Assembly (NCBI GenBank): GCA_964398665.1
Contig: CAYNNN010000001.1
Coordinates: 45,415-109,414, forward strand
DNA length: 64,000 bases
Direction of reading: 5' to 3'
Source: an uncultured Gammaproteobacteria bacterium
Lineage (GTDB): Bacteria; Pseudomonadota; Gammaproteobacteria; CAYNNN01
Part shown: piece by piece, positions 1 to 64,000 of the stretch
Layout: every line of letters begins with the position of its first letter
Numbering within the stretch: the first letter of the stretch is position 1
Notes under the pieces: model-generated
Told to the model about the DNA's origin: nothing
Database searches by the model: none
What the model saw: only the letters and a program-made list of their open reading frames with translations
Program-made: the position numbers and the translations under genes

Positions 1-301
1 CGCCCCAGGGTTTCACTACTGTGAACTGGATTCGGTGCAGGTCAAGGGCAAACAGCAGGCGGTGCGCATCTATACGCTGTTTGCAACAGAACCACCGCCC
101 TGGACGGGCCTGTTTCAGATGCTGTTGGCTCACTATCGCAGTCGCGCCTTTGCCGAAGCCCTGAATCTGGTCCAGGTCCTGCGCAACGACGGTCATGCGC
201 CCGCCGCCTTGCTGGCGTTATATGAGCAGCGCTGCGTACAGTTTCTCAACCAGCCACCGCCGCCTGACTGGAATGGCACCACCGCCCTGAGCAAGAAGTA
301 A
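1..301 (+). CDS. 3' end of an adenylate/guanylate cyclase-like protein (partial; N-terminus lies upstream of the window)
   Basis: The reading frame is open from base 1 and ends with ...VQVKGKQQAVRIYTLF..., which resembles the C-terminal beta-strand motif of class III cyclase domains. Only about 100 aa are visible. Confidence 0.35.
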   Translation, partial: APGFHYCELDSVQVKGKQQAVRIYTLFATEPPPWTGLFQMLLAHYRSRAFAEALNLVQVLRNDGHAPAALLALYEQRCVQFLNQPPPPDWNGTTALSKK

Positions 302-363
302 TCGGCACGCCTCCGAGACTGCCCAACCTGCGTCAGGTCCAGCTTCAGGCTGCGCCCCGGCAT

Positions 364-1596
364 TTACCCGAGTGCCTCAAACAGACCCAGGGGGCCAGGG
401 TAGGCAAATTCGGGAAAGACCGTTGCAAGCGCAGGATTCCCCAACCGGGTCGCAGCCAGCTCGGCCAGGACGGTGCGGTAGTCGGTCGTGACAGCCAGGT
501 CCAACCCTTGAAACAGGGCCGCAGCACTCAAGCCCGGCCAGGTGCCATAGACCCGCCCCCCATTGACTCCGCCGCCCATGACCAGCATGGCATTGGCATG
601 GCCGTGGTCGGTGCCGCCCGAGGCATTTTCCTTGACCCGACGCCCAAACTCGCTCATCGTCACCACAGTGACATTGGCCATCTGGCCACCCAGGTCCGCA
701 GCAAAAGCGGCCAATCCCTGGGCCAGTTCCGTCAGCAGGGGAGCCAGCTCTGCAGCCTGATTGTTGTGAGTGTCCCAGCCCCCCAGATCCACGCAGGCCA
801 CGCTCAGACCCAGATTGGCCTTGATCAGTTGTGCCGTCTGCATCAGCCCGGTACCAAAATCGGTATCGGGGTAAGTAGCGCCATTGGCCACCGGATATTG
901 CCCTGGGTTGGCAGCAGCCAGCAACTCCAGGGCAGCAAACGTTTGCTGGCTCTGGACATCCAGAAAAAGACTTCCATCATGCAGATTGCGCAGCCCATTG
1001 CCATAGGTCGTCAGGTCGGTCAGGCGGCTGCTCAGGGCAAATTCGGCAAAGGTATCCACGGCAGTGGCAGGCGCACCGCGTAAGGAGGGCTGGGTGGCCA
1101 CACCCATCCCCACGGCCCGGAAAGCAGAGGGATTCGTCTCGCCCAAACTGGCCAGGTAGCGACCCAACCAACCGGTAGTGGTGTGTTTGTTTCCCGGTGT
1201 ACCGCTTTCCATATAAGCCTGCGCATCGAAATGCGAGCGGCTATCCACGGTCAGGCCACTGGCATGGACAACAGCCAGGCTACCCTCGGCATAGTACGGC
1301 TGGATCGGGGCCAGATTAGGGTGCAGGCCAAAAAAACCATCCAGATTCAAGGCAGCGGCGGAGTTGCCTGCCTGGGGGGCAGCAATGGCCAGGGTCGGGC
1401 GGTTGCGGTAATAATCAGTGTCACCGTAGGGAATTATCATATTCAGGCCGTCCACCCCGCCGCGCTGGAATATACAGACCAGCACATCCCGCACGCTGGT
1501 CTGCTGGCTCCAGACCCAGCGCGGGGCTGCCAGGGTTCCGCCCAGGAGGGCACCGGCCTTGAGAAAATCCCGACGGTTCATGGTCAGATGGTTCAT
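364..1596 (-). CDS. DUF1501 family protein (Tat-signal, sulfatase-like fold)
   Basis: 410-aa ORF. The N-terminus MNHLTMNRRDFLKAGALLGG is a twin-arginine signal. An AGGAG sits 7 nt before the ATG. It lies 11 nt downstream of a DUF1800-like gene, the usual pairing. Confidence 0.8.
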   Translation of the reverse strand: MNHLTMNRRDFLKAGALLGGTLAAPRWVWSQQTSVRDVLVCIFQRGGVDGLNMIIPYGDTDYYRNRPTLAIAAPQAGNSAAALNLDGFFGLHPNLAPIQPYYAEGSLAVVHASGLTVDSRSHFDAQAYMESGTPGNKHTTTGWLGRYLASLGETNPSAFRAVGMGVATQPSLRGAPATAVDTFAEFALSSRLTDLTTYGNGLRNLHDGSLFLDVQSQQTFAALELLAAANPGQYPVANGATYPDTDFGTGLMQTAQLIKANLGLSVACVDLGGWDTHNNQAAELAPLLTELAQGLAAFAADLGGQMANVTVVTMSEFGRRVKENASGGTDHGHANAMLVMGGGVNGGRVYGTWPGLSAAALFQGLDLAVTTDYRTVLAELAATRLGNPALATVFPEFAYPGPLGLFEALG

Positions 1597-1606
1597 GAGC
1601 AGACTC

Positions 1607-3118
1607 CTAACGGTTTTGAAAATAGGCAGAAGCCAACAGCAGGCCCAGCAGGCCCGGCACCCGGTTGGCCAGAGCGCTGGCCTCCAGGACCGTGTCGGCT
1701 GAAGGGGCGCCCAGCGCGCTGATCAAATCATTGCGGTCGTTGTTGTTCAGGGTGCGGTGCAGCACCCGGCTGGCCAGTTGATCCACGATGCGGGCAGGGG
1801 TGTTGGCACCCCCCAGCAGGGCATTGAGGTCCACACGCAGCCCGGCAACCGCGTTTTCAGCCAGTTGCAAGCCCTGGTTCCAGCGATTCAACAAGCCGTT
1901 GGTCGTGGCCCAATACCCTGCCGTATCGGGGTAGCCGTTGGGTGGTTCCCAATCGAACGGGGCCTGACCCAGGGTGTCAAGGCTGCGCAGCAGGCTGGCC
2001 AGGCCCACGGCATCTGTCAGGCTCGCATCGGTCTGGCGCAAGGCTCCGATGGCAAACTCCCAGGGACGCTTGAATTTCAAATCAGCACTGGCCTCAAATT
2101 CCGGGGTGTTGAACAATGCCCGCAGGGTGCTGCGGATATCTCCCCCGCTTGCGCTGAAGGCTGCGCTGACTGCGCTGACTGCGGTGGGTGGGGGCGTATC
2201 GCTGATGAAGCGCCGCACCAGCTTGGTGGCAATGAATTGCGCCGTGGCCGGATGGGTGGCCAGAATGTCCAGCAGGCGCTGGCCTTCCTCCAGCCCGCCC
2301 CCAGCCGGAAAATCAATGCCCATGAAAGTCTTGGCCCCGGTATCGTGATTGGCCAGACTGAACTGGAAGGTGCCGTGTTGGGGCGTACCGCTGTAACGCC
2401 GCCCCAGATAGATTGTCCAGCCAGTCAGGATTCGGGCCACCGCCTGCACATCGGTCTGGGTATAACCGCCGTCCACGCCGAGCGTGTGCAGCTCCAGTAA
2501 TTCCCGGGCATAGTTTTCATTGGGTGCCGCAGCCGTGCTGACGTAGTTATCCAGGTAATACAACATCGCCGGACTTTGGGCCGAGGCCTCCAACAAATCC
2601 CGGAAATTCCCTAGGGCATGGGGCCGGATCACGGCGCGGTCATCCACGGTCTTGAGTGCCCGCAATGGGCCGTTGAGCTGATGGATGTTGAAGTGGTTAC
2701 TCCAGAAATCCACCATCACTTCATAAAGCTGACGGGTGCTGAACCAGGCCCGGTACAGCGTGGCGATGCGCAATTCCCGCACCAGCTCGACCCGCTGCAG
2801 GCTGCCGGAGTCAGCTTGTTGATCCAGCACCAACAAAGCATCGGCACTCAGGCTCAGGGTGCTGAAATTCTGGGCAATAAAACTGTCCACTGCGCTGTCA
2901 TCCAGGCTGGCGGGGTTGAGTTGTTCTTCCAGATAGGCGCCCCTGCCGATTTGTTGGAGGCGGCTTAAGTCCGCCGGCCGGATTCCAAAACTGATCCGGT
3001 TCAGCAGCAGGACATCGGCATCGGGGGCAGGCAGGGTATCAGCACGGGCATGACGGGCCGCCAGCGCAACGCCACCCAAGGCGGCCAGGAGCCAGGCACG
3101 TCGGGAGACAACAGACAT
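1607..3118 (-). CDS. DUF1800 family protein (secreted)
   Basis: Long ORF with an internal ATG at 3118 (MSVVSRRAWLLAALGGVALAA, a signal peptide) preceded by GGAG. The track ORF starts earlier at 3172. It has the DUF1800-like size and pairs with DUF1501. Confidence 0.75.
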   Translation of the reverse strand: MSVVSRRAWLLAALGGVALAARHARADTLPAPDADVLLLNRISFGIRPADLSRLQQIGRGAYLEEQLNPASLDDSAVDSFIAQNFSTLSLSADALLVLDQQADSGSLQRVELVRELRIATLYRAWFSTRQLYEVMVDFWSNHFNIHQLNGPLRALKTVDDRAVIRPHALGNFRDLLEASAQSPAMLYYLDNYVSTAAAPNENYARELLELHTLGVDGGYTQTDVQAVARILTGWTIYLGRRYSGTPQHGTFQFSLANHDTGAKTFMGIDFPAGGGLEEGQRLLDILATHPATAQFIATKLVRRFISDTPPPTAVSAVSAAFSASGGDIRSTLRALFNTPEFEASADLKFKRPWEFAIGALRQTDASLTDAVGLASLLRSLDTLGQAPFDWEPPNGYPDTAGYWATTNGLLNRWNQGLQLAENAVAGLRVDLNALLGGANTPARIVDQLASRVLHRTLNNNDRNDLISALGAPSADTVLEASALANRVPGLLGLLLASAYFQNR

Positions 3119-3306
3119 GGGAAACTCCACGAGGTAGTAAGGGGTAATTCCCCAACGCGGCAACCCCGGCATGGTTGACTCCCCGCACGGCGCGGCATGT
3201 CATGGCCCCAAAACGAGGCAGATCAACAGCGCTCAACGTCTATCATCAGTGCGTAATATAAGCAGATTATCATACCCCGTCCATCCAACAGCGCGGGGTT
3301 AGAATC

Positions 3307-5022
3307 ATGAGCACTTCCAGTAATAATGTATCAGCAGCCAAAGATCACGAAAAAGCACTCCTCTGGCGCTTACGCCAAGTCCTGAAGGATCAACACCAGG
3401 AAGTTACCTCATTTGCACGCTTGATCAATGATATGGATTATCGTATCGAGATCATCAAGCGCGCGCGTCTCTACGCCTCGCCTGAGCTGAACCGGATCAT
3501 CGAAGAATTGCAGCGCACTTCAGGCATCATCGCCACCGGCTCGGTCAGCACCGCAGCCGTTGCCGAACGTCAGGCGGCCATCCGGGCCGAAAAAGGCCAC
3601 GCGCACTCCAACACGATGCGCGGCGTGGTCATGGCCTTCACCCTCATCAGCGCAGCAGGGGCTGGTCTGGGGTTTATGGCCAGCATGGGCATGTTTCAAA
3701 CCGTTGTGCCAAAACAGCCCGGCGAGACCATAACTACCCCCGGCGAAACGCTGACCATCAGCGGCTCCATTCTGGAAAACACCACTTGGCGTGCCAAAAA
3801 CACCTATCTTCTTGAAAATCTGGTTTTTGTAGAAGCAGGTGCAATCCTGACAATTGAAGCAGGCACGCAAATTCTGGGTAAGCCTGGCTCAGCATTGATC
3901 ATTACCCGAGGGGCGCAAATCCAGGCCAGGGGAAATGCCGGCCAACCTGTGGTATTCACCAGTGCCCAACCGTCTGGCAGCCGCAAGCGCGGGGATTGGG
4001 GTGGCCTGGTCATGTTGGGCGCAGCCCCCGTCAATCGCAAAAAAGCAGTTGAGGACGCGAACGAAGTCGGCAGTGCCCACATCGAAGGCATTGCCGAAAC
4101 CGACAGCCGAGGGCGGTTTGGCGGAGCCAACAGCAACCATAACTGCGGGGTGCTGGAATATGTGCGCATCGAGTTTGCCGGATTCAAAATCGCTGCCAAT
4201 AATGAGCTCAACGGCCTGACACTGGGTGGCTGTGGTCGGGAGACGGTCATCAGTTATGTCCAGAGCCATCTGGGCGCCGATGATGGGGTTGAAGTATTTG
4301 GCGGAACAGTCGATTTGCGTAATATCGTCATTACAGGCGCCGATGACGACAGCCTGGATTGGGATATGGGCTGGCAGGGCCGTATCCAGTTCATGGTCAT
4401 TCAACAATACGCGGATGGTGGCGATGCGGGTATCGAAGCCGATAACTGGAAACAACATCCCGACGCCCAGCCCCGCTCCCAACCCATTATCTACAATGCC
4501 ACCTTGCTGGGATCGCGTGATGTAGGCAAAGACCAGCGTGCCGCAGTATTCCGCCTGGGGACTGGTGTGATCCTGCGCAACAGCATCATCACCGGCTTCC
4601 CCCAGGAAAGCCTGGATGTCCGCGACAAGGAAACCGCCGCGCTGTTCAAAAGCGGTGCTTCCAGCTTTGACGGCCTGATCATCTACGACATCAAGGGCCG
4701 CACGGGACCAGACGCGGCGACATACTTCCCCGAGGAAAAAGGGGAAAAAGATGATGATGGCGGCTTTGATGAAGCAGCGTATTTCAACTCGCCCAAGCGT
4801 GCCCGGTTCGTGGATCCGGGTCTCACCCAGGCAGCCTGGAACCTGACCCAGCCCAACTATACCCCGACGGGTACGGCTACCCTCAGTTATGTGGCACCAG
4901 TGCCCGTCGAAACGGGTGAAGCCATGGAATTCTGGAACGAATCGGCCGACTTCATCGGTGCGGTCCGGCCCGGGGCCACCCAGAGCTGGCTGGATGGTTG
5001 GACGGCCTTCCCGCTGAACTGA
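3307..5022 (+). CDS. hypothetical membrane-anchored protein with a coiled-coil N-terminus and a beta-helix-like C-terminal region
   Basis: 571-aa ORF. The N-terminal ~100 aa are charged and helical. One hydrophobic segment follows (VVMAFTLISAAGAGLGFMA). After that come repeats rich in G/D/T (GDWGGLVMLG, GADDGVEVFGG, GADDDSLDWDMGWQG). Confidence 0.5.
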   Translation: MSTSSNNVSAAKDHEKALLWRLRQVLKDQHQEVTSFARLINDMDYRIEIIKRARLYASPELNRIIEELQRTSGIIATGSVSTAAVAERQAAIRAEKGHAHSNTMRGVVMAFTLISAAGAGLGFMASMGMFQTVVPKQPGETITTPGETLTISGSILENTTWRAKNTYLLENLVFVEAGAILTIEAGTQILGKPGSALIITRGAQIQARGNAGQPVVFTSAQPSGSRKRGDWGGLVMLGAAPVNRKKAVEDANEVGSAHIEGIAETDSRGRFGGANSNHNCGVLEYVRIEFAGFKIAANNELNGLTLGGCGRETVISYVQSHLGADDGVEVFGGTVDLRNIVITGADDDSLDWDMGWQGRIQFMVIQQYADGGDAGIEADNWKQHPDAQPRSQPIIYNATLLGSRDVGKDQRAAVFRLGTGVILRNSIITGFPQESLDVRDKETAALFKSGASSFDGLIIYDIKGRTGPDAATYFPEEKGEKDDDGGFDEAAYFNSPKRARFVDPGLTQAAWNLTQPNYTPTGTATLSYVAPVPVETGEAMEFWNESADFIGAVRPGATQSWLDGWTAFPLN

Positions 5023-5063
5023 CGCTCACGCCACCCGGCGCGCTGGCCGGGTGGCTGCTGGAC

Positions 5064-6713
5064 TTAAGATTTACGCCGCCGCGCGGCACCAAAGCCCAAC
5101 AATAGACTGGCCGTCAGCGCCAGCGCATAAGGACTCAACGCCGGCACCGCCAGGGCAAAGTTGCCATCAATGCGGTAAATGGCCACCGTCCCGCTCACTT
5201 CGTTGGACAGAATCAGCAACGGTACCCCCGTGGGGCTTTGTTCCGGCGGAATGACCACCACGCCTTCAGGGCTGATATCGCCCGTTGCATTGGGTTCATA
5301 CAGCAAGAAATTGGGCGCAGCCGGGTTGCTGACATCATAGACCATCACCCCGCCCCCGGCCCGTTCTAGGGCTACAAACGCATAATCACTGCCGCCCAGA
5401 CGGCTGACCACGACCGATTCAGGCTCCGGTCCCTTATTGTCGCTCCGGGTGTCAAAATCAGCCGGATTGCCATTGTTGGCATTGAAAAACGTCGGCGTCT
5501 GGGTCGCCGTGCGCTGCTCAAAGAAATCGCCACTGTCAAACACCCGATTCCCGGTCGCTGCGTCCCAGATGGTGAAGCTCCGGGCCCCTAGCACAGGGAT
5601 CTGGGTAAACACCGCCGTGTTGGTGCTGCTGAACAGATTGCGGGTGATGGTGAGACGGCCCAGGTTGGCGTTTTGCTTCAGGGTCGCTTCCGTGGGGAAG
5701 GTCGCATCATCCAGGTCCACGCTGGAAACCCGGACTTCTTCTGCAAAGCCGGTATAGTCGCGGGCATCACCTTCATTGGCGGTTACAAAGAACACATTGC
5801 CACCGGTCTGGTACACCGCAATACCGTCTGGTTGGTATAGCCCCATGACAGGCCAGTTCTGGATCAGGATGCTGGGCGCATTGGCGGGGCCATCCCGGTC
5901 GCTGGGATCTAGACCATTGCCCGCCTGACTGTGATCCTTGAAGCCCAGGGCAATGATCCGTTCCACCTGATTCGTTTGCAGGTTGATGACTGCAACCGCA
6001 TTGTTTTCCTGAAGTGTGACAAAAGCGCGTGTTCCATCGGGGCTGATGGCAATGTACTCCGGCTCCAAATCCTGGGCTACACTGGCGTTGGGGCCAAAGA
6101 TGCGTACCGTGGCAGGGAGTTCGGCGTTGCGGGGCTGGCCCACGTTGAAGTCGGCAAATCCCACCGTCGTCACCGTGGCCGCAGGAATGCCACCACCGAT
6201 ATTGATGATGCTGACGGAGCCTTCCGGGTCCACGCTGTCAGCCTGACCATAAGAGTTGGGTTCACCTTCGTTGGCCGTCAGCACGCGCTGGCCATCGGGC
6301 GTGAAGGTCACCATATCGGGTAGCGCCCCCACATTCACCTGACCCAGTAAGGCCAGGGTGGTAGTGCTGTAAAATGCTACTAGGCCAGGGTTGGTCTTGG
6401 TTGTGGCAGCCACTGCGACAGCAGCCACGCCGTTCTTGATAGCCACGCTGTTGATCTCGCCACCCGGTGGATCCAACGTGGTTACCAGACTGGGCGCAGT
6501 GGGATCGCCGATGGCGATGACATCCACCGTCCCTGCCGCTGCATTGACCGTAAACAGACGGCCCGTCACCGGATCATAGGCCGAAATTTCAGCCGCTCCG
6601 GTGCCCAGACCGGTGTCAAAATGCCCCAGCAGCGTTAGCCCTGTGAGCGCAGCCTGTGCAGGTGCCGCATGGAGTACGCCCAGCACCGCAAGGATCAGCA
6701 GACGACGACGCAT
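5064..6713 (-). CDS. secreted beta-propeller protein (phytase-like / choice-of-anchor-I-like) with a C-terminal PEP-CTERM-like anchor tail
   Basis: 549 aa. It has a signal peptide (MRRRLLILAVLGVLHAAPAQA). The N-terminal region LTLLGHFDTGLGTGAAEISAYDPVTGRLFTVNAAAGTVDVI is typical of that family. The C-terminus ...PALSPYALALTASLLLGFGAARRRKS is Pro-containing, then hydrophobic, then Arg-rich. Confidence 0.55.
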   Translation of the reverse strand: MRRRLLILAVLGVLHAAPAQAALTGLTLLGHFDTGLGTGAAEISAYDPVTGRLFTVNAAAGTVDVIAIGDPTAPSLVTTLDPPGGEINSVAIKNGVAAVAVAATTKTNPGLVAFYSTTTLALLGQVNVGALPDMVTFTPDGQRVLTANEGEPNSYGQADSVDPEGSVSIINIGGGIPAATVTTVGFADFNVGQPRNAELPATVRIFGPNASVAQDLEPEYIAISPDGTRAFVTLQENNAVAVINLQTNQVERIIALGFKDHSQAGNGLDPSDRDGPANAPSILIQNWPVMGLYQPDGIAVYQTGGNVFFVTANEGDARDYTGFAEEVRVSSVDLDDATFPTEATLKQNANLGRLTITRNLFSSTNTAVFTQIPVLGARSFTIWDAATGNRVFDSGDFFEQRTATQTPTFFNANNGNPADFDTRSDNKGPEPESVVVSRLGGSDYAFVALERAGGGVMVYDVSNPAAPNFLLYEPNATGDISPEGVVVIPPEQSPTGVPLLILSNEVSGTVAIYRIDGNFALAVPALSPYALALTASLLLGFGAARRRKS

Positions 6714-6840
6714 AAAACCTCTTTGAATAGGAAAAACTCTGGAATTCTAGGGAGGACAGATGACGGGCCGATGACAATCGGCTGCCCAGCACCACATGAC
6801 AAGTGAACGCCCCAGGCCCGCACCAAGCGCTGCCCAATAC

Positions 6841-6899
6841 TTGATAGTGATTCGCATCCCTTGTATTATCAAGAATAGTTATTGCTATCGATAATAGTT
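6841..6899 (+). promoter_or_regulatory. tonB promoter region: sigma-70-like TTGATA-N17-TATTAT overlapped by Fur-box-like GATAAT/ATTATC hexamer array
   Basis: An AT-rich island sits in a GC-rich genome immediately 5' of tonB. TTGATA is at 6841-6846 and TATTAT at 6864-6869, with a 17-nt spacer. Hexamers GATAGT, ATTATC, AATAGT, TATCGA and GATAAT overlap the promoter. Confidence 0.4.
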
Positions 6900-7635
6900 G
6901 GCTATGCAGGTAATGGTTCCCAGATACAATCCCTGGCAGGGGTGGCTGGGTTTAGTTCTCGCCCTGGGTTTGCACGCGAGTGCCTTGTACGGACTGCTAC
7001 TCTTGCGCCCCGCTCGGACGCCGCCCGTACCGGTGACCTGGATCAGCCTGGCAACCCTCGCGCCTCAGCCCCAACCGGTACCAACCCCGGTGGTCGAAAC
7101 GCCCAGGGTGGAAACACCGCTCCCCGAACCTGCGCCGGTAGCGGCCGTGGTAACCCCGAAAGCTACTGTAGCCCGGCAGCCCGAGGTCAAGCCGGAACCC
7201 AAGCCCCGGCCCAAGCCGCAGCCTAAACCCAAGGCAAAATCGGTACCTACACCCCGTCAGCAACCGCCGGTGGCCACACCAGTCGAAACTGCGCCGCCGG
7301 TGGCCCAGACCCAACCGGTGCCCCAGCCGGTGGCAACACCCCTGGACCCTGTGATCCCGGCCCGGTTCAATGCGGCCTACCTGAACAACCCTGCCCCTGC
7401 CTATCCGGCCCTGGCCCGACGCCTGGGTGAACAGGGCAAAGTCCTGTTACGTGCCCATGTCCTGCCCAGCGGCAAGCCGGAGACTGTCGAGATTCAGGAA
7501 TCTTCCGGCAGCCAGCGTCTGGATGTTGCCGCCCGCGATGCGGTAGCCCGCTGGCAGTTCATTCCAGCCCGGCAAGGCGAAGTGGCCCTGGCCGCCTGGG
7601 TGGTGGTTCCCATTCATTTTCATCTGGAACGTTAA
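6898..7635 (+). CDS. tonB: energy transducer TonB
   Basis: N-terminal TM segment, a Pro-rich PKP/EPxP repeat spacer, and a C-terminal TonB domain (NPAPAYPALARRLGEQGKVLLRAHVLPSGKP...). Confidence 0.85.
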   Translation: MAMQVMVPRYNPWQGWLGLVLALGLHASALYGLLLLRPARTPPVPVTWISLATLAPQPQPVPTPVVETPRVETPLPEPAPVAAVVTPKATVARQPEVKPEPKPRPKPQPKPKAKSVPTPRQQPPVATPVETAPPVAQTQPVPQPVATPLDPVIPARFNAAYLNNPAPAYPALARRLGEQGKVLLRAHVLPSGKPETVEIQESSGSQRLDVAARDAVARWQFIPARQGEVALAAWVVVPIHFHLER

Positions 7636-7636
7636 C

Positions 7637-8377
7637 ATGCTGAGTTTCAATCCCTACGATTTCTGGGCACGCAGCGATGCCATTGCCCATGCGGTGCTGA
7701 TTATCCTGGCGCTCTTGTCAGTGGCCAGCTGGAGCATCATTTTTGCCAAAAGCGGGCGCCTGAGCCGGATGCGCTGGCTGGCGGGTCCGGCATTGAATCA
7801 ATTCTGGTCAGCGCCGCGCTGGGAGGTAGGCTTGTCGGCCTTGCGCAAGCTGCCTTTATTTGCCCATCTGGCCCAAAGCGGTTGGCTGGCCGTACGGCAT
7901 CAACAACAGCATTGCCAGGGTCAACCACACCTGGACGCCGCCTTGCCCCTGAGCGATGCGGTCACCCGCGCCTTGCGTCAGGCGCTACATCAGGCCAGCC
8001 ATCAACTGGAAAGCGGCCAGACCTTGTTGGCTTCCGTGGGTTCTACCGCGCCCTTCATCGGCCTGCTGGGTACTGTCTGGGGTATTTATCATGCGCTGGC
8101 CCAGATCGGCCTCAGTGGTCAGGCCAGTCTGGAGCAGGTCGCCGGTCCAGTGGGCGAGGCCCTGATCATGACGGCTATCGGCCTGTTTACAGCCATTCCA
8201 GCCGTGCTGGCCTTCAATGCCTTCAATCGCACCCAGCGGGCCATCCTGGCGGAACTGGATGCATTTGCCTATGATCTACACGCCTATTTCACAACTGGCC
8301 AACCCTTGTGCAAGGCCGCACCGGCCAGTGCCCCGGAAACGCCAGGCCCGGCAGTCCTGGTGGCGGAGCAAATCTGA
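7637..8377 (+). CDS. exbB: MotA/TolQ/ExbB proton channel protein
   Basis: Three-TM ExbB/TolQ topology and motifs. Its stop codon overlaps the start of the next gene (ATGA). Confidence 0.85.
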   Translation: MLSFNPYDFWARSDAIAHAVLIILALLSVASWSIIFAKSGRLSRMRWLAGPALNQFWSAPRWEVGLSALRKLPLFAHLAQSGWLAVRHQQQHCQGQPHLDAALPLSDAVTRALRQALHQASHQLESGQTLLASVGSTAPFIGLLGTVWGIYHALAQIGLSGQASLEQVAGPVGEALIMTAIGLFTAIPAVLAFNAFNRTQRAILAELDAFAYDLHAYFTTGQPLCKAAPASAPETPGPAVLVAEQI

Positions 8378-8787
8378 TGGCCTTTGGACATTTTGAGTCA
8401 GGGGATACCCAGCCCATGGCCGACATCAATATCGTACCGCTGGTAGACGTGATGCTGGTTCTGTTGATCATCTTCATCGTCACCACGCCACTGCTGACCC
8501 AGACCTTGAAAGTGGAACTCCCGCAAACTCAGGCCCAGGCTTCCAGTCCACCCCCGCCGGCGCTGCGGGTCAGCCTGGACGCCGAGTCCCGGCTGTATGT
8601 GGAAACGGAAGCGCTGGAGTGGGCGCAGTTGGGGCCACGTCTGGCCCAGGCGGCAGCGCAGCAGCCGCAACCCGAACTACATCTGAGCGTGGATAAGACC
8701 ACGCCTTATCAACGTCTGGCGGAATTGCTCGATGCCGCCCGGCAGGCCGGATTGAGCAAAGTCGGCTTTGTCACGCAACCTCAATAG
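8377..8787 (+). CDS. exbD: biopolymer transport protein ExbD/TolR
   Basis: ATG at 8377 overlaps the exbB stop. The sequence ...ADINIVPLVDVMLVLLIIFIV... is the typical ExbD N-terminus. About 136 aa. Confidence 0.85.
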   Translation: MAFGHFESGDTQPMADINIVPLVDVMLVLLIIFIVTTPLLTQTLKVELPQTQAQASSPPPPALRVSLDAESRLYVETEALEWAQLGPRLAQAAAQQPQPELHLSVDKTTPYQRLAELLDAARQAGLSKVGFVTQPQ

Positions 8788-8794
8788 GCATTTC

Positions 8795-8962
8795 ATGAAC
8801 AAGCCTCCTGCACGCCCAGCACCCGGTGCAGCGACAACCGAACCCCCATTGCTGCACTCACACGATTTGTTTCGGCGTGGGAATGTGGTCCGCATTGAGC
8901 ATCAGGGCCAGATTTACCTGCTCCGGCTGACCCGTGAACACAAGCTGATTTTGAACAAGTAG
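8795..8962 (+). CDS. hemP: hemin uptake protein HemP-like small protein
   Basis: About 55 aa ending in ...RRGNVVRIEHQGQIYLLRLTREHKLILNK, the characteristic HemP C-terminus. It lies immediately after tonB-exbBD. The track start at 8768 is a TTG that overlaps exbD, so the ATG at 8795 was chosen. Confidence 0.55.
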   Translation: MNKPPARPAPGAATTEPPLLHSHDLFRRGNVVRIEHQGQIYLLRLTREHKLILNK

Positions 8963-9046
8963 CCAGGTTGGCTGGATCAGGTCTCTTGCTTGCGTCCCGG
9001 CCAACAGCTTCTATGCTTAGGGAGTCGGCTACTTGAGGGCAACAGC

Positions 9047-9997
9047 ATGGCGAAGCGTTATGGCGTAGTATTGGGTTTATGGTGTTTGGGCTGGACGATG
9101 CCAGGATGGGCATCAGATCCTAAAAGCACTGAAATTCAGGCGATCGTCCAGGCTGCCGAGCAGGCGCTGGTTCAGGATTATCTCGAATATCAGCGTGCAG
9201 ATTCCACCAAGACCCGCCGGGCCTTCTTTCTTGCCCGTGGTGCTGCCGCCGCGCACTGGCGACAGTTTGCAACACAGGGCGATGTCCGCGCCCAATTTCT
9301 GTGGGCAACCCAACTAGCCAATGGCTGGGGGACCGCACTCAATGAGCCGGAAGCCCTGAGCTGGTATCAGCGGGCGGCCGAACAGGGGCACGCGCCCAGT
9401 CAGGTCAAGCTGGGGACGTTGTATGCCAATGGTCGTGGGACGCCCCAGGACGATGCTCAGGCCGTCATCTGGTATCGCAAGGCGGCCGAACAGGGCGATG
9501 CCGAAGCCCAGACCCGGCTGGCGCTGATGTACGAAAATGGCCGGGGGATCGGGCGGGACCTGGCAACTGCGATGCAGTGGTATCGCAAAGCCGCAGAGCA
9601 GGGCTACGCCGCTGCACAGTATAACCTGGGCGTGGGTTATGCCGATGGTCTGGGTCTGGCACAGGATCAGGCCGAGGCCGTGCGCTGGTATCGCAAGGCT
9701 GCCGAGCAGGACTACGATCTGGCCCAATATGCACTGGGGTTCATGTATGCCCAGGGCTGGGGCATCCCCCGTGATGATCGGACGGCGGTGGCCTGGTATC
9801 ATCGGGCCGCCTTGCAGGACATGGCAGCTGCTCAGGCGGCGCTCGGCTTCATGTACGAGCATGGCCGGGGCGTACCCCAGGATCGGCAGGAGTCCCTGCG
9901 CTGGTACCGCCTGGCGGCAGCCCAGGGCGATGAGGACGCCCAGCGGGCCTTGCAAAACCGTAATCCGGGGGTGGGCTGGAATTGGTGGCCGTTTTAG
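9047..9997 (+). CDS. Sel1-repeat (TPR-like) periplasmic protein
   Basis: A signal peptide is followed by about 7 Sel1 repeats (AxAQxxLGxMYxxGxGVxQD...WYRKAAEQG). GAGGG precedes the ATG at 9047. Confidence 0.8.
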   Translation: MAKRYGVVLGLWCLGWTMPGWASDPKSTEIQAIVQAAEQALVQDYLEYQRADSTKTRRAFFLARGAAAAHWRQFATQGDVRAQFLWATQLANGWGTALNEPEALSWYQRAAEQGHAPSQVKLGTLYANGRGTPQDDAQAVIWYRKAAEQGDAEAQTRLALMYENGRGIGRDLATAMQWYRKAAEQGYAAAQYNLGVGYADGLGLAQDQAEAVRWYRKAAEQDYDLAQYALGFMYAQGWGIPRDDRTAVAWYHRAALQDMAAAQAALGFMYEHGRGVPQDRQESLRWYRLAAAQGDEDAQRALQNRNPGVGWNWWPF

Positions 9998-10066
9998 CGG
10001 CCACGCAGGGTGCCGTAGCGGCCCCGGATTGGATTATCATGGGGCCAGATTCCGGGAGTTTCACGC

Positions 10067-13000
10067 ATGGCTACTGACCACACCGTTAGCACCGATCTCC
10101 TGCAGGGCCTGTCGCCCCTGCAAAACCTGCCCCAGGCAAGCCTGACTGCCCTGGCGGCGCAGCTGACCGTCGAAACCTGGGCCAAGGGTCGTTACCTGTT
10201 TCGCCAGGGAGATGCGCTGGAACACTTTGTCTATCTCCTGACCGGCACCGTCCTGCTGCTGCAGGACGGTCAGGAGATGGATACCCTGACGGGTGGCACG
10301 GCAGCAGCCCGCTTCGCCCTGGCACATCACCAGCCCCGGCGCCTGTCTGCCAAAGCCCAGACTGATATCACGCTGTTGCGCATTCCGCTCCACGCCGTTC
10401 CCCAAGCCCCTTCCAGCCTGGAACAAACCGGCGGGCGGGAGGAATGGCTGACCCGGATGCTGCAACACTGGGTCTTTCAGAAAATCCCGAGCAGCCATGT
10501 AGATACCATTCTGGCCCGCATGACGCCCATCAGCGTGCAAAAGGGCCAGATCATCATCCGCCAGGGCGAAAAAGGCGACTATTACTACGTGATCAAGCGG
10601 GGGCGTTGTCAGGTCACACGCCGTACCTCCGGCGGGGAACGCGAAGTGGTACTCGCAGAACTGGAAGTAGGCGAGAGTTTTGGGGAAATGTCCCTGCTCT
10701 CGCGGGGGGAACGCAACGCCACCATCACAATGTTGACGGCGGGGGAGCTGCTGCGCCTCAGTGTGCAGGATTTTACCACCCTGATCCGCGACCCGATTCT
10801 GAAACCGGTCGGTTACCTCCGGGCCATGCAGCTTCAGGCCCAGGGCGCACGCTGGGTGGATGTGCGCAGCGAGGCTGATTATCGCAGTGGCTGCCTGCCG
10901 GGTGCGCTCAATCTCCCGGTGCAGTCTCTGCGCGGACAACTGGACGATTTACGTACCGACCAGCGCTATCTCATTTACTGTGCCGACGGAGTAGCCAGCG
11001 CTACCGTCGCCTTCCTGATGTGCAAGCGCGGTTTTGATGCCTATTTGCTGGAAGGTGGCCTGACCAGTGCGCCCGCTACCGCCTTGACCCACCCCACTCC
11101 TCTGGCACCTCCACTGGCATCCCCTCCCGTCAGCCCTGCCCCCGCACCAAGCGATTATCGTGGTGAGGCCACCGAGCGCGACCTACGCCAGTTGCAGGCT
11201 CAATATGAGCGGGCGCAGGCGGCCCGCCTGGCCGCTGAACGGGCCCGACAGGCTGAAGAGCAGGAAAGCGAACGGCTGCGTACCGAACTGGCCGAGCAGT
11301 TGTTGGGCCAGCAGGAGAGCCGTACCTTGCTGGCGGAAAAGGACCGCCAGATTGCGCAACTGGAACAGCAGGGCAACGAGCTGCGCAGCGCTGTGGAACA
11401 AGCCCGGGCCGAAATTGCCAAAGCGTATGCCGAAGCCGAAGTACAGATGCGGCTACGTCAGGAAGAAGGCAAGTTTTTGCGGCTGGAGCTGGGCGAACTG
11501 CAAAAGCGCGGTGAAAAGGAACAGCGGGTCCTGCAGGAAACCGAACGACAGTATGCTCAGGCTCAGCTTGACCTTGAACGGCTCCGGGATCAGCACGAGC
11601 TGCAATTGCAGCAGGCCGAACAGGCTTTGGCTCAGGCCAGCAAGGCACAGGCCGAACTGCACCAGACCCTGACTCAGACCCGCACGGAAGCCAGCCAGCA
11701 ATTGGTGCCTCTGCAACAGGAATGTGCAACGCTGCGCAAAACCCATGCTGAATTGACGGCCCAACTGGAGGCTGCGACTGCGGCGCGTGACCAGGCCACC
11801 CAGGAACTGGAGTTGTTGTGGCAAGGTGCGCACCGGGCCGTGGGTGGCGATGATAAGCAACGCTTTGATCTGATAGATGCCCGTGCCCGGCTGTCTGAAG
11901 CAGCCAAGCATCAGGCCGTGCTGGAGCAACGCTATCAGGCGGCCATGGCCGAACAGACGCGCTTGCAGATTCGCCTTGAAGCCTTGCAAAGTCAGCACGG
12001 GGCCGCTACCGAGACCCAGGCAGCGGAAGCCAGTGACCTGCAAGCCCGCCTGCGGAGTCTGGAACAGACCCACGGCGAAACAGCGGAGGCCCTGGAAGCC
12101 GCCCGGCATCAGGTCGAGTATTTCCGTGACCAGACCCAGAAAATCAGGCAGGAATTCGAGGATTACAAAACCCAGTTGCAGGTGCGCGAGCAAGCGCTGG
12201 AGGCGGAACTGAGCGAAGCGCGCCAGCAGCAGCAGCTGGCCATGAGCAGTGCATTGCAGTTTGATGGCCTGGAACTGGAACGTATGCGCCGCGAGGCGAC
12301 CGAGGCCCGCCGCCAGAGCGATGATTTCCAGAAACAGCTGAATGCCCTACGCAAGGCAAAATCCGAGCTGGAAATGGAGCATCGGCTCCAGAAACAGGAG
12401 GCAGACACCGCACGCCAGCAAGTGCAGGCGCTGGAGAAAAAGCAGGCCGGACATCAGGAAGAGCTGGACAAGAAGGAGCATCAGCGCATCAAGGCCGAAC
12501 AGGATAATGTCAAATTGCGTGATCAGCTGGCCGGGATGGTGGCCAAGTTGCAGAAACAATCCGGGCAGGCCGTACAGGAAGCAAGCCGCCCGGTTGCGGC
12601 AGGCGCGGGGCTGGCCCTGGGTCTGGGTACATTGTTGGGCATGGTTCTGGGTGCCGGCGGCCTATGGGGCTGGAATTATTACCAGAACCAGCGTGCGGCC
12701 GAAGTGGTGAGCCTGGATGAACCAACCCGCTCGGCGCCGGAATCCCAGACACCGGTGCCCACGATCAAGACCGAGCAAACGCCGGAGCCTGCGCCGCGCA
12801 GCGTGGCCAAGGTGCTGCGCAGCTTTCAGGATCGGCTGCGTGACGGGGGCGAAGGCCCAAAAATGCTGAGTCTGGGCGGCGGTAGCTTCACCATGGGCCG
12901 TCCGCATCCGACAGATGCCGATCAACAGCCCGCTCATGCGGTCAGACTGGCCGGATTTGCCCTGAGTCAGTATGAAACCAGTTTTGCCGACTATGACCGC

Positions 13001-13537
13001 TTTGCGCGCAGCACCGGGCGCGCCTTGCCCGCCGACAACGGCTGGGGACGCGGTAATCAGCCGGTCATCAACGTCAGCTGGAACGATGCGCAGGCGTATA
13101 CCCAGTGGCTCAGCCAGCAAACCGGCCAGCGCTACCGGTTACCCACGGAAGCGGAGTGGGAGTATGCGGCCAGTGGCGGTGTGGATGCCATCTACTGGTG
13201 GGGCATGACGCCTGACAAACGCCTGGTGCATTGTTTTGACTGCGCCGGCGGATATAGCGGCAAACGACCGCTACCTCTGGGCCAGCTCAAGGCCAACCCG
13301 CTCCAGTTTTATGAAATTTTGGGGAACGTCAAGGAATGGGTACAGGACTGTTATGCACCCAACTATCAGCAAGCTTCGGAAACGGGCAATGCCTTCCTGG
13401 CACCCAACTGTCCGGAACGTGTCATCCGGGGTGGATCTTATAATACTCCTATCAATAATTTGCGCACGGCACGCCGGGAACGTGCAGCTGAAGATTTTCG
13501 CACGGACAGCCTGGGTTTTCGGGTCGCGCGTGATTAA
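10067..13537 (+). CDS. multidomain membrane protein: 2x cNMP-binding + rhodanese + ~450-aa coiled coil + TM + periplasmic FGE/SUMF1 (formylglycine-generating-enzyme-like) domain
   Basis: 1156 aa. It has a canonical CAP-type cNMP pocket (FGEMSLLSRGERNATI) and a rhodanese motif (VDVRSEADYRSGCLPGALNLP...YCADGVAS). Next comes Q/E/A/R-rich heptad sequence, then the TM segment LALGLGTLLGMVLGAGGLWGW. The C-terminus carries FGE motifs (GGSFTMG...WNDAQAYTQWLS...YRLPTEAEWEYAA...RGGSY...FRTDSLGFRV). Confidence 0.8.
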   Translation: MATDHTVSTDLLQGLSPLQNLPQASLTALAAQLTVETWAKGRYLFRQGDALEHFVYLLTGTVLLLQDGQEMDTLTGGTAAARFALAHHQPRRLSAKAQTDITLLRIPLHAVPQAPSSLEQTGGREEWLTRMLQHWVFQKIPSSHVDTILARMTPISVQKGQIIIRQGEKGDYYYVIKRGRCQVTRRTSGGEREVVLAELEVGESFGEMSLLSRGERNATITMLTAGELLRLSVQDFTTLIRDPILKPVGYLRAMQLQAQGARWVDVRSEADYRSGCLPGALNLPVQSLRGQLDDLRTDQRYLIYCADGVASATVAFLMCKRGFDAYLLEGGLTSAPATALTHPTPLAPPLASPPVSPAPAPSDYRGEATERDLRQLQAQYERAQAARLAAERARQAEEQESERLRTELAEQLLGQQESRTLLAEKDRQIAQLEQQGNELRSAVEQARAEIAKAYAEAEVQMRLRQEEGKFLRLELGELQKRGEKEQRVLQETERQYAQAQLDLERLRDQHELQLQQAEQALAQASKAQAELHQTLTQTRTEASQQLVPLQQECATLRKTHAELTAQLEAATAARDQATQELELLWQGAHRAVGGDDKQRFDLIDARARLSEAAKHQAVLEQRYQAAMAEQTRLQIRLEALQSQHGAATETQAAEASDLQARLRSLEQTHGETAEALEAARHQVEYFRDQTQKIRQEFEDYKTQLQVREQALEAELSEARQQQQLAMSSALQFDGLELERMRREATEARRQSDDFQKQLNALRKAKSELEMEHRLQKQEADTARQQVQALEKKQAGHQEELDKKEHQRIKAEQDNVKLRDQLAGMVAKLQKQSGQAVQEASRPVAAGAGLALGLGTLLGMVLGAGGLWGWNYYQNQRAAEVVSLDEPTRSAPESQTPVPTIKTEQTPEPAPRSVAKVLRSFQDRLRDGGEGPKMLSLGGGSFTMGRPHPTDADQQPAHAVRLAGFALSQYETSFADYDRFARSTGRALPADNGWGRGNQPVINVSWNDAQAYTQWLSQQTGQRYRLPTEAEWEYAASGGVDAIYWWGMTPDKRLVHCFDCAGGYSGKRPLPLGQLKANPLQFYEILGNVKEWVQDCYAPNYQQASETGNAFLAPNCPERVIRGGSYNTPINNLRTARRERAAEDFRTDSLGFRVARD

Positions 13538-13805
13538 GGGCGGGCGTTCCGGTGGGTCGTGGCCACCGGGACGAGCACTGGGCTAACCCCGTGGTAGTTA
13601 AGCAACAGTTGCGCAATGAATACATATTGTGGCAGAATTGCTGTAGCCGAATGTGAGCCACGATGCTGGCGTGACGGTTTAACGCGAGGCGTAGCTGTCA
13701 GCCCGGTTGCGGTCAAGTTCGGGCATGCAGTTTGGGGCTGCCAGCCGTTGCGAACAAGCAACGTCAGTGGATTGGCAACGGGAATCTTTATCAAAATCTG
13801 AGGTA

Positions 13806-14483
13806 ATGGCGATGCAAAAACAATTTGGTCTGTTGGGTGCAGTCTCCGCATTGACTGCGGCCTGCTTTGCGCTGGCTTTTTCGGCAGCGGTCGCTGCTGA
13901 CAAGGGCTATTGGGACGAGGCCGTCAAGGATCAGGTCTGGAAAACCGGGTTTGGGGAATGCTGGCAGGCGGCTGATGGCAAACCCAATGCCGCTTGCGAT
14001 GGCAAGAAGGCAGAACCCAAGAAGGAAGAACCGGTCAAGGTCGCTGATGGCGATGATGACGGCGACGGTGTACCCAATTCGCGTGACAAGTGCCCTGGCA
14101 CGCCCAAAGGCGTGCGCGTGGACGCGGATGGCTGTGAATTGCCTGAAATCATTACCCTCAAGGGCGTGCAGTTTGACTTCAACTCTGCCAAGCTGCGTCC
14201 GGATGGCCGTGTGACCCTGGATAAGGCTGCGGCCATGTTCCAGAAGCACTCCGACATCCAGGTCGAGATTGCGGGCCACACCGACAGCGTGGGTAGCAAT
14301 GCCTATAACCAGAAGCTCTCGCTGCGCCGCGCCAACTCGGTCAAGGCCTATCTGGTCAGCCAGGGTGTTGATGCCAGCCGTCTGACGGTCAAGGGTTTTG
14401 GGGAAGAAAATCCCATTGCCAGCAACAAGACCGCTTCCGGTCGTGCCCAAAACCGTCGGGTTGAACTGGTCATCCAGAAGTAA
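13806..14483 (+). CDS. OmpA family protein with thrombospondin type-3 (Ca-binding) repeats
   Basis: GAGG precedes the ATG at 13806. There is a signal peptide, then D-rich TSP3 motifs (DGDDDGDGVPNSRDKCPGTPKGVRVDADGC), then an OmpA C-like domain (NSAKL...GHTDSVGSNAYNQKLSLRRANSV). Confidence 0.8.
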   Translation: MAMQKQFGLLGAVSALTAACFALAFSAAVAADKGYWDEAVKDQVWKTGFGECWQAADGKPNAACDGKKAEPKKEEPVKVADGDDDGDGVPNSRDKCPGTPKGVRVDADGCELPEIITLKGVQFDFNSAKLRPDGRVTLDKAAAMFQKHSDIQVEIAGHTDSVGSNAYNQKLSLRRANSVKAYLVSQGVDASRLTVKGFGEENPIASNKTASGRAQNRRVELVIQK

Positions 14484-14508
14484 ATCCGCGTGATACGGGG
14501 GCTTGATG

Positions 14509-14532
14509 CCCCCTTCCAACCCCGCTCCGGCG
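14509..14532 (+). terminator. Rho-independent terminator after the OmpA-family gene
   Basis: Stem ccccgc-tccg-gcgggg is followed by TTTTTTAT. A second GC hairpin, gggggc-ttgat-gccccc, lies just upstream at 14486-14502. Confidence 0.6.
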
Positions 14533-14613
14533 GGGTTTTTTATGGGCGAGTCTCGCAGCCAGTCCGAGCTATCCGCTAAAATCCGGCAGCATCCCCTCCA
14601 TCCGAGAGTAGTT

Positions 14614-15546
14614 ATGGCAGAAAATGAACGCTGGCAGCAGCAATTGATCGAAAAATTGCTGCTGGAAACGCTGTACGAACAGCGCCGTGCCCGCCGCTGG
14701 CGGGTATTTTTCCGCGTGCTGGGCCTACTGGCCGTGCTTGGCCTGCTCGTGCTGATGTTCGATCAGGAAACCTTGCTGGACCCGCTGAAAGATCATACCG
14801 CGCTGGTGGAAATCAAGGGCCTGATCGCCAGCGAGTCACGGGCCAATGCCGACGATATTGGCGAGGCCCTGCGGGATGCGTTCAAAGACCCGCATACCAA
14901 AGGGGTCATCCTGCGTATCAACAGCCCTGGCGGCAGTCCGGTCCAGTCCGGTTATCTGTATGACGAAATCCGCCGTCTGCGCAAGGAGTATCCCAAAATT
15001 CCGATTTATGCCGTCATCACGGATTTATGCGCTTCCGGCGGGTATTATATCGCCGCCGCCACCGACGCCATTTACGCCGACAAAGCCAGTCTGGTGGGAT
15101 CAATCGGCGCCATCATGGGCGGGTTTGGTTTCGTGGGAACCCTGGAAAAACTCGGCATGGAGCGCCGGGTCATCGCTGCCGGTGCGCACAAAGCCTTGCT
15201 CGATCCCTTTGCGCCGCTCAAGCCTGAGGAACAGGCGCATGCCGAGCAAATGCTGGCCCAAATTCATGCCCAGTTCATCCAGGCCGTCAAGGACGGGCGT
15301 GGCGCACGCTTGCAAGACAAACCCGAGTTGTACAGCGGTCTGATCTGGACGGGTGATGAGGCCCTCAAGCTGGGCCTGGTGGATGGCCTGAGCGACGCCC
15401 GCCAGGTAGCCCGCGATGTCGTTAAAGCCGAAACACTATTGAAATTCAGTGGGAAACGTGATGTTGCCGGACGGCTGGCGGATCGGCTGGGCGCCAGTTT
15501 TGCCCAGGGACTTGCGAGCTGGAGCGGACAACTGATGCTCCAGTGA
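14614..15546 (+). CDS. sppA: signal peptide peptidase SppA (S49 peptidase, 36K type)
   Basis: N-terminal TM segment, S49 motifs (ASGGYYIAAA, GSIGAIMGG), and a downstream catalytic K-region. Confidence 0.8.
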   Translation: MAENERWQQQLIEKLLLETLYEQRRARRWRVFFRVLGLLAVLGLLVLMFDQETLLDPLKDHTALVEIKGLIASESRANADDIGEALRDAFKDPHTKGVILRINSPGGSPVQSGYLYDEIRRLRKEYPKIPIYAVITDLCASGGYYIAAATDAIYADKASLVGSIGAIMGGFGFVGTLEKLGMERRVIAAGAHKALLDPFAPLKPEEQAHAEQMLAQIHAQFIQAVKDGRGARLQDKPELYSGLIWTGDEALKLGLVDGLSDARQVARDVVKAETLLKFSGKRDVAGRLADRLGASFAQGLASWSGQLMLQ

Positions 15547-15611
15547 GGCCAAACTGCGCGACTTGGGCAAGGCCGTGCTACACTTCCACCCAATAGAGGC
15601 GGATCAAGATC

Positions 15612-16970
15612 ATGTTTCAGAATCTCACTGAACGCTTAAGCACCATTTTGCAGAAAGTTCGGGGCCAGGGACGGCTCACCGAAGACAATATCAGGGACAC
15701 CCTGCGCGAGGTGCGGCGGGCCCTGCTGGAGGCAGATGTTGCGCTGCCCGTGGTGCGGGATTTTCTGGCCCAGGTGCAGACCCGCGCCCTGGGTCAGGAG
15801 GTCCTGAAAAGCCTGACGCCTGGTCAGGTGCTGGTCAAGATTGTCCACGGTGAGCTGCTGAATGTGCTGGGTGCTGCTGCCGAACTGCAATTGAACGCGC
15901 AGCCACCTGCGGTCATCCTGATGGCAGGGTTGCAGGGCGCCGGGAAAACCACCACGGTGGCCAAACTGGCACGCTTCCTGAAAGAACGTCAGAAGAAACG
16001 GGTGCTGACGGTCAGCTGCGACATTTATCGACCGGCCGCCATTGCCCAGCTCCAGACCCTGGCGCGTGAAGTGGACGTGGGTTTTTTCCCCAGCGACCCC
16101 AGCCAGGATCCGGTACAGATCGCCCAGCAGGCCCTGGCTGAGGCACGCTTGAAACAATATGAGGTCGTGTTGGTGGATACCGCCGGGCGCTTGCATATTG
16201 ATGCCCGGATGATGGAAGAAATCAAACGGCTGCATGCTGCCATCCACCCAGTGGAGACCCTGTTTGTGGTCGACAGCATGACCGGTCAGGATGCCGCCAA
16301 TTCGGCCAAAGCCTTTCACGAAGCACTGCCCCTGACCGGCGTGGTGCTGACCAAGGCGGATGGGGATGCCCGTGGCGGGGCCGCCTTGTCGGTACGGGCC
16401 ATTACCGGCAAGCCGATCAAATTTCTCGGAGTTGGGGAAAAGACCACGGCCCTGGAGCCGTTCTATCCGGATCGCCTCGCCAGTCGCATCCTGGGCATGG
16501 GCGATGTACTCAGTCTGGTTGAAGAGGTCGAACGCAAGATAGACCGTGCCCAAGCCGAGCAACTGACCCAGAAAATGCTCAAGGGCAAGGGCCTGGACTT
16601 TGAGGATTTGCGCAATCAACTGCTCCAGCTGCGCCAGATGGGTAGCATGGGTGCCATTCTGGACAAGCTGCCGGGTGGGGCCAACCTGCCTCAGGCGCTC
16701 AGGGATCACGATCACGACCGGGATGTGCGGCGGCGTATCGCCATGATCAACTCCATGACCCCTCAGGAGCGGCGGTTTCCGGCCCTGATCAAGGGAAGCC
16801 GCAAGCAGCGCATTGCCTCGGGTTCAGGCGTTCAGGTTCAGGATATCAATCGGCTGCTCAAAGAGTTCGAGCAGATGCAAAAAATGATGAAGCTCATGAA
16901 AAATCCACAAAAACTCAAAGGAATGATGCGTGGTATGGGTGGGCGTGTGGCGCCCAAGCGGCCATTTTAG
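15612..16970 (+). CDS. ffh: signal recognition particle protein Ffh
   Basis: Full-length Ffh with N, G (GLQGAGKTT, DTAGR) and Met-rich M domains. Confidence 0.95.
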   Translation: MFQNLTERLSTILQKVRGQGRLTEDNIRDTLREVRRALLEADVALPVVRDFLAQVQTRALGQEVLKSLTPGQVLVKIVHGELLNVLGAAAELQLNAQPPAVILMAGLQGAGKTTTVAKLARFLKERQKKRVLTVSCDIYRPAAIAQLQTLAREVDVGFFPSDPSQDPVQIAQQALAEARLKQYEVVLVDTAGRLHIDARMMEEIKRLHAAIHPVETLFVVDSMTGQDAANSAKAFHEALPLTGVVLTKADGDARGGAALSVRAITGKPIKFLGVGEKTTALEPFYPDRLASRILGMGDVLSLVEEVERKIDRAQAEQLTQKMLKGKGLDFEDLRNQLLQLRQMGSMGAILDKLPGGANLPQALRDHDHDRDVRRRIAMINSMTPQERRFPALIKGSRKQRIASGSGVQVQDINRLLKEFEQMQKMMKLMKNPQKLKGMMRGMGGRVAPKRPF

Positions 16971-16992
16971 TCACTGACGGGAGGAGCGGCGG

Positions 16993-17598
16993 ATGTGGGG
17001 CTGGCTAACGAGTTTCCTGATCAGGCGGAAATTGGCCAAGGTACGGGCCGCGCTGACCGCAAATTGCAAGGATAGCGTCAATCCCGTCTGTGCTTTTGGC
17101 GGGGGCAGGTCGGCGGTCGTGCTTCTCCATCTGCTGCATGAAATCAGCCCGGAAAAATTTCCCTGTCGCGTCCTACGTCTGACGACCGGGCAGACCGTCC
17201 CGGCCCTGGATGCGGTCACGGCTGCCGTGGGACAGCGTTGGCATCTGGAAATTCTGACCCTGGAACTGGGGGGCTTATTCCCGGAACAACTCGCCGTGAT
17301 CCGGAACCCGGACGAATGTTGCCGCTATCTTAGAGTAGAGGGCCTGATGAGGGCGGCCCAGGCTTACCGGTTCGATACGCTGTTGACCGGATTACGGGCG
17401 GATGATCCGGATGCGCACCGCATCAGCGACGCCCGGGCCCGCCTGGGCGTTGAGGGGCTGCGCTGGCTGGACCCCCTGCGCAGTCTTACAGCAGCCGATA
17501 TTGACTGGATCATCCGTCACTACAACCTGCCGGACTGTCAGCTCTATGCCGAACAGGCCCAGGTCAGTTGCAGCGTTTGCCTGGATCCCAGGAATTAA
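16993..17598 (+). CDS. PAPS-reductase-like (adenine nucleotide alpha-hydrolase) family protein
   Basis: The AFGGGRSAVVLLHLL PP-loop-like motif. GGGAGGAG precedes the ATG. Confidence 0.55.
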   Translation: MWGWLTSFLIRRKLAKVRAALTANCKDSVNPVCAFGGGRSAVVLLHLLHEISPEKFPCRVLRLTTGQTVPALDAVTAAVGQRWHLEILTLELGGLFPEQLAVIRNPDECCRYLRVEGLMRAAQAYRFDTLLTGLRADDPDAHRISDARARLGVEGLRWLDPLRSLTAADIDWIIRHYNLPDCQLYAEQAQVSCSVCLDPRN

Positions 17599-17642
17599 TT
17601 TCTTGCTGATTTATTGATTAATACGATGAGGGTGGAGGGCCT

Positions 17643-18635
17643 ATGCTGACAACCGATAATAAAGCGCCTGACGGGAAGGCGACCTTGTTATTTATTGATG
17701 ACGAAAAACCGGTGCTGATGTCGCTGCGCGCCCTGCTTAGGGTCAAGTACAACGTACTATGCGCCCACAGTGCTCAGGAAGCGCTGCCCCTGCTGGCGCA
17801 AGGTGGCGTGGATGTCATTATTTGCGATCAGCGTATGCCGGGCACCCTGGGCACGGATTTGCTGCGCGAAGCCCAGCGCCTGGCGCCAACGGCAATCCGG
17901 ATCATGCTCACGGGTTATGCTGACCGGGCCGCACTGCTGGAAGCCGTGAATGATTGCGAGGTATTCCGGCTGGTCATGAAACCCTGGAACAATGAGCAGC
18001 TGATGGAAATGCTCACCATCGCTGCCGACAGTGCGCGCGGCGGCTCCGGCAAATTTTCCGGGCCAGGCCCCCGGACCGGGCAGTTCCCGGTGGTACCGGG
18101 CATGGCTACCGAGCGACCCGCCGCCGGACGACCGGGGGTTTTACTGCTCAGCGAAGATAGTCGCCTGAGCAAGGCGGTCGTCAATAGCCTCAAGGGCTTG
18201 GAGGCTGGAACGCCCATTGTTCACGAGACCACGCTGGATGCTGCAGTCAATCGTCTCGGCGATCAGGAGGTTGCCGTATTTGTGGTGGATATCAATACCA
18301 AACGCGAGGAAAAGCTGGAACTGTTCTATGCCCTGAAGCGGCTCCACCCGCTGGTACATGGTATCGCCGTCGCACGCGATGTGGATGTCAACGCCCTGAT
18401 CAAGCTGGTCAACATGGGCCGGATCTACCGTTATCTGGCTTTGCCCGTCGAAGATGCCGCCATGCTGCACAGCGTGAAGAGTGCCCTGCAAAGCTACAGC
18501 CAGTCCCGCAGCCAGCCCATTTTGTTGCTGCGCCAAAAGCCGGATGCAGCCCCGGCGATGCGCGACATGACCCTGATGCAGAAATTGCTGGCCAAGGCAA
18601 CCGTCTGGCGCCGCACCTACTACAAGGCTGTCTAG
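17643..18635 (+). CDS. response regulator with tandem receiver domains, no recognizable output domain
   Basis: The first half is a REC domain (DDEKPVL...IICDQRMPG...KPW). The second half is again REC-like. A GGAGGG SD precedes the start. Confidence 0.7.
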   Translation: MLTTDNKAPDGKATLLFIDDEKPVLMSLRALLRVKYNVLCAHSAQEALPLLAQGGVDVIICDQRMPGTLGTDLLREAQRLAPTAIRIMLTGYADRAALLEAVNDCEVFRLVMKPWNNEQLMEMLTIAADSARGGSGKFSGPGPRTGQFPVVPGMATERPAAGRPGVLLLSEDSRLSKAVVNSLKGLEAGTPIVHETTLDAAVNRLGDQEVAVFVVDINTKREEKLELFYALKRLHPLVHGIAVARDVDVNALIKLVNMGRIYRYLALPVEDAAMLHSVKSALQSYSQSRSQPILLLRQKPDAAPAMRDMTLMQKLLAKATVWRRTYYKAV

Positions 18636-18699
18636 CGATTGCATCCCCGGCATTGACCTGCGATCCTAGCGATCTGGTTAGTCAATGCAAAGGTCTATC

Positions 18700-20064
18700 A
18701 TGCTGCATTTGGTGATTCTGGCAGCCGGTGCGGGCAAGCGGATGTATTCCGACCTGCCCAAGGTGCTGCATCCGCTCGGTGGCCGCCCCCTGCTGGCACA
18801 TGTGCTGGCAGTGGCCCAGGAGATGAACCCCGAAGCCATTCATGTCGTTTATGGTCATGGAGGCGCGCAGGTACGCCAGGCTTTTGCCCGGACTCCGGTG
18901 TCCTGGGTCGAGCAGGCCCGGCAGTTGGGCACCGGCCATGCAGTCGCCCAGGCCCTGCCCACCATTCCGGATGCCGCGACCATCCTGGTGCTGTATGGCG
19001 ATGTGCCTCTGCTCCAGGCGCAGACCCTGCGCACGCTGCTCCATATGATCAAGCATCCGCATCAACTGGCTTTGCTCACGGTCAAGCTGCGCACCCCCAC
19101 CGGTTATGGCCGGATTGTGCGCGATGATTTGGGCCAGGTATTGAGCATCGTCGAGGAAAAAGACGCCACGCCTTCCGAACGGGCCATTTCGGAAGTCAAT
19201 ACCGGGATTCTGGCCGCCCCGGCCCATGCCCTGAAGGATTGGGTGGCACGACTTTCCAATACCAATGCCCAGGGAGAATATTACTTGACGGATGTCATCG
19301 CCCAGGCCAAGGCCGAGGGTTTCGAGATCAACACCCTGCTGGCACCGGATCCTCAGGAAGTCACTGGCATCAACGATCGATTGCAACTGGCTGAACTGGA
19401 ACGCACCTACCAATGCCGCCAGGCCCGCGCCCTGTTGCGCAAGGGTGTGGGATTGGCCGACCCGGCCCGGCTGGATATTCGGGGCGATCTGGAAACCGGC
19501 TACGACGTGTTTCTGGATATTAACGTGATTTGCAGCGGTCGGGTGGTGTTGGGGGATGGCGTGCGTATCGGGGCAGGCTGCATTCTGCGTGATGTAGTGC
19601 TGGGGCCAGGCGTAGAGGTATTGCCCTACTCGGTGCTGGAAGGTGTCGAAGCCGGTGCAGGTTGTTGCATTGGCCCCTATGCCCGGCTGCGTCCGGGCAC
19701 CGTGCTGGCCGCTCAGGTGCATATTGGCAATTTTGTCGAGCTGAAAAATAGCCAGGTAGATACATCCAGTAAAATTAACCATCTGAGCTACGTGGGCGAT
19801 ACTACGGTAGGCACTCAGGTTAACATCGGTGCGGGCACCATCACCTGTAATTACGATGGGGTACACAAGCACCGCACCGTCATTGAGGATCGGGCGTTCA
19901 TCGGTTCCAACACCCAACTGGTCGCCCCGGTGACAGTCGGCGCCGGGGCGACCATCGGCGCGGGGTCTACCCTGACGCACGACGCCCCGCCTGAACAACT
20001 GACGCTGGCGCGTGCCCGGCAGGTAACGGTGCCCACCTGGCGGCGCCCGATCAAAGGAGATTAA
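18700..20064 (+). CDS. glmU: bifunctional UDP-N-acetylglucosamine diphosphorylase / glucosamine-1-phosphate N-acetyltransferase
   Basis: MLHLVILAAGAGKRM... at the N-terminus and left-handed beta-helix hexapeptide repeats at the C-terminus. Confidence 0.95.
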   Translation: MLHLVILAAGAGKRMYSDLPKVLHPLGGRPLLAHVLAVAQEMNPEAIHVVYGHGGAQVRQAFARTPVSWVEQARQLGTGHAVAQALPTIPDAATILVLYGDVPLLQAQTLRTLLHMIKHPHQLALLTVKLRTPTGYGRIVRDDLGQVLSIVEEKDATPSERAISEVNTGILAAPAHALKDWVARLSNTNAQGEYYLTDVIAQAKAEGFEINTLLAPDPQEVTGINDRLQLAELERTYQCRQARALLRKGVGLADPARLDIRGDLETGYDVFLDINVICSGRVVLGDGVRIGAGCILRDVVLGPGVEVLPYSVLEGVEAGAGCCIGPYARLRPGTVLAAQVHIGNFVELKNSQVDTSSKINHLSYVGDTTVGTQVNIGAGTITCNYDGVHKHRTVIEDRAFIGSNTQLVAPVTVGAGATIGAGSTLTHDAPPEQLTLARARQVTVPTWRRPIKGD

Positions 20065-20066
20065 CC

Positions 20067-21899
20067 ATGTGCGGTATTGTCGGGGCTGTGGCCCAGCGTG
20101 ATGCGGCAGCCATTTTGCTGGAAGGGCTGAATCGGCTGGAATATCGGGGTTATGACTCTGCCGGGATGGCCCTGCTGGGTGGCGGCATCCCAGGTTTTCA
20201 GCGTCACCGGGTGACAGGCCGGGTCAGTGCGTTGGCCCAGCTCCACCACCGGCACCCGCTCAAGGGCCATGTCGGTATTGCCCATACCCGTTGGGCTACG
20301 CACGGCGTGCCTTCCGAGGCCAATGCACACCCCCATGTCTGCCAGAAATTGGTAGCTGTCGTTCATAACGGCATCATCGAAAATTACACCGAACTGCGGG
20401 CCCAGCAGCAGGGGCATCATTTCACCTCGGAAACCGATACCGAAGTCATTGCCCACCTGATTTATGATTTCCATCAGGGCGGAGCCAGCCTGCTGACCGC
20501 CGTTCAGCAGGCTGCTGCCTGCCTGCAAGGCAGCTATGCCCTAGGCGTCATCTCGGCCCGCGAACCTCAAACCCTGATTGCGGCCCGACATGGTAGCCCG
20601 CTGGTCGTCGGACTGGGCTTTCAGGAATATTTCATTGCCTCGGATGTGTTGGCCCTGCTCCCGGTCACGCAGCGCTTCATTTTTCTGGAAGAAGGTGATA
20701 TCGCCGAACTGACCCCTGCCGGGGTGCGGATTTTTGCCGCAGATGGCCAGTCGGTGGAACGTGCCGTCCAGACTTCGGCGCTGGTCGCCGAACAGGCCGA
20801 GCGCGGGAGTTACCGGCATTACATGCTCAAGGAAATCTGGACCCAGCCCCAGGCCGTCACCTACACCCTGGAGGATCGGATCAGTGGTCAGCAGGTTTTG
20901 CCGCAGATTTTCGGGCCTCAGGCCGGAGATGTACTGACGCAGGTGCGGGCCATCCGCATTGTGGCTTGTGGCACCAGCTACCATGCCGGACTGGTCGCCC
21001 GTGACTGGCTGGAACATTACACCGGCCTGCCTTGCCAGACCGAGATTGCCAGCGAGTTTTGCTATCGGCGTCAGGTGGTGTTGCCCAATACCCTGTTTAT
21101 CACCCTGTCACAGTCCGGGGAAACTGCCGACACCCTGACGGCCTTGCGGCTGGCTAAAAAACTGGGTTATCTGGCCACGCTGGCCATCTGCAATGTCCCG
21201 GAAAGCTCCCTGGTACGCGAGTCCCAGTTTACCCTGCTGACCCGTGCTGGCCCGGAGGTCAGCGTCGCCTCGACCAAAGCCTTCACCACCCAGCTGGTTG
21301 CCCTGTTGCTGCTCACCTTGAGCCTGGCCAAACAGCAAGGTACCCTGAGCGCGGCACAGGAACAGCATGATGTACAGTTATTGCGCCAACTGGCCGGGGA
21401 CATGGAGCAGGTGCTGAAGCTGGAGCCCGCCATCGAACGCTGGGCCCAGGCGCTGGTGGATAAACCCAATGCCCTGTTCTTGGGTCGGGGCAGCCAGTAC
21501 CCGATTGCGCTGGAAGGCGCCCTGAAACTCAAGGAAATTTCCTATATCCACGCCGAAGGCTACCCGGCCGGAGAACTCAAACATGGGCCACTCGCCCTGA
21601 TAGATAGCGACATGCCGGTGATTGCCGTGGCACCCAACAATGAATTGTTGGAAAAACTGAAGTCCAACCTCAGTGAAGTGCGGGCACGGGGCGGCCGTCT
21701 GTATGTCGTGGCCGATGCCCGTGTCGCCCTGAATCCGGAACCGGGCTACGAGGTCATTCATCTCCCCCCGGTCGATGAATTGCTCGCGCCCTTGTTGTTT
21801 ACCATTCCCTTGCAATTGCTGGCTTACCATGTGGCCGTACTCAAGGGTACCGACGTGGATCATCCCCGGAATCTGGCCAAATCGGTGACTGTGACCTGA
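20067..21899 (+). CDS. glmS: glutamine--fructose-6-phosphate aminotransferase
   Basis: MCGIVGAV Ntn start, two SIS domains, and the C-terminal ...HPRNLAKSVTVT. Confidence 0.95.
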   Translation: MCGIVGAVAQRDAAAILLEGLNRLEYRGYDSAGMALLGGGIPGFQRHRVTGRVSALAQLHHRHPLKGHVGIAHTRWATHGVPSEANAHPHVCQKLVAVVHNGIIENYTELRAQQQGHHFTSETDTEVIAHLIYDFHQGGASLLTAVQQAAACLQGSYALGVISAREPQTLIAARHGSPLVVGLGFQEYFIASDVLALLPVTQRFIFLEEGDIAELTPAGVRIFAADGQSVERAVQTSALVAEQAERGSYRHYMLKEIWTQPQAVTYTLEDRISGQQVLPQIFGPQAGDVLTQVRAIRIVACGTSYHAGLVARDWLEHYTGLPCQTEIASEFCYRRQVVLPNTLFITLSQSGETADTLTALRLAKKLGYLATLAICNVPESSLVRESQFTLLTRAGPEVSVASTKAFTTQLVALLLLTLSLAKQQGTLSAAQEQHDVQLLRQLAGDMEQVLKLEPAIERWAQALVDKPNALFLGRGSQYPIALEGALKLKEISYIHAEGYPAGELKHGPLALIDSDMPVIAVAPNNELLEKLKSNLSEVRARGGRLYVVADARVALNPEPGYEVIHLPPVDELLAPLLFTIPLQLLAYHVAVLKGTDVDHPRNLAKSVTVT

Positions 21900-21932
21900 T
21901 GTTTCAGTCAGATACCTGGACCGACTGAACCC

Positions 21933-23261
21933 ATGCGCATTGGCTTGCAGACCTGGGGGAGTGAAGGCGACATTCGGCCCTTTCTGGCGTTGGGGCATGG
22001 CTTGGTGCAGGCCGGGCATACAGTCACCCTGGGCATGGTCAACGTGGATGGCCGGGATTTCAGTCCCTTGGCAGTCTCTTTGGGCATGCGGCCTGTTGCG
22101 CTGGGGCTGCCGTATTTTGCCACCCGGCGCCCGGAACTTTACGCCCTGGCGCAGCAAATGGTGCATTTGCGCAATCCACTCCGTCAGTTGGGATTGGTGC
22201 TGAAGCATCTGTACGACCCGGTACAAATGCTGCAATATGAATTTGCGCAGGAACTTTGTGCCAGCCACGATCTGGTGGTCGGGCACTTTCTGGTGGATGG
22301 ATTGGCCGTGGCCGCTACCCTGGCCCAAAAACCCTATGCGTCCGTCATGACCGTTGGCACCGTACCCAGCCGTGCGCTGCCGCCGGCAGGCTTACCCAAC
22401 GCAGGGCCGTGGTTCAACAAGACCGCCTGGGCGCTGGCACGCTGGGTGATTCAGCGTCAATTCGGCCCCCGACTCAATGCGTTGCGCCGCAAGGCCGGAC
22501 TTAAGCCCCTGCGGGATGTCCTGCGTGAGGGCTTTGGTTCCAGCCAGCTCAATTTAATCAGCAATAGCCGGTTACTCTATCCGCCCCAACCTGATTGGGC
22601 GCCCCAGCATCATGTTTGTGGCTACCTGGCCCCGCCTAGCCCTGTAGCAGCGCTGGAACCGACGGTAGCCGATTTTTTGGCCGCCGGCCCGGCACCCGTG
22701 TACCTGACCTTTGGCAGCATGTTGACGGTCGATCAACCATTGCCCCTGATTCAGGAGGCCGTCACGGCTTTTTTGACTGCCGTGCGACAAACCGGGCTGC
22801 GCGCCATCGTTCAGGCACCCTGGACACGCCTGAACCCGACCGCGCCGCTGGGGCCGTACCAAAGCCCCGATCTGCCTCAAGTGTTACGTCTGAGCCAAGC
22901 CCCTCATGACCGGATTTTCCCGCAGTGTGCGGCGGTGGTGCATCATGGTGGTGCGGGGAGTACGCATGCGGCCCTCAGTGCAGGGTGTCCGGCGGTGATC
23001 GTACCTCATGCCATCGATCAGCAGGATTGGGCCGCCCGGTTGGCTCATCTGGGCGTAGCTGCCCCGCCTTTACCGCGCCGGCAACTGACCGGCGCCCGGC
23101 TGGCCCGGCGGCTGGAGCAGGTCTTGGACCAACCCGCTTACACCCAACGCGCTCAGGCGCTGGGCGCCCAACTACGCGCCGAAGCAGGCATTGCCACCGC
23201 AGTGCGCCTGCTGGAAGATTTTGCGTCTGGCACGACAAGGGCTGCGCGGAATCCTGCGTAG
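21933..23261 (+). CDS. GT1-family glycosyltransferase (MGT/UDP-glycosyltransferase-like)
   Basis: 442 aa. The C-terminal UDP-sugar-binding signature is ...HHGGAGSTHAALSAGCPAVIVPHAIDQ. Confidence 0.75.
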   Translation: MRIGLQTWGSEGDIRPFLALGHGLVQAGHTVTLGMVNVDGRDFSPLAVSLGMRPVALGLPYFATRRPELYALAQQMVHLRNPLRQLGLVLKHLYDPVQMLQYEFAQELCASHDLVVGHFLVDGLAVAATLAQKPYASVMTVGTVPSRALPPAGLPNAGPWFNKTAWALARWVIQRQFGPRLNALRRKAGLKPLRDVLREGFGSSQLNLISNSRLLYPPQPDWAPQHHVCGYLAPPSPVAALEPTVADFLAAGPAPVYLTFGSMLTVDQPLPLIQEAVTAFLTAVRQTGLRAIVQAPWTRLNPTAPLGPYQSPDLPQVLRLSQAPHDRIFPQCAAVVHHGGAGSTHAALSAGCPAVIVPHAIDQQDWAARLAHLGVAAPPLPRRQLTGARLARRLEQVLDQPAYTQRAQALGAQLRAEAGIATAVRLLEDFASGTTRAARNPA

Positions 23262-23273
23262 CCCCCTGGTAGG

Positions 23274-23297
23274 GTCCAGCCCTACAGGGCTGGAAAG
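23274..23297. terminator. hairpin between convergent GT1 gene and amt (possible bidirectional terminator)
   Basis: ccagccct-ac-agggctgg inverted repeat in the 50-nt gap. No clear U-tract. Confidence 0.3.
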
Positions 23298-23311
23298 GCT
23301 CACGTCGGGAT

Positions 23312-24517
23312 TTACCAGTTGGTTTCACGTTCGGCAGTTGCCGAGACCTTATGAATGCTCAAATCGGCGCCGTTGAACTCTGATTCAGGGTCCAGACGTA
23401 ACCCCACCGTCAGCTTCAGGGTACCGTAGACCATCAGTCCTCCCAGCAGGGCAATGCCGATACCCGCCAATGTCCCGACCAGTTGGGCCATAAAACTGAC
23501 CCCACCGAGGCCACCCAGCGCCTGTAGGCCAAAAATGCCCGCTGCAATGCCGCCCCAGGCCCCACACAGGCCGTGGAGCGGCCAAACACCCAGGACATCA
23601 TCGACTTTCCAGCGATTTTGCGTAACCAGGAACATGAATACAAACAGCAAGCCCGCCAGAACACCGGTGATCAGGGCACCCAAGGGGTGCATGAGATCAG
23701 AACCTGCACAGACCGCCACCAGTCCGGCCAACGGCCCGTTGTGGACAAAGCCGGGGTCATTGCGCCCCAGCATCAGCGCCGCCAGGGTACCGCCCACCAT
23801 CGCCATCAGCGAGTTCACCGCCACCAGCCCGGAGACGGCCTCAATAAGCTGGGCCGACATGACATTGAAGCCGAACCAACCCACAGTCAGAACCCAGGCG
23901 CCCAGGGCCAGAAAGGGAATGTTGGAAGGCGGATGGGCCGAAATCATCCCGTCGCGGGTATAACGCCCCCGCCGAGCGCCCAACAACAGCACGGCCACCA
24001 GCGCTATCCAGCCGCCAACGGCATGGACTACAACCGAACCGGCAAAATCATGAAACTTGAATCCAAAAGCGTGCTGGAGCAGGTCTTGTGCGCCATAATT
24101 GCCGTTCCAGACCATCCCCTCAAACAGGGGGTAGATCAATCCGACCAGCATGAAACTGGCCGCCAGTTGCGGGTTGAATTTGGCACGTTCAGCAATTCCA
24201 CCGGAAATAATCGCCGGGATGGCAGCAGCAAAAGTGAGCAGGAAGAAAAATTTGACCAGTTCGTAGCCATTTTTGGCTGCCAGGGTTTCGGCGCCGCTAT
24301 AAAAATTCAGGCCATAAGCAATCGTATAGCCGATGAAAAAATAGGCAATGGTCGAAATGCAGAAATCTGCCAGAATCTTGACCAGGGCATTAACCTGATT
24401 TTTTTTGCGTACGGTGCCCAGCTCCAGAAACGCAAATCCGGCATGCATGGCCAGCACCATGACCGCACCGATTAAAATGAACAGGACATTCGTCCCGGCT
24501 TGCAAGGCTTCCATCAA
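23312..24517 (-). CDS. amt: ammonium transporter (Amt family)
   Basis: 401 aa, 11 TM segments, and the typical N-terminus ...NVLFILIGAVMVLAMHAGFAFLELG. Confidence 0.9.
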   Translation of the reverse strand: MMEALQAGTNVLFILIGAVMVLAMHAGFAFLELGTVRKKNQVNALVKILADFCISTIAYFFIGYTIAYGLNFYSGAETLAAKNGYELVKFFFLLTFAAAIPAIISGGIAERAKFNPQLAASFMLVGLIYPLFEGMVWNGNYGAQDLLQHAFGFKFHDFAGSVVVHAVGGWIALVAVLLLGARRGRYTRDGMISAHPPSNIPFLALGAWVLTVGWFGFNVMSAQLIEAVSGLVAVNSLMAMVGGTLAALMLGRNDPGFVHNGPLAGLVAVCAGSDLMHPLGALITGVLAGLLFVFMFLVTQNRWKVDDVLGVWPLHGLCGAWGGIAAGIFGLQALGGLGGVSFMAQLVGTLAGIGIALLGGLMVYGTLKLTVGLRLDPESEFNGADLSIHKVSATAERETNW

Positions 24518-24568
24518 AGCTCCTCAGCGTCGTTTGTAGTAAGGGTTGACTCAAAACGGACCCTGGGA

Positions 24569-24584
24569 AGCAAAAATCACTCCA
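24569..24584 (-). promoter_or_regulatory. sigma-54 (-24/-12) promoter for amt
   Basis: Minus strand reads GTTGTGGAGTGATTTTTGCTTC. GG-N10-GC is satisfied (TGGAGT-N5-TTGCT). It sits about 50 nt 5' of the amt ATG. Confidence 0.5.
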
Positions 24585-24666
24585 CAACCTAATAATATAA
24601 TATTTAATGATTTATTTTGAAAGTCGCTTATTATTGCGCACTTGTTTTGTGCATTTTTAATAGATA

Positions 24667-24683
24667 TGCACCTTATTGGTGCT
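24667..24683. promoter_or_regulatory. NtrC-type enhancer site (TGCACC-N5-GGTGCT)
   Basis: Near-perfect match to the NtrC consensus TGCACC-N5-GGTGCA. It is about 100 nt upstream of the sigma-54 promoter, inside an AT-rich island. A second, weaker dyad TGCGCAC-N7-GTGCA lies at 24635-24653. Confidence 0.5.
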
Positions 24684-24695
24684 TATAGGGGAGGG

Positions 24696-25124
24696 TCAAG
24701 GCAGTTCGAGCGTGCTTTGCGGGTGCAGGCGCAAGCCCGGTACCGTACCACCCGGTAGCTCCAGAATATATTGTGCCGGTGCCGGACTGGCATACTGTGG
24801 GCAAGTCGCAGTACGACAGGGCGGTACAGCGATATAAGCCTTGAGCAGGCGCCGCTGGGCGTCAAAAAACAGGATATCCAGCGGAATCAGGGTATTTTTC
24901 ATCCAGAACGCCACTGGACGCGCCGAAGGATGGATGAACAGCATACCGTGGTCCGGGGCCAACGTGGTGCGGTACATCAGACCCTGGGCCTGGGCGGCCG
25001 GGCTGCGTGCCACTTCAACCCGAAAATCACGTCCGGCCAGCCGGGCGTTCATCCACTCAGGTTCAGCCGCTGCACCACTGTGCCACAACAGCAGTGCCCC
25101 CACCCAGAGCCGGTAGTTGGTCAT
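24696..25124 (-). CDS. DUF192 domain protein (secreted)
   Basis: ATG at 25124 gives MTNYRLWVGALLLWHSGAAA, a signal peptide. The core motif is ...RAQGLMYRTTLAPDHGMLFIHPSARPVAFWMKNTLIPLDILFFD. The longer track ORF has an implausible Cys/Arg-rich leader. Confidence 0.6.
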   Translation of the reverse strand: MTNYRLWVGALLLWHSGAAAEPEWMNARLAGRDFRVEVARSPAAQAQGLMYRTTLAPDHGMLFIHPSARPVAFWMKNTLIPLDILFFDAQRRLLKAYIAVPPCRTATCPQYASPAPAQYILELPGGTVPGLRLHPQSTLELP

Positions 25125-25284
25125 TGCGCAAACCCCACAGTGATGCCAAGCTGAGCCAGGCAGCCTAGCGTGCCGGCCGGGCAGATGCAAGCAACCGGCA
25201 CCGGGTTTCCGTGACGACTGACAGGTGCATGGCAGTGCCATTTTGGTTACCATCGCGGCCTCTCATGGCGCCGGTATTCATTTC

Positions 25285-26295
25285 ATGCCCCAGATCAGCT
25301 TGCAACCCAGTGGCCATACTTTTACGGCCACCCCGGCGGAAACTGTCCTGGAGGCAGCGCTCCAGGCCGGTATCGGCCTGAGTTATAGTTGCCGGAGCGG
25401 CCAATGTGGCAGTTGTCGTGCCCGCCTGGACAGTGGCACGGCACATTACCCGCTGGCACCGCCCGCAGCGCTGACGGTTGCCGAACAGCAAGCCGGCTGG
25501 GTGCTGCTCTGTCAACTACGGGCCGACAGCGATTTGAGCCTGACTGTCCGTGAGGTGCCGGTGCTAGCCGGCATCCAGCCGACCTTTTACCCGGCGCGGG
25601 TCCAGCGTCTGACCCGGCTGGCCCCCGATGTCATGCGGCTGGAGTTACAGCTCCCGCACAACCGTCCCTTTGCCTTCCAGGCCGGACAGTATCTGGAAGT
25701 AGTATTGCCTGGCGGCCAGCGCCGTTCTTTTTCTCTGGCCAATCCCCCTGATTTGGCGAGTAATCGGCTGGAACTGCACATCCGCCGGGTACCCGGCGGG
25801 TATTTTACCGGTCAAGTCTTTGAGGCATTGCAAGAACGCGCCATCTTGCGCATCTACGGGCCGCTGGGTACCTTCTTCCTGCGTCCTGGCACCAGGCCCG
25901 CGCTGCTGGTCGGGGGCGGTACTGGTTTTGCGCCCCTGAAAAGCATGCTGGAAACGGCCTTTGCTGCCGGGGTACAGCGTCCGCTGCATTTGTATTGGGG
26001 CGTGCGTGCCCAGCGCGATTGCTATCTGGATTTGCCTCAGCACTGGAGTGCCCGTTATCCGCAGTTTCGCTATACCCCGGTGTTGTCCGAGCCTGCGCCG
26101 GGAGAACCCTGGGCCGGGCGTACAGGCTGGGTACACGAGGCCGTGGTGGCGGATTACCCGGACTTGCGTCAGCACGAGGTATATCTCAGTGGCCCGCCCC
26201 CGATGGTCAAGGCGGGTCAGCGCGCCTTTGCCGCCTGCGGCTTGCCGCCGGAAGCCCTGTACTTCGATTCGTTCGAGTTTGCCCCACCCCGCTAA
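25285..26295 (+). CDS. 2Fe-2S ferredoxin / FAD-NAD(P) oxidoreductase (FNR-like reductase, AscD-type)
   Basis: Plant-type ferredoxin motif SYSCRSGQCGSCRARL, then RxYS-like FAD and GGGTGxAP NAD-binding motifs. The start could instead be the upstream ATG at 25225. Confidence 0.7.
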   Translation: MPQISLQPSGHTFTATPAETVLEAALQAGIGLSYSCRSGQCGSCRARLDSGTAHYPLAPPAALTVAEQQAGWVLLCQLRADSDLSLTVREVPVLAGIQPTFYPARVQRLTRLAPDVMRLELQLPHNRPFAFQAGQYLEVVLPGGQRRSFSLANPPDLASNRLELHIRRVPGGYFTGQVFEALQERAILRIYGPLGTFFLRPGTRPALLVGGGTGFAPLKSMLETAFAAGVQRPLHLYWGVRAQRDCYLDLPQHWSARYPQFRYTPVLSEPAPGEPWAGRTGWVHEAVVADYPDLRQHEVYLSGPPPMVKAGQRAFAACGLPPEALYFDSFEFAPPR

Positions 26296-26687
26296 GCGGC
26301 GGCCTGCAACGCGCTCATGACGCGCTGGAAGCGGGCGCGTACTTCGGCCCCCACCGGTGCCAGCGCCGGATTCTGCACCACAGCCAGCAACTGCTCGGGG
26401 TCGATGAAACTCACCAGCACCGCGCCCTCGGCATCCTGACGTACTGTGACGTTGCAAGGTAGCAGCAGACCCAAATCCGGCTCCTGGGTCAGCGCCTGGT
26501 GGGCCAACTGCGGATTGCAGGCCCCCAGAATCCGGTAGGGCGCTGCTTCCACCCCCAGTTTTTTGCGCAAGGTGGCACTCACATCTATGTCGCACAGCAC
26601 CCCGAACCCTTCACCTTGCAAAGCCTGGGTCACGCGCTGCACCGCTGTTTCAAAATCACCGACGAATTGCACTGAAAAGCCGTACAT
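26292..26687 (-). CDS. DUF302 domain protein
   Basis: 131 aa with MYGFSVQFVGDFETAVQRVTQALQGEGFGVLCDIDVSATLRKKLG, typical of DUF302. Confidence 0.7.
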   Translation of the reverse strand: MYGFSVQFVGDFETAVQRVTQALQGEGFGVLCDIDVSATLRKKLGVEAAPYRILGACNPQLAHQALTQEPDLGLLLPCNVTVRQDAEGAVLVSFIDPEQLLAVVQNPALAPVGAEVRARFQRVMSALQAAA

Positions 26688-26744
26688 GATTCAAACCTCA
26701 CCAAAAGACTATAATCCGGCCTTTAGCATAGCAGAGGCGTGACG

Positions 26745-27620
26745 ATGGCAGTGGTATTCCAGTCGGCAATCCCGGGTTTGGCCGCCCCGCGCCGGGGCAA
26801 GGTGCGTGATGTATATGCGTTGGACGACCAACACCTGCTGATCGTCGCCACTGACCGGCTCTCGGCTTTTGATGTGGTGTTGCCGACACCGATTCCCGGC
26901 AAGGGGGAAATCCTGACTCAGGTTTCGCGTTGCTGGTTTGCGCGTCTGGCGGTTACCCATCATCTGACCGACCTGCCCCTGAGCTGTTATATTGCCGACC
27001 CGGCTCTGTGCGCCGAACTGGCGCCGCGCAGCATGATCGTGCGCAAGTTGCGTCCCCTGCCCATTGAGGCCATTGTGCGCGGCTATCTGATCGGCTCGGG
27101 CTGGAAGGATTACCAGCGCACCGGAGCCGTGTGCGGCTTGACCCTGCCACCGGGGCTGCCGCTGGCGGCCCGCTTCCCGACCCCGATTTATACCCCCTCC
27201 ACCAAGGCCGAAACCGGCAAGGATGAAAACATCAGCTTCGCGGAAACCGTTGCCTTGGTTGGGCCAGAGGTCGCCGCGCAAGTCCGCGACCTGAGCCTGG
27301 CCATTTATCAGCAGGCGGCCGAATTTGCGCTGGCCCGAGGCATCATCATCGCCGATACCAAGTTCGAGTTTGGCCTGGATGATGACGGAACAGTGGTCTT
27401 GATTGACGAAGTACTGACCCCGGATTCTTCCCGCTTCTGGCCCGCTGACGGCTACCAGCCAGGCCAGAATCCACCCAGTTTCGACAAGCAGTTTGTCCGG
27501 GATTATCTGGAAACGCTCACTTGGGACAAGCAGCCGCCGGCCCCGGAATTGCCACCCGAGATCGTGGCCAGAACCGTAGCCAAATACCGTGAGGCCCAGA
27601 CCCGGCTCTGTGAGGGCTGA
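26745..27620 (+). CDS. purC: phosphoribosylaminoimidazole-succinocarboxamide synthase
   Basis: GKVRDVY...[13 protein letters not shown]... are SAICAR synthetase motifs. AGAGG sits 7 nt before the ATG at 26745. The track start at 26739 is a GTG. Confidence 0.9.
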
Positions 27621-27683
27621 CCCCTGGCACAGGTGCACAAGCCGCTTGCTTAGCTGCAGGCTTGTACGTATGATGGCCGCTTC

Positions 27684-27760
27684 TTAGGCGCGTAGCTCAG
27701 TGGTAGAGCATCACCTTGACATGGTGGTGGTCGGTGGTTCGATCCCACTCGCGCCTACCA
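27684..27760 (+). tRNA. tRNA-Val (anticodon GAC)
   Basis: Cloverleaf folded by hand. Acceptor stem AGGCGCG/CGCGCCT with CCA, D-arm AGCTCAGTGGTAGAGC, anticodon loop TTGACAT, T-arm GGTTCGATCC. Confidence 0.85.
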
Positions 27761-27771
27761 GCCTGATTCAT

Positions 27772-27850
<79 letters not shown>

Positions 27851-27894
27851 ATCCGGCCTGCCGCTGCAAGTCGGCACACAGGCGCGTGCCGCGT

Positions 27895-28863
27895 CTAAAA
27901 TTGCCCGCGAATGAAGGCCATGAAGCGTTCCAGTATGGTCTTGCCCTTGACCCCGTCACACAATGCCCGGCCCTGGGCGGAATCCAGACAGACCACATCC
28001 AGGAAGAACTGAGTCCGACTCGTGTTCGCATCCGGTAGCAGCCGGGTCACAATCACTGCGATTTCATGATCTGCCAGCGGTTCAGCCGAAACCACCACGG
28101 TATCGTTGGCCAGTAACCCTGGCGTATTGGCCTGTGCCCGCACATAAGCCGTTACCCGTTGCCACTCCTCATCACAGCGTCCGGCAATCGGGCAAGGATA
28201 GATCTCCCAGACGTGGTAGCTGGATTGAAACCGGACATTGGGCCGTTTGAGGGCTCGTTGCAACAGCAGTTCCCGCAATCGGGGCAGGTCAGCTGCATAC
28301 TTGGCGCGTAGCGCCGCCTGATTTTCCTGTGCCCGGCTGATCACGCTACGATTAGTGGTAATTTCCTTCTGCAGGGCCTCAATTTCCTTGCGTAATGCCA
28401 GCGGTACCGTACTGCCCGCCCGTTCCAGCTCCGCTGCCTGGCGCTGTTTACCCAGAATCTGGGCCTGGAGGCGGGCGATGTTTTCCTCCGCCGTTTTAAT
28501 ATTGATCACCAGGGCTTCCACCTTGGCATCACGGGCCGTGAGCAGATCTTCTTCCTTGCTGAAACTTTTCAGCAGTAAATCATCACGGGCCTTTTGCTCA
28601 TCCAGAAACCGCTGACGCAGTAGCACCAGCTCCCGAAATTGCTGGTCACGGGCGATTTCTTCCGGGGTTTTTGCCCGCTCCACCCGCCGGGTGATGATGC
28701 CTTCGTCGCTCAACTCCCGACGTTCAAATTTTGCTGCGTCTGCCGGAACGCGATCCGTGTAGATGGTTTCGCCTTTTTCATTGACATATTTATGCAATAC
28801 ACTGCCTGCCCAGGCCACCTGCATGAGCAATCCCACAAGGACAAGGCTATAAACACGCTGCAT
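27895..28863 (-). CDS. DUF4124-like secreted coiled-coil protein
   Basis: The ATG at 28863 gives a signal peptide followed by ...[17 protein letters not shown] (the DUF4124 motif), a long coiled coil, and a Cys-containing C-terminal domain. The upstream part of the track ORF is not credible. Confidence 0.55.
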
Positions 28864-28972
28864 TCCGAAACCTCTACCCAACTGCCTGATAGCCATTTTT
28901 ACGACTGGCCCTTTCACTGCTAACATGGCCCCGGTTCCGTACCCCGATGCCCGTGGCTTTTCTATCATACTC

Positions 28973-29734
28973 ATGTTTGACACCCAACAGCAGATCCTGC
29001 TTGTGCTGTTATCTTTTCTAGCCAATCTGTTTTCCGCTTTTGCCGGCGGGGGTGCGGGCTTGCTGCAACTGCCCGTGCTGCTCTTTCTGGGCCTGCCCTT
29101 TGGGGTCGCGCTGGCTACCCACAAACTGGCTACCGTAGCGTTAGGTGCAGGCGCTACCTTGCGTCACCTGCGCGCAGGCAGTCTGGAACCCCGCTTCACG
29201 GTATTCATTCTAGCCACTGGCCTGCCCGGTGTAGTCCTGGGTGCCAGCCTGATCCTGCACCTGCCTGACCGCATCGCCACGTTTTCCCTGGGCCTGCTGA
29301 CCCTGGGTCTGGGACTTTATTCCTGGTTTCGCCCAAGCCTGGGTCAACAGTATAGTCCGCAAAATCGTCATTGGGCGGGCCTGTTGCGCGGGGGCCTGGT
29401 ATTGTTCGGCATCGGCGTCCTGAACGGCTCGCTGACTTCGGGCAGCGGCCTGTTCGTCACCCTGTGGCTGGTCCGCTGGTTTGGCCTGGATTATCGGCGG
29501 GCGGTCGCCTATACCATGATTCTCGTGGGTCTGTTCTGGAACGGCACGGGCGCGTTGACCCTGAGTCTGTTGGGCACCGTGGCCTGGGATTGGCTCCCGG
29601 CCCTGCTGGTCGGTTCTCTGCTGGGCGGCTATGTCGGGTCGCATCTGGCCCTGATCCACGGCAATTACTGGATCAAGAAGGCATTTGAAATAGTCACTCT
29701 CTTGGTTGGTCTGAAGTTGATTGTCAGCGTATGA
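28973..29734 (+). CDS. TSUP (TauE/SafE) family anion exporter
   Basis: Typical TauE/SafE start ...LLVLLSFLANLFSAFAGGGAGLLQLPVLLFLGLP... and 7-8 TM segments. Confidence 0.75.
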   Translation: MFDTQQQILLVLLSFLANLFSAFAGGGAGLLQLPVLLFLGLPFGVALATHKLATVALGAGATLRHLRAGSLEPRFTVFILATGLPGVVLGASLILHLPDRIATFSLGLLTLGLGLYSWFRPSLGQQYSPQNRHWAGLLRGGLVLFGIGVLNGSLTSGSGLFVTLWLVRWFGLDYRRAVAYTMILVGLFWNGTGALTLSLLGTVAWDWLPALLVGSLLGGYVGSHLALIHGNYWIKKAFEIVTLLVGLKLIVSV

Positions 29735-31950
29735 AAATAATTTTGCTGTTATGTCTCTTGGGATGGCAGTTAGCCGAGGCCGCACCCACCCAGTATCAGG
29801 AAACACGCATCATCTGGGATAGCTACGGCATTCCCACCCTAGCAGGCCAAAATTGGACTCAACTGGTTGAGGCTCAAGGCTATGTGACTGCCCATGAACG
29901 GCTGTGGCAGATGGACATTGCCCGGCGGGCTGCTGCCGGCACGCTGGCGGCCTGGTTTGGAAGCCGGGCGCTCAAACATGACCAGAAGCGCCGCAGCGAA
30001 GACTGGCTTGCCGTGGCCCAACAAGCTTATGCCGACCTGACTCCGCAAGAACGCCAGACCGCCGAAGCCTATGCCGCTGGTGTAAATCAATTTATTACCG
30101 CCGGGCATTGGGGTCAGGAATACCGGTTGCTGAATCTGACCCCTGATCCCTGGCGCCCGGAAGATAGCCTGCTCATCTTGCTTCAGCTGGCCGAGATCCT
30201 GACGGGCACCTACGAGGAAGAAGCGGCCAATACACGTTGGCAGGCCGCCCTCAGCCCCGATTGGTTTGCCCTGCTGTTTCCCGCCAGTCATCCCTGGAAT
30301 CAGCCGCTATTTGACGCGCCGGCCCCCGCCCCCCGACTACCGCCTCCAGCAGAATGGTTACCCGCCGGTCCCCCGGCGCTGCGCCCGGTCACCCTGCGCG
30401 AGGTCTTTCAGCTCGGCAGCAACAACTGGGCCTGGCGGCGGGGTGACCAGATTTATCTGGCCAATGACCCGCATTTGCTGCGTACGGTGCCCAATCTCTG
30501 GTACGCCCTGCGCCTGCGCCTTGACGCTAGGCGCTGGGCCGCCGGGGTAAGCGTACCCGGTGTCCCCGGCATCGTCCTGGGCCGCAACGCCCACCTGGCC
30601 TGGGCTTTTACCAATACCGGCGAAGATGTGGATGATTTATTGCAGGAAACCCTCAGTCCCGATCAGGAACGTTACCTGGCTGGACACGACGAACGGGGTT
30701 TGCCTCGCTGGCAAGCCATCGAAAAGCGGCCTTATACCATTGAAGTGGCCGACAGCGAGCCGGTTACCGGCGAAGCATGGTTTACCCAACGCGGCCCACT
30801 AGCCCAGCGGCCCCACCTGACGGGTTATTACAGCCGCCAGTGGCTGGGCTTTCATCGCGGGTTGCTGCGCATTCCGGCCATCGGCCTCAATCAGGCGACT
30901 GACTGGGTCAGCGCCAATGCGGCGCTGGATCAGGTGCGCCTGCCGGCCCAGAACGTCTTGATTGCTCAAACCAGCGGTGACTTGGGCTATCGGGTTTCAG
31001 GCACTGGTATCCAGCGTCAGGTCAGCGGGCTGACCGCGCAGCCAGCCCTGTTGGGGGCTTGGCGGGGGCTGGAACCGATTGCCCAGCGGCGGCGCCTGCA
31101 ACGCAAACAAGACGGCCAGGCCGCCTGGCTGGCAACGGCTAATGAGCAGCTTTGGCAAGCCCCCTTCGGACATTATTGGTCCAGCGACGACCGGGCGCTG
31201 CATTTACGCACCCAACTGAGCGGCCTGCAAACGGCCAGCCTGGACAAAATGCAGCAGTTGCAACTGGATAGCACTAGCCCGTATTACTTGGCCCTGACCC
31301 GCTGGCTGCTGGCCCACGCCCCAACCAATCCCACGCCGGCACAGGCCGAACTGTTGCACCGCTGGCGCACCTGGGATGGGCGCACTGAAAGTGACCCCAC
31401 GGCCCTGGAAGCGGCCCGCCAGTTACACCGGATCCTGCTACGTCTGCTGATTGGCAAGGTACGTACCCAACTACCGGATGAATTTGCGCAAATACCGTAT
31501 TTTTCCCGCCAGCAGAGCGCCCTGACCCTGACCGTGATCCAGAACCCCGACGGCCTGGCGGCCTTCGGCCTGGAGCGGGCGGCTACCGTCAACTGGCTAC
31601 TGGAGCAGGTAATTTTGAAGAAACGCGATGATTTTCCGTATTATAACCGTTGGCAGGCCCAGCATCCGCTGGCTGATTTGCCCTTTTTGGGCCGCGCCTT
31701 CAAGATTGCTGAAATGCCGCAAGTGGGTCACGGCTATGCCCTGCGGGTCGAAGGGCCACAGTTTGGCGCCACGGTCCGGTTGCTGTATGACCTGCGCCAC
31801 CCGGAACATGACCGTTTGAGTTTGCCCGTGGGTCAGTCCGGGCACGTGGATGACCCGCATTATCAGGATCTGCACGCCCGCTGGTTTGCCGGCCAGTATC
31901 TGCCGCTGCTGGACCCGGCCTTACACTGGGAAGCCGTCGTGGCAGAATGA
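29731..31950 (+). CDS. penicillin acylase family (Ntn hydrolase; possible AHL acylase) protein
   Basis: 739 aa with a signal peptide. Family motifs TRIIWDSYGIPTL and ...GSNNWA... (the Ser nucleophile). It overlaps the upstream stop (ATGA). Confidence 0.85.
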   Translation: MKIILLLCLLGWQLAEAAPTQYQETRIIWDSYGIPTLAGQNWTQLVEAQGYVTAHERLWQMDIARRAAAGTLAAWFGSRALKHDQKRRSEDWLAVAQQAYADLTPQERQTAEAYAAGVNQFITAGHWGQEYRLLNLTPDPWRPEDSLLILLQLAEILTGTYEEEAANTRWQAALSPDWFALLFPASHPWNQPLFDAPAPAPRLPPPAEWLPAGPPALRPVTLREVFQLGSNNWAWRRGDQIYLANDPHLLRTVPNLWYALRLRLDARRWAAGVSVPGVPGIVLGRNAHLAWAFTNTGEDVDDLLQETLSPDQERYLAGHDERGLPRWQAIEKRPYTIEVADSEPVTGEAWFTQRGPLAQRPHLTGYYSRQWLGFHRGLLRIPAIGLNQATDWVSANAALDQVRLPAQNVLIAQTSGDLGYRVSGTGIQRQVSGLTAQPALLGAWRGLEPIAQRRRLQRKQDGQAAWLATANEQLWQAPFGHYWSSDDRALHLRTQLSGLQTASLDKMQQLQLDSTSPYYLALTRWLLAHAPTNPTPAQAELLHRWRTWDGRTESDPTALEAARQLHRILLRLLIGKVRTQLPDEFAQIPYFSRQQSALTLTVIQNPDGLAAFGLERAATVNWLLEQVILKKRDDFPYYNRWQAQHPLADLPFLGRAFKIAEMPQVGHGYALRVEGPQFGATVRLLYDLRHPEHDRLSLPVGQSGHVDDPHYQDLHARWFAGQYLPLLDPALHWEAVVAE

Positions 31951-32134
31951 GCGCAAGCCCCGTACACCAGCCCCACGATGGCGGTTGTACTCGTCGATCA
32001 GGCAAGCGTCGGGCCGGTCATGATTTCCCCCTGTCAAACGCGCCCAGTCCATCATCAACCCCGCGGTCAGCCAGTTGGGCAAGCCTTCAGCACTGGCGCT
32101 ACAATGAGGCATTACCACTGCCCAGGCTGATTCC

Positions 32135-32812
32135 GTGCGCATCCTGATTGTTGAAGATACGCCTGACATGAGCGAGAACCTGCTGGATTATTTCAGTGCG
32201 CGGGGGCACATTGCCGACGCGGCTTTGGATGGTCTGACCGCCTGGCATCTGGCGACCACCCAAAGCTACGATGCCATCCTGCTGGATCGCCTGTTACCGG
32301 GTCTGGATGGTCTGAGCCTGTGTCGCAGGTTGCGCCAGGAAGCGGGTTGCGCCTTGCCCATCCTGATGTTGACGGCCCGTGATACCCTGGATGACAAGAT
32401 CGCCGGGCTGGAAAGTGGCGCAGATGATTATCTGATCAAGCCCTTTGCGCTGCGCGAGGTGGAAGCCCGCCTGCATGCCCTGGTCCGTCGGGCCGAGGGA
32501 CGGGTGGGCCAGACTCGGTTGCAGCTTGCTGACCTGGTGATGGATTTGGCGACACGCCAGGTACAGCGTGCGGGTCAGGTGCTGAATCTGGCACCCATTC
32601 CCCTGCGCCTGCTGGAAGCACTGTTGCGCGCAAGCCCGCGTGTGGTGCCCCGCAGTGAACTGGAGCAGCTGATTTGGGGAGACACGCCGCCCGATAGTGA
32701 TGCCTTGCGGGCGCACATGCACCTGGTGCGCGCCGCCGTGGACCGGCCTGGTCAGGTGCCACTGCTGCAAACCATGCGAGGAATCGGCTATCAACTCCTG
32801 GCATCGTCCTAA
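32135..32812 (+). CDS. OmpR-family response regulator
   Basis: A GTG start gives (M)RILIVEDTPDM.... REC domain plus winged-helix domain. Confidence 0.85.
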   Translation: MRILIVEDTPDMSENLLDYFSARGHIADAALDGLTAWHLATTQSYDAILLDRLLPGLDGLSLCRRLRQEAGCALPILMLTARDTLDDKIAGLESGADDYLIKPFALREVEARLHALVRRAEGRVGQTRLQLADLVMDLATRQVQRAGQVLNLAPIPLRLLEALLRASPRVVPRSELEQLIWGDTPPDSDALRAHMHLVRAAVDRPGQVPLLQTMRGIGYQLLASS

Positions 32813-32828
32813 ACTGTGGGTGCAGGTC

Positions 32829-34058
32829 ATGCTGGCCCTGGCCCTGCTGGGCGGGGGCGTCAGTCTGATCCTGACCCTGACCCTGTTCTGGGCCACCCAG
32901 CAGTTCACGCATCAACTGCTGGAAGAATCCTTGCAGGCCGAGCTGGAAGATTACATCGCCCGGCGGCTGCGCAATCCGCAATCCCTGCCGCCGGATGCCC
33001 GCCTGATCAAGGGCTATGTCTCGGCCAACCCGGCTCAGGACCGCCAGTTGCCCGCTGCGCTGGCGGTGCTGCTGCCAGGTAATCATACGCTGACGCTGGA
33101 GGGCATTCCCCGGCAGGTCATCGTCGCCGATCAGGCCGGCTTACGGTTCTATATGGCGTTTGATGCCACGCACGTGCTGCTGCGTGCCCGGCAGTTAGGC
33201 GTGTGGCTGGCAGGCCTGGGCCTGGGTATGGTCGTACTCTCGGTGCTGGTTGGCGGTTGGTTGGCCCGCCGGGTCAGCCTGCCGGTTGAAGCCTTGGCCC
33301 ACCGGGTCCAGGCTGCCGAGGCCCAGACCGATGTCCCTGTGGATTATGGCAGCGCTGAAGTCGCCGCCCTGGCGGCGGCCTTTGAGCGCCAGTTTGCCCG
33401 CTTGGGTAGTTTTATTGAGCGTGAACGGGCCTTTACCGCAGATGTCAGCCATGAATTGCGTACCCCGCTGGCCGTGATTCAAAGCACGGTCGAGGTGCTG
33501 GAAACCCTACAGGACTGGCCAGCCGCCCAGGCTGGGCGCCTCGCCCGGATCAGCAGTGCGGTGCGTCAGGCAACTGAACTGACCGCCGCATTGCTGGCCT
33601 TGGCGCGCGAGGAAAACGGCGCTACCCAGGAACAGCGCTGCGCTGTTGCGCCTGTGGTCCAGGATGCGCTGGAAAAATTGCGGCCCCTGATTCGGCACAA
33701 ACCGGTAACCGTACGTTGGGAAGTATTGGCCAATCCGGTCGTTGCGGCTCACCCCATGCTGCTGTTCATCGTGGTCAGCAATCTGATCCGCAATGCGTTT
33801 GCCTTTACCGAACTGGGCGAGGTTCATATCCGGGTTGAAGCGCACCGGGTCAGGGTCTGCGACAGCGGAAGCGGGATTGCCAGTGCGGATGAGGCACGTA
33901 TCTTTGAGCGTTACTACAAGGGCAGCGCCAGCCAGGGCACCGGAATCGGCCTGTCCCTGGTCAAGCGCATTTGTGACCGTTACCGTTGGGAAATTCGCCT
34001 TACCAGCGTGGAACATCAGGGCACCCAGGCCGAGTTGATCCTGCTGGCGGATCAGTGA
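32829..34058 (+). CDS. sensor histidine kinase (cognate to upstream regulator)
   Basis: Two TM segments, HAMP, the HisKA H-box (DVSHELRTPLAV), and an HATPase domain. The start is ATG at 32829, or GTG at 32820. Confidence 0.8.
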   Translation: MLALALLGGGVSLILTLTLFWATQQFTHQLLEESLQAELEDYIARRLRNPQSLPPDARLIKGYVSANPAQDRQLPAALAVLLPGNHTLTLEGIPRQVIVADQAGLRFYMAFDATHVLLRARQLGVWLAGLGLGMVVLSVLVGGWLARRVSLPVEALAHRVQAAEAQTDVPVDYGSAEVAALAAAFERQFARLGSFIERERAFTADVSHELRTPLAVIQSTVEVLETLQDWPAAQAGRLARISSAVRQATELTAALLALAREENGATQEQRCAVAPVVQDALEKLRPLIRHKPVTVRWEVLANPVVAAHPMLLFIVVSNLIRNAFAFTELGEVHIRVEAHRVRVCDSGSGIASADEARIFERYYKGSASQGTGIGLSLVKRICDRYRWEIRLTSVEHQGTQAELILLADQ

Positions 34059-34067
34059 ATAGCCGGG

Positions 34068-35867
34068 TCAGCAACAGGTGGCCGGCACGGCGGGCTGTAT
34101 TGCTGCTTGCGCTGCGCCGGGTTGCGCAGCGCATTCGCGGAAGATCCGCACCTGACAGGTCCGGCAACGTTCACCGGCGAGCCGAGGCACCAGTTGCGCC
34201 AGGGCCTGGGATTTGGTCTGGAACAGATTGGCAGGGCCGATTAGGTCCAGGTAGTGCCCTCGACTCAGATAGTCCAGCACTCTGGATTTGACGCCCAGCA
34301 AATAGAGGCCACCGCCTAGCTTGCGTCGCCGCTGGGCTTCCTGTGCCAGCAGTTCCGCGCCGGCCAGGTCAATAAAGTTCACGCCCTGCATCAGCAGCAG
34401 GACATGACGTTGTTCCGGCTGCACGGCATCGACTTGCATCAGTTCGCCCTGAATGTGGTTCACGGCGCCAAAAAATACCGAGCCGTGCAGACGCAGGATC
34501 TTGAGTTGCGGGCATTCTGGCCATTGACCCTGGGTAGTCACCGATTTGCGGGCCGGATGTTCCGGGTCGGGGACCACGGCCTCCACCTCAGGCTGTGAAG
34601 TGCGGTTCAGATAGAGCAGCAGCGAGAGCAGCACCCCGATATAAATGGCAAATTCCAGCTCCACAAACAGGGTGGCCAGAAAGGTCACGCTCAGGACTGC
34701 GGTTTCACTGGTACTGGTATGCAGGATGGTGTGAATATGATGCCAGTCAATCAGACCCCAGGCGACCAGAAACAAAATCCCGGCCATTGCCGGTACCGGC
34801 AGATAAGCCGCCAACGGCGCGACAAACAACACGATGGCAGCCAGACTGAAGGCTGCAAACACAGAAGCCAGCGGAGTGACCGCCCCAGCGCTGTAATTCA
34901 GGCCGCTGCGGTTGAATGAACCGCTGGCGGGGTAGCCGGAAAAAAACGCCCCGGCGATATTGGAGAGGCCCTGCCCGATAAATTCCTGATTACCTTCAAT
35001 GCGCTGTCCAGATTTCACCGCAATGGCACGGGCAATGGAAACGGCCTCGGTCAAAGCCAGCATCGTGATGGCCAGGGCACTGGGCAACAGGGTGCGCAGG
35101 GTCTCCCAGGATAAGTCCGGCCAGGACAGCGGTGGCAACCGGCCCGGCAGCGCACCGACGGTGGGAATGGCCGCCCCGGCCCCCTCATTCAGGGCATAAG
35201 CCAGCACACTGCCCATCAGCATGGCCACGATCATGTAGGGCACTTGGGGCCAGTAACGTCGAGCCAGCAGGCCGGTAAGCAGTGTCGTCACGCCAACGCC
35301 CAGCACCCAGGGATTCGTATGGTGCAGGTGCAGGGCAACATGATGGATGATTTCATGGAACGGAATCCCCCGCTCCATCGGAATGCCGAAGAAATTTTTC
35401 AACTGGCTGGCCGCGATCAGCACCGCCGCCCCGGCGGTAAAGCCGATCACGACGGAATGCGAGATGAAATTGACCAGCGCACCCAGCCGGGCCAGGCCCA
35501 TGATGAGTTGAAACAGACCCGTGAGCAAGGCCAGGGTCAGGGCCATCTGGACATATTGCGGTGAACCCGGTGTGGCCAGCGGGCTGAGGGCTGCAAAAAC
35601 CACAATGGAAATGGCGGTCGTCGGACCGGAAACCAGGTGCCAGCTTGAACCAAACAGGGCGGCTACCGCAGTGGGCACCATCGCTGCATACAGGCCATAT
35701 TCGGGTGGCAAGCCTGCGATCGTCGCAAAGGCTACGCCTTGGGGCAGGACGATGATGGCGCCGCTAATGCCTGCCAGGGCATCCGCCCGCAGATGGGGCA
35801 GGGTCAGGGCAGGCCAGGCACGCACGCCGGGCAGCAGCCACAAGCGCAATTTATTAATGATATTCAT
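34068..35867 (-). CDS. SulP family anion transporter with STAS domain and short Cys-containing C-terminal tail
   Basis: ATG at 35867 (MNIINKLRLW...). The track start at 35948 is a TTG. Features are the SulP TM core and STAS domain, and the tail ...GERCRTCQVRIFREC...ATCC. Confidence 0.85.
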   Translation of the reverse strand: MNIINKLRLWLLPGVRAWPALTLPHLRADALAGISGAIIVLPQGVAFATIAGLPPEYGLYAAMVPTAVAALFGSSWHLVSGPTTAISIVVFAALSPLATPGSPQYVQMALTLALLTGLFQLIMGLARLGALVNFISHSVVIGFTAGAAVLIAASQLKNFFGIPMERGIPFHEIIHHVALHLHHTNPWVLGVGVTTLLTGLLARRYWPQVPYMIVAMLMGSVLAYALNEGAGAAIPTVGALPGRLPPLSWPDLSWETLRTLLPSALAITMLALTEAVSIARAIAVKSGQRIEGNQEFIGQGLSNIAGAFFSGYPASGSFNRSGLNYSAGAVTPLASVFAAFSLAAIVLFVAPLAAYLPVPAMAGILFLVAWGLIDWHHIHTILHTSTSETAVLSVTFLATLFVELEFAIYIGVLLSLLLYLNRTSQPEVEAVVPDPEHPARKSVTTQGQWPECPQLKILRLHGSVFFGAVNHIQGELMQVDAVQPEQRHVLLLMQGVNFIDLAGAELLAQEAQRRRKLGGGLYLLGVKSRVLDYLSRGHYLDLIGPANLFQTKSQALAQLVPRLAGERCRTCQVRIFRECAAQPGAAQAAIQPAVPATCC

Positions 35868-35869
35868 GG

Positions 35870-36352
35870 CTAGAATGCCGGAACCAGCGTGTTCAGCCAA
35901 CGTTTGCCCCAGGATAGGCGGCTGGCCTGGGTATTCACCGTCAGGCAATCAAACGGCAGGGGGGCTGATGTGCCCGGCCAGGTTGGGGCATTGAGCTGGA
36001 AGGGTGCATGACTGCCGATAATCACCAGTTGCGCCTCCCAGCGCTGGGCCAGCTCGATCAGGGTACCCCGCGCCGACCCGGCGGCCACAAGAATTTCGAC
36101 CTGTGCAGCCTGCTCCTGGAGGCAAAGATGGTGTAACTTGCGTTGCACCTGCGCAAGGGTCTGGGTGCGGATTTCTTGCGGGGTCAAAAATGGATAGGCA
36201 TCGGCCTCAAAGCCGGGCTGATAGTCCACCACACTGGCGGCGGCGATTTCTGCTCCGGCACTACGTGCCAATACCAAAGCCCGGCGCAAGACCAGCCGGG
36301 CAGCATCGGTCAAATCCAGGGCGCATAAAATGCGCCGATAAGCGAGTGACAT
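35870..36352 (-). CDS. universal stress protein (UspA family)
   Basis: MSLAYRRILCALDL... and ...LVIIGSHA.... Its stop lies 3 nt from the SulP start, so the two are probably co-transcribed. Confidence 0.6.
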   Translation of the reverse strand: MSLAYRRILCALDLTDAARLVLRRALVLARSAGAEIAAASVVDYQPGFEADAYPFLTPQEIRTQTLAQVQRKLHHLCLQEQAAQVEILVAAGSARGTLIELAQRWEAQLVIIGSHAPFQLNAPTWPGTSAPLPFDCLTVNTQASRLSWGKRWLNTLVPAF

Positions 36353-36600
36353 GGGCCTTTCCCCTGCAAAACAGGCCCCCAGCTTACCGACTGTCATGTC
36401 AAGAGAACGTCAAAACGGGCGCGGGCGCAGCAGTGCCGCCGTCTCCGGCTGGCCTGCCGTGTGATGGCCGCCGGGGCAAACGGACAAGACTGCTACCCAA
36501 ACCCGGACTTGCGCCTGATCCGGCAGGCCTATAAAATCCGCCGCTTGGTTTCCCCTTGCCGGCACCTGTGTTGGGTCGGCTTTAACCGTGAGGGTTGAAA

Positions 36601-36966
36601 ATGCGACATTACGAAGTGGTTTTTTTGGTACACCCTGACCAGAGTGAACAGGTGCCCGCCATGCTGGAACGTTACCGGGCCAATATCGAGGCCACCGGTG
36701 GCAAGCTCCATCGCCTGGAAGACTGGGGCCGGCGCCCATTGGCCTATCCCATCAGCAAGCTGCACAAGGCGCACTATGTGCTGATGAATGTGGAATGTAC
36801 CCCTGCCGTGATTCTGGAACTGGAAGATTCCTTCCGCTACAACGATGCAGTGCTGCGCAACCTGATCATTCAGTGCAGCCGCGCCCATACGGAACCTTCC
36901 TTGCTGATCAAGCCGCCGGAAACCCGGACCCGTGACGAAGCCCGCAGCGACGAAACCCCGGCCTAA
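36601..36966 (+). CDS. rpsF: 30S ribosomal protein S6
   Basis: [22 protein letters not shown]... Confidence 0.95.
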
Positions 36967-36980
36967 CTGGAGCCAGCATC

Positions 36981-37259
36981 ATGTATCAGCGCAAGAAAAA
37001 TACCAAAGACAACAAGAATCGGCGTAATCAGGGCAACAATTATTTCCGGCGCCGCAAATACTGCCGCTTTACTGCCGAGAAGATTGAGGAAATCGACTAC
37101 AAGGATTTGGCCATGCTGCGCCAATATCTCACGGAAACCGGCAAGATTGTCGCCAGCCGGGTCACGGGCACCAGCGCCCGTTATCAGCGTCAGCTGGCCA
37201 CCGCCATCAAGCGGGCACGGTTCCTGGCCCTGATTCCCTATACCGACGGCCACCTGTAA
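36981..37259 (+). CDS. rpsR: 30S ribosomal protein S18
   Basis: ...[35 protein letters not shown]... Confidence 0.95.
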
Positions 37260-37283
37260 CCCAACCGACCGGAAAGTGGCCCC

Positions 37284-38180
37284 GTGAACGCTGGGCTGGC
37301 CTATGTACTGGGGCATACGGGCTGGGGGGCGCTGCTCAGTGCCACCCTGGCCCTGCTGGCCCTGGTACTGCCCCCGATGTTTCTGGTTGCAGGCGCGCTG
37401 GGCGCGCTGTTTACCTTGCGTCGGGGACCGATGGCCGGCCTGGTGGTCAGCCTGGGCGGCGCAGCCATCTTTGCGATCTGGGTCGCGCTGCTGGGCGGTG
37501 ATCTGGCGCTGGTGGGGGGCCTGCTGTTGTTTTATCTGCCCCTATGGGCCCTGGCTTGGGTGTTGCGGGTGAGCCTGGCCCTGCATCTGACCCTGGAAGC
37601 CCTGTTGTGGTTGGGCCTGGGCACCATCGGCCTGGCCTATCTGGTGCTGGGCGATCCGGCCTTGCTCTGGGTGCGGGTTCTGGACGAATTTGCCCGGCTG
37701 GATTCTGCTTCGGCCCAGTTGCTGGCCCAGATGCCCGGTACGGCACGCCAGGAACTGGCGCGTAATCTGACCGGTGCTTTGGTGACTTTCTGGTCGGGCG
37801 GACTGTTGTTGAGCCTGCTGTCGGCGCGGGCCTGGCAGGCGCAATTATACAATCCGGGCGGGTTTGGCGCCGAGTTTCGGGCCTTGCGCCTGTCATGGCG
37901 GCTGCGGAGCCTGGTGCTGCTGGTGCTGCTGGGGGTGATGTTGCCTTCGGCCTGGCAGCCTGTCAGTGCCAACGGCTTGCTGCTGCTGACCCTGGGCTTT
38001 GGGGTGCAAGGTCTGGCCGTGATCCATGCCCTGTTGCCCCGCCACCCACAGCGCCTGCTGATGCTGGCGGCAATTTACGGCCTGGTTTTGTTGTTGCCTC
38101 AGGGCTTATGGTTTCTGGCCAGTATCGGCTACTTCGATAGCTGGCTGGATTGGCGGGCGCGGCTGCGCGATTCCGCATAG
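37284..38180 (+). CDS. hypothetical polytopic membrane protein between rpsR and rplI
   Basis: GTG start. The protein is highly hydrophobic and Leu/Ala/Gly-rich. Its position matches the conserved hypothetical gene found in Pseudomonas-type rpsF-rpsR-X-rplI operons. Confidence 0.5.
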   Translation: MNAGLAYVLGHTGWGALLSATLALLALVLPPMFLVAGALGALFTLRRGPMAGLVVSLGGAAIFAIWVALLGGDLALVGGLLLFYLPLWALAWVLRVSLALHLTLEALLWLGLGTIGLAYLVLGDPALLWVRVLDEFARLDSASAQLLAQMPGTARQELARNLTGALVTFWSGGLLLSLLSARAWQAQLYNPGGFGAEFRALRLSWRLRSLVLLVLLGVMLPSAWQPVSANGLLLLTLGFGVQGLAVIHALLPRHPQRLLMLAAIYGLVLLLPQGLWFLASIGYFDSWLDWRARLRDSA

Positions 38181-38198
38181 ATTTTTTTGGAGTGATGT

Positions 38199-38648
38199 AT
38201 GCAAGTAATCCTGTTACAAAAAGTGCCTCATCTGGGGGATCTCGGCAGCCTGGTCAAGGTCAAGCCTGGATTTGCGCGGAATTTCCTGATTCCACGGGGC
38301 AAGGCGGTACTGGCCACGGCTGCCAACAAGGCGGAATTCGAGCAGCGCCGGGCAGAGCTGGAAGCCCAGGCTGCGACGGCTCATGCCCAGGCTGCGCAAC
38401 GCCGGCAGGCCCTGGACGGGCTGCGGGTGGTGATCCGCTGCAAGGCGGGTGATGAAGGCAAGCTCTATGGTTCTATCGGCACAGCCGATGTCGCCGCTGC
38501 GGTCACGCAAGCCAGCATCCCGGTAGACAAGCGCGAGGTGCGCCTGCCTGAAGAAGCCACGCTGCGGCGCCTGGGGGAATATACGGTAGTCTTGCACTTG
38601 CATAGCGAGTTCAATGCTCAGGTAACGGTGGTACTGGAAGCCGAATAG
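38199..38648 (+). CDS. rplI: 50S ribosomal protein L9
   Basis: MQVILLQKVPHLGDLGSLVKVKPGFARNFLIPRGKAV... Confidence 0.95.
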   Translation: MQVILLQKVPHLGDLGSLVKVKPGFARNFLIPRGKAVLATAANKAEFEQRRAELEAQAATAHAQAAQRRQALDGLRVVIRCKAGDEGKLYGSIGTADVAAAVTQASIPVDKREVRLPEEATLRRLGEYTVVLHLHSEFNAQVTVVLEAE

Positions 38649-38662
38649 CCCTGGCCCAGGCG

Positions 38663-41299
38663 ATGCCCTGGCTACCCGATCCGGCGGCGGAGCTTAAAAC
38701 GCCGCCTCACTCCTTACAGGCTGAGCAGGCCGTACTGGGTGCGTTGTTGCAGGACAATAGCGCCTGGGAGCGTATTGCCGATCGCCTGAGCGAGGTGGAC
38801 TTTTATCGGCTGGAGCACCGCCTGCTGTTTGCTGCGATTCGGGAGCTGGCCGAAGCGGGCCAGCCTTTCGATGTCGTAACGCTGGCTGACTGGCTGAATC
38901 AGCGTCAGCGCCTTGATGGCGCGGGTGGTTTGAGCTACCTGACCAGCCTGGCCCAGAATACGCCGAGTGCCAGCAACATTGTCACCTATGCCGACATCGT
39001 ACGGGAACGCGCCCTGTTGCGGGAGCTGATCCGTACCGCCAGTGATGTCGCCCAGATGGCCCACTTCCCCAAAGGCCAGTCCAGCCGGGAAATTCTGGAC
39101 AAGGCCGAAGCTCAGGTTTTTGCCATTGCCGAGCGCCACGCACGGGGCAGCGGGGGCTTTGCTCCGATCAAGTCCATCCTGGCACGGGCGATGCAGCGCA
39201 TTGAGCAGCTCAATGAACAGGATAATCCCATCACCGGGGTTGCCACCGGTTTTGACGATTTTGACCAGATGACCAGCGGCCTGCAACCCTCTGATCTGGT
39301 CATTGTGGCCGGGCGTCCGGCCATGGGCAAGACCAGCTTTGCCATGAACATCGTCGAACATGTCATCCTGCACGACAAGCGCCCGGTGGCGGTATTCAGC
39401 ATGGAAATGTCCGGGGAACAACTGGCAACCCGCATGCTGTCTTCGCTGGGCCGCATTGATCAGAGCAAGGTACGCACCGGCAGGATTGCCGAGGACGAAT
39501 GGCCCAGAATTGCCTCGGCCATCAATTTGCTGTCCAGTGCCCCGCTGTTTATTGACGATACCGGTTCCCTGACCCCGACTGAAGTCCGTGCCCGCGCCCG
39601 GCGCTTGAAACGCGAACAGCGCGACCTGGGTCTGGTGATGGTGGATTATCTCCAGTTGATGCAGGTGGCAGGAGGGGGTGAAAGCCGGGCCAATGAAATC
39701 TCGGAAATTTCCCGGTCCCTGAAGGCCCTGGCGCGCGAGCTGCACGTGCCGGTGTTGGCGCTGTCCCAGTTGAATCGGAATCTGGAACAACGTCCCAACA
39801 AGCGTCCGGTCATGTCGGATTTACGGGAATGCGTTACGGGCGATACCCTCGTGCTGCTGGCTGATGGTCGCCGATTGCCGGTGCGCACGTTGGTTGGGCA
39901 AACCCCGCAGGTCTGGTCGGTAACGTCCACCGGTGTTCTTGAGGCAGCGGCTACCGACCGGATTTGGTCGGTGGGGCGTAAGCCCCTGCTCCGTATCAGT
40001 CTTGCCAGTGGGCGCAGCATCCGCTGCTCTCTGGAGCATCGTCTACGGGGCTTGTGGGCCTGGAAACAAGCGGGTGAACTGCAAGCAGGCGACTGGTTAG
40101 CCATTGCCCGCCGGGTACCTGAGCCGCAGCAGCCACAATCCTGGTCTGAACCGGCCCTGATCCTGCTGGCGCATCTGGTGGGGAATGGGCGTTATGTCAA
40201 GCATCAGCCACTGCGTTACACCACGGCTAGTGAAGAAAATAGCCAAGCTGTCACGGCAGCAGCGCAGACTTTTGGCGCCATGGTAGCCCGTCATGCGGGA
40301 AAAGGCCCCTGGCACCAGCTGGTTATCAGTGATGGCGGCAACCACTGGCCTCCAGAGGGAATAAGCCAGTGGCTCAAGGCGTTGGGCATTTTTGGGCAAC
40401 GTTCTACTGAAAAGCGCCTGCCTACGGGCATATTTCAGCTTGCAAATTCGCAACTGGCTTTATTTCTAAGGCATTTATGGGCAACCGATGGCAGCATTCA
40501 CCTGGGTGCCAACAGGCCGCGCATTTTCTTTGCAAGCGCGAGCGTAGCGTTGGTGCACGATGTAGCAGCCCTGCTCCTGCGTTTTGGCATCATTGCCAGT
40601 GTTCGTCATGTCATTCAGGCTAATCACCAGAAAGGCCGGTTTAGCGCCGATGTTTCCGGTGCCGCCCAACAGCAAATTTTTCTGCGTGAGATCGGCGCGT
40701 TTGGGCCACACCAGGCAGCAGCTGCACAACTGCATGCTTACCTGGAAACGGTCACGCCCAATCCTGATGTGGACACCTTGCCTGAGGAGATTTTTACTTA
40801 TATCCGCACGCAAATGCACGACCGTGGCATCAGCCAGCAGCGTATGACCAGGCTGCGGGGTCCTGCGTATGGCAGCACCGCCCGCTTCAACTTTGCACCG
40901 ACTCGGACCACTGTGTGCAGTTATGCCGAACTGCTTGATGACCCCCAGTTACATCTCCTGGCCCAGGGCGATTTGTTTTGGGATCGGGTTGTACGGGTAG
41001 AGCCGGATGGAGAAGAAGAACTCTTTGATCTGACAGTGCCTGGCAATGCGTGTTGGCTGGCTGATGGGATTGTCAGCCATAACTCGGGATCGATAGAGCA
41101 GGATGCTGATGTGATCGTTTTTATTTATCGGGATGAAGTTTATAACGAAAACAGCCCGGAGAAGGGCACGGCAGAAATCATCATCGGCAAGCAGCGCAAT
41201 GGCCCAACCGGTATAGTACGCCTGACCTTTCTGGGCCAGCATACCCGGTTTGAAAATTATCTGGCACCGGAGACTTACGCGAGCCTGGGGGGTAATTGA
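38663..41299 (+). CDS. dnaB: replicative DNA helicase DnaB, intein-containing precursor
   Basis: 878 aa against about 460 for DnaB. The N- and C-exteins are typical DnaB (Walker A GRPAMGKTSF...; C-terminal ...GSIEQDADVIVFIYRDEVY...), split by an insert at ...MSDLRE|C...HN|SGSIEQ. Confidence 0.9.
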   Translation: MPWLPDPAAELKTPPHSLQAEQAVLGALLQDNSAWERIADRLSEVDFYRLEHRLLFAAIRELAEAGQPFDVVTLADWLNQRQRLDGAGGLSYLTSLAQNTPSASNIVTYADIVRERALLRELIRTASDVAQMAHFPKGQSSREILDKAEAQVFAIAERHARGSGGFAPIKSILARAMQRIEQLNEQDNPITGVATGFDDFDQMTSGLQPSDLVIVAGRPAMGKTSFAMNIVEHVILHDKRPVAVFSMEMSGEQLATRMLSSLGRIDQSKVRTGRIAEDEWPRIASAINLLSSAPLFIDDTGSLTPTEVRARARRLKREQRDLGLVMVDYLQLMQVAGGGESRANEISEISRSLKALARELHVPVLALSQLNRNLEQRPNKRPVMSDLRECVTGDTLVLLADGRRLPVRTLVGQTPQVWSVTSTGVLEAAATDRIWSVGRKPLLRISLASGRSIRCSLEHRLRGLWAWKQAGELQAGDWLAIARRVPEPQQPQSWSEPALILLAHLVGNGRYVKHQPLRYTTASEENSQAVTAAAQTFGAMVARHAGKGPWHQLVISDGGNHWPPEGISQWLKALGIFGQRSTEKRLPTGIFQLANSQLALFLRHLWATDGSIHLGANRPRIFFASASVALVHDVAALLLRFGIIASVRHVIQANHQKGRFSADVSGAAQQQIFLREIGAFGPHQAAAAQLHAYLETVTPNPDVDTLPEEIFTYIRTQMHDRGISQQRMTRLRGPAYGSTARFNFAPTRTTVCSYAELLDDPQLHLLAQGDLFWDRVVRVEPDGEEELFDLTVPGNACWLADGIVSHNSGSIEQDADVIVFIYRDEVYNENSPEKGTAEIIIGKQRNGPTGIVRLTFLGQHTRFENYLAPETYASLGGN
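39830..41083 (+). other. DnaB intein (~418 aa) with LAGLIDADG-type homing-endonuclease core
   Basis: Begins CVTGDTLVLLADG (Cys1, block A) and ends ...GIVSHN followed by Ser+1. Internal dodecapeptide-like motifs are LLAHLVGNGRY and LFLRHLWATDGSIH. The host site is the same DnaB site used by known DnaB inteins. Confidence 0.8.
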
Positions 41300-42372
41300 T
41301 GGCACCCTGGATGCAGGTTGATTCGGCAGCCTTGCACCACAATCTGCGTCGAGTACGCCAGCTGGCCCCACACAGCCGGGTTTTGGCCATGCTCAAGGCC
41401 AACGCCTATGGGCATGGGCTGGGTACGGTGGCCCGTTGTCTGACAACCGCAGTGGATGCCTATGCGGTGGCACGTTTGCCCGAGGCTGTCAGCCTGCGGA
41501 CTCAGGGTATTACGCAGCGCCTGGTGCTGCTGTCCGGTCCGGAAACCGCCCACGATCTGGCTGAAGCAGCCCACCTGAATCTGGATTGGGTGGTTCATTC
41601 GCCTTATCAGGTTGAATTGCTGGAGCAGGCAGCGCCAAGCACACCGCTGCGGATCTGGCTGAAATTTGATACGGGGATGCACCGTCTGGGCTTGCCACTG
41701 GAGGCTGCGGCCGCCGTCGTGGCCCGGCTCCAGCGTCTGACCGGCCTGAGCGAACTGTTGCTGATGACCCACCTGGCTGCCAGTGATGACCGGACCAGCC
41801 CAACGACGGCCTTGCAGCTGGAAGCGTTTCAGCGCCTGCGCGCCCAGTTCCCGGCCCTGGCCAGCAGTGCTGCCAATTCTGGTGCCATCCTGGGCTGGCC
41901 GGCCAGTCACCTGGACTGGGTACGGCCCGGAATCATGCTCTATGGCGTTTCACCTTATGCCGGCCGCTGCGGTGTTGAGGACGATTTACGCCCGGTCATG
42001 CAACTGAATACCCGCCTGCTGGCCGTTTACCCACGTCAGGCCGGCGATCGGATTGGCTACGGCGGGACCGGCCGCTGCCCGGTCGCCATGCCGGTAGGCG
42101 TGGCTGCCATCGGCTATGGGGATGGTTATCCCCGCCAGTTGGGCAACCGGGGCTGGGCCTGGGTCAATGGTCAGCGGGCACCTTTGCTGGGGCGGGTCTC
42201 CATGGATTTGCTGACACTGGATTTGCGCGCCTGTCCCGATGCGTGCCCCGGCGATCCGGTTTTGCTCTGGGGTACGGCTTTACCCGTGGAACATCTGGCT
42301 GCGGTGGCCGATACCATTGCTTACGAGCTGCTCTGTCAGGTCAATGCCCGATCCGTGCCAACGGTGCTATAG
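41296..42372 (+). CDS. alr: alanine racemase
   Basis: ...VLAMLKANAYGHGL... PLP-Lys motif. It overlaps the dnaB stop. Confidence 0.9.
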   Translation: MMAPWMQVDSAALHHNLRRVRQLAPHSRVLAMLKANAYGHGLGTVARCLTTAVDAYAVARLPEAVSLRTQGITQRLVLLSGPETAHDLAEAAHLNLDWVVHSPYQVELLEQAAPSTPLRIWLKFDTGMHRLGLPLEAAAAVVARLQRLTGLSELLLMTHLAASDDRTSPTTALQLEAFQRLRAQFPALASSAANSGAILGWPASHLDWVRPGIMLYGVSPYAGRCGVEDDLRPVMQLNTRLLAVYPRQAGDRIGYGGTGRCPVAMPVGVAAIGYGDGYPRQLGNRGWAWVNGQRAPLLGRVSMDLLTLDLRACPDACPGDPVLLWGTALPVEHLAAVADTIAYELLCQVNARSVPTVL

Positions 42373-42404
42373 TGGCGCCCCTTTCTGCGACACAAGGTTA
42401 ACCA

Positions 42405-43616
42405 ATGGCTGTAGGTGTAACGACGACACTGCCACCTTTGGCAGAGATTGCCGGCGTGCGTTTGGGTGTGGCCCAGGCCGGGATCAAACGCGCCGGGCGA
42501 GATGATGTCCTGCTGGTTGAGCTGGCCGCGGGTAGCACCGTAGCGGCCGTATTTACCCAGAATGCCTTTTGTGCTGCCCCGGTCAGCGTGGCCCGGCAAC
42601 ATCTGGCCGAGATCATGCCTCGGTGGTGGCTGGTCAATTCCGGCAATGCCAATGCCGGGACGGGGGCGGTGGGTCTGGCGGATGCACACGCTTGCTGCGC
42701 AGCGGTAGCGGCTTTGGGCCAAGGCCAGCCGGAACAGGTGCTGCCGTTTTCGACCGGGGTGATTGGGGAACCATTGCCGGTGGCCAAAATCAGTGCCGCG
42801 TTACCGCAGGCGTTTGCGCACCTGCATCCGGGCCATTGGGCGCAGGCTGCCCACGCGATCATGACCACGGATACCGTACCCAAGGCGCGGAGCCGGACCC
42901 TGATGCTGCAAGGCCGTCCCATCCACCTGACCGGGATTGCCAAGGGTGCCGGCATGATTCACCCGAATATGGCCACGTTACTGGCGTTCCTGGCCACGGA
43001 TGCTGCCCTGCCCGCACCCCAATTGCAGGCAGCCCTGAAACAGGCCGTCGCTGGCAGCTTTAATGCCATCAGCATTGATGGCGACACTTCAACCAACGAC
43101 GCCTGCGTGTTATGTGCGACTGGTCAGGCAGGTGCCTTGCTGAGTACGGCTGATTACCAGCAATTTTGTAGCGCCCTGGATGACCTGTGCCAGGAATTGG
43201 CGCAACTGATCGTGCGCGATGGTGAAGGCGCGACCAAATTCATCACCATTCAGGTCGAGGCTGCCGCCAGTGTGGCAGAGGCCCGGCAGGTGGCCTACAC
43301 GGTGGCCCATTCACCGCTGGTCAAAACCGCGCTGTTTGCCAGCGACCCCAACTGGGGCCGGATTCTCGCTGCCGTGGGCCGGGCAGGTGTCGAGGCGCTG
43401 GCTGTCGAGCAGGTTGCCATTTACCTGGGCGAGGTGTGTATCGTCCGGGCTGGGGCACGGGCTGCCGATTACACGGAACAGGCGGGTGCCGCCGTCATGC
43501 AGGCTGCGGAAATTCCCATCCGCATCATGCTGGGACGAGGCACCGCTCAGGCCACGGTCTGGACCTGCGATTTTTCCTATGATTACGTCAGGATCAACGC
43601 TGAATACCGCACCTGA
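42405..43616 (+). CDS. argJ: bifunctional glutamate N-acetyltransferase / amino-acid acetyltransferase ArgJ
   Basis: ...ATLLAFLATDAA... autoproteolytic T site and the C-terminal ...TCDFSYDYVRINAEYRT. Confidence 0.9.
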   Translation: MAVGVTTTLPPLAEIAGVRLGVAQAGIKRAGRDDVLLVELAAGSTVAAVFTQNAFCAAPVSVARQHLAEIMPRWWLVNSGNANAGTGAVGLADAHACCAAVAALGQGQPEQVLPFSTGVIGEPLPVAKISAALPQAFAHLHPGHWAQAAHAIMTTDTVPKARSRTLMLQGRPIHLTGIAKGAGMIHPNMATLLAFLATDAALPAPQLQAALKQAVAGSFNAISIDGDTSTNDACVLCATGQAGALLSTADYQQFCSALDDLCQELAQLIVRDGEGATKFITIQVEAAASVAEARQVAYTVAHSPLVKTALFASDPNWGRILAAVGRAGVEALAVEQVAIYLGEVCIVRAGARAADYTEQAGAAVMQAAEIPIRIMLGRGTAQATVWTCDFSYDYVRINAEYRT

Positions 43617-43622
43617 AGCTGC

Positions 43623-44561
43623 ATGAAGCCACCGTTGGCCGTAGTTGTGGGTCTGGTGCGCGATGCCCAGGGGCGCCTCCTGCTGGCGCACCGGCAGGTG
43701 CGCCAATCTTACCGGGACTATTGGGAATTTCCCGGGGGCAAGCAAGAACTGGGGGAAACGCCGGCATTTACCCTGCAACGTGAACTGGCAGAAGAAATCG
43801 GCATTACGGTCACTCAGGCCCGGCCCTGGCGCCAGCTTTGCTATGCCTATCCCGAATACACCGTGCAGCTGGCGGTCTGGGAAGTACAGGCCTATCAGGG
43901 CACGCCGTGGGGTCGTGAAGGTCAGGCGCTGGCTTGGGTAGCCCCGGAAGCTTTGGCTACCTATCCAGTCTTGCCGGGTAATCGTGCGCTTGTCGCCGCC
44001 CTGCAACTCCCGAGTCTCTACGCCATTACGCCGCCGCAGCAGGCGCTGACCGACTGGGCGTCGTTACAGGGCCTGTTGGCAGGTGGGGTCAGGCTCGTGC
44101 AATGGCGGCGGGCGCACTTGGCCGAGGCCGAGGTTGCACAGGCATTACGCACTTGCCAGGCAGCCGGGGCACAGTTGCTGGTCAATACCACGCCTGAGCA
44201 GGCTGCGGCCTGGGGTGCGGCTGGCGTGCATTTGTCGGTACGTGCGCTGAGGGCCTGGACGGCGGGCGGGGCAGCTCGGCCTGCGGGCTTGCACTGGATT
44301 GCGGCTTCTACCCATGACCCTGCAGAATTGGCTCAGGCCCAGGCTGCGGGAGCGGATTTTGCAGTATTAGGACCAGTGGCAGCGAGCATGACCCATCCCC
44401 AGACCCAGCCACTGGGTTGGGCGCAGTGGTCAGCCTGGGTGCGGCAGCAGGCGCTGCCTGTCTATGCCCTGGGCGGCCTGCAACGGGCCGATTTGGCGGC
44501 GGCCTTGGCGGCGGGGGCACAGGGCGTGGCAGCGATACGGGGTTTATGGCCGCAAGACTAG
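43623..44561 (+). CDS. mutT: Nudix hydrolase MutT fused to a thiamine-phosphate-synthase-like (TMP-TENI) domain
   Basis: Nudix box GGKQELGETPAFTLQRELAEEIGI, then a TIM-barrel ThiE-like C-terminal half. Confidence 0.8.
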   Translation: MKPPLAVVVGLVRDAQGRLLLAHRQVRQSYRDYWEFPGGKQELGETPAFTLQRELAEEIGITVTQARPWRQLCYAYPEYTVQLAVWEVQAYQGTPWGREGQALAWVAPEALATYPVLPGNRALVAALQLPSLYAITPPQQALTDWASLQGLLAGGVRLVQWRRAHLAEAEVAQALRTCQAAGAQLLVNTTPEQAAAWGAAGVHLSVRALRAWTAGGAARPAGLHWIAASTHDPAELAQAQAAGADFAVLGPVAASMTHPQTQPLGWAQWSAWVRQQALPVYALGGLQRADLAAALAAGAQGVAAIRGLWPQD

Positions 44562-45019
44562 GCGGCTGGGGCTTGCTCTGGCTGGGGCTGGCGCTGGGGG
44601 GCTTTTATCTGGCGCCCCGGTTGCGCCATTATCTGGACCATCGCACTGAAGCTTATCCTGTGCGGCAGCTGGGCAGCGTTTCATGCACGCCGGGGACAGC
44701 CTGTAGCGTCCAGCAGGCGGAGTACCAACTGCGCCTGGCCCTGCCCGCAGACCTGCGGACCCTGACACCGCAGGTGGTCCATCTGGCAGTAACAGGTCTG
44801 GCGCCTGAACGACTGGAAGCCCAATTTTTGATGCAGGGCATGGAGATGAATTTACCGCCTACCTCATTTCAGCCTACCCGGATGCCGGGCCTCTGGCAGG
44901 CAACCGTGATCCTGCCTATCTGTAGCCTGGGGCGCAGCGATTGGCAGATGCAGGTACGTGCCGTGGCGGCTAACCAGCCATTTCAGGCTGAATTCAACTT
45001 CCAGTTGACGCGGCCATAA
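44546..45019 (+). CDS. hypothetical small membrane-anchored protein
   Basis: An internal ATG gives MAARLGGWGLLWLGLALGGFYLAP (a TM segment) followed by about 130 aa of soluble domain. It overlaps the mutT 3' end, and its 3' end overlaps coaE convergently. Coding status is uncertain. Confidence 0.35.
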   Translation: MAARLGGWGLLWLGLALGGFYLAPRLRHYLDHRTEAYPVRQLGSVSCTPGTACSVQQAEYQLRLALPADLRTLTPQVVHLAVTGLAPERLEAQFLMQGMEMNLPPTSFQPTRMPGLWQATVILPICSLGRSDWQMQVRAVAANQPFQAEFNFQLTRP

Positions 45020-45611
45020 GGGCAAGCCGACCATATTCAAGATGCAGGCGCTGCACCTGAGCACCCAAGGCCTGAAGGTTGGTGGTATTCTCAATGACCT
45101 CATGCGCATGGGCCAAGCGTTCGGCATCACTGCACTGCACTGCGATGATGGCCTGCGCTTCAGCCTGAGTCAGGCCATCGCGGGTCATCAGGCGCTGAAG
45201 CTGCTGCTGGGGCGAGGTAGTGACCACCAGCACCCGCTGTAGCCAGGCAGGTCGTCCGGTTTCGACCAGCAAGGGAATGACAAACAGGCCATAAGCTGCC
45301 GTGCAGGTAGCCGCCCAGGCCTGCATCCGGGCATCAATCAGCGGGTGCAGCAAGGCTTCCAGCCCCCGGCGGGCCTCGGCGTGGGTAAAGATGTGCTGGC
45401 GCAACCGGGTCCGGTCGAGCGTGCCGTCGGGACGCAGCATGATCGGCCCAAACCGGGCTACGATGGCTGCCAGCGCCGGCTGGCCAGGCGCGACCAATTC
45501 CCGGCTGATGAGATCGGCGTCTGCAACCGGTACCCCCAGCGCGGCAAACTGGGCGGCAACAGCCGATTTACCGCTGGCAATTCCGCCGGTCAGGCCAATA
45601 GCGTATACCAT
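44994..45611 (-). CDS. coaE: dephospho-CoA kinase
   Basis: MVYAIGLTGGIASGKSAV... P-loop. Confidence 0.9.
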   Translation of the reverse strand: MVYAIGLTGGIASGKSAVAAQFAALGVPVADADLISRELVAPGQPALAAIVARFGPIMLRPDGTLDRTRLRQHIFTHAEARRGLEALLHPLIDARMQAWAATCTAAYGLFVIPLLVETGRPAWLQRVLVVTTSPQQQLQRLMTRDGLTQAEAQAIIAVQCSDAERLAHAHEVIENTTNLQALGAQVQRLHLEYGRLALMAASTGS

Positions 45612-45662
45612 GGGGTAACCTCAATTAACATTCAAATCAATATCAGAAGCTGTCTGGCGCAC

Positions 45663-47477
45663 ATGAGCACGACTGGCCGATACCTTTTATTATTATTTAT
45701 AATCAGTAGCTTATTTTCACTGTATGCCAGCTTTCTGGCCGTTGATCCCCTGGCGCAACGCAGCTGGCTTCCAGCCTACCTGATTTATCCACTAGCCTTG
45801 GCAACTGCCTTATGGGTATTGAGCCTGCTGCCGTTGTTGACTCAAACCGCCATCTCTGTCCGCTGGCAGCGCAGGCATCTGGGGGTTTTCCTGGCCATCC
45901 TGGCGGCATGGGGGTTCATGATCAGTCGCAATGCCCCGCAATTTAACATCGTTCAGGACGAATATGTGTTATCGGCAACCGCAATGAACTTGCATTATAA
46001 CCGGAGCGCTGCGGTCCCGAATCGTGGGCAATGGATTAATAACCAATATATTCTCTCAGATGGCTATCTGGATAAACGTCCTCTGTTTTTTCCGTTGGTG
46101 CTTGCCACACTCCATGATTTGCGGGGCTATGATGTGCAAAATGTCTTCTACCTGAATGCGCTGCTGGCATTGCTCTTGCTGTGGCTAAGCTATGTGCTGG
46201 TCAGGCGGCTGGGTGGAGATGATCTCAGTGCGTTATTTGCCGTCATGGCGTTGGCCTCCATTCCCCTCATCAGCCAAAGTGCTACCGGCGGTGGATTTGA
46301 GTTGCTCAATAGTGTGATGCTACTTGCCACTCTCTTGCTCGGTGCTCGCTTTAGCTGCAAGCCTGACCCACGAAGTTTAACGGCACTGGCTTACACAACT
46401 TTTCTCCTTGCCCAAACCCGCTATGAGTCTATTACGTTTGTCCTGGCAACGGGGGCACTCATCCTTTGGGTTTGGTGGCGAGAACAACGTATCATTTTAA
46501 CTTATCAAGTAGTCTTACTACCTTTATTGTTTATTTTGCCGATGCTGGCACTACAGGCCGTCGTGCTGGATCGCTACTGGTTGCAACTTGAGGATCATCA
46601 AGCGGCTGCCTTTACCTTGAATTATGCCTGGAATAATACAGCCAAGCTCATCGCTTATCTATTCCAGTTGAATCCCTACGGCGGCATGAATCCGGTCACT
46701 GCCAGTTTGCTGGTCTTTGGCCTCTTGGCCTTCCTGCGTCATTTACTGCGCCCGACCTATATCGCATTCAATCTGTTCCTTGTCATCGTATTGTGCAATT
46801 TGCTGCTGCTGATGGGATATTACTGGGGAGACATGAGCGATTTCAATGCGCGCAGATTACTGATTGTAACCCTGGTCATCATGGCCATCAGTACTGCCCT
46901 GGTGCTTAACCATTTCCCCAGGCTGCGCACGGGAGCAGGCATGGTTCTGGCGGCAGGATTTATCGGCATTACCATCCCCCATACTGGCCAACATGCTTAT
47001 GGCAATGCTATCCTGCTGCCCAAGGCAGATAGCTGGGCCTTGGCCTACTTGCGCGCTGATGATTGGGGAAATGAACGGATCTTGATTGCTAAAGATGTAT
47101 ATTTCTTTATTATTCAAAGATATAATGTGATAGGTACGGTTCATGCCCAACAGCGGGCAGAAAAGATTCGCCAGGCCAAAAATCATGCCATTGCTGATCC
47201 TTATGCTTACCAGACGTACTTTATCAACCCGGCGACTGGCAAGAAAAGCTATGTCAGCTGTCATGACATTAGCCCGCAATTTTCACTTGACCCATTGATA
47301 CATCGAGCGGTAGGCCCCTATTTATATGCCAGTATCGGTCGAGTGACAAACGTGCAGCCTGCGCCCTATGTGATGGAACAGGATGCAGCCTGTGCGCATG
47401 AAATACGCACTGGTAATGCCAACTTTCCCAAGCTGACTCAAGGGGTGCAGCAAAATTGGTTCAGCCATTATCCCTGA
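45663..47477 (+). CDS. large polytopic membrane protein, candidate GT-C-fold glycosyltransferase (paralog A), in low-GC insert
   Basis: ATG at 45663 (MSTTGRYLLLLFIISSLF...) lies after the coaE start. The track ORF extends further only in antisense. It has about 11-13 TM segments, an acidic DEY motif in the first predicted periplasmic loop, the motif YLDKRPLFFPLVLATLHD, and a roughly 150-aa soluble C-terminal domain. Local GC is visibly lower than the flanks. Confidence 0.6.
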   Translation: MSTTGRYLLLLFIISSLFSLYASFLAVDPLAQRSWLPAYLIYPLALATALWVLSLLPLLTQTAISVRWQRRHLGVFLAILAAWGFMISRNAPQFNIVQDEYVLSATAMNLHYNRSAAVPNRGQWINNQYILSDGYLDKRPLFFPLVLATLHDLRGYDVQNVFYLNALLALLLLWLSYVLVRRLGGDDLSALFAVMALASIPLISQSATGGGFELLNSVMLLATLLLGARFSCKPDPRSLTALAYTTFLLAQTRYESITFVLATGALILWVWWREQRIILTYQVVLLPLLFILPMLALQAVVLDRYWLQLEDHQAAAFTLNYAWNNTAKLIAYLFQLNPYGGMNPVTASLLVFGLLAFLRHLLRPTYIAFNLFLVIVLCNLLLLMGYYWGDMSDFNARRLLIVTLVIMAISTALVLNHFPRLRTGAGMVLAAGFIGITIPHTGQHAYGNAILLPKADSWALAYLRADDWGNERILIAKDVYFFIIQRYNVIGTVHAQQRAEKIRQAKNHAIADPYAYQTYFINPATGKKSYVSCHDISPQFSLDPLIHRAVGPYLYASIGRVTNVQPAPYVMEQDAACAHEIRTGNANFPKLTQGVQQNWFSHYP

Positions 47478-49249
47478 TGAAGCCTGCTCTCCTGATCCTG
47501 ATAAGCAGCAGTTTGGCTACGGTGCTGGCAGGAGTATTTCTGGACGCTACCTGGATAGGCTCCCATTACTACATTATCTTATTGACCTTAGGCCTATGGA
47601 TTTACTGGTCGGTGGTACGCCAAACGCTGACCTGCACAGCCACCACATGGGCTATCTTAGGCGTTAGTTTGCTGGGAACGTTATTTCTCGTTACCCGCGA
47701 GCCCATGATGTTCAAAAAGATTCCTGAGGAACCACAATCAGCACTGATAGCCATGAACCTCAGTGTGCAGCGCAAGCCAGTACTTACTGATCAAGGGATT
47801 ATGCAAGACCATGGGTTTGTTATAAAGCAGCCCTATCTTGACAAGCGTCCACTATTGTTCCCCTCGCTGCTGGCAGCCCTACACGACGGAATAGGCTATC
47901 ATCCTGGTAATGTATTTGTCCTCAATGCGATCCTGATATTTGTTTTATTAATGATATCAGCGTACATAGGATTACAACTCAATGGGTTCAGTGGAGCCAT
48001 CTTCACGATTGCCCTACTCCTGACTATCCCATTATTGGCCCAGCAGGCGACATCAGGCGGAGGAGAAATATTGCACTTGGTCATGCTGGCGAGCACGCTG
48101 CTGGCAGCCCAACGGTATCTGGCATCCCCAGACACCAACAAACTGATATCGCTACTGCTCAGTGGGTTGTTGCTGGCTCAGGTGCACACGGAGTCCGCGT
48201 TATTTCTATTACCCGTAGCGGCTGTTGCGTGTTGGGGCTGGTATAAGCAACGGCTGATTCAGCTCAATCAGAGTCTTGCCCTGATACCACTGTTATTGAT
48301 TCCCATCGTGATGCATCTGGTTTGGGTGCGGAGTTGGCCAGCCGGATTGGATTGGGGGAACAAGCTCTCGGTCAACTTGTTTGCAATGCTGGAATATTAT
48401 CTATGGTTGGCGCCATGGTCTTCAATGCACGCAACTATCGGCTGGCTCATCCTGCCCGGATTGGCCATTTTTAGCTACAGCAACCTACGAGCACTGCTGC
48501 TCGGCAAATCACTTGTTACGTCGCGGGGACCAATTCTGGTATTTGCGCCCTTCGTGTTGCTGAATCTATTGTTTCACCTTAGCCAGACCGAAGGTAATCC
48601 ACAGGAGCCGGCGCAAAGTGCGTTCACCTTGCCGCTGACACTTCTTGCCATTCTCGCCACCACGGCTCTGGTGCGCTTTACGCCACTTGTGATCAAAAGC
48701 AGCGCCATTTACCTGGCAGGCAATTTTTATTTTCTTACCTTACCGGCAACCAGCAGCCATTATTACACCACCGCATTGGGAGATGCCCATTATCTTCAGT
48801 GGGCGGAAAATTACTTTCGGCAGCGCCCCGCCACGGAGCGTTATCTGATCATCTCCAAAAAGAATGCGCTATTTTTGCTCAATCACCAATCCAGCCTCAT
48901 CCAGAACATTGCCATATTGCGTGCTACGCAAGTGCAGAACCTGCTGAACCAAAAGCTGGTGGATACTGTTTATGTCCTGCAGAGTCTCTATTTCGATCCC
49001 GTCACGCAAGATTTCCAGATAGCCCCCGGCCACGCACTGGGCAAGCAGTATCAATTGGAACCCCTAGCCCGCTACCGCTTTAATTTGATGGAGGTTGCGC
49101 AAATCAGCCAAGTGGTTGCCATCACGCCTGATCCTGCGGACAGACCCGCTCATTACCCAGGGTTCGTTGAAGAAGCGCGCACAGGCAAGTTACCCAGACC
49201 GCCGATCAGCCCGACACATATTCAGGAGCAGGCCCAGCGCCTGCCCTGA
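47477..49249 (+). CDS. large polytopic membrane protein, candidate GT-C-fold glycosyltransferase (paralog B)
   Basis: ATG at 47477 overlaps the stop of paralog A (ATGA). It has the same architecture and the shared motif PYLDKRPLLFPSLLAALHD, with a soluble C-terminal domain. It ends 10 nt from the pilD stop, and the two genes are convergent. Confidence 0.6.
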   Translation: MKPALLILISSSLATVLAGVFLDATWIGSHYYIILLTLGLWIYWSVVRQTLTCTATTWAILGVSLLGTLFLVTREPMMFKKIPEEPQSALIAMNLSVQRKPVLTDQGIMQDHGFVIKQPYLDKRPLLFPSLLAALHDGIGYHPGNVFVLNAILIFVLLMISAYIGLQLNGFSGAIFTIALLLTIPLLAQQATSGGGEILHLVMLASTLLAAQRYLASPDTNKLISLLLSGLLLAQVHTESALFLLPVAAVACWGWYKQRLIQLNQSLALIPLLLIPIVMHLVWVRSWPAGLDWGNKLSVNLFAMLEYYLWLAPWSSMHATIGWLILPGLAIFSYSNLRALLLGKSLVTSRGPILVFAPFVLLNLLFHLSQTEGNPQEPAQSAFTLPLTLLAILATTALVRFTPLVIKSSAIYLAGNFYFLTLPATSSHYYTTALGDAHYLQWAENYFRQRPATERYLIISKKNALFLLNHQSSLIQNIAILRATQVQNLLNQKLVDTVYVLQSLYFDPVTQDFQIAPGHALGKQYQLEPLARYRFNLMEVAQISQVVAITPDPADRPAHYPGFVEEARTGKLPRPPISPTHIQEQAQRLP

Positions 49250-49258
49250 TCAGTCCGG

Positions 49259-50119
49259 CTAGCCGGGTAAAAAACCACGCTGCAAAGCCTCACCGCCCAA
49301 TAAGGCCAGCCAGCCTGCAACAGCCAGAAATGGGCCAAAGGGAATCGGGGCTTCGCGGCCTAAGCCCCGGAGCCATAAAAACAGCGTGCCGATCACCGCA
49401 CCGCTTAACGAGGCCATCAGGATGATCGGGAGCAGGGCCTGCCAGCCCAGCCAGGCACCCAGCAGGGCCAGGAGTTTGAAGTCGCCATAACCCATGCCAT
49501 GCTTGCCGGTGACCAGGCGAAAGAGCTGATAAATACTCCATAAACTCAGATAGCCGCCGATAGCGCCGAGGATGCTGGCCTGGGGCGTGGTCAGCACACC
49601 CCATACGCTTAGCCCTAAACCCAGCCAGAGCGCCGGTTGGGTCAGGGTGTCAGGCAGCAGTTGATGATCCAGGTCAATAAAACTGAGCGCAATCAGCAAC
49701 CAGGTGAGTAATACTGCGGCCAGCATGGCGCCGGTGGGGCCAAAACGCCAGGCTACCGCCAGGGTCATGACGCCAGTCAGCAATTCTACCAGTGGATAGC
49801 GCAGGGGAATCGGCGTGCGACAAAACCCGCACCGACCGCGCAGGTAGAGATAACTGAGTACCGGAATGTTTTGCCAGGCCCGAATCGGTTGCCTGCACTG
49901 CGGGCAGTGAGAAGCCGGCGTGGCCAGATTGAACGGCCCTGAGGGTGCATCCGCCGGCAGTTGCAGGTATTCCTGGCAGTCCCGGCGCCAGGTGCGCTCC
50001 AGCATGAGCGGGATGCGGTGGATGACCACATTCAGAAAGCTGCCGACCACCAGCCCCAACAGCAGCGCATAGCCGAGGTAAATCGCTGAGTAGCGAAGAA
50101 AAAATTCTTCCAGGGACAT
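49259..50119 (-). CDS. pilD: prepilin peptidase / N-methyltransferase
   Basis: MSLEEFFLRYSAIYLGYALLLGLVVGSFLNVVIHRIP..., the Cys tetrad CxxC...CxxC, and the conserved Asp residues. Confidence 0.9.
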   Translation of the reverse strand: MSLEEFFLRYSAIYLGYALLLGLVVGSFLNVVIHRIPLMLERTWRRDCQEYLQLPADAPSGPFNLATPASHCPQCRQPIRAWQNIPVLSYLYLRGRCGFCRTPIPLRYPLVELLTGVMTLAVAWRFGPTGAMLAAVLLTWLLIALSFIDLDHQLLPDTLTQPALWLGLGLSVWGVLTTPQASILGAIGGYLSLWSIYQLFRLVTGKHGMGYGDFKLLALLGAWLGWQALLPIILMASLSGAVIGTLFLWLRGLGREAPIPFGPFLAVAGWLALLGGEALQRGFLPG

Positions 50120-50156
50120 CGTGGGATGGGCGAGGCACCCGGCCCCGCCCAGGTTC

Positions 50157-51449
50157 CTATTTACCCAGCACGGCCTGGCCGAGCTTGAAGATGGGCAGAT
50201 ACATGGCGATGATCAGCCCACCGATCAGAATCCCCAGCACCGACATAATCAAAGGCTCCAGCAGGCTGGTCAGGGCGTCGATGGCATTATCCACTTCTTC
50301 TTCATACCAGTCGGCTGCTTTGCCCAGCATATCGTCCAGCGCACCCGATTCTTCACCGATGGCCACCATCTGGACCACCATATGCGGGAACAGCCCTACC
50401 TGACGCATGGCCAACTGGAGTTGCTGGCCTGTCGCAATATCATCCCGGATCCGGTAACACGCCTCGGTGTAAACCGCGTTGCCTGTCGCCCCGGCAACCG
50501 AATCCATCGCCTCGACCAAGGGCACCCCGGCAGCAAACATGGTGGAGAGGGTGCGGCAAAAGCGGGCAATGGATGATTTATGGCCGATTTCACCGACTAC
50601 CGGAATTTTCAGCACGACACGGTCCAGAAAGACCCGGAAAGACCGTGAACGCTTGTACACTGCGTTAAAAGCTGCATAAACGGCACCAATACCGCCCAGA
50701 ATGGCCCACCACCAGGCCTGCATGAAGTAGGAGAGATTGACGACGAATTTGGTAAATGCCGGCAAGTCGGCACCAAAGCCCTTGAACAGGTTCTCAAACT
50801 GTGGCACCACAAAAATCAGCAGGATCGCGGTGACGATGAAGGCGACGATGATCACGGCCACTGGATAGAACATGGCCTTCTTGACCTTGTTCTTGATGGA
50901 CTCTGTGCGCTCCATGTAAGTGGCAATCTTGTCCAGCAGGGTTTCCAATACCCCGGCCTGTTCACCCGCCTGCACCAGATTGCAGAATAAATCATTAAAT
51001 TGCAGCGGATGCTTGCGCAAACCATCCGTGAGGGTGGCGCCGCCCTCAATATCGGTCTTAATTTCCAGCACCAGATCCTGCATGCTGGGGTTGCTGTGGC
51101 CCCGCCCGACGATTTCGAACGCCTGTACCAGTGGTACCCCGGCTTCCATCATGGTGGCCAGCTGTCGGGCAAATACGGTGATATCTTTGGTTTTAATGGG
51201 CTTCTTGCTGGCACCGAACAACGGCTTGGACTTGGGCTTGACTGTGCGGGGGGTAATGCCCTGACGACGCAGGTCGGCCTTGACGACCGCAATGCTGGGC
51301 GCACGTGTCTCGCCCTTGAGAACCTTACCGCGCTTGTCGGTACCCTCCCAACTGAAATAGCCTTCCTGAACCACTGTTTTCTTGGCAGGGGCGGCCTTGT
51401 TGAAGGCGCTGACGGATTTCTTGATGCCGCCGGTATTGGGGCTAGCCAT
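50157..51449 (-). CDS. pilC: type IV pilus platform protein PilC (GspF family)
   Basis: Two GspF repeats (…ATMMEAGVPLVQAFEIV… and …LSTMFAAGVPLVEAMDSV…). Confidence 0.9.
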   Translation of the reverse strand: MASPNTGGIKKSVSAFNKAAPAKKTVVQEGYFSWEGTDKRGKVLKGETRAPSIAVVKADLRRQGITPRTVKPKSKPLFGASKKPIKTKDITVFARQLATMMEAGVPLVQAFEIVGRGHSNPSMQDLVLEIKTDIEGGATLTDGLRKHPLQFNDLFCNLVQAGEQAGVLETLLDKIATYMERTESIKNKVKKAMFYPVAVIIVAFIVTAILLIFVVPQFENLFKGFGADLPAFTKFVVNLSYFMQAWWWAILGGIGAVYAAFNAVYKRSRSFRVFLDRVVLKIPVVGEIGHKSSIARFCRTLSTMFAAGVPLVEAMDSVAGATGNAVYTEACYRIRDDIATGQQLQLAMRQVGLFPHMVVQMVAIGEESGALDDMLGKAADWYEEEVDNAIDALTSLLEPLIMSVLGILIGGLIIAMYLPIFKLGQAVLGK

Positions 51450-51452
51450 AGG

Positions 51453-53183
51453 TTACTCCTTGGTCACGCGGTTAATTTCTTCCAGGCTGGTCAGACCAGA
51501 CTTGATTTTTTTGATGCCTGATTCACGCAAGTTGCTGATACCTTCACGCTTGGCCTGTTCCCCCAGTTGCAGCGAAGTACCACCCTCCATAATCAGCTTG
51601 CCCATGGCTTCCGAAATGGGCATGACCTGATAAAGCCCGACCCGACCTTTGTAGCCTTTCTTGCAGCTATCGCAGCCAGGACCTGGGCCATACAGGGTGA
51701 ATGGAGTGGCGAGATCAGCCTCGGTAAAACCTTCCTTGAGCAGGGCTTCGGCAGGCACTTTTTCTTCTTTCTTGCACAAGGGACACAAGCGCCGGGCCAA
51801 CCGCTGGGCGATGATCAAGACGACGGAGGAAGCGATATTGTAGGTGGGTATCCCCATGTTCATCAGGCGGGTCAGGGTCTGGGGCGCATCGTTGGTGTGC
51901 AGGGTGGACAGCACCAGATGCCCGGTCTGGGCCGCTTTTACCGCAATTTCCGCTGTTTCCAGATCCCGGATCTCACCCACCATGATCACATCCGGGTCCT
52001 GGCGCAAAAAGGCCCGTAGGGCGACCGGGAAGGTCATGCCGGTTTTGACGTTGACATTGACCTGATTGATGCCTGGCATATTGATTTCCACCGGGTCTTC
52101 CGCTGTGGAGATATTCCGGTCCACCGTGTTCAGGATACCCAGCCCCGTATACAGCGAGACGGTCTTGCCACTTCCGGTAGGCCCGGTCACCAGAATCATG
52201 CCATAGGGTTTGCTGAGTGCGCTCAGATAGGCCTTGCGTTGTTCTTCCTCGTAACCCAAGGCTTCAATCCCGAAGGTGGCACTGGTTGGGTCCAGGATCC
52301 GCATCACCACCTTTTCGCCAAACAGGGTCGGGCAGGTATTGACCCGGAAATCAATGGCCCGGTTTTTTGACACGGCCAGTTTGATCCGGCCATCCTGCGG
52401 CACGCGGCGTTCAGAAATATCCATCCTGGCCATGACCTTGAGCCGGGCAATCAAGCGGGGCGCCAGCGCCAGCGGGGGCTGAGCCACCTCATGCAGCAGG
52501 CCATCCTGGCGAAACCGCACCCGGAAAACCTTCTCGTAAGGCTCGAAATGCAGGTCGGAAGCACCCGACTTGATGGCATCCAGAAGAATCTTGTTCACGA
52601 ACTTGACGACCGGCGCATCATCAATATCCGGTCCGGCCGCTTCTGCGGTCGCGGGACCGCCGGGGTCATCGCCACTCAGGATGTCCAAAGCACCCAAGTC
52701 GTCATCACCCAGCATATCCTTCATGGAGGTATCGTTGGCCGCCATCGCCCGGTCTATGGCACGCCGGAGCTTGTCATCTTCCACCAACACGGCTTCTACC
52801 GCCAGCTTGGTGAAGAATTTGACTTCGTCAAGCGCCTGGAGATTGGTCGGGTCGGAAACGGCCACAAACAGCCGCTGGCCACGCTTGAAGAGCGGCAGGG
52901 CGCCATGCTGGCGAATCAGATCTTCCTTGACCAACTTGAAGATGGCCGGGTCCCCTTCCAGGGCTTCAATGTCAAACAGCGGCACCCCAAATTCATGCGA
53001 GGCAGCCAAGGCAATTTTGTTGGCGGCCAAAATCTTCTTGTCTACCAGGTGGGTGACAAAGGCTGCCTTTTGTTTGAGCGCATCCTGACAGGCCTGTTCC
53101 GCATCAGCCTGGCTGAGCAGATTATCGCGGATCAACCGGCGGGCGAGGCCGCTTAAGGGCGCTTTGGAGGGGGTGGTGGCCAT
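51453..53183 (-). CDS. pilB: type IV pilus assembly ATPase PilB
   Basis: N-terminal GSPII_E_N domain, Walker A GPTGSGKT, Asp and His boxes, and the Zn tetracysteine (CPLCKKEEK…CDSCKKG). Confidence 0.95.
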   Translation of the reverse strand: MATTPSKAPLSGLARRLIRDNLLSQADAEQACQDALKQKAAFVTHLVDKKILAANKIALAASHEFGVPLFDIEALEGDPAIFKLVKEDLIRQHGALPLFKRGQRLFVAVSDPTNLQALDEVKFFTKLAVEAVLVEDDKLRRAIDRAMAANDTSMKDMLGDDDLGALDILSGDDPGGPATAEAAGPDIDDAPVVKFVNKILLDAIKSGASDLHFEPYEKVFRVRFRQDGLLHEVAQPPLALAPRLIARLKVMARMDISERRVPQDGRIKLAVSKNRAIDFRVNTCPTLFGEKVVMRILDPTSATFGIEALGYEEEQRKAYLSALSKPYGMILVTGPTGSGKTVSLYTGLGILNTVDRNISTAEDPVEINMPGINQVNVNVKTGMTFPVALRAFLRQDPDVIMVGEIRDLETAEIAVKAAQTGHLVLSTLHTNDAPQTLTRLMNMGIPTYNIASSVVLIIAQRLARRLCPLCKKEEKVPAEALLKEGFTEADLATPFTLYGPGPGCDSCKKGYKGRVGLYQVMPISEAMGKLIMEGGTSLQLGEQAKREGISNLRESGIKKIKSGLTSLEEINRVTKE

Positions 53184-53254
53184 ACGTCCAGCAAATCACT
53201 ACCGAGGAAGGTAGTTAGATTGTAGCGCCAGACGCGGCTTTTACAAGCGCTTGG

Positions 53255-53680
53255 CTACAGCGCGATATCTTTGGTGAAACTGGCCTGCTCCACACCGTTG
53301 TAGGAAACGCGCAAGGTGTAGCAGGTCTGGGTTGCGGTAGTGGCACAAGCCTGAGTGCTGATGGCGTAGGTATACAGCCCCTTGTCGCCATTGGGAACCC
53401 AGTTCAGGGTGGTCTTGAGCGTGCAGGTTGCACAACAGCCCTCGGCAGTCGCCGCACAGGGCGTCCATTGAATGCCATTCAGGGCGGTAATGACGCCGTT
53501 ATTCTCGATGCCATAATTTTCCACGGCCAGGCGCAGGTTTTCCATATTGGCGCGAGCGGCCCCCCGCTGACCTTCACTGATGAAACCGTTATAGGCCGGG
53601 ATGGCGAAGGCTGCCAGGATGCCCACAATGGCAACCACGATCATCAGCTCGGCCAAGGTGAAACCGTGTTGGGTCTGCAT
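53255..53680 (-). CDS. pilA: type IVa pilin (paralog 1; Cys/Thr-rich C-terminal domain)
   Basis: [31 protein letters not shown] is a class III leader with Gly-1/Phe+1 and Glu+5. The 135-aa mature protein has 6 Cys and a Thr/Ala-rich stretch (CAATAEGCCATCTLKTT, ACATTATQTC). Confidence 0.85.
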   Translation of the reverse strand: MQTQHGFTLAELMIVVAIVGILAAFAIPAYNGFISEGQRGAARANMENLRLAVENYGIENNGVITALNGIQWTPCAATAEGCCATCTLKTTLNWVPNGDKGLYTYAISTQACATTATQTCYTLRVSYNGVEQASFTKDIAL

Positions 53681-53707
53681 GGTGAGGACTCCAGAACGCC
53701 AAAGACA

Positions 53708-53729
53708 GCACCTGCCCTGGGGCAGGTGC
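53708..53729 (-). other. strong GC hairpin between pilin 2 and pilin 1 (possible attenuator/partial terminator)
   Basis: gcacctgccc-tg-gggcaggtgc is a 10-bp perfect stem. On the minus-strand RNA it is followed by UGUCUUUGGCGUUC, an imperfect U-tract. Confidence 0.35.
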
Positions 53730-53759
53730 CTGCATCAGCCTGAATGCCAGGCGCAGGTC

Positions 53760-54212
53760 TTAGATCTGCGCGCCGTTGATGCTGACGGTTTCCTGGGCCA
53801 GGTCAAGATATTGCGGACGATCCAGGGTGATGGTGGAGTTGGCGACCGAGCCATCGGCGAAGGTATTGTCCAGGGTCACGCCGATGACCCCGTTGGTGGT
53901 GCCGGCACTGGCCGCATAGGCAGGCACGCCACCTTCCGGTGCCGCCTTGTTTTCGGGGTTCAGAACCTCGGTAATAAGTTCGTCCGTGTTAGCGCAGCAG
54001 GTGGGAGTACCATTACGGGCCACCACGGCAACGGCCTTGGACAACTCCGACTTGGCAGAGCGGTAGCCTTCGTCATAGTTGCTGGTCACCTTGGACATCT
54101 TGGCTTCACGGATGTAGTTGTTGTAAGCCGGGATGGCGATGGCGGCCAAGATGCCGATGATGGCAACGACGATCATCAGTTCGATTAAGGTAAAACCTTG
54201 CGTCTTTTTCAT
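53760..54212 (-). CDS. type IVa pilin (paralog 2)
   Basis: The ATG at 54212 has AGGAG 7 nt upstream. [38 protein letters not shown]..., 150 aa, with a single CC pair. The longer track ORF is a spurious 5' extension. Confidence 0.85.
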
Positions 54213-54275
54213 GGTCATGCTCCTGAATGGGTGATTACCACGCGGGCCACATGCCCTGCGCTTGCCCTGGAATAT

Positions 54276-54292
54276 AGCACAGCCCATGCCAG
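54276..54292 (-). promoter_or_regulatory. sigma-54 promoter for pilin 2
   Basis: Minus strand reads CTGGCATGGGCTGTGCTATATT (TGGCAT-N5-GTGCT; GG-N10-GC). It lies about 65 nt 5' of the pilin 2 ATG. Confidence 0.5.
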
Positions 54293-54448
54293 GATGGGAC
54301 AGGGGCCTGCATGAGCCCCGGAAGGAAGGCTTTTTGTGACCGCCCGCACACAAACGGGCAGTCATCTCGGTGTCCGGGGCGGGGCGGCAGCGGCACAATT
54401 TGCCAGAGCTTGCCGTTTTTGGGCACATTGTGACACGGCTCCACGCGG

Positions 54449-54883
54449 CTAAATTTCGGCCGGGTCTATCACGGTGGATTCGGCACCCATGCCGAAATAA
54501 TCGGGGCGATCGATCACCAGCATACGGCCATTCAGACTGATGCCGACCACCCCATTGGTGGCGTCAGGCATTGTCGCGTAGGCCGGGACATAACCGGCTG
54601 GAGCCAGCTTGTTATCTGGATTGATCACGTCGATCCATTCCAATGTCGTATGGTCGGTCAAAGGCAGACCACGGGCACGCTGGACTTCAATGCGTCCAAA
54701 CTCGGCGCGGGCCGCACGATAAGCCTCATCATAATTACTGATGACATGACTGATTTGGGCCTCCCTGATGTAGCTGTTGTAAGCCGGGATGGCGAAAGAC
54801 GCGAGCATGCCGATGATGGCCACGACGATCATCAGCTCGATGAGCGTGAATCCGGATTGCCGCCGGCCGGGATGCTGTGCCAT
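54449..54883 (-). CDS. type IVa pilin (paralog 3; longer leader, no Cys)
   Basis: The ATG at 54883 gives [43 protein letters not shown].... It is closely related to paralog 2, and the mature protein has no cysteines. Confidence 0.85.
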
Positions 54884-54922
54884 AGTGCTGACCCTTATTG
54901 TTGTGAAATGATCCTGACGGGT

Positions 54923-54938
54923 TGCAGCATCCATGCCA
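54923..54938 (-). promoter_or_regulatory. sigma-54 promoter for pilin 3 (overlaps divergent GT2 start codon)
   Basis: Minus strand reads TGTGGCATGGATGCTGCAACC (TGGCAT-N5-CTGCA; GG-N10-GC), nearly identical to the pilin 2 promoter. It lies about 35 nt 5' of the pilin 3 ATG. Confidence 0.5.
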
Positions 54939-55808
54939 CAGACTCTCCCAGCGCTTAGCATCATCCTGCCGTGTCGCAATGAGGCCCTGAGCCTGCCGCA
55001 ATTGCTCAGCGAGCTGCATCAGATTTATCCGGACGCCGAGCGGATCGTGGTGGACGATGGCTCTGACGACGACTCTGCGGCCATCGCCCGCCAGTGCGGC
55101 GCCCTGGTCGTACGCCATCCCTACCCGCAGGGCAACGGCGCGGCCATCAAGACCGGGGCGCGCACTGCAACTGCGCCGGTGCTAGTGTTCATGGACGCCG
55201 ATGGCCAGCACCAACCGGATGATATTGCCCGGCTGCTGGCCAAACTGGATGTCGGTTATGCGATGGCGGTAGGCGCCCGTTCCGCCCAATCTCAGGCCAG
55301 TGTCGGGCGCTGGGCGGCCAACACCCTGTATAACCGCCTGTCCAGTTGGATGGTGGGCCAGCGGATTGAAGACCTGACTTCCGGGTTTCGGGCCGTACAG
55401 GCGCCCTTGTTTCGGGAGTTCCTGTATCTGCTGCCCAATGGCTTTTCCTACCCGACCACGATCACGATGGCCTTCTTCCGCAGCGCCTATCCGGTCGCCT
55501 ATGTGCCGATTGTGGCCCTGCAACGCCAGGGCAAAAGTCACATCCGCCCGCTGCGGGATGGCGCCCGCTTCCTGTTGATCATCTTCCGGGTTGCCACCTT
55601 GTATGCCCCGGTAAAATTATTCCTGCCCATCAGCCTGACTTTCTTCACGCTGGGCTTGGGTAATTATCTCTATACCTTCATGGTCGCCGGGCGCTTCACC
55701 AACATGAGTGCCCTGCTGTTCATCACCGCGATGCTGGTATTTCTCATCGGCCTGATTTCAGAACAGATCACCAACCTGCTCTTTGCCTACGGGGCCAAGC
55801 GTGAGTAG
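54933..55808 (+). CDS. GT2 polyprenyl-phosphate sugar synthase (GtrB/ArnC/DPM-synthase-like) with C-terminal double TM anchor
   Basis: [14 protein letters not shown]..., VVDDGSDD and FMDADGQH (DxD), then two C-terminal TM helices, the GtrB/ArnC architecture. 291 aa. Confidence 0.85.

Positions 55809-64000: not shown

Follow-up and report, generated by a model that had tools for sequence, protein, structure and literature searches.

A conserved bacterial membrane protein joining tandem cNMP-binding and rhodanese domains to a PvdO-like FGE-fold domain

A gene for a protein of 1156 amino acids in the DNA of an uncultured gammaproteobacterium raises the question of what a single polypeptide could do with cyclic-nucleotide-binding (cNMP-binding) and rhodanese domains at one end and a domain of the formylglycine-generating-enzyme (FGE) fold at the other.

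The gene, its relatives and its neighbourhood

The gene occupies positions 10067..13537 on the plus strand of the window, by which we mean the whole 64,000-nucleotide stretch analysed, and it encodes 1156 residues plus a stop codon from an ATG start, 8 nt upstream of which lies a Shine-Dalgarno-like GGGAG motif. From the N- to the C-terminus, the product comprises tandem cNMP-binding domains, a rhodanese domain, a helical stalk, one transmembrane (TM) segment and an FGE-fold domain. An earlier note had read this architecture from the letters, and all its parts were borne out by Pfam, the translation, hydropathy and an AlphaFold2 model: all Pfam domain matches were above the curated cut-offs, which backed both the FGE and the cNMP assignments, and the motifs WNDAQAY, LPTEAEWEYAA and RGGSY were found in the translation. 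An identical protein is encoded by an independent assembly, and full-length relatives were found at 80%, 61% and 34% identity. The 1156-residue protein is a real, conserved bacterial membrane protein, in which ordinary domains occur in an unusual combination.

A fusion of two ORFs, which the earlier note had raised as a possible refutation, would make the gene an assembly or annotation artefact. Relative L090 does have its FGE-like domain as a separate ORF, with a 4-nt overlap with the upstream gene, but the contig naming suggests long reads, so that a frameshift is an equally possible origin of this split. The frame is continuous both in the window and in the independent assembly, and of the best 150 representative clusters, 44 share the architecture, their sequences coming from many sources. 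An artefact is thus refuted for the window, and we give it practically no weight.

The complete architecture was present in at least 44 protein clusters (at 50% identity), mostly from uncultured sulfur-oxidising and methanotrophic Gammaproteobacteria, and the term "unusual" therefore holds only in a relative sense. The description as uncharacterised stood, as a literature search found no paper and no experimental work on the cNMP-cNMP-rhodanese-stalk-TM-FGE architecture. Relatives lacking the FGE-like domain keep the head and the stalk, often ending in a bare C-terminal TM anchor, and the wider family includes tail-anchored and apparently soluble variants. Across the family, identity was 30–71% in the periplasmic domain, 26–54% in the head and 14–24% in the stalk.

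Upstream and on the same strand lie tonB, exbB, exbD and a hemP-like small ORF (6898..8959; Pfam), the last of which (8840-8959) is 97% identical to hemP of relative L084 (tblastn), and the gene order is the same in L084/L085. They are followed by a gene for a protein with six Sel1 repeats (8990..9997, plus strand; Pfam E 2e-58; likely true start near 9047), whose counterpart beside the L084 homologue is 81% identical. The Sel1 gene is immediately upstream in the window, as had been noted, but as a conserved neighbour it holds only for the 80%-identical relative, being absent beside the homologue in the 61% relative and in all long forms. Downstream lies a plus-strand gene for an OmpA-family protein with a thrombospondin type-3 repeat (13707..14483; Pfam; likely start at 13807); an OmpA gene likewise comes next after the homologues of L084/L085 (80% identity) and of L002 (61% identity). 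Just after it, a consensus scan placed a hairpin with a T-run (14518..14537, plus strand), the first strong terminator-like element downstream of tonB. At the window's edge, tblastn revealed the 3' end of a gene for a HAMP and class III nucleotidyl-cyclase protein (2..298, plus strand; 79% identical to the C-terminal end of the cyclase in L084). The cyclase gene is directly upstream of tonB in L084/L085, and this cyclase is a possible source of cNMP.

The cNMP-binding and rhodanese head

Pfam cNMP_binding matched two stretches, the better one at aa 156-241 (E 8e-33). It lies in domain 2 (aa 125-245; 10439..10801, plus strand), which also gave the PKA/PKG matches and carries, by translation and alignments, the phosphate-binding cassette FGEMSLLSRGERNATI (aa 205-220; 10679..10726, plus strand). 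G206, R216, N217 and A218 of the cassette are invariant. So is E207 in alignment A1; in A2, an alignment of 62 sequences (61 stand-alone heads and the head of the 1156-residue protein itself), its conservation is at least 90%. The other stretch lies in domain 1 (aa 15-112; 10109..10402, plus strand), a degenerate domain modelled by AlphaFold2 as a beta-sandwich, in which motif counts revealed a family motif, R82...QPRxxSA, in place of the cassette Gly-Glu. The claim of a canonical cNMP pocket therefore applies to domain 2 and fails for domain 1; at the sequence level the two domains are not equivalent, and only the site of domain 2 is canonical.

Directly after the C-helix of domain 2 follows a single-domain rhodanese (aa 250-335; 10814..11071, plus strand; Pfam Rhodanese at aa 255-333, E 3e-12). 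The active-site cysteine had been placed in the motif YCADGVAS, which the translation located at aa 304-311, making it Cys305 (codon 10979..10981, plus strand); it aligns without gaps, and with equal loop length, to the catalytic Cys65 of GlpE. The cysteine is kept in 30/31 FGE-bearing and 26/32 other relatives (56/63) and is invariant across the 62 sequences of A2, which argues for chemistry. On the other side, Ser replaces it in seven relatives, suggesting that the rhodanese may be a binding or regulatory fold and not an enzyme, and the loop CADGVAS lacks the basic residues of CDTGRRS, the form found in most of the family, so that its catalytic competence is uncertain.

Stand-alone cNMP-cNMP-rhodanese heads of about 355 aa were found in at least 120 clusters, at 33–41% identity over the whole head, and this wide occurrence as a free protein marks the three-domain head as a self-contained functional unit. 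Profile and alignment evidence strongly supports the prediction that aa 1-335 form a cytoplasmic head, composed of a tandem like that of PKA/PKG regulatory subunits and a rhodanese. In the AlphaFold2 head model (mean pLDDT 89.8), the junction between cNMP domain 2 and the rhodanese had a pLDDT of 93–98, strongly supporting a predicted connection without a flexible linker, whereas the pTM of only 0.67 leaves the placement of domain 1 relative to the rest not fixed. No solved structure spans a cNMP-binding domain plus a rhodanese, the best query-normalised TM-score being 0.39.

Stalk, membrane segment and periplasmic domain

The head is followed by a Pro/Ala-rich linker (aa 336-367; 11072..11167, plus strand; pLDDT < 50 for 345-370), whose sequence and length both vary across the family. 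The stalk (aa 368-835; 11168..12571, plus strand) was modelled by AlphaFold2 as helices 368-404, 419-590, 597-730 and 737-835 (37, 172, 134 and 99 aa). A crude heptad score reached 0.624, against 0.500 ± 0.018 in shuffles of the same composition (z ~7). The coiled coil of about 450 aa that had been proposed is thus matched by ~470 modelled helical residues, but as the heptad pattern is uneven along them, it is safer to speak of a coiled-coil-like helical stalk of about 470 aa. If fully extended, the four segments would reach up to roughly 65–70 nm. No internal repeats were found in the stalk; its identity to distant members is only 14–24%, and its length ranges from 507 to 1136 aa, or from 318 to 1256 aa across the wider family.

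The sole hydrophobic segment, VAAGAGLALGLGTLLGMVLGAGGLWGW (aa 843-869; 12593..12673, plus strand; Kyte-Doolittle 1.98), confirmed the single TM segment, which occurs at the equivalent relative position in 30/31 relatives. It leads into a Pro/Thr/Glu-rich periplasmic linker (aa 870-915; 12674..12811, plus strand; pLDDT < 50), which in the family is Pro-rich and 42–128 aa long. Both linkers are variable and of low complexity in 31/31 members; their low pLDDT, obtained with a shallow alignment, and their composition suggest that they are disordered. Over 31 members, K+R counts were 87 on the N side against 19 on the C side of the TM segment; the C-terminal part contains exactly four Cys in each member inspected, and these four conserved Cys are confined to that side of the TM segment. 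These features agree with the N-in/C-out topology proposed earlier, and a bitopic inner-membrane protein with a cytoplasmic N-terminus and a periplasmic C-terminus is a strongly supported prediction. The predicted disorder of the linkers on both sides of a stalk of 507–1136 aa speaks more for a tether than for a rigid signalling wire. The earlier note had envisaged a transmembrane signalling module; concerted signalling of that sort is made doubtful by the non-conserved, low-complexity linkers, the variable stalk length and the low stalk identity.

The FGE-fold, PvdO-like domain is predicted to be periplasmic (aa 916-1156; 12812..13534, plus strand; Pfam FGE-sulfatase at aa 930-1155, E 3e-48). 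An FGE activity was rejected, as neither the Cys pair that binds copper nor the active-site Trp is present. Relative to the residue roles described for the Streptomyces coelicolor enzyme (PMC2459300), copper-binding Cys-272 falls in a deletion, Cys-277 corresponds to Ile1129 and active-site Trp-234 to Lys1089, and of the residues compared only Ser-269 is kept (Ser1124). Lacking both cysteines, the domain cannot bind Cu(I) in the way an FGE does, and formylglycine formation is ruled out. Identity as PvdO itself was rejected as well (NCBIfam PvdO model, 129 bits against a cut-off of 500), and by sequence the domain is PvdO-like, yet not PvdO. Instead, the alignment revealed a family-invariant CxxC, CFDC (Cys1056-x-x-Cys1059; 13232..13243, plus strand), in a loop at the position of ANIWQG in FGEs, modelled with pLDDT < 50; this pair co-occurs in 27/86 other FGE-like domains and is rarely single. 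A second invariant pair, Cys1095 (DCY) and Cys1115 (NCPERV) in alignment A1 (13349..13411, plus strand), has co-occurring counterparts in at least 57/86 other FGE-like domains and in PvdO. In the closest FGE-like domains, the fusion partner is Pkinase, PP2C, a set of six TIR domains or a caspase, so the association with Ser/Thr kinases that had been pointed out holds for this subtype and extends beyond kinases.

Possible roles and comparison with known systems

We tentatively favour a cNMP-regulated rhodanese head that a periplasmic domain with a binding role keeps tethered at the envelope. cAMP or cGMP would bind cNMP domain 2 and move its C-terminal helix, as in other cNMP-binding domains, and this movement would switch the adjoining rhodanese, either in persulfide/thiol chemistry at Cys305 or in partner binding. 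The stalk, TM segment and periplasmic domain would carry no rigid conformational signal; they would hold the head at the envelope, probably as a dimer, its location being set by whatever the periplasmic domain binds. Ligand binding, sulfur transfer, dimerisation, topology and localisation of the protein are all predictions. The autonomy of the head, the conserved topology, the FGE-less relatives with head and stalk, and precedents for binding modules count for this reading: a binding role is presumed for the domain's nearest kin, those attached to kinases, PP2C phosphatases and TIR proteins, STAND proteins use FGE-like domains as their sensors (PMC13581612), and FGE-like type VI secretion immunity proteins bind their own effector (bioRxiv 10.1101/2021.05.21.445229). 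Against it, conservation is highest in the periplasmic domain (up to 71%), whose invariant CxxC would fit an enzymatic or redox role just as well.

The strong conservation of the periplasmic domain would also fit an outside-in receptor, possible though rather unlikely, in which that domain senses a ligand in the envelope or outside the cell, the change travels along a parallel dimeric coiled coil, and the head integrates it with cNMP and responds via the rhodanese. Kinases, PP2C phosphatases and TIR arrays that cross the membrane once do carry the closest FGE-like domains at their extracytoplasmic end, and helical stalks are common signal conduits; however, variable disordered linkers separate head from stalk and TM segment from periplasmic domain, the poorly conserved stalk varies about 2-fold in length, many head-plus-stalk relatives lack the periplasmic domain, and the head works as a free protein elsewhere. 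The very long, variable stalks of the wider family, its tail-anchored and apparently soluble members and the occasional Ser for the rhodanese Cys could point to a cytoplasmic scaffold or landmark, functionally like FimV/HubP-type organisers, whose rod would set the position or spacing of cellular structures with respect to the membrane, with the cNMP and rhodanese folds serving mainly as regulated docking sites and not as an enzyme. Housekeeping chromosomal contexts and a divergent HU-like gene in 5/8 neighbourhoods, including two otherwise unrelated contexts, go in the same direction, but this synteny comes mostly from related genomes and is weak evidence; with the widely kept rhodanese Cys and no homology to any known landmark protein, we consider a scaffold unlikely.

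Control in the opposite direction, in which cytoplasmic cNMP would govern the activity or assembly of a PvdO-like oxidoreductase or CxxC redox/metal enzyme, appears improbable. PvdO is the best PDB and NCBIfam match, and both Cys pairs are invariant in this most conserved region, but the PvdO score is far below its cut-off, no pyoverdine (pvd) genes are near the gene, PvdO activity itself lacks in vitro demonstration (bioRxiv 10.1101/2021.05.21.445229), and the FGE active-site residues are absent. Moreover, domains of this CxxC subtype are found joined to kinases and phosphatases, a pattern that points to sensing, and with flexible linkers in between, cNMP is unlikely to exert allosteric control through the membrane. 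An anti-phage or conflict-system sensor-effector could be imagined by analogy with the TIR, caspase and STAND proteins that carry FGE-like domains; caspase proteins and proteins with six TIR domains have relatives of the periplasmic domain, and FGE-like domains are sensors of defence STAND proteins (PMC13581612). This reading is disfavoured as very improbable: PADLOC gave no match for the protein, the gene is surrounded by ffh, glmU, glmS and tonB-exbBD (rpe-gph-trpEGDC in long forms) with a GC content like its surroundings, and no toxic effector domain is recognisable.

The head resembles the regulatory subunits of PKA and PKG (CNB-A/CNB-B) in its tandem arrangement, and these were the best match to aa 15-245 (E 6e-22 by sequence, Foldseek E 1e-19), but domain 1 lacks the cassette Gly-Glu, and a rhodanese follows in the absence of any kinase-inhibitor segment. 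In the mycobacterial cAMP-regulated acetyltransferase Pat, a cNMP-binding domain is fused directly to the enzyme domain that it regulates. The likeness lies in the direct joining of a bacterial cNMP-binding domain to another domain, which is a rhodanese here and a GNAT acetyltransferase in Pat; the Pat model (NCBIfam NF058543) matched only the cNMP domain (aa 136-225), with 62 bits against a cut-off of 460. The fold of aa 250-335 is shared with the single-domain rhodaneses GlpE and PspE, whereas the score is far under the equivalog cut-offs (28 against 102 bits), the domain sits within a multidomain protein, and its loop has no basic residues. With FGE proper, the periplasmic domain shares the fold and the core motifs PV..VSW.DA.AY, RLPTEAEWE, GN..EW and RGGS. 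Its best PDB match is PvdO of Pseudomonas aeruginosa (PDB 5HHA; E 3e-30, ~32% identity, TM-score 0.72), which likewise is without the FGE catalytic Cys pair, has Cys at the DC[WY] and C-x-x-[VI]-R positions and is periplasmic, as predicted here; PvdO, however, is a free soluble protein of the pyoverdine cluster and lacks the CxxC, whereas the domain here forms the C-terminus of a membrane protein. Closest of all (36–50% identity) are the extracytoplasmic FGE-like domains of the single-pass kinase, PP2C, TIR and caspase proteins, several of which share CxxCGSxW and the same position after the TM segment; those proteins place recognised signalling or effector enzymes near the membrane, whereas here a stalk of some 500 aa ends in a cNMP-binding/rhodanese head.

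Gene, cytoplasmic head and membrane topology

The open reading frame at positions 10067-13537 (+ strand) is uninterrupted and ATG-initiated, carries a GGGAG motif 8 nt 5′ of the ATG, codes for 1156 aa and has a GC content of 0.62, like that of its surroundings (~0.60). Searches of the encoded protein against Pfam returned three families, each over its curated threshold: cNMP_binding in two stretches (best aa 156-241, E 8e-33), Rhodanese (aa 255-333, E 3e-12) and FGE-sulfatase (PF03781; aa 930-1155, profile positions 2-255 of 255, E 3e-48). The sole hydrophobic segment was located at aa 843-869 (Kyte-Doolittle 1.98). These results, together with a helical stalk, bear out the domain architecture that an earlier note had read from the DNA, including its cyclic-nucleotide-binding (CNB, cNMP) and formylglycine-generating-enzyme (FGE) assignments and its single transmembrane (TM) segment, and all the motifs quoted there lie where they had been placed. 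Nor is the gene a fusion artefact of two reading frames, since the frame is continuous, exactly the same protein is found in an independent public assembly, and the architecture recurs.

Residues 15-245 resemble the tandem CNB-A/B domains of the regulatory subunits of PKA and PKG (sequence E 6e-22, fold E 1e-19). The canonical cyclic-nucleotide pocket claimed for the protein stood up in cNMP domain 2, which has a complete phosphate-binding cassette (FGE...R-x-A-T) with G206, E207, R216, A218 and T219; G206, R216, N217 and A218 are invariant in the family, and so, wholly or almost, are E207 and T219. In cNMP domain 1, a motif test found no canonical cassette: the corresponding stretch reads ARFALAHHQPRRLSAKA, without the Gly-Glu, with Arg at the Glu position and with a two-residue insertion after PR, and this variant is itself conserved in the family (RxxxAxxQPRxxSA). 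Therefore, judging from its sequence, domain 1 may bind a ligand other than a cyclic nucleotide, or nothing.

The rhodanese domain starts about five residues past the C-helix of cNMP domain 2, and in a model of the head alone (mean pLDDT 89.8, pTM 0.67) the junction of the two has a pLDDT of 93-98. The rhodanese cysteine that had been proposed as the active-site residue is present as Cys305 of YCADGVAS, where it opens a six-residue loop, and aligns without gaps to Cys65, the catalytic cysteine of GlpE. Of 63 family members, 56 have this cysteine, as do all 62 sequences of a head alignment (61 stand-alone heads plus the head of the studied protein). In rhodanese sulfurtransferases, a basic or hydrogen-bonding loop stabilises the persulfide; the loop of the studied protein reads CADGVAS, with no arginines, versus a family consensus of CDTGRRS. 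No solved structure spans CNB and rhodanese domains together. At least 120 clusters contain the cNMP-cNMP-rhodanese head on its own, in proteins of ~355 aa (33-41% identity). In three genomes (loci L091, L092 and L093; gene at 6001-7071 in each), such a stand-alone protein of ~350 aa is convergent to pilZ-holB-tmk-mltG-pabC-pabB while the other flank differs; the attempt to derive a function of the free heads from their neighbourhoods was dropped, as the pilZ-holB-tmk-mltG-pabC synteny of these three genomes is of a housekeeping kind and uninformative.

Between head and membrane, the AlphaFold2 model has four long helices in aa 368-835 (368-404, 419-590, 597-730 and 737-835), and a crude heptad score over aa 365-840 reached 0.624 versus 0.500 ± 0.018 for composition-matched shuffles, in agreement with the heptad-repeat stalk postulated previously; no internal repeats were found in it. 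Rhodanese and TM are 507 aa apart in the studied protein. The FGE-bearing members range from 507 to 1136 aa, with a median of 968, and the TM-anchored FGE-less forms from 318 to 1256 aa, one doubtful TM call being left out. Compared with 17 distant members, identity was 26-54% in the head, 14-24% in the stalk and 30-71% in the periplasmic domain. The linker after the rhodanese domain (Pro/Ala-rich in the studied protein) and that after the TM (42-128 aa, Pro-rich) are non-conserved in all members, and both have a pLDDT below 50 in the model of the studied protein. With conserved ends on floppy linkers and a helical spacer of freely varying length, these proteins look like a tether and not like a conformational wire. 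Many relatives with longer stalks (P0004, P0007, P0012, P0024, P0027, P0028 and P0031) have a short motif in the otherwise variable post-rhodanese linker (for example AEIIDFNQN, AEVIDFDKG, ADVINFTRA or AEIISFKGP), which could be a docking motif and does not occur in the studied protein or its two closest relatives.

A lone TM lies ~300 aa from the C-terminus in 30 of the 31 FGE-bearing members, and Lys and Arg in the 15 residues flanking it, summed over the 31, number 87 before versus 19 after. No signal peptide or hydrophobic segment was detected at the N-terminus of the studied protein, and exactly four cysteines lie C-terminal of the TM in every member inspected. The predicted N-in/C-out topology, with the FGE-fold domain in the periplasm as the earlier note had it, is well supported because of these four features.

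A predicted periplasmic FGE fold without the catalytic cysteines

The domain at aa 916-1156 has the FGE-sulfatase fold, and true FGE structures match it at E ~1e-21. In the FGE of Streptomyces coelicolor, the active site comprises Cys-272, Cys-277, Ser-269 and Trp-234, the cysteine pair being essential (PMC2459300), and Cu(I) is bound by the two active-site cysteines, CxxxxC after RGGS (PMC2459300, PMC5324649). Alignment to this enzyme showed that Cys-272 falls in a three-residue deletion of the studied domain, Cys-277 is replaced by Ile1129 and Trp-234 (GNxWEW) by Lys1089 (Gln in most relatives), whereas Ser-269 (RGGS) is the only active-site residue retained, as Ser1124. The cysteine pair was found in none of the 31 relatives. 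Lacking the pair and the tryptophan, the domain was rejected as an active FGE.

The best solved relative is PvdO (5HHA), the periplasmic FGE-fold protein of pyoverdine maturation (sequence E 3e-30; TM-score 0.72 at 32% identity). The gene of PvdO, a dihydropyoverdine dehydrogenase, lies with those of pyoverdine biosynthesis, and its product is free in the periplasm, whereas the studied domain forms the C-terminus of a membrane protein. An orthologue of PvdO was ruled out, as the NCBIfam equivalog model scored 128.6 bits, far under its cut-off of 500, and no pvd genes lie near the studied gene. A variable protein of a diversity-generating retroelement (DGR), a class that includes FGE/C-type-lectin folds, was likewise rejected, for the gene's 3′ end has no template repeat in the window, where blastn with positions 13200-13560 as query matched nothing but the query stretch.

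Four cysteines of the domain are invariant in the family, namely Cys1056, Cys1059, Cys1095 (DCY) and Cys1115. The first two form a CxxC motif (consensus ANCFDCGSxWDG); FGEs have ANIWQG in this loop. Among 86 other FGE-like domains of GTDB genomes, 30 showed the pattern --CC at the four positions, 27 showed CCCC and 16 had no cysteine there, while singletons were few, which indicates two co-occurring cysteine pairs. A residue count against PMC2459300 places the active-site tryptophan of FGE in GNxWEW and not in the ANIWQG loop; the CxxC loop therefore cannot be claimed as active-site lining, and its pLDDT below 50 makes its position in three dimensions unreliable. The CxxC may form a structural disulfide, take part in redox chemistry or bind a metal.

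The nearest relatives of the periplasmic domain occupy the same post-TM position, several with the same CxxC motif, and are fused to a Ser/Thr kinase, PP2C phosphatases, six TIR domains or a helical region only. Caspase fusions of FGE-like domains were seen as well, as described before (PMC3501461). In published work, FGE-like domains are the sensors of STAND proteins (PMC13581612) and FGE-like immunity proteins of type VI secretion bind their effector (bioRxiv 10.1101/2021.05.21.445229), so that catalytically stripped FGE folds are treated as binding or sensor modules. The six-TIR protein, from a Ca. Parabeggiatoa MAG (L014, 881-7042; 2054 aa), combines a ThsB-like TIR match with an FGE-like domain at the C-terminus that is a close relative of the studied one. 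At the locus of a further relative (L090), a separate 294-aa FGE-like ORF (11660-12544) overlaps by 4 nt the end of a head-stalk-TM gene (P0040), either through a natural gene split or through a frameshift of the long-read assembly.

Family distribution and gene neighbourhood

In a search of 5.8 billion proteins, 31 proteins of 1156-1839 aa carry the same three Pfam families, and about 30 more have cNMP and rhodanese domains with a long extension and lack the FGE domain. An exhaustive search with the head alone against 1.84 billion cluster representatives (E <= 1e-30) gave 1131 matches; among the best 150 of these, 44 (978-2026 aa) have the full set of head, stalk, TM and FGE-like domain, in 21 the protein stops at a bare TM anchor at the C-terminus, and 77 have a long extension without TM, many of them possibly truncated metagenomic calls. 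Members with a named source come from MAGs of Gammaproteobacteria, Pseudomonadota or Burkholderiales and from the isolate Methyloterricola oryzae, whose form has no FGE domain, and the nearest relatives of the periplasmic domain in GTDB belong to Thiohalobacteraceae, Thiocapsa, Chromatiaceae, Ectothiorhodospiraceae, Methylococcaceae, Crenothrix, Ca. Parabeggiatoa and Ca. Thiomargarita. For the Ffh encoded in the window, an identical copy and only three proteins at 85-94% identity were found, the next being at ~71% (Gammaproteobacteria and Chromatiales MAGs), and a scan of GTDB gave no locus nearly identical to the studied one; the window is accordingly assigned to an uncultured gammaproteobacterium. 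Automated pipelines name proteins of the family "SUMF1/EgtB/PvdO family nonheme iron enzyme" or "cyclic nucleotide-binding domain-containing protein", and literature searches on the domain combination found no paper describing it.

The gene lies on one strand in the order tonB, exbB, exbD, hemP-like, sel1, studied gene and ompA-family, with sppA-like and ffh genes as further neighbours; by consensus evidence only, a promoter-like site precedes tonB and the first strong terminator-like hairpin follows the ompA-family gene. The hemP-like small ORF (8840-8959) shares 97% identity with hemP of the 80%-identical relative over 40 aa, which suggests a link of the tonB-exbBD cluster to haem or iron uptake. 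That relative (L084/L085) has the same gene order, with a gene for a HAMP and class III nucleotidyl-cyclase protein directly upstream of tonB. In the window, the 3′ end of such a cyclase gene is found at the left edge (2-298), ~6.5 kb from tonB, and the insertion between them (364-6713) holds a DUF1501/DUF1800 pair and two further ORFs, one of 571 aa without Pfam match (3307-5022) and one for a choice-of-anchor-I protein with an IPTL-CTERM sorting signal (5064-6713).

The Sel1-repeat gene noticed upstream is present (8990-9997, six Sel1 repeats by Pfam). It adjoins the family gene only in the 80% relative and is missing beside the 61% relative (L002), the 34% relative (L086) and the long forms, so the Sel1 protein was discarded as a conserved partner. 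At L002 the ompA gene is the sole kept neighbour and a divergent HU-like gene lies upstream; the ompA-family neighbour is conserved within the short-form clade only, and the HU-like gene occurs in five of eight contexts, mostly of related genomes. Four long-form loci share a housekeeping region of GspA-GspB, YccV, TerB and a divergent HU-like gene before the family gene, followed by Rieske (3/4), DUF6763 and rpe-gph-trpEGDC (3/4), and at L086 the gene comes after a divergently encoded dCache-GGDEF-EAL protein. The OmpA-family neighbour in the window (13707-14483) contains a thrombospondin type-3 (calcium-binding) repeat.

Elsewhere in the window, two adjacent tRNA genes (27686-27845) are the only Rfam matches at gathering threshold, and the DnaB replicative helicase gene (38663-41299) is split by an intein that contains a LAGLIDADG homing-endonuclease domain. 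GC content falls to 0.49 at 46000-48000, in a region with one ORF for a PMT_2-type glycosyltransferase (45345-47477) and another of 597 aa without Pfam match, and this stretch adjoins type IV pilus genes (49259-60691) including a PilB-like ATPase (51453-53183) and a PilS-like kinase (59102-60691); it may be a variable pilin-modification island.

Proposed role and relation to known proteins

CNB domains that control an adjoining domain have precedents in mycobacterial Pat, PKA-R and Epac. We tentatively favour, at somewhat less than even probability, a reading that takes the head as a rhodanese unit under cNMP control, held at the envelope through the periplasmic domain. Nucleotide bound at cNMP domain 2 would shift the C-helix and thereby switch the chemistry of Cys305 or its partner binding, while the stalk, TM and periplasmic domain would keep the head tethered at the envelope, probably as a dimer, the site of tethering being set by the binding target of the periplasmic domain.

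A true outside-in receptor would have to signal along a spacer of freely varying length set between floppy linkers, and we regard it as unlikely, if worth keeping in mind. A scaffold or landmark protein, whose head would serve as a docking site only, has the long stalks of variable length in its favour and the conserved Cys305 against it, and is rather improbable. More speculative again, and improbable, is a trans-envelope device of a new kind, in which a rod of 30-150 nm anchored in the inner membrane would join a redox- or metal-active CxxC, on a periplasmic FGE fold that has lost its copper-binding cysteines, to a second-messenger-gated rhodanese in the cytoplasm; such a device would be in keeping with the concentration of the family in sulfur-oxidising and methanotrophic Gammaproteobacteria and, if real, would integrate envelope redox or sulfur status and cAMP/cGMP at one persulfide-forming cysteine. 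An inside-out regulated periplasmic redox enzyme has the invariant cysteines to draw on and the lost FGE active site to contend with, and is improbable. A defence system was set aside as very improbable, for no PADLOC-DB defence model matched the protein at E <= 1e-3 and the context is housekeeping; the neighbouring OmpA-family protein does match ZorB models, but through its generic OmpA/MotB peptidoglycan-binding domain only, which is not evidence for a Zorya system. For a frame repeated in an independent assembly, an artefact has a negligible chance.

Few bacterial cNMP receptors are understood outside the CRP-type regulators, and a cNMP tandem rigidly fused to a rhodanese would join second-messenger signalling to sulfur/persulfide chemistry, in a head that is free in many Gammaproteobacteria and membrane-tethered in the studied protein. 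The family is sizeable, well defined and testable, and would provide a natural series of membrane-anchored helical rods of 318-1256 aa with identical end domains, useful for learning how bacteria employ long coiled coils as spacers. It would also be a further example of an FGE fold that lost its copper site and was put to another use beyond the cytoplasm, here with a conserved CxxC.

Among known systems, the studied protein shares its class with the single-pass signalling proteins that have an extracytoplasmic FGE-like domain, that is, an FGE fold without catalytic cysteines after one TM, preceded by a cytoplasmic module. Bacteria often shuffle domains in this manner, and each single domain is known. 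Those proteins have Pkinase, PP2C or TIR modules where the studied protein has its stalk and head, and what is new is thus the very long stalk and the cNMP/rhodanese head in place of a membrane-proximal kinase or phosphatase.

Follow-up and report, generated by a model that had tools for sequence, protein, structure and literature searches.

A pair of putative GT-C glycosyltransferase genes probably inserted between coaE and pilD in a gammaproteobacterial type IV pilus locus

Glycosyltransferases of the GT-C superfamily draw a sugar from a polyprenyl-phosphate-linked donor on the membrane's periplasmic side and pass it to an acceptor. When the acceptor is a pilin, glycosylation alters the antigenicity of the pilus and blocks pilus-specific phages; to our knowledge, only two enzyme types glycosylate pilins, TfpW and TfpO/PglL. 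TfpW, the D-arabinofuranosyltransferase of Pseudomonas aeruginosa group IV pilins, is a GT-C enzyme encoded in the type IV pilus locus, which transfers a periplasmic lipid-linked sugar to pilin Ser/Thr residues and is characterized by a DDx motif in the first periplasmic loop, a YX6PFX7P motif, a periplasmic TPR domain at its C terminus, and a gene located directly after pilA (10.1101/2020.04.19.049825). Protein O-mannosyltransferases (PMTs) of family GT39, including the yeast Pmt1-Pmt2 heterodimer, the Pmt4 homodimer, and Mycobacterium tuberculosis PMT, carry an Asp-Glu pair in extracytoplasmic loop 1 and use a polyprenyl-phosphate-monosaccharide donor. PMTs function as dimers of paralogs (PMC12705809). 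The mycobacterial arabinosyltransferases EmbA and EmbB, whose donor is also a polyprenyl-phosphate sugar, are encoded by adjacent paralogous GT-C genes and form a heterodimer. The lipid A L-Ara4N transferase ArnT (GT83, Pfam PMT_2) works alone. In three-component periplasmic glycosylation systems of the GtrA/GtrB/Gtr* type, a GT2 polyprenyl-phosphate-sugar synthase is combined with a periplasmic GT-C transferase (PMC11127046).

The locus described here lies in a stretch of 64,000 nucleotides from an uncultured Gammaproteobacteria bacterium, which is referred to as the window. A 3.6-kb two-gene cassette is located in its type IV pilus locus between coaE and pilD (Table 1). Both cassette genes, designated A and B, are read on the strand opposite to these two flanking genes; they run opposite to pilBCD and are co-transcribed with no pil gene. 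The stop codon TGA of gene A overlaps the start codon ATG of gene B (TGATG), and, judging from this overlap, gene B is translationally coupled to gene A. The open reading frames agree with the original prediction, which had described two coupled genes of these lengths and this orientation between pilD and coaE. No terminator was found in the spacer between gene B and pilD, and no donor-synthesis or flippase gene is present inside the cassette. A hexamer pair in the 5' end of gene A is a candidate replacement promoter for coaE by its match to the sigma-70 consensus, in a region where such matches are not in excess (7 vs 4.6 +/- 2.1 expected from shuffling).

Table 1. Positions in the window of the cassette, its borders, and the neighbouring genes of the type IV pilus locus.
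Feature	Position	Strand	Remarks
coaE (dephospho-CoA kinase)	44994..45611	-	Left flank; Pfam CoaE, E 4e-61
Left-border spacer	45612..45662		51 nt between divergent starts of coaE and gene A
Gene A	45663-47477	+	604 aa from ATG 45663
Sigma-70-like hexamer pair	45692..45720	-	GTGAAA-17-AATAAT; upstream of coaE, within the AT-rich 5' end of gene A; consensus match only
Gene B	47477-49249	+	590 aa
Right-border spacer	49250..49258		9 nt between convergent stops of gene B and pilD
pilD (prepilin peptidase)	49259..50119	-	Right flank; Pfam A24_N_bact and Peptidase_A24
pilC	50157-51449	-	Pfam T2SSF
pilB	51453-53183	-	Pfam T2SSE and MshEN
Three tandem type IV pilin genes	53255-53680, 53760-54218, 54449-54883	-	Pfam N_methyl, NCBIfam pilin models; candidate acceptors
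GT2, polyprenyl-phosphate-sugar synthase type (ArnC/DPMS/GtrB-like)	54933..55808	+	Pfam Glycos_transf_2, E 3e-27
666-aa polytopic protein ('TMTC' of the original prediction)	55783..57783	+	FMFDDAY motif; outside the insertion

Proteins A and B are paralogs (29% identity over 525 aa, E 1e-47). Their AlphaFold models (pLDDT 92.5 and 90.2) contain ~13 membrane helices each, and end in a mixed alpha/beta domain of ~150-160 residues with a 4-6-stranded sheet; these helices were used because a simple hydropathy scan undercounts them (10 and 8). The paralogy, the 11-13 helices, and the ~150-aa C-terminal domain of the original prediction were all borne out. When the models were searched with Foldseek, the top 38 matches were all GT-C enzymes, and EmbA-EmbB (PDB 7bvf) was among the fold matches. 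Like members of the GT-C superfamily, which have 11-16 helices, A and B are polytopic with the GT-C fold and carry conserved acidic residue(s) in the first extracytoplasmic loop. On the strength of the modelled structures, A and B are almost certainly GT-C glycosyltransferases.

In the model of A, D99-E100 follows helix 70-88 and precedes the loop helix 97-113. The motifs of A are intact (D99-E100, D137-K138-R139-P140, H151-D152, and R253-Y254-E255-S256): among 121 homologs, E100, R139, and H151 are invariant, D99 is conserved in 98%, and D137, K138, P140, R253, Y254, E255, and S256 are each conserved in at least 97%. The DEY motif (D99-E100-Y101 in A) and the shared YLDKRPL(F/L)FP, both pointed out in the original prediction, were found to be present and to define the family across these 121 members. 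Protein B retains the E, DKRP, and HD residues but is changed at D99E, R253H, Y254T, and seven more near-invariant positions, the loop-1 motif reading QDEY in A and PEEP in B (E-E at the D99-E100 positions). Given the loss of D99 and R253/Y254 from its sequence, B may be inactive.

Protein A narrowly exceeds the gathering threshold of Pfam PMT_2 (PF13231, ArnT/GT83-like; 27.9 vs 26.1 bits), while P0002, a relative of A, stays below it (20.0 bits) and neither B nor P0275, a relative of B, matches at all. No match to Pfam PMT (PF02366) or PMT_4TMC (PF16192) was found in these four proteins at E <=1, nor did Pfam return the Wzy_C (O-antigen ligase) domain of the TfpO/PglL-type O-oligosaccharyltransferases at E <=1, or a TPR in A or B. 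When all PDB sequences were searched with a family profile, no GT-C enzyme came up, neither PMT nor ArnT, and the single match (E 1.1) was due to chance. A, B, P0002, P0275, and the Opitutae-type paralogs described below are not covered by any NCBIfam model. From sequence alone the family therefore cannot be placed, and structure is needed. NCBI labels some homologs 'glycosyltransferase family 39 protein'. The family of A and B is a distinct, uncharacterised GT-C family.

Compared with the PMTs, protein A has the same Asp-Glu pair in the same loop, a polyprenyl-phosphate-monosaccharide donor would be expected for A and B, and the dimerization of PMT paralogs fits the conserved tandem pairing in the family of A and B. 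However, A and B show no sequence-level match to a solved PMT, and only 10-14% identity in structural alignments; they have two extra N-terminal membrane helices, and a ~155-residue C-terminal alpha/beta domain replaces the MIR domain. With TfpW they share the GT-C architecture and the location in a type IV pilus locus. In layout and motifs A and B are not of the TfpW type: they have no TPR, DDx, or YX6PFX7P motif and are not encoded directly after pilA; instead, they are set apart by their DE motif, the alpha/beta domain, and a position 4 kb from the pilin genes on the opposite strand. The original GT-C reading was thus upheld for the fold but not for the TfpW type. ArnT differs in working alone, whereas A and B are a tandem paralog pair, one member of which fails the PMT_2 threshold, and arn genes are absent around the cassette.

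The family of A and B comprises roughly 1,300 relatives, and a second paralog lies directly downstream in 57 of 59 homologous loci. Our phylogenetic analysis, which is a neighbour-joining tree only and includes some saturated outgroup distances, places A and P0002 together (bootstrap 96), as it does B and P0275 (bootstrap 95). Because P0002 and P0275 are encoded by adjacent genes in another organism, the pair was inherited as a unit. The only orthologous cassette (loci L001/L171) is situated between ccmA and a sucC-like gene, no pilin motif was found there in 12 kb of sequence, and its genes in L001 have GC contents of 0.515 and 0.42, compared with 0.574 in the flanks. Together the four proteins form their own clade (bootstrap 93), which falls outside both paralog clades of the Opitutae type (bootstraps 94 and 91); the duplication was therefore separate from the Opitutae-type one, and transfer from the sampled Opitutae-type clade was rejected. 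This subclade is present in two organisms only among 5.8 billion clustered proteins. Taken as a whole, the pairing makes it probable that A and B work together.

In the sister clade, which is of the Opitutae type and comes from a distant phylum, 61 of 62 loci have pilin-like genes (1-4 of them) immediately upstream in the same orientation, compared with a background of 1 such ORF in 617 kb elsewhere; the sole exception (L003) contains truncated copies. The pilin-like proteins of these clusters include 116-aa ones with the C-terminus ...RTITYAP. Since these loci probably belong to one clade, the figure is to be read as conserved synteny and not as 61 independent events. More GT-C genes and a GT2 are also found in these loci, and a GT2 accompanies GT-C genes in the pil locus of the window as well, as in the Gtr systems. 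Known Gtr systems, however, modify O-antigen with one GT-C enzyme, while the cassette carries just two GT-C genes, and a GtrA-like flippase gene was not seen here. The GT2 of the window, encoded 5.7 kb from the cassette, has C-terminal membrane helices, its closest sequence matches in the PDB are ArnC, Dol-P-Man synthase, and GtrB, and its NCBIfam matches (AglJ, PpgS) are below the cut-off; it is distantly related to the Opitutae-type GT2 (24% identity). A possible function of this protein is to supply the lipid-linked sugar donor. The adjacent 666-aa protein shows weak C-terminal TPR matches below threshold, and its sequence fits a TfpW-like layout. Homologs of this protein are located near pilB in two relatives (L014 and L037), and it has no sequence similarity to protein A (E 0.41) or to the extra PMT_2 genes of the Opitutae-type loci (E 0.16).

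The pilD-coaE junction is normally contiguous, as had been predicted: of 73 informative relatives, 50 have coaE directly after pilD (median gap ~22 nt, maximum 905 nt), whereas the gap in the window is 3,647 nt. The original prediction had considered that the same two genes might occur at this position in all relatives with normal GC; they are absent from all 80 pilD loci fetched. The compared relatives are 47-62% identical in PilD (the closest, at 57-62%, are Methylococcales-type MAGs), so that the insertion cannot be dated. The insert has a GC content of 0.505, vs a window mean of 0.598 (sd 0.022 for 3.6-kb windows), and is the lowest such window in the 64 kb. GC3 is 0.547 and 0.587 for genes A and B vs 0.64-0.76 for 16 neighbouring genes, and their codon adaptation to the neighbours (0.53 and 0.49) is the lowest in the set, vs 0.58-0.73. 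Windowed GC and codon adaptation thus both set the predicted low-GC region of ~3.6 kb apart from its neighbours; the flanks, thought to be ~63% GC throughout, actually have 0.56-0.58 on the pilB/pilC side. As in genomic islets, deviant composition is combined with absence from relatives at a conserved junction. The mobility signatures of islets (integrase or transposase, tRNA target, flanking direct repeats) are lacking: no mobility genes were found at the cassette borders, no tRNA in 40-58 kb of the window, and no convincing direct or inverted repeats at the borders, and there are two genes only.

The lack of these signatures would suit genes A and B being old residents of this lineage whose AT-richness stems only from the amino-acid composition of very hydrophobic proteins. 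Low GC2 is also found in other membrane proteins of the window (0.394 in pilC), and relatives closer than those compared might share the genes. We nevertheless regard long residence as very unlikely: GC3, which is independent of amino-acid content, and codon adaptation deviate as well, none of the 80 relatives carries the genes, the orthologous pair at another genomic site is likewise AT-richer than its flanks, and the subclade is confined to two organisms. The cassette is very probably an acquired insertion, and the horizontal acquisition originally proposed agrees with its lowest GC in the window, its deviant GC3, and its absence from the loci of relatives.

What A and B do is a separate matter. 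Large, polytopic, membrane-embedded proteins could be transporters or permeases (MFS, RND, or similar), and P0275 matches RND faintly (15 bits, E 0.004), but this reading, which we consider extremely improbable, was ruled out by the fold searches; no MFS or RND fold, the outcome that the original prediction had named as speaking against GT-C, appeared among the top 38 matches. A more serious alternative is that A and B modify a non-pilin acceptor (for example lipid A or LPS core, the kind of target that ArnT has, a different exported protein, or a glycan of the periplasm or the surface), their pil position being incidental in a spacer which tolerates insertion. The orthologous cassette in L001/L171 is away from any pil gene, distant family members (L168, L169) occur in tandem arrays without pilin-like neighbours, with a phosphoglucomutase/phosphomannomutase gene following L168, A and B are encoded opposite to pilBCD, and enzymes with lipid or glycan acceptors (ArnT, Aft, ALG) match the fold about as well as the protein-modifying PMT and OST. 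Against these observations stand the almost invariable linkage of the sister clade to pilin-like genes, the pilin-glycosylation-type genes and three pilins already present in the locus of the window, and the absence of arn or LPS genes near the cassette. We consider a non-pilin acceptor quite possible, although not probable, and give a pilin acceptor slightly less than an even chance.

The best overall explanation, an inserted GT-C pair with a pilin as the most likely acceptor, seems to us evenly poised between right and wrong. It would run as follows. In a gammaproteobacterial type IV pilus operon, a two-gene cassette would have entered the short stretch between pilD and coaE. Its products would reside in the inner membrane and transfer a sugar, presumably from a polyprenyl-phosphate-linked donor, to an acceptor at the periplasmic face. 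Catalysis would take place at the conserved Asp-Glu pair with which the first periplasmic loop begins, while the DKRP arginine and the RYES motif would probably hold the donor phosphate. A and B would most likely act together, possibly as a heterodimer like Pmt1-Pmt2 or EmbA-EmbB in which A is fully competent and B is a diverged partner; alternatively, they may act in succession. The sugar would most likely go to at least one of the three type IV pilins encoded 4 kb away, and the polyprenyl-phosphate-sugar GT2 of this locus could provide the donor. In that case, a second glycan modification would be added to the pilus beside that from the resident GT2/TfpW-like pair; it may serve surface variation or protection from pilus-specific phages.

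A wider proposal, which is tentative and in our view rather doubtful, is that A, B, and their ~1,300 relatives would be an unrecognised class of pilin-dedicated paired GT-C O-glycosyltransferases, unlike TfpW (TPR) or TfpO/PglL (Wzy_C), which would act on type IV pilin-like filaments in the form of a heterodimer resembling Pmt1/Pmt2. This class would be native to Opitutae-type Verrucomicrobia and would have moved as a cassette into Proteobacteria, adding a second, independently acquired pilus glycan layer, e.g., against pilus-specific phages.

If the acceptor is not a pilin, A and B still represent a well-defined, confidently modelled GT-C family whose conserved tandem pairing needs explaining. 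If they do act on pilins, this family would be a third pilin-glycosylating type, built as a paralog pair, which would widen the range of known bacterial pilus decoration and account for the conserved clusters of pilin-like genes, several GT-C genes, and a GT2 in Verrucomicrobia. It would also provide more protein-acceptor GT-C enzymes for glycoengineering, and the locus would be a clean natural case in which a core pilus operon has taken up a glycosylation cassette.

The 3.6-kb region between coaE and pilD that carries the two paralogous genes A and B is an insertion by its composition, and synteny is concordant with this. Its GC content (0.505 versus 0.598 for the window) is the lowest among all 3.6-kb windows (sd 0.022), while GC3 is 0.547 in A and 0.587 in B versus 0.64-0.76 in 16 neighbouring genes, and codon adaptation to the neighbours is 0.53 and 0.49, respectively, versus 0.58-0.73 for those 16 genes. 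Because GC3 is also low, the hydrophobic amino-acid make-up of the products cannot be the whole explanation of the AT-richness. The stop codon of A overlaps the start codon of B (TGATG), the divergent starts of coaE and A are 51 nt apart, and the convergent stops of B and pilD are separated by 9 nt. The two products are 29% identical over 525 residues (E 1e-47). The three pilin genes encode 141-, 152-, and 144-aa proteins; the last two are clear paralogs.

Gene layout of the pil locus (window positions)
Feature	Position	Strand	Remarks
coaE	44994-45611	-	left neighbour of A
Gene A	45663 (ATG)-47477	+	604 aa
Gene B	47477 (ATG)-49249	+	590 aa
pilD	49259-50119	-	right neighbour of B
pilC, then pilB		-	between pilD and the pilin genes
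Three tandem type IV pilin genes	53255-53680, 53760-54218, 54449-54883	-	upstream of pilB, same strand
GT2 gene	54933-55808	+	between the pilins and pilR
666-aa membrane protein gene	55783-57783	+	between the pilins and pilR
pilR, pilS, dsbC			beyond the 666-aa protein gene

A tblastn search with the window's PilD, taking one genome per species, yielded 80 loci, whose PilD identity of 36-62% is too distant to date the insertion; the closest came from MAGs of the Methylococcales type and from other gammaproteobacterial MAGs. In 50 of the 73 loci having enough downstream sequence, coaE directly follows pilD on the same strand, and the projected gap between them in relatives has a median of ~22 nt and never exceeds 905 nt, versus 3,647 nt in the window. 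Relatives of A or B were found in none of the 80 loci (0/80). The original prediction that pilD and coaE are normally contiguous, and that two genes on the opposite strand were inserted here in an AT-richer region, thus agrees with the open reading frames, GC, GC3, and synteny. The borders of the insertion showed neither tRNA or mobility genes nor convincing flanking repeats.

Two further features of the window are recorded here. A 200-aa ORF without a Pfam match (44417-45019, + strand; 157 aa as called in the matching Logan contig) lies between a NUDIX/ThiE fusion gene and coaE, overlapping the coaE 3' end by 26 nt. The DnaB replicative helicase (38663-41299, + strand) contains an intein with a LAGLIDADG homing endonuclease (Pfam Intein_splicing, LAGLIDADG_3), with which a GC dip to 0.54-0.57 at ~40250-41250 coincides.

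Sequence methods gave little on the identity of A and B, and predicted structure was decisive in assigning them to the GT-C enzymes. A narrowly passes the Pfam PMT_2 cut-off (27.9 versus 26.1 bits), B has no Pfam match, NCBIfam has no model for either, and a sequence profile of 121 family members found no match among solved structures. From family alignments, both proteins gave confident AlphaFold models, with a pLDDT of 92.5 and a pTM of 0.93 for A, and 90.2 and 0.92 for B. The top 38 Foldseek matches were all GT-C enzymes, and the structure comparison for B repeats the list found for A (AglB 21.5, ALG12 21.3, Pmt4 21.1, down to PimE 10.8, then 7.9). The GT-C-like fold originally predicted is therefore borne out, and a transporter fold is rejected, as MFS, MATE, and CLC transporters appeared only at a probability of 0.13 or less. 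The models have ~13 membrane helices, two more N-terminally than the canonical 11, a long first periplasmic loop (about residues 89-159 in A) with a helix and a beta-hairpin, and a C-terminal alpha/beta domain of ~155 residues.

Among 121 homologs, E100, R139, and H151 (A numbering) never vary; conservation is 98% at D99 and at least 97% at D137, K138, P140, R253, Y254, E255, and S256. D99-E100 lies at the start of the first periplasmic loop in A, as do the catalytic acidic residues of solved GT-C enzymes, for example D74 in EL1 of the Mycobacterium tuberculosis PMT (PMC12331936). A keeps all family motif residues. B keeps E100, DKRP, HD, and ES, with changes at near-invariant positions (D99E, H111S, R121Q, F212G, N216H, R253H, Y254T, Y386Q, W388E, and R398A). 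Since P0275, the ortholog of B in another organism, retains QDEY and AQTRYES, these changes are specific to the window's B; its specificity may have shifted, or it may act chiefly as a partner subunit.

Among 5.8 billion protein clusters, a word-indexed search recovered 118 relatives of A, of which P0002 is 46% identical and the others ~25-36%, and no close relative of B; the named ones come from Opitutae or other Verrucomicrobia and are annotated as "glycosyltransferase family 39 protein" or hypothetical. With 1.84 billion representatives scanned in full by HMMER, 1,288 clusters lie at E<=1e-30, and relaxing the limit to E<=0.001 raises this only to 2,122; the family is compact, and its profile keeps it apart from ArnT and PMT enzymes. 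The scan also detected P0275, which shares 38% identity with B over 586 residues. A truncated gene behind P0002 on contig L001 matches P0275 at 98% identity, so that the A-B pair has one orthologous pair elsewhere. That pair (GC 0.515 and 0.42 versus 0.574 in the flanks) is bordered by a divergent ccmA and a convergent sucC-like gene, with no pilin motif in the 12 kb available. In the neighbour-joining tree, A with P0002 (bootstrap 96), B with P0275 (95), all four together (93), and the first-position (94) and second-position (91) Opitutae-type paralogs formed clades, indicating that the proteobacterial pair is an old two-gene unit. Recent transfer from the sampled Opitutae-type clade is ruled out by the same clades. 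The more distant members of the family occur in tandem, two or three genes at a time, and lack pilin neighbours. In L168, a distant branch of low GC (0.38), three tandem paralogs (4575-9761; 566, 581, and 586 aa) precede a phosphoglucomutase/phosphomannomutase gene, and the vicinity holds no pilin-like gene.

Three Opitutae-type loci (L003, L004, and L006) share a gene order of nadD, rsfS, 1-3 small genes bearing the N-terminal methylation motif of prepilins, the GT-C pair, a 420-485-aa protein with a weak GT87 match, two further GT-C genes of PMT_2 type on the opposite strand, and a GT2. We scanned metagenome contigs with the family alignment and scored by script the resulting 80 loci together with these three (83 in all). 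Directly upstream on the same strand, 61 of the 62 loci with at least 800 nt of upstream sequence have 1-4 pilin-like ORFs (114-118 aa; consensus ...KGFTLVEIMIVVVIIGLLAAMAIPAFQKVR...RTITYAP), although these loci probably belong to one clade and do not represent 61 independent events; the other 617 kb contain a single ORF of this kind. A second family paralog lies directly downstream in 57 of 59 loci with enough sequence. This linkage is strong conserved synteny. The sole exception, L003, has N-terminally truncated copies: the two pilin-like genes ahead of the GT-C pair in this Opitutae MAG (7309-7939), called as 72 and 86 aa, are without the N-terminal methylation helix, which could reflect decay, or an assembly or gene-calling error. 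The pilin-like genes within a locus (1-4) are nearly identical (116 aa, C-terminus RTITYAP), and up to five GT-C genes lie beside this multi-copy gene (L006 6500-17893; L003; L004; L088-L167).

The pil locus of the window has glycosylation genes of its own. The GT2 is of the polyprenyl-phosphate-sugar synthase type, with ArnC, Dol-P-Man synthase, and GtrB as the nearest solved sequences and AglJ, Dol-P-hexose transferase, and PpgS as the best NCBIfam matches, all below cut-offs; it could be the source of a lipid-linked donor. In its sequence features (FMFDDAY near the N-terminus and weak C-terminal TPR matches), the 666-aa protein resembles the published layout of TfpW, a 646-aa protein with 11 membrane helices, a DDx motif, and a TPR domain at its C-terminus (preprint 10.1101/2020.04.19.049825); it matched no PDB sequence and showed no sequence similarity to A (E 0.41). 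Homologs of both genes occur near pilB in two pilD-locus relatives (L014 and L037), and of the GT2 alone in two others (L010 and L068). Because of these homologs and its host-like GC3, the GT2/666-aa pair is regarded as resident and A and B as an addition.

We propose that A and B are periplasm-facing GT-C transferases using a polyprenyl-phosphate sugar. Three observations suggest that they act together, either as a dimer of paralogs or in successive steps: their tandem order is conserved, their translation is coupled, and motif decay is asymmetric, affecting B. PMTs are obligate dimers (PMC12705809), and EmbA-EmbB, a heterodimer from adjacent genes (PDB 7bvf), would be an analogue of an A-B dimer. 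Judging from the pil-locus position, the presence of a donor-type GT2 close by, and the sister clade's pilin linkage, type IV pilin is tentatively the most plausible acceptor. Our confidence is limited by the orthologous pair beside ccmA, without a pilin motif in 12 kb, and by the placement of A and B on the opposite strand to the pil genes; both observations fit an action on a non-pilin envelope acceptor, which is a realistic possibility, whereas the sister-clade linkage to pilin-like genes (61/62 loci) argues against it and for the pilin.

GT-C enzymes in pilus loci (TfpW) and the logic of a GT2 plus a GT-C (PMC11127046) are already known. The A/B family differs from TfpW in architecture and is distinctive for its conserved paired organisation; our NCBIfam and literature searches found no curated model and no characterised member, and its link to pilin-like genes in Verrucomicrobia is absent from the searched literature.

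The insertion severs coaE from pilD and leaves it without a pilD promoter upstream. The sole sigma-70-like match upstream of coaE on its strand (45720-45692, - strand) falls within the AT-rich start of gene A, the run pointed out in the original prediction; it is a consensus match only, the regional total of such matches being not above chance. With no terminator found between pilD and the antisense strand of B, read-through from pilD would yield antisense RNA across B and A.

Follow-up and report, generated by a model that had tools for sequence, protein, structure and literature searches.

Why would a single type IVa pilus locus carry three pilin genes in tandem? The locus lies in a 64,000-nt (64-kb) stretch of DNA from an uncultured Gammaproteobacteria bacterium, hereafter called the window, which contains no rRNA gene. 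Judged by PilB, the nearest named pil loci are found in Chromatiales MAGs (63-69% identical) and in a tubeworm endosymbiont (66%). ORF calls, sequence inspection and Pfam searches confirmed the arrangement reported in an earlier note, i.e. three intact tandem pilin genes on the pilBCD strand, all without frameshifts and with leader lengths and cysteine counts as claimed there (Table 1). The order on the minus strand is pilin 3, pilin 2, pilin 1, pilB, pilC and pilD, the last three genes following immediately downstream of the pilins. The pilS and pilR genes were identified by tblastn matches to pilS-pilR pairs preceding pilins in four other loci (L006, L012, L045, L055), and the Pfam domains of their counterparts in L174-L176 support this assignment.

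Table 1. Genes and putative regulatory elements of the pilus locus (window coordinates)
Feature	Position	Strand	Description and basis
pilS	60691-59102	minus	sensor kinase partner of pilR; ORF, tblastn
pilR	59098-57734	minus	sigma-54 activator; ORF, tblastn
666-aa membrane protein gene	55783..57783	plus	~11 helices, then C-terminal TPR repeats; AlphaFold model
GT2 glycosyltransferase gene	54933..55808	plus	Pfam Glycos_transf_2
Candidate PilR enhancer motif GCCGTGTCGCAATGAG	54968..54983	plus	upstream of pilin 3 promoter; putative function
Sigma-54-type promoter TGGCATGGATGCTGCA	54923..54938	minus	ends 39 nt upstream of pilin 3 ATG; pattern search
pilin 3	54883-54449	minus	144 aa, 11-aa leader, 0 Cys; ORF and sequence
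Candidate PilR enhancer motif GCCGTGTCACAATGTG	54424..54439	minus	upstream of pilin 2 promoter; putative function
Sigma-54-type promoter TGGCATGGGCTGTGCT	54276..54291	minus	ends 63 nt upstream of pilin 2 ATG; pattern search
pilin 2	54212-53760	minus	150 aa, leader MKKTQG (6 aa), 2 Cys; ORF and sequence
Hairpin GCACCTGCC-CCAG-GGCAGGTGC, then U-rich tract	53700..53735	minus	after pilin 2; sequence and fold
pilin 1	53680-53255	minus	141 aa, leader MQTQHG (6 aa) then FTLAELM, 6 Cys; ORF and sequence
pilB	53183-51453	minus	assembly ATPase; Pfam T2SSE/MshEN
pilC	51449-50157	minus	platform protein; Pfam T2SSF
pilD	50119-49259	minus	prepilin peptidase; Pfam Peptidase_A24

All three pilins matched the N_methyl prepilin motif (Pfam) and TIGR02532 (NCBIfam) above cut-off. 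Their leaders of 6, 6 and 11 aa (pilins 1, 2 and 3) are followed by GFTL(A/I)ELM, Gly-1, Phe1, Glu5 and Pro22 (the latter within an AIPAY motif) are present in each of them, and PilB, PilC and PilD are co-encoded. A C-terminal disulfide-bonded D-region, which is typical of type IVa pilins though not obligatory, is missing: pilin 3 is devoid of cysteines, pilin 2 has a vicinal pair alone, and the AlphaFold model and alignment of pilin 1 place its cysteine-bounded loop between strands 1 and 2.

The number of genes as such does not set this locus apart. Tandem same-strand prepilin genes numbered at least two in 21 and at least three in 3 of 77 sampled pilin-bearing genome loci, and the premise that loci generally have a single pilin gene was thus too strong. 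In Legionella pneumophila, PilA1 and PilA2 are encoded at one locus, one copy being the main subunit and the other having a modified role (PMC13170364), and one of the Xylella fastidiosa pilins PilA1-3 likewise acts as the main subunit while the others have modified roles (PMC9956873). As multiple pilins per locus are already known, the headline observation is ordinary. Our locus is like these systems, which have two or three related type IVa pilin genes of full length per genome. It differs from them in that its duplicated pilin is from a cysteine-free family and its third gene from another family with a fixed place before pilB.

The description of the three genes as paralogs was only partly accurate. 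Pilins 2 and 3 are indeed paralogs, with 49% identity over the full length and an indel of 9 residues within the globular domain, but pilin 1 stems from another pilin family, since its likeness to the other two is limited to the N-terminal helix. Two families were defined within this analysis, a cysteine-free major pilin family and a companion pilin family. The former is large, annotated as PilA, almost entirely without cysteines, and lacks the D-region disulfide throughout. Pilin 2 is its top-scoring member (202 bits), pilin 3 scores about 155-160 bits, and the companion profile yields at most 76 bits for both, as read from identical gene copies in L001 and from the relative L004. Because this family is normally cysteine-free, the absence of cysteines from pilin 3 is the norm; the oddity within the family is the adjacent cysteine pair (TCCA) of pilin 2.

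By profile and motif, pilin 1 is a member of a separate, conserved family of companion pilins of about 125-145 aa, a range that includes its own length, and it carries all core motifs of the family (N45, E54, W94-x-P96-x-x-D99 and Y105). A search with the companion profile retrieved 28 clusters (50% identity) at E≤1e-30; the best 150 clusters all had E≤6e-20, and most matched over nearly the full length. Loci were collected from genomes and metagenomes with a generic N-terminal pilin pattern, the matches listed being mostly unrelated pilins, and family members were sorted out by the profiles. In 11 independent related loci listed, with both flanks readable (L006, L007, L009, L010, L012, L086, L088, L096, L174, L175, L176), the companion comes right after a cysteine-free major pilin with a hairpin between the two genes, and pilB lies directly downstream of the companion in 8 of them and is divergent in 3. 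The companion occupies the same position in the window. Two major pilin copies plus a companion are likewise found in L088 and L010, and L008 has a major pilin of this family but lacks a companion. From a close relative there are two pieces that overlap: L003 carries pilin 2, pilin 1 and pilBCD, and L004 carries pilin 3, pilin 2 and the start of pilin 1. Together they show the same three-gene order. Our literature search found no description of the pairing of a cysteine-free major pilin with a companion.

The AlphaFold model of pilin 1 is pilin-like (mean pLDDT 77.5); Foldseek found no significant match for it in the PDB (best E = 0.26). Pilin 1 and several other companion family members weakly resemble PilE and Neisseria ComP (PF16732), but pilin 1 scores 21.7 bits against a cut-off of 27.3. 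Moreover, unlike PilE/ComP, it has no basic patch suggesting DNA binding and is not part of a fimU-pilVWXY1E type operon. In view of the sub-threshold match and the acidity of the protein (pI 4.9), a ComP-like role as DNA receptor was rejected.

We favor the reading, with a probability of about 0.6, that this is one type IVa pilus locus built as pilS-pilR, major pilin, companion pilin and pilB-pilC-pilD, in which, unlike in its relatives, the major pilin gene would have been duplicated. The upstream regions of pilins 2 and 3 bear on this. A search with a sigma-54 pattern gave 3 matches in 64 kb versus 0.85 expected. The promoter assigned to pilin 3 and the start codon of the divergently oriented GT2 gene overlap, and the pilin 2 promoter is conserved in the relative L004 as TGGCATGGCCTGTGCT. 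The window contains just two copies of the candidate 16-nt PilR motif, each located upstream of a pilin sigma-54 promoter, and the copy upstream of pilin 2 lies in a block that is conserved in L004 while the surrounding spacer has diverged. Since both genes have a sigma-54-type promoter and the 16-nt upstream motif in common, co-regulation by the neighbouring PilS-PilR is probable, and pilin 3, with a promoter of its own and the same motif, is probably produced simultaneously with pilin 2. Among the related loci, 13 major pilin genes were checked; a sigma-54-like promoter precedes 6 of them, and none was found in any of the 11 major-to-companion spacers.

Pilin 1, directly upstream of pilB, has no conserved promoter of its own. 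A sigma-54 promoter picked out by eye, TGGCATTCAGGCTGAT, was rejected because its -12 element reads GA instead of GC and the motif is not conserved in the relative. The hairpin 3' of pilin 2 is a candidate intrinsic terminator or attenuator. Its stem is kept in L003/L004 with one A-U pair changed to G-U and is followed there by TTGTTTTTGT, and equivalent hairpins are located 3' of the major pilin gene in L087 and L174-L176. In the window, the U-tract is interrupted and the fold is unexceptional compared to shuffled sequences (z = -1.4). Transcripts of pilin 1 would probably be fewer, arising along with those of pilBCD from read-through of this terminator, and pilin 1 probably acts as a low-abundance pilus subunit, which may have a priming, tip or modulating role. 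A sigma-70-like match sits between pilin 1 and pilB, so pilB may not need read-through.

With its short leader, Glu5 and Pro22, pilin 1 shows all features characteristic of a major type IVa pilin, so it could be a second major rather than a minor subunit. Together with its conserved, dedicated place next to pilB, this suits a scheme in which one machine builds two filament types, pilin 1 forming its own thinner or specialised filament, for which PilA5 alongside PilA4 of Thermus thermophilus is a precedent (PMC7203116). We regard this as improbable, as the position behind a terminator and the lack of a conserved promoter suggest low expression, and a second assembly ATPase was not seen in the window.

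Codon usage and substitution rates further distinguish the pilin genes. Pilin 2 has the ribosome-binding site AGGAG 7 nt upstream of its start, is 91% identical in the relative L004 and shows the lowest pS (0.446) and the lowest Nc (39.9) among the pil genes, values consistent with high expression. We infer the polymerising pilin from promoters, codon bias and synteny: pilin 2, with its sigma-54/PilR-type promoter, strong ribosome-binding site and strongest codon bias, would be the principal fibre subunit. Among the pil genes, codon bias is weakest in pilin 3 (Nc 49.8), whose leader is also unusually long, which would fit a reading in which one or two of the genes are non-functional remnants. 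Yet the frames are intact, synteny is conserved and all three genes are under purifying selection with pN far below pS, in comparisons with a relative 0.119 versus 0.781 for pilin 3 (L004) and 0.093 versus 0.728 for pilin 1 (pN/pS about 0.13 to 0.15). These values disfavor the pseudogene alternative raised in the earlier note, and decay of one or two of the genes is highly improbable. In our preferred reading of a duplicated major pilin gene, pilin 3 would instead be an older, more diverged copy, as its 49% identity suggests, and would probably be made together with pilin 2, either in the same fibre or in a fraction of the fibres.

Co-production leads to the question of a heteropolymeric fibre, in which two or all three pilins would co-assemble in comparable amounts in one filament. 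The promoter type and upstream motif common to pilins 2 and 3 make co-expression likely, and all three proteins keep the assembly-critical N-terminus under purifying selection. However, pilins 2 and 3 are separated by low identity and the indel in the globular domain, Streptococcus sanguinis PilE1 and PilE2 being much more similar to each other, and their codon bias is far apart. Furthermore, since most related loci have a single major copy, the duplication is not needed for fibre assembly. PilE1 and PilE2 are a precedent for such a fibre (PMC10628169) and resemble our pair as adjacent paralogous major pilins that are possibly co-expressed, although S. sanguinis, unlike our organism, is monoderm. 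Altogether, we consider comparable co-assembly rather unlikely.

The sharing of promoter type and motif by pilins 2 and 3 argues for co-expression and against alternative expression. Phase or antigenic variation, i.e. paralogs swapped by recombination or expressed in a mutually exclusive manner, had been suggested for this locus. The tandem copies do share 71-76% identical N-terminal coding DNA, and the length of the pilin 1 surface loop differs among close relatives. Nevertheless, exact matches between copies reach 21 nt at most, promoterless or silent cassettes are absent, as are meaningful inverted repeats and any invertible segment, and all of the genes are complete and under constraint. 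Between pilS and pilD there is no gene for a recombinase or an invertase. With no signatures of recombination or inversion among the pilin genes, mechanisms based on invertible elements or gene conversion were rejected, and the suggestion is left without support and very unlikely.

The six cysteines of pilin 1, C74, C81, C82, C85, C111 and C120 (precursor numbering), lie within TPCAATAEGCCATC...QACATTATQTC. In alignments, the C111-C120 loop corresponds to the ACx(n)CY loop found in many companion family members, and these two residues would close the variable surface loop typical of the family. Family alignments place C74/C81/C82/C85 in a lineage-specific insertion, where they probably form two further disulfides. 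All six cysteines are kept in relatives of about 83% identity, with varying loop length. AlphaFold is least confident at residues 71-90 (mean pLDDT 64-66). The "disulfide-knot" envisaged in the earlier note is a plausible candidate arrangement for the four extra cysteines.

That note had also read the Thr/Ala/Cys-rich stretch of pilin 1 as a possible surface for dense O-glycosylation. Glycosylation of pilins at this locus is plausible, not from this stretch but because two genes with likeness to glycosylation enzymes adjoin the pilins. The first encodes a GT2 protein (Glycos_transf_2, 3e-27) with hydrophobic segments at residues 213-276, corresponding to C-terminal membrane helices. Its best NCBIfam likenesses, none of which reaches the equivalog cut-off, are AglJ, a dolichyl-phosphate hexose transferase and PpgS, so that it may be described as resembling polyprenyl-phosphate sugar synthases. 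The second gene, about 900 bp from pilin 3 with the GT2 gene alone in between, encodes the 666-aa protein, in whose AlphaFold model (mean pLDDT 90.8) about 11 long helices precede the TPR repeats. The protein and its homologs carry invariant FxFDD, RP, KE, HDD and EHRNY motifs: FMFDDA at residues 31-36 is invariant in 44 homologs, and the residues invariant in the family are D34-D35, R71, K205-E206, H303-D304-D305 and E367-H-R-N-Y371. Homologs adjoin pilA in seven other genomes, and the module of GT2 and TPR-protein genes occurs away from pilins too.

Two known proteins were compared to the 666-aa protein by architecture and motifs. TfpW of the P. aeruginosa group IV pilin system, a protein of 646 aa with 11 predicted helices, a DDX motif in the first periplasmic loop and a C-terminal TPR domain, is encoded beside a pilin gene and glycosylates that pilin (bioRxiv 10.1101/2020.04.19.049825). 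The 666-aa protein shares its size, helix number, TPR C-terminus and pilin neighbour, and the DDX motif in the form of FxFDD. Unlike TfpW, it and nine pilA-adjacent homologs lack the YX6PFX7P motif of loop 4, and the putative sugar-donor gene here encodes a GT2 protein resembling polyprenyl-phosphate sugar synthases, not a D-arabinofuranose pathway. The eukaryotic O-mannosyltransferases TMTC1-4 (GT-C/PMT clan), for which motifs M1, M2, M4, M5 and M7 have been tabulated (PMC7801869), similarly combine eleven membrane helices with luminal TPR repeats, here periplasmic. DD (M1), RP (M2), KE (M4), an acidic residue in loop 4 (M5) and E/R/Y (M7) are arranged in the TMTC order with similar spacing, a likeness at the level of motif and architecture, the membrane domain having no Pfam or PDB sequence match. 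Across the 44 homologs, Pfam returned TPR matches and neither DUF1736 nor PMT_2; a sequence profile of the membrane domain matched nothing in the PDB even at E = 10, and Foldseek matched only the TPR part of the model. We therefore call the 666-aa protein a TMTC/TfpW-like candidate protein glycosyltransferase, which may, together with the GT2 protein, O-glycosylate one or more pilins in the periplasm.

A bolder proposal, which we put forward as speculation that is doubtful as a whole, is that the companion is an obligate, undescribed partner of cysteine-free major pilins, a dedicated subunit (primer, cap or stabiliser offsetting the missing D-region disulfide) kept at low stoichiometry by the intergenic terminator. 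Combined here with the four-cysteine surface insertion and the TMTC-like protein glycosylation module, it would define a distinct type IVa pilus sub-type widespread in uncultured Gammaproteobacteria.

The layout of this locus recurs in related uncultured Gammaproteobacteria, in which cysteine-free major pilins of a large family are accompanied by a linked second small pilin before pilB. The two-gene module of putative polyprenyl-phosphate sugar synthase and TMTC/TfpW-like TPR protein recurs beside pilins in several Gammaproteobacteria and is a candidate pilin glycosylation system that would differ from both TfpO and the TfpW system based on arabinose. The contigs with the 91%-identical pilin 2 include one from an activated-sludge metagenome, and in activated sludge the surface chemistry of the pilus could influence flocculation and phage susceptibility.

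Reading both strands of the region placed all three pilin genes and pilBCD on the minus strand and confirmed the coordinates, leader lengths and cysteine counts noted earlier for the pilins. pilB, pilC and pilD were identified by Pfam and NCBIfam, which also found the N-terminal methylation motif of prepilins in each of the three pilins; every leader ends in Gly, with FTL(I/A)ELM after it. The description of the three as paralogs holds for pilins 2 and 3, which are 49% identical end to end, whereas the similarity of pilin 1 to them is confined to the N-terminal helix. About 2.9 kb past pilin 3, beyond a glycosyltransferase gene (GT2) and the gene of a 666-aa TPR membrane protein, are pilR and pilS. 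The identical three-gene order was recovered in a close relative from two overlapping contigs, L003 (pilin 2, pilin 1, pilBCD) and L004 (pilin 3, pilin 2, start of pilin 1). The reading that explains these genes best is that they serve one pilus system; we assign it a probability of about 0.6. In this system pilin 2 would be the principal subunit, pilin 3 a diverged and co-regulated duplicate, and pilin 1 a low-level companion bearing extra disulfide-stabilised surface loops.

Features of the pilus locus and of other parts of the window (window coordinates)
Feature	Position	Strand	Characteristics
Pilin 3	54883-54449	minus	144 aa; leader 11 aa; 0 Cys
Pilin 2	54212-53760	minus	150 aa; leader MKKTQG (6 aa); 2 Cys
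Pilin 2 Cys pair (TCCA)	53995-54000	minus	
Pilin 1	53680-53255	minus	141 aa; leader MQTQHG (6 aa); 6 Cys
pilB	53183-51453	minus	
pilC	51449-50157	minus	
pilD	50119-49259	minus	
GCCGTGTCRCAATGWG, first copy	54424-54439	minus	
GCCGTGTCRCAATGWG, second copy	54968-54983	plus	within GT2 coding sequence
GT2	54933-55808		divergent from pilin 3; C-terminal membrane helices
666-aa protein	55783-57783		divergent from pilin 3; membrane and TPR
DsbC-type disulfide isomerase	60807-61682	minus	about 115 bp from pilS start
PMT_2-type GT-C membrane glycosyltransferase	45345-47477	plus	convergent with pilD; true start probably near Met107
PMT_2-type GT-C membrane glycosyltransferase	47456-49249	plus	tandem paralog; convergent with pilD
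Replicative helicase DnaB	38663-41299	plus	split by intein with LAGLIDADG homing-endonuclease domain
Two adjacent tRNA genes	27686-27845	plus	only Rfam matches in window

Compared with the relative, pN (the proportion of nonsynonymous differences) and pS (that of synonymous ones) were 0.093 and 0.728 for pilin 1, 0.054 and 0.446 for pilin 2, and 0.119 and 0.781 for pilin 3. All three genes are thus constrained and none is a decaying pseudogene; pseudogene status of the other copies was part of what the earlier note had named as refuting its proposal. That note had also considered the copies as phase or antigenic alternatives. Exact matches between the copies reach 21 nt at most, the only direct repeats are homologous N-terminal coding segments of 71-76% identity, inverted repeats at the locus are short and imperfect, and no recombinase or invertase gene was found between pilS and pilD. 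These data give no grounds to propose either inversion or antigenic variation of the cassette type.

Querying 5.8 billion proteins with pilin 2 retrieved a large family of major pilins, many annotated as PilA, that share a 20-residue core and a conserved C-terminal RP.YLD. Nearly every member is free of cysteine, so that the lack of cysteine in pilin 3, pointed out in the earlier note, is the norm of its family. The true oddity is the vicinal Cys pair of pilin 2, which is retained in the relative (pilin 2 91% identical) and could form a vicinal disulfide, bind metal or cross-link subunits.

Sigma-54-type promoters precede both major genes, TGGCATGGGCTGTGCT with its 3' end 63 nt ahead of the pilin 2 ATG and TGGCATGGATGCTGCA 39 nt ahead of the pilin 3 ATG; the pattern has six matches in the 64 kb, where 1.8 are expected. 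In the relative, the spacer has diverged apart from the pilin 2 promoter and a block upstream of it, which are conserved. A 16-nt motif, GCCGTGTCRCAATGWG, has only two copies in the window, in opposite orientations, one upstream of each pilin promoter. It is a candidate PilR enhancer and includes the GTGTC core, which is part of P. aeruginosa PilR binding sites. We infer that pilins 2 and 3 are both PilS-PilR/sigma-54 dependent and co-regulated. Pilin 2 has a better ribosome-binding site than pilin 3, the strongest codon bias (Nc 39.9 versus 49.8 in pilin 3) and the lowest pS among the compared genes (0.64-0.78 in the other four), as expected for a highly expressed major subunit.

Close homologs of pilin 1 are few, the nearest being 83% identical and the next 46-48% over 72-74% of the length. 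A profile search against 1.84 billion cluster representatives delineated a coherent companion family of about 125-145 aa, with 28 clusters at E<=1e-30; the best 150 clusters all had E<=6e-20 and mostly matched near full length. Conserved positions are N45, E54, W94-x-P96-x-x-D99 and Y105. Among the fetched homologous loci (L-numbers), the companion lies directly 3' of a cysteine-free major in 11 (L006, L007, L009, L010, L012, L086, L088, L096, L174, L175, L176), directly 5' of pilB in 8 of these, while in the remaining 3 pilB is divergent, across the major pilin. A typical order is pilS-pilR-major-companion-pilB-pilC-pilD-coaE-zapD; one locus, L008, has a major without a companion. Two majors with a companion also occur, independently, in L088 and L010.

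A hairpin with the features of an intrinsic terminator separates major and companion, in the window GCACCTGCC-CCAG-GGCAGGTGC with a U-rich tract after it. The relative retains the stem with one A-U pair changed to G-U and has a better U-tract, and equivalent hairpins are present in L087 and L174-L176. By a strict pattern, sigma-54-type promoters were found at 6 of 13 checked major pilin genes and in none of the 11 major-to-companion spacers. Likely, the major pilin would be expressed at a high level and attenuated read-through would feed the companion and pilBCD. A ComP-like DNA receptor role for pilin 1 was also considered; its acidic pI of 4.9 and a sub-threshold PF16732 match argue against it.

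Members of the companion family differ in cysteine content: of 132 representatives, 32 contain no cysteine, 52 two, 33 four and 4 six. C111 and C120 of pilin 1 correspond in the alignment to an ACx(n)CY loop that many members carry between strands 1 and 2. The stretch between them differs in length among relatives of about 83% identity and its bounding cysteines are retained, as would be the case for a variable surface loop closed by a disulfide. An alpha-beta loop insertion exclusive to this lineage holds C74, C81, C82 and C85, whose C-x6-CC spacing resembles, perhaps fortuitously, the C-terminal RCExRMxxCC...C tail of other members. Many companions (L006, L174, L175 and the proteins P0390-P0405) end in a conserved four-Cys tail, W.RCE.RM..CC(6-12)C-P; pilin 1 has the earlier C-x6-CC-x2-C insertion instead. 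The AlphaFold model of pilin 1 is pilin-like (mean pLDDT 77.5), but among its internal stretches confidence is lowest at residues 71-90 (mean pLDDT 64-66), which makes the disulfide pairing unreadable from it. The DsbC-type gene may be near pilS by coincidence, although a multi-disulfide pilin such as pilin 1 belongs to the type of protein for which disulfide isomerisation is required.

The GT2 start codon overlaps the pilin 3 promoter. GT2 most resembles polyprenyl-phosphate sugar synthases (AglJ, dolichyl-phosphate hexose transferase, PpgS), all below equivalog cut-offs. A confident AlphaFold model of the 666-aa protein (mean pLDDT 90.8) shows about 11 long helices with TPR repeats after them; neither Pfam, PDB sequence search nor Foldseek identified the protein's membrane domain, for which Pfam has no model. 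Its FxFDD, RP, KE, HDD and EHRNY motifs are invariant across 44 homologs and match M1, M2, M4, M5 and M7 of the eukaryotic TMTC O-mannosyltransferases in order and with similar spacing (PMC7801869). Compared by published description, its architecture also fits TfpW, the arabinosyltransferase that modifies pilin in P. aeruginosa and whose gene is next to pilA (bioRxiv 10.1101/2020.04.19.049825), but it lacks the TfpW motif YX6PFX7P.

Homologs of the 666-aa protein directly adjoin pilA in seven loci (L023, L045, L050, L054, L055, L063, L085), with GT2 nearby in all except L054. In a sample drawn blind to pilins, none of 4 homologs was near a pilin gene, 2 adjoined O-antigen ABC-transporter genes and 3 had a GT2 partner. 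The two genes usually form a unit in which the stop codon of one often overlaps the start codon of the other (L090-L093, L045, L050, L055, L063, L085); L091 has the TPR-membrane gene without GT2. In some genomes the unit adjoins pilA, in others O-antigen ABC-transporter genes. The TPR/GT2 module is therefore a credible, though not specific, candidate for pilin O-glycosylation, and glycosylation may affect one or several of the pilins. On the other side of the locus, the two PMT_2-type paralogs (29% identical, E = 2e-46) lie in a low-GC island (0.48-0.52 versus 0.58-0.62 nearby), at the position occupied by coaE-zapD in related loci, which suggests an insertion gained by horizontal transfer.

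The earlier note took a single major pilin as the rule. Tandem pilins are in fact common, with at least two in 21 of 77 sampled pilin-bearing loci and at least three in 3. In Legionella, PilA2 and not PilA1 behaves as the major pilin (PMC13170364), and in Xylella phenotypes differ among PilA1-3 (PMC9956873); further reports describe a heteropolymeric pilus in Streptococcus sanguinis (PMC10628169) and two filament types in one Thermus bacterium (PMC7203116). The finding is real and adds one more case to the tandem pilins already known. Two points are less expected, and neither was found described in a limited literature search: a cysteine-free major is strictly paired with a small companion pilin, and the TPR/GT2 module recurs beside pilins.
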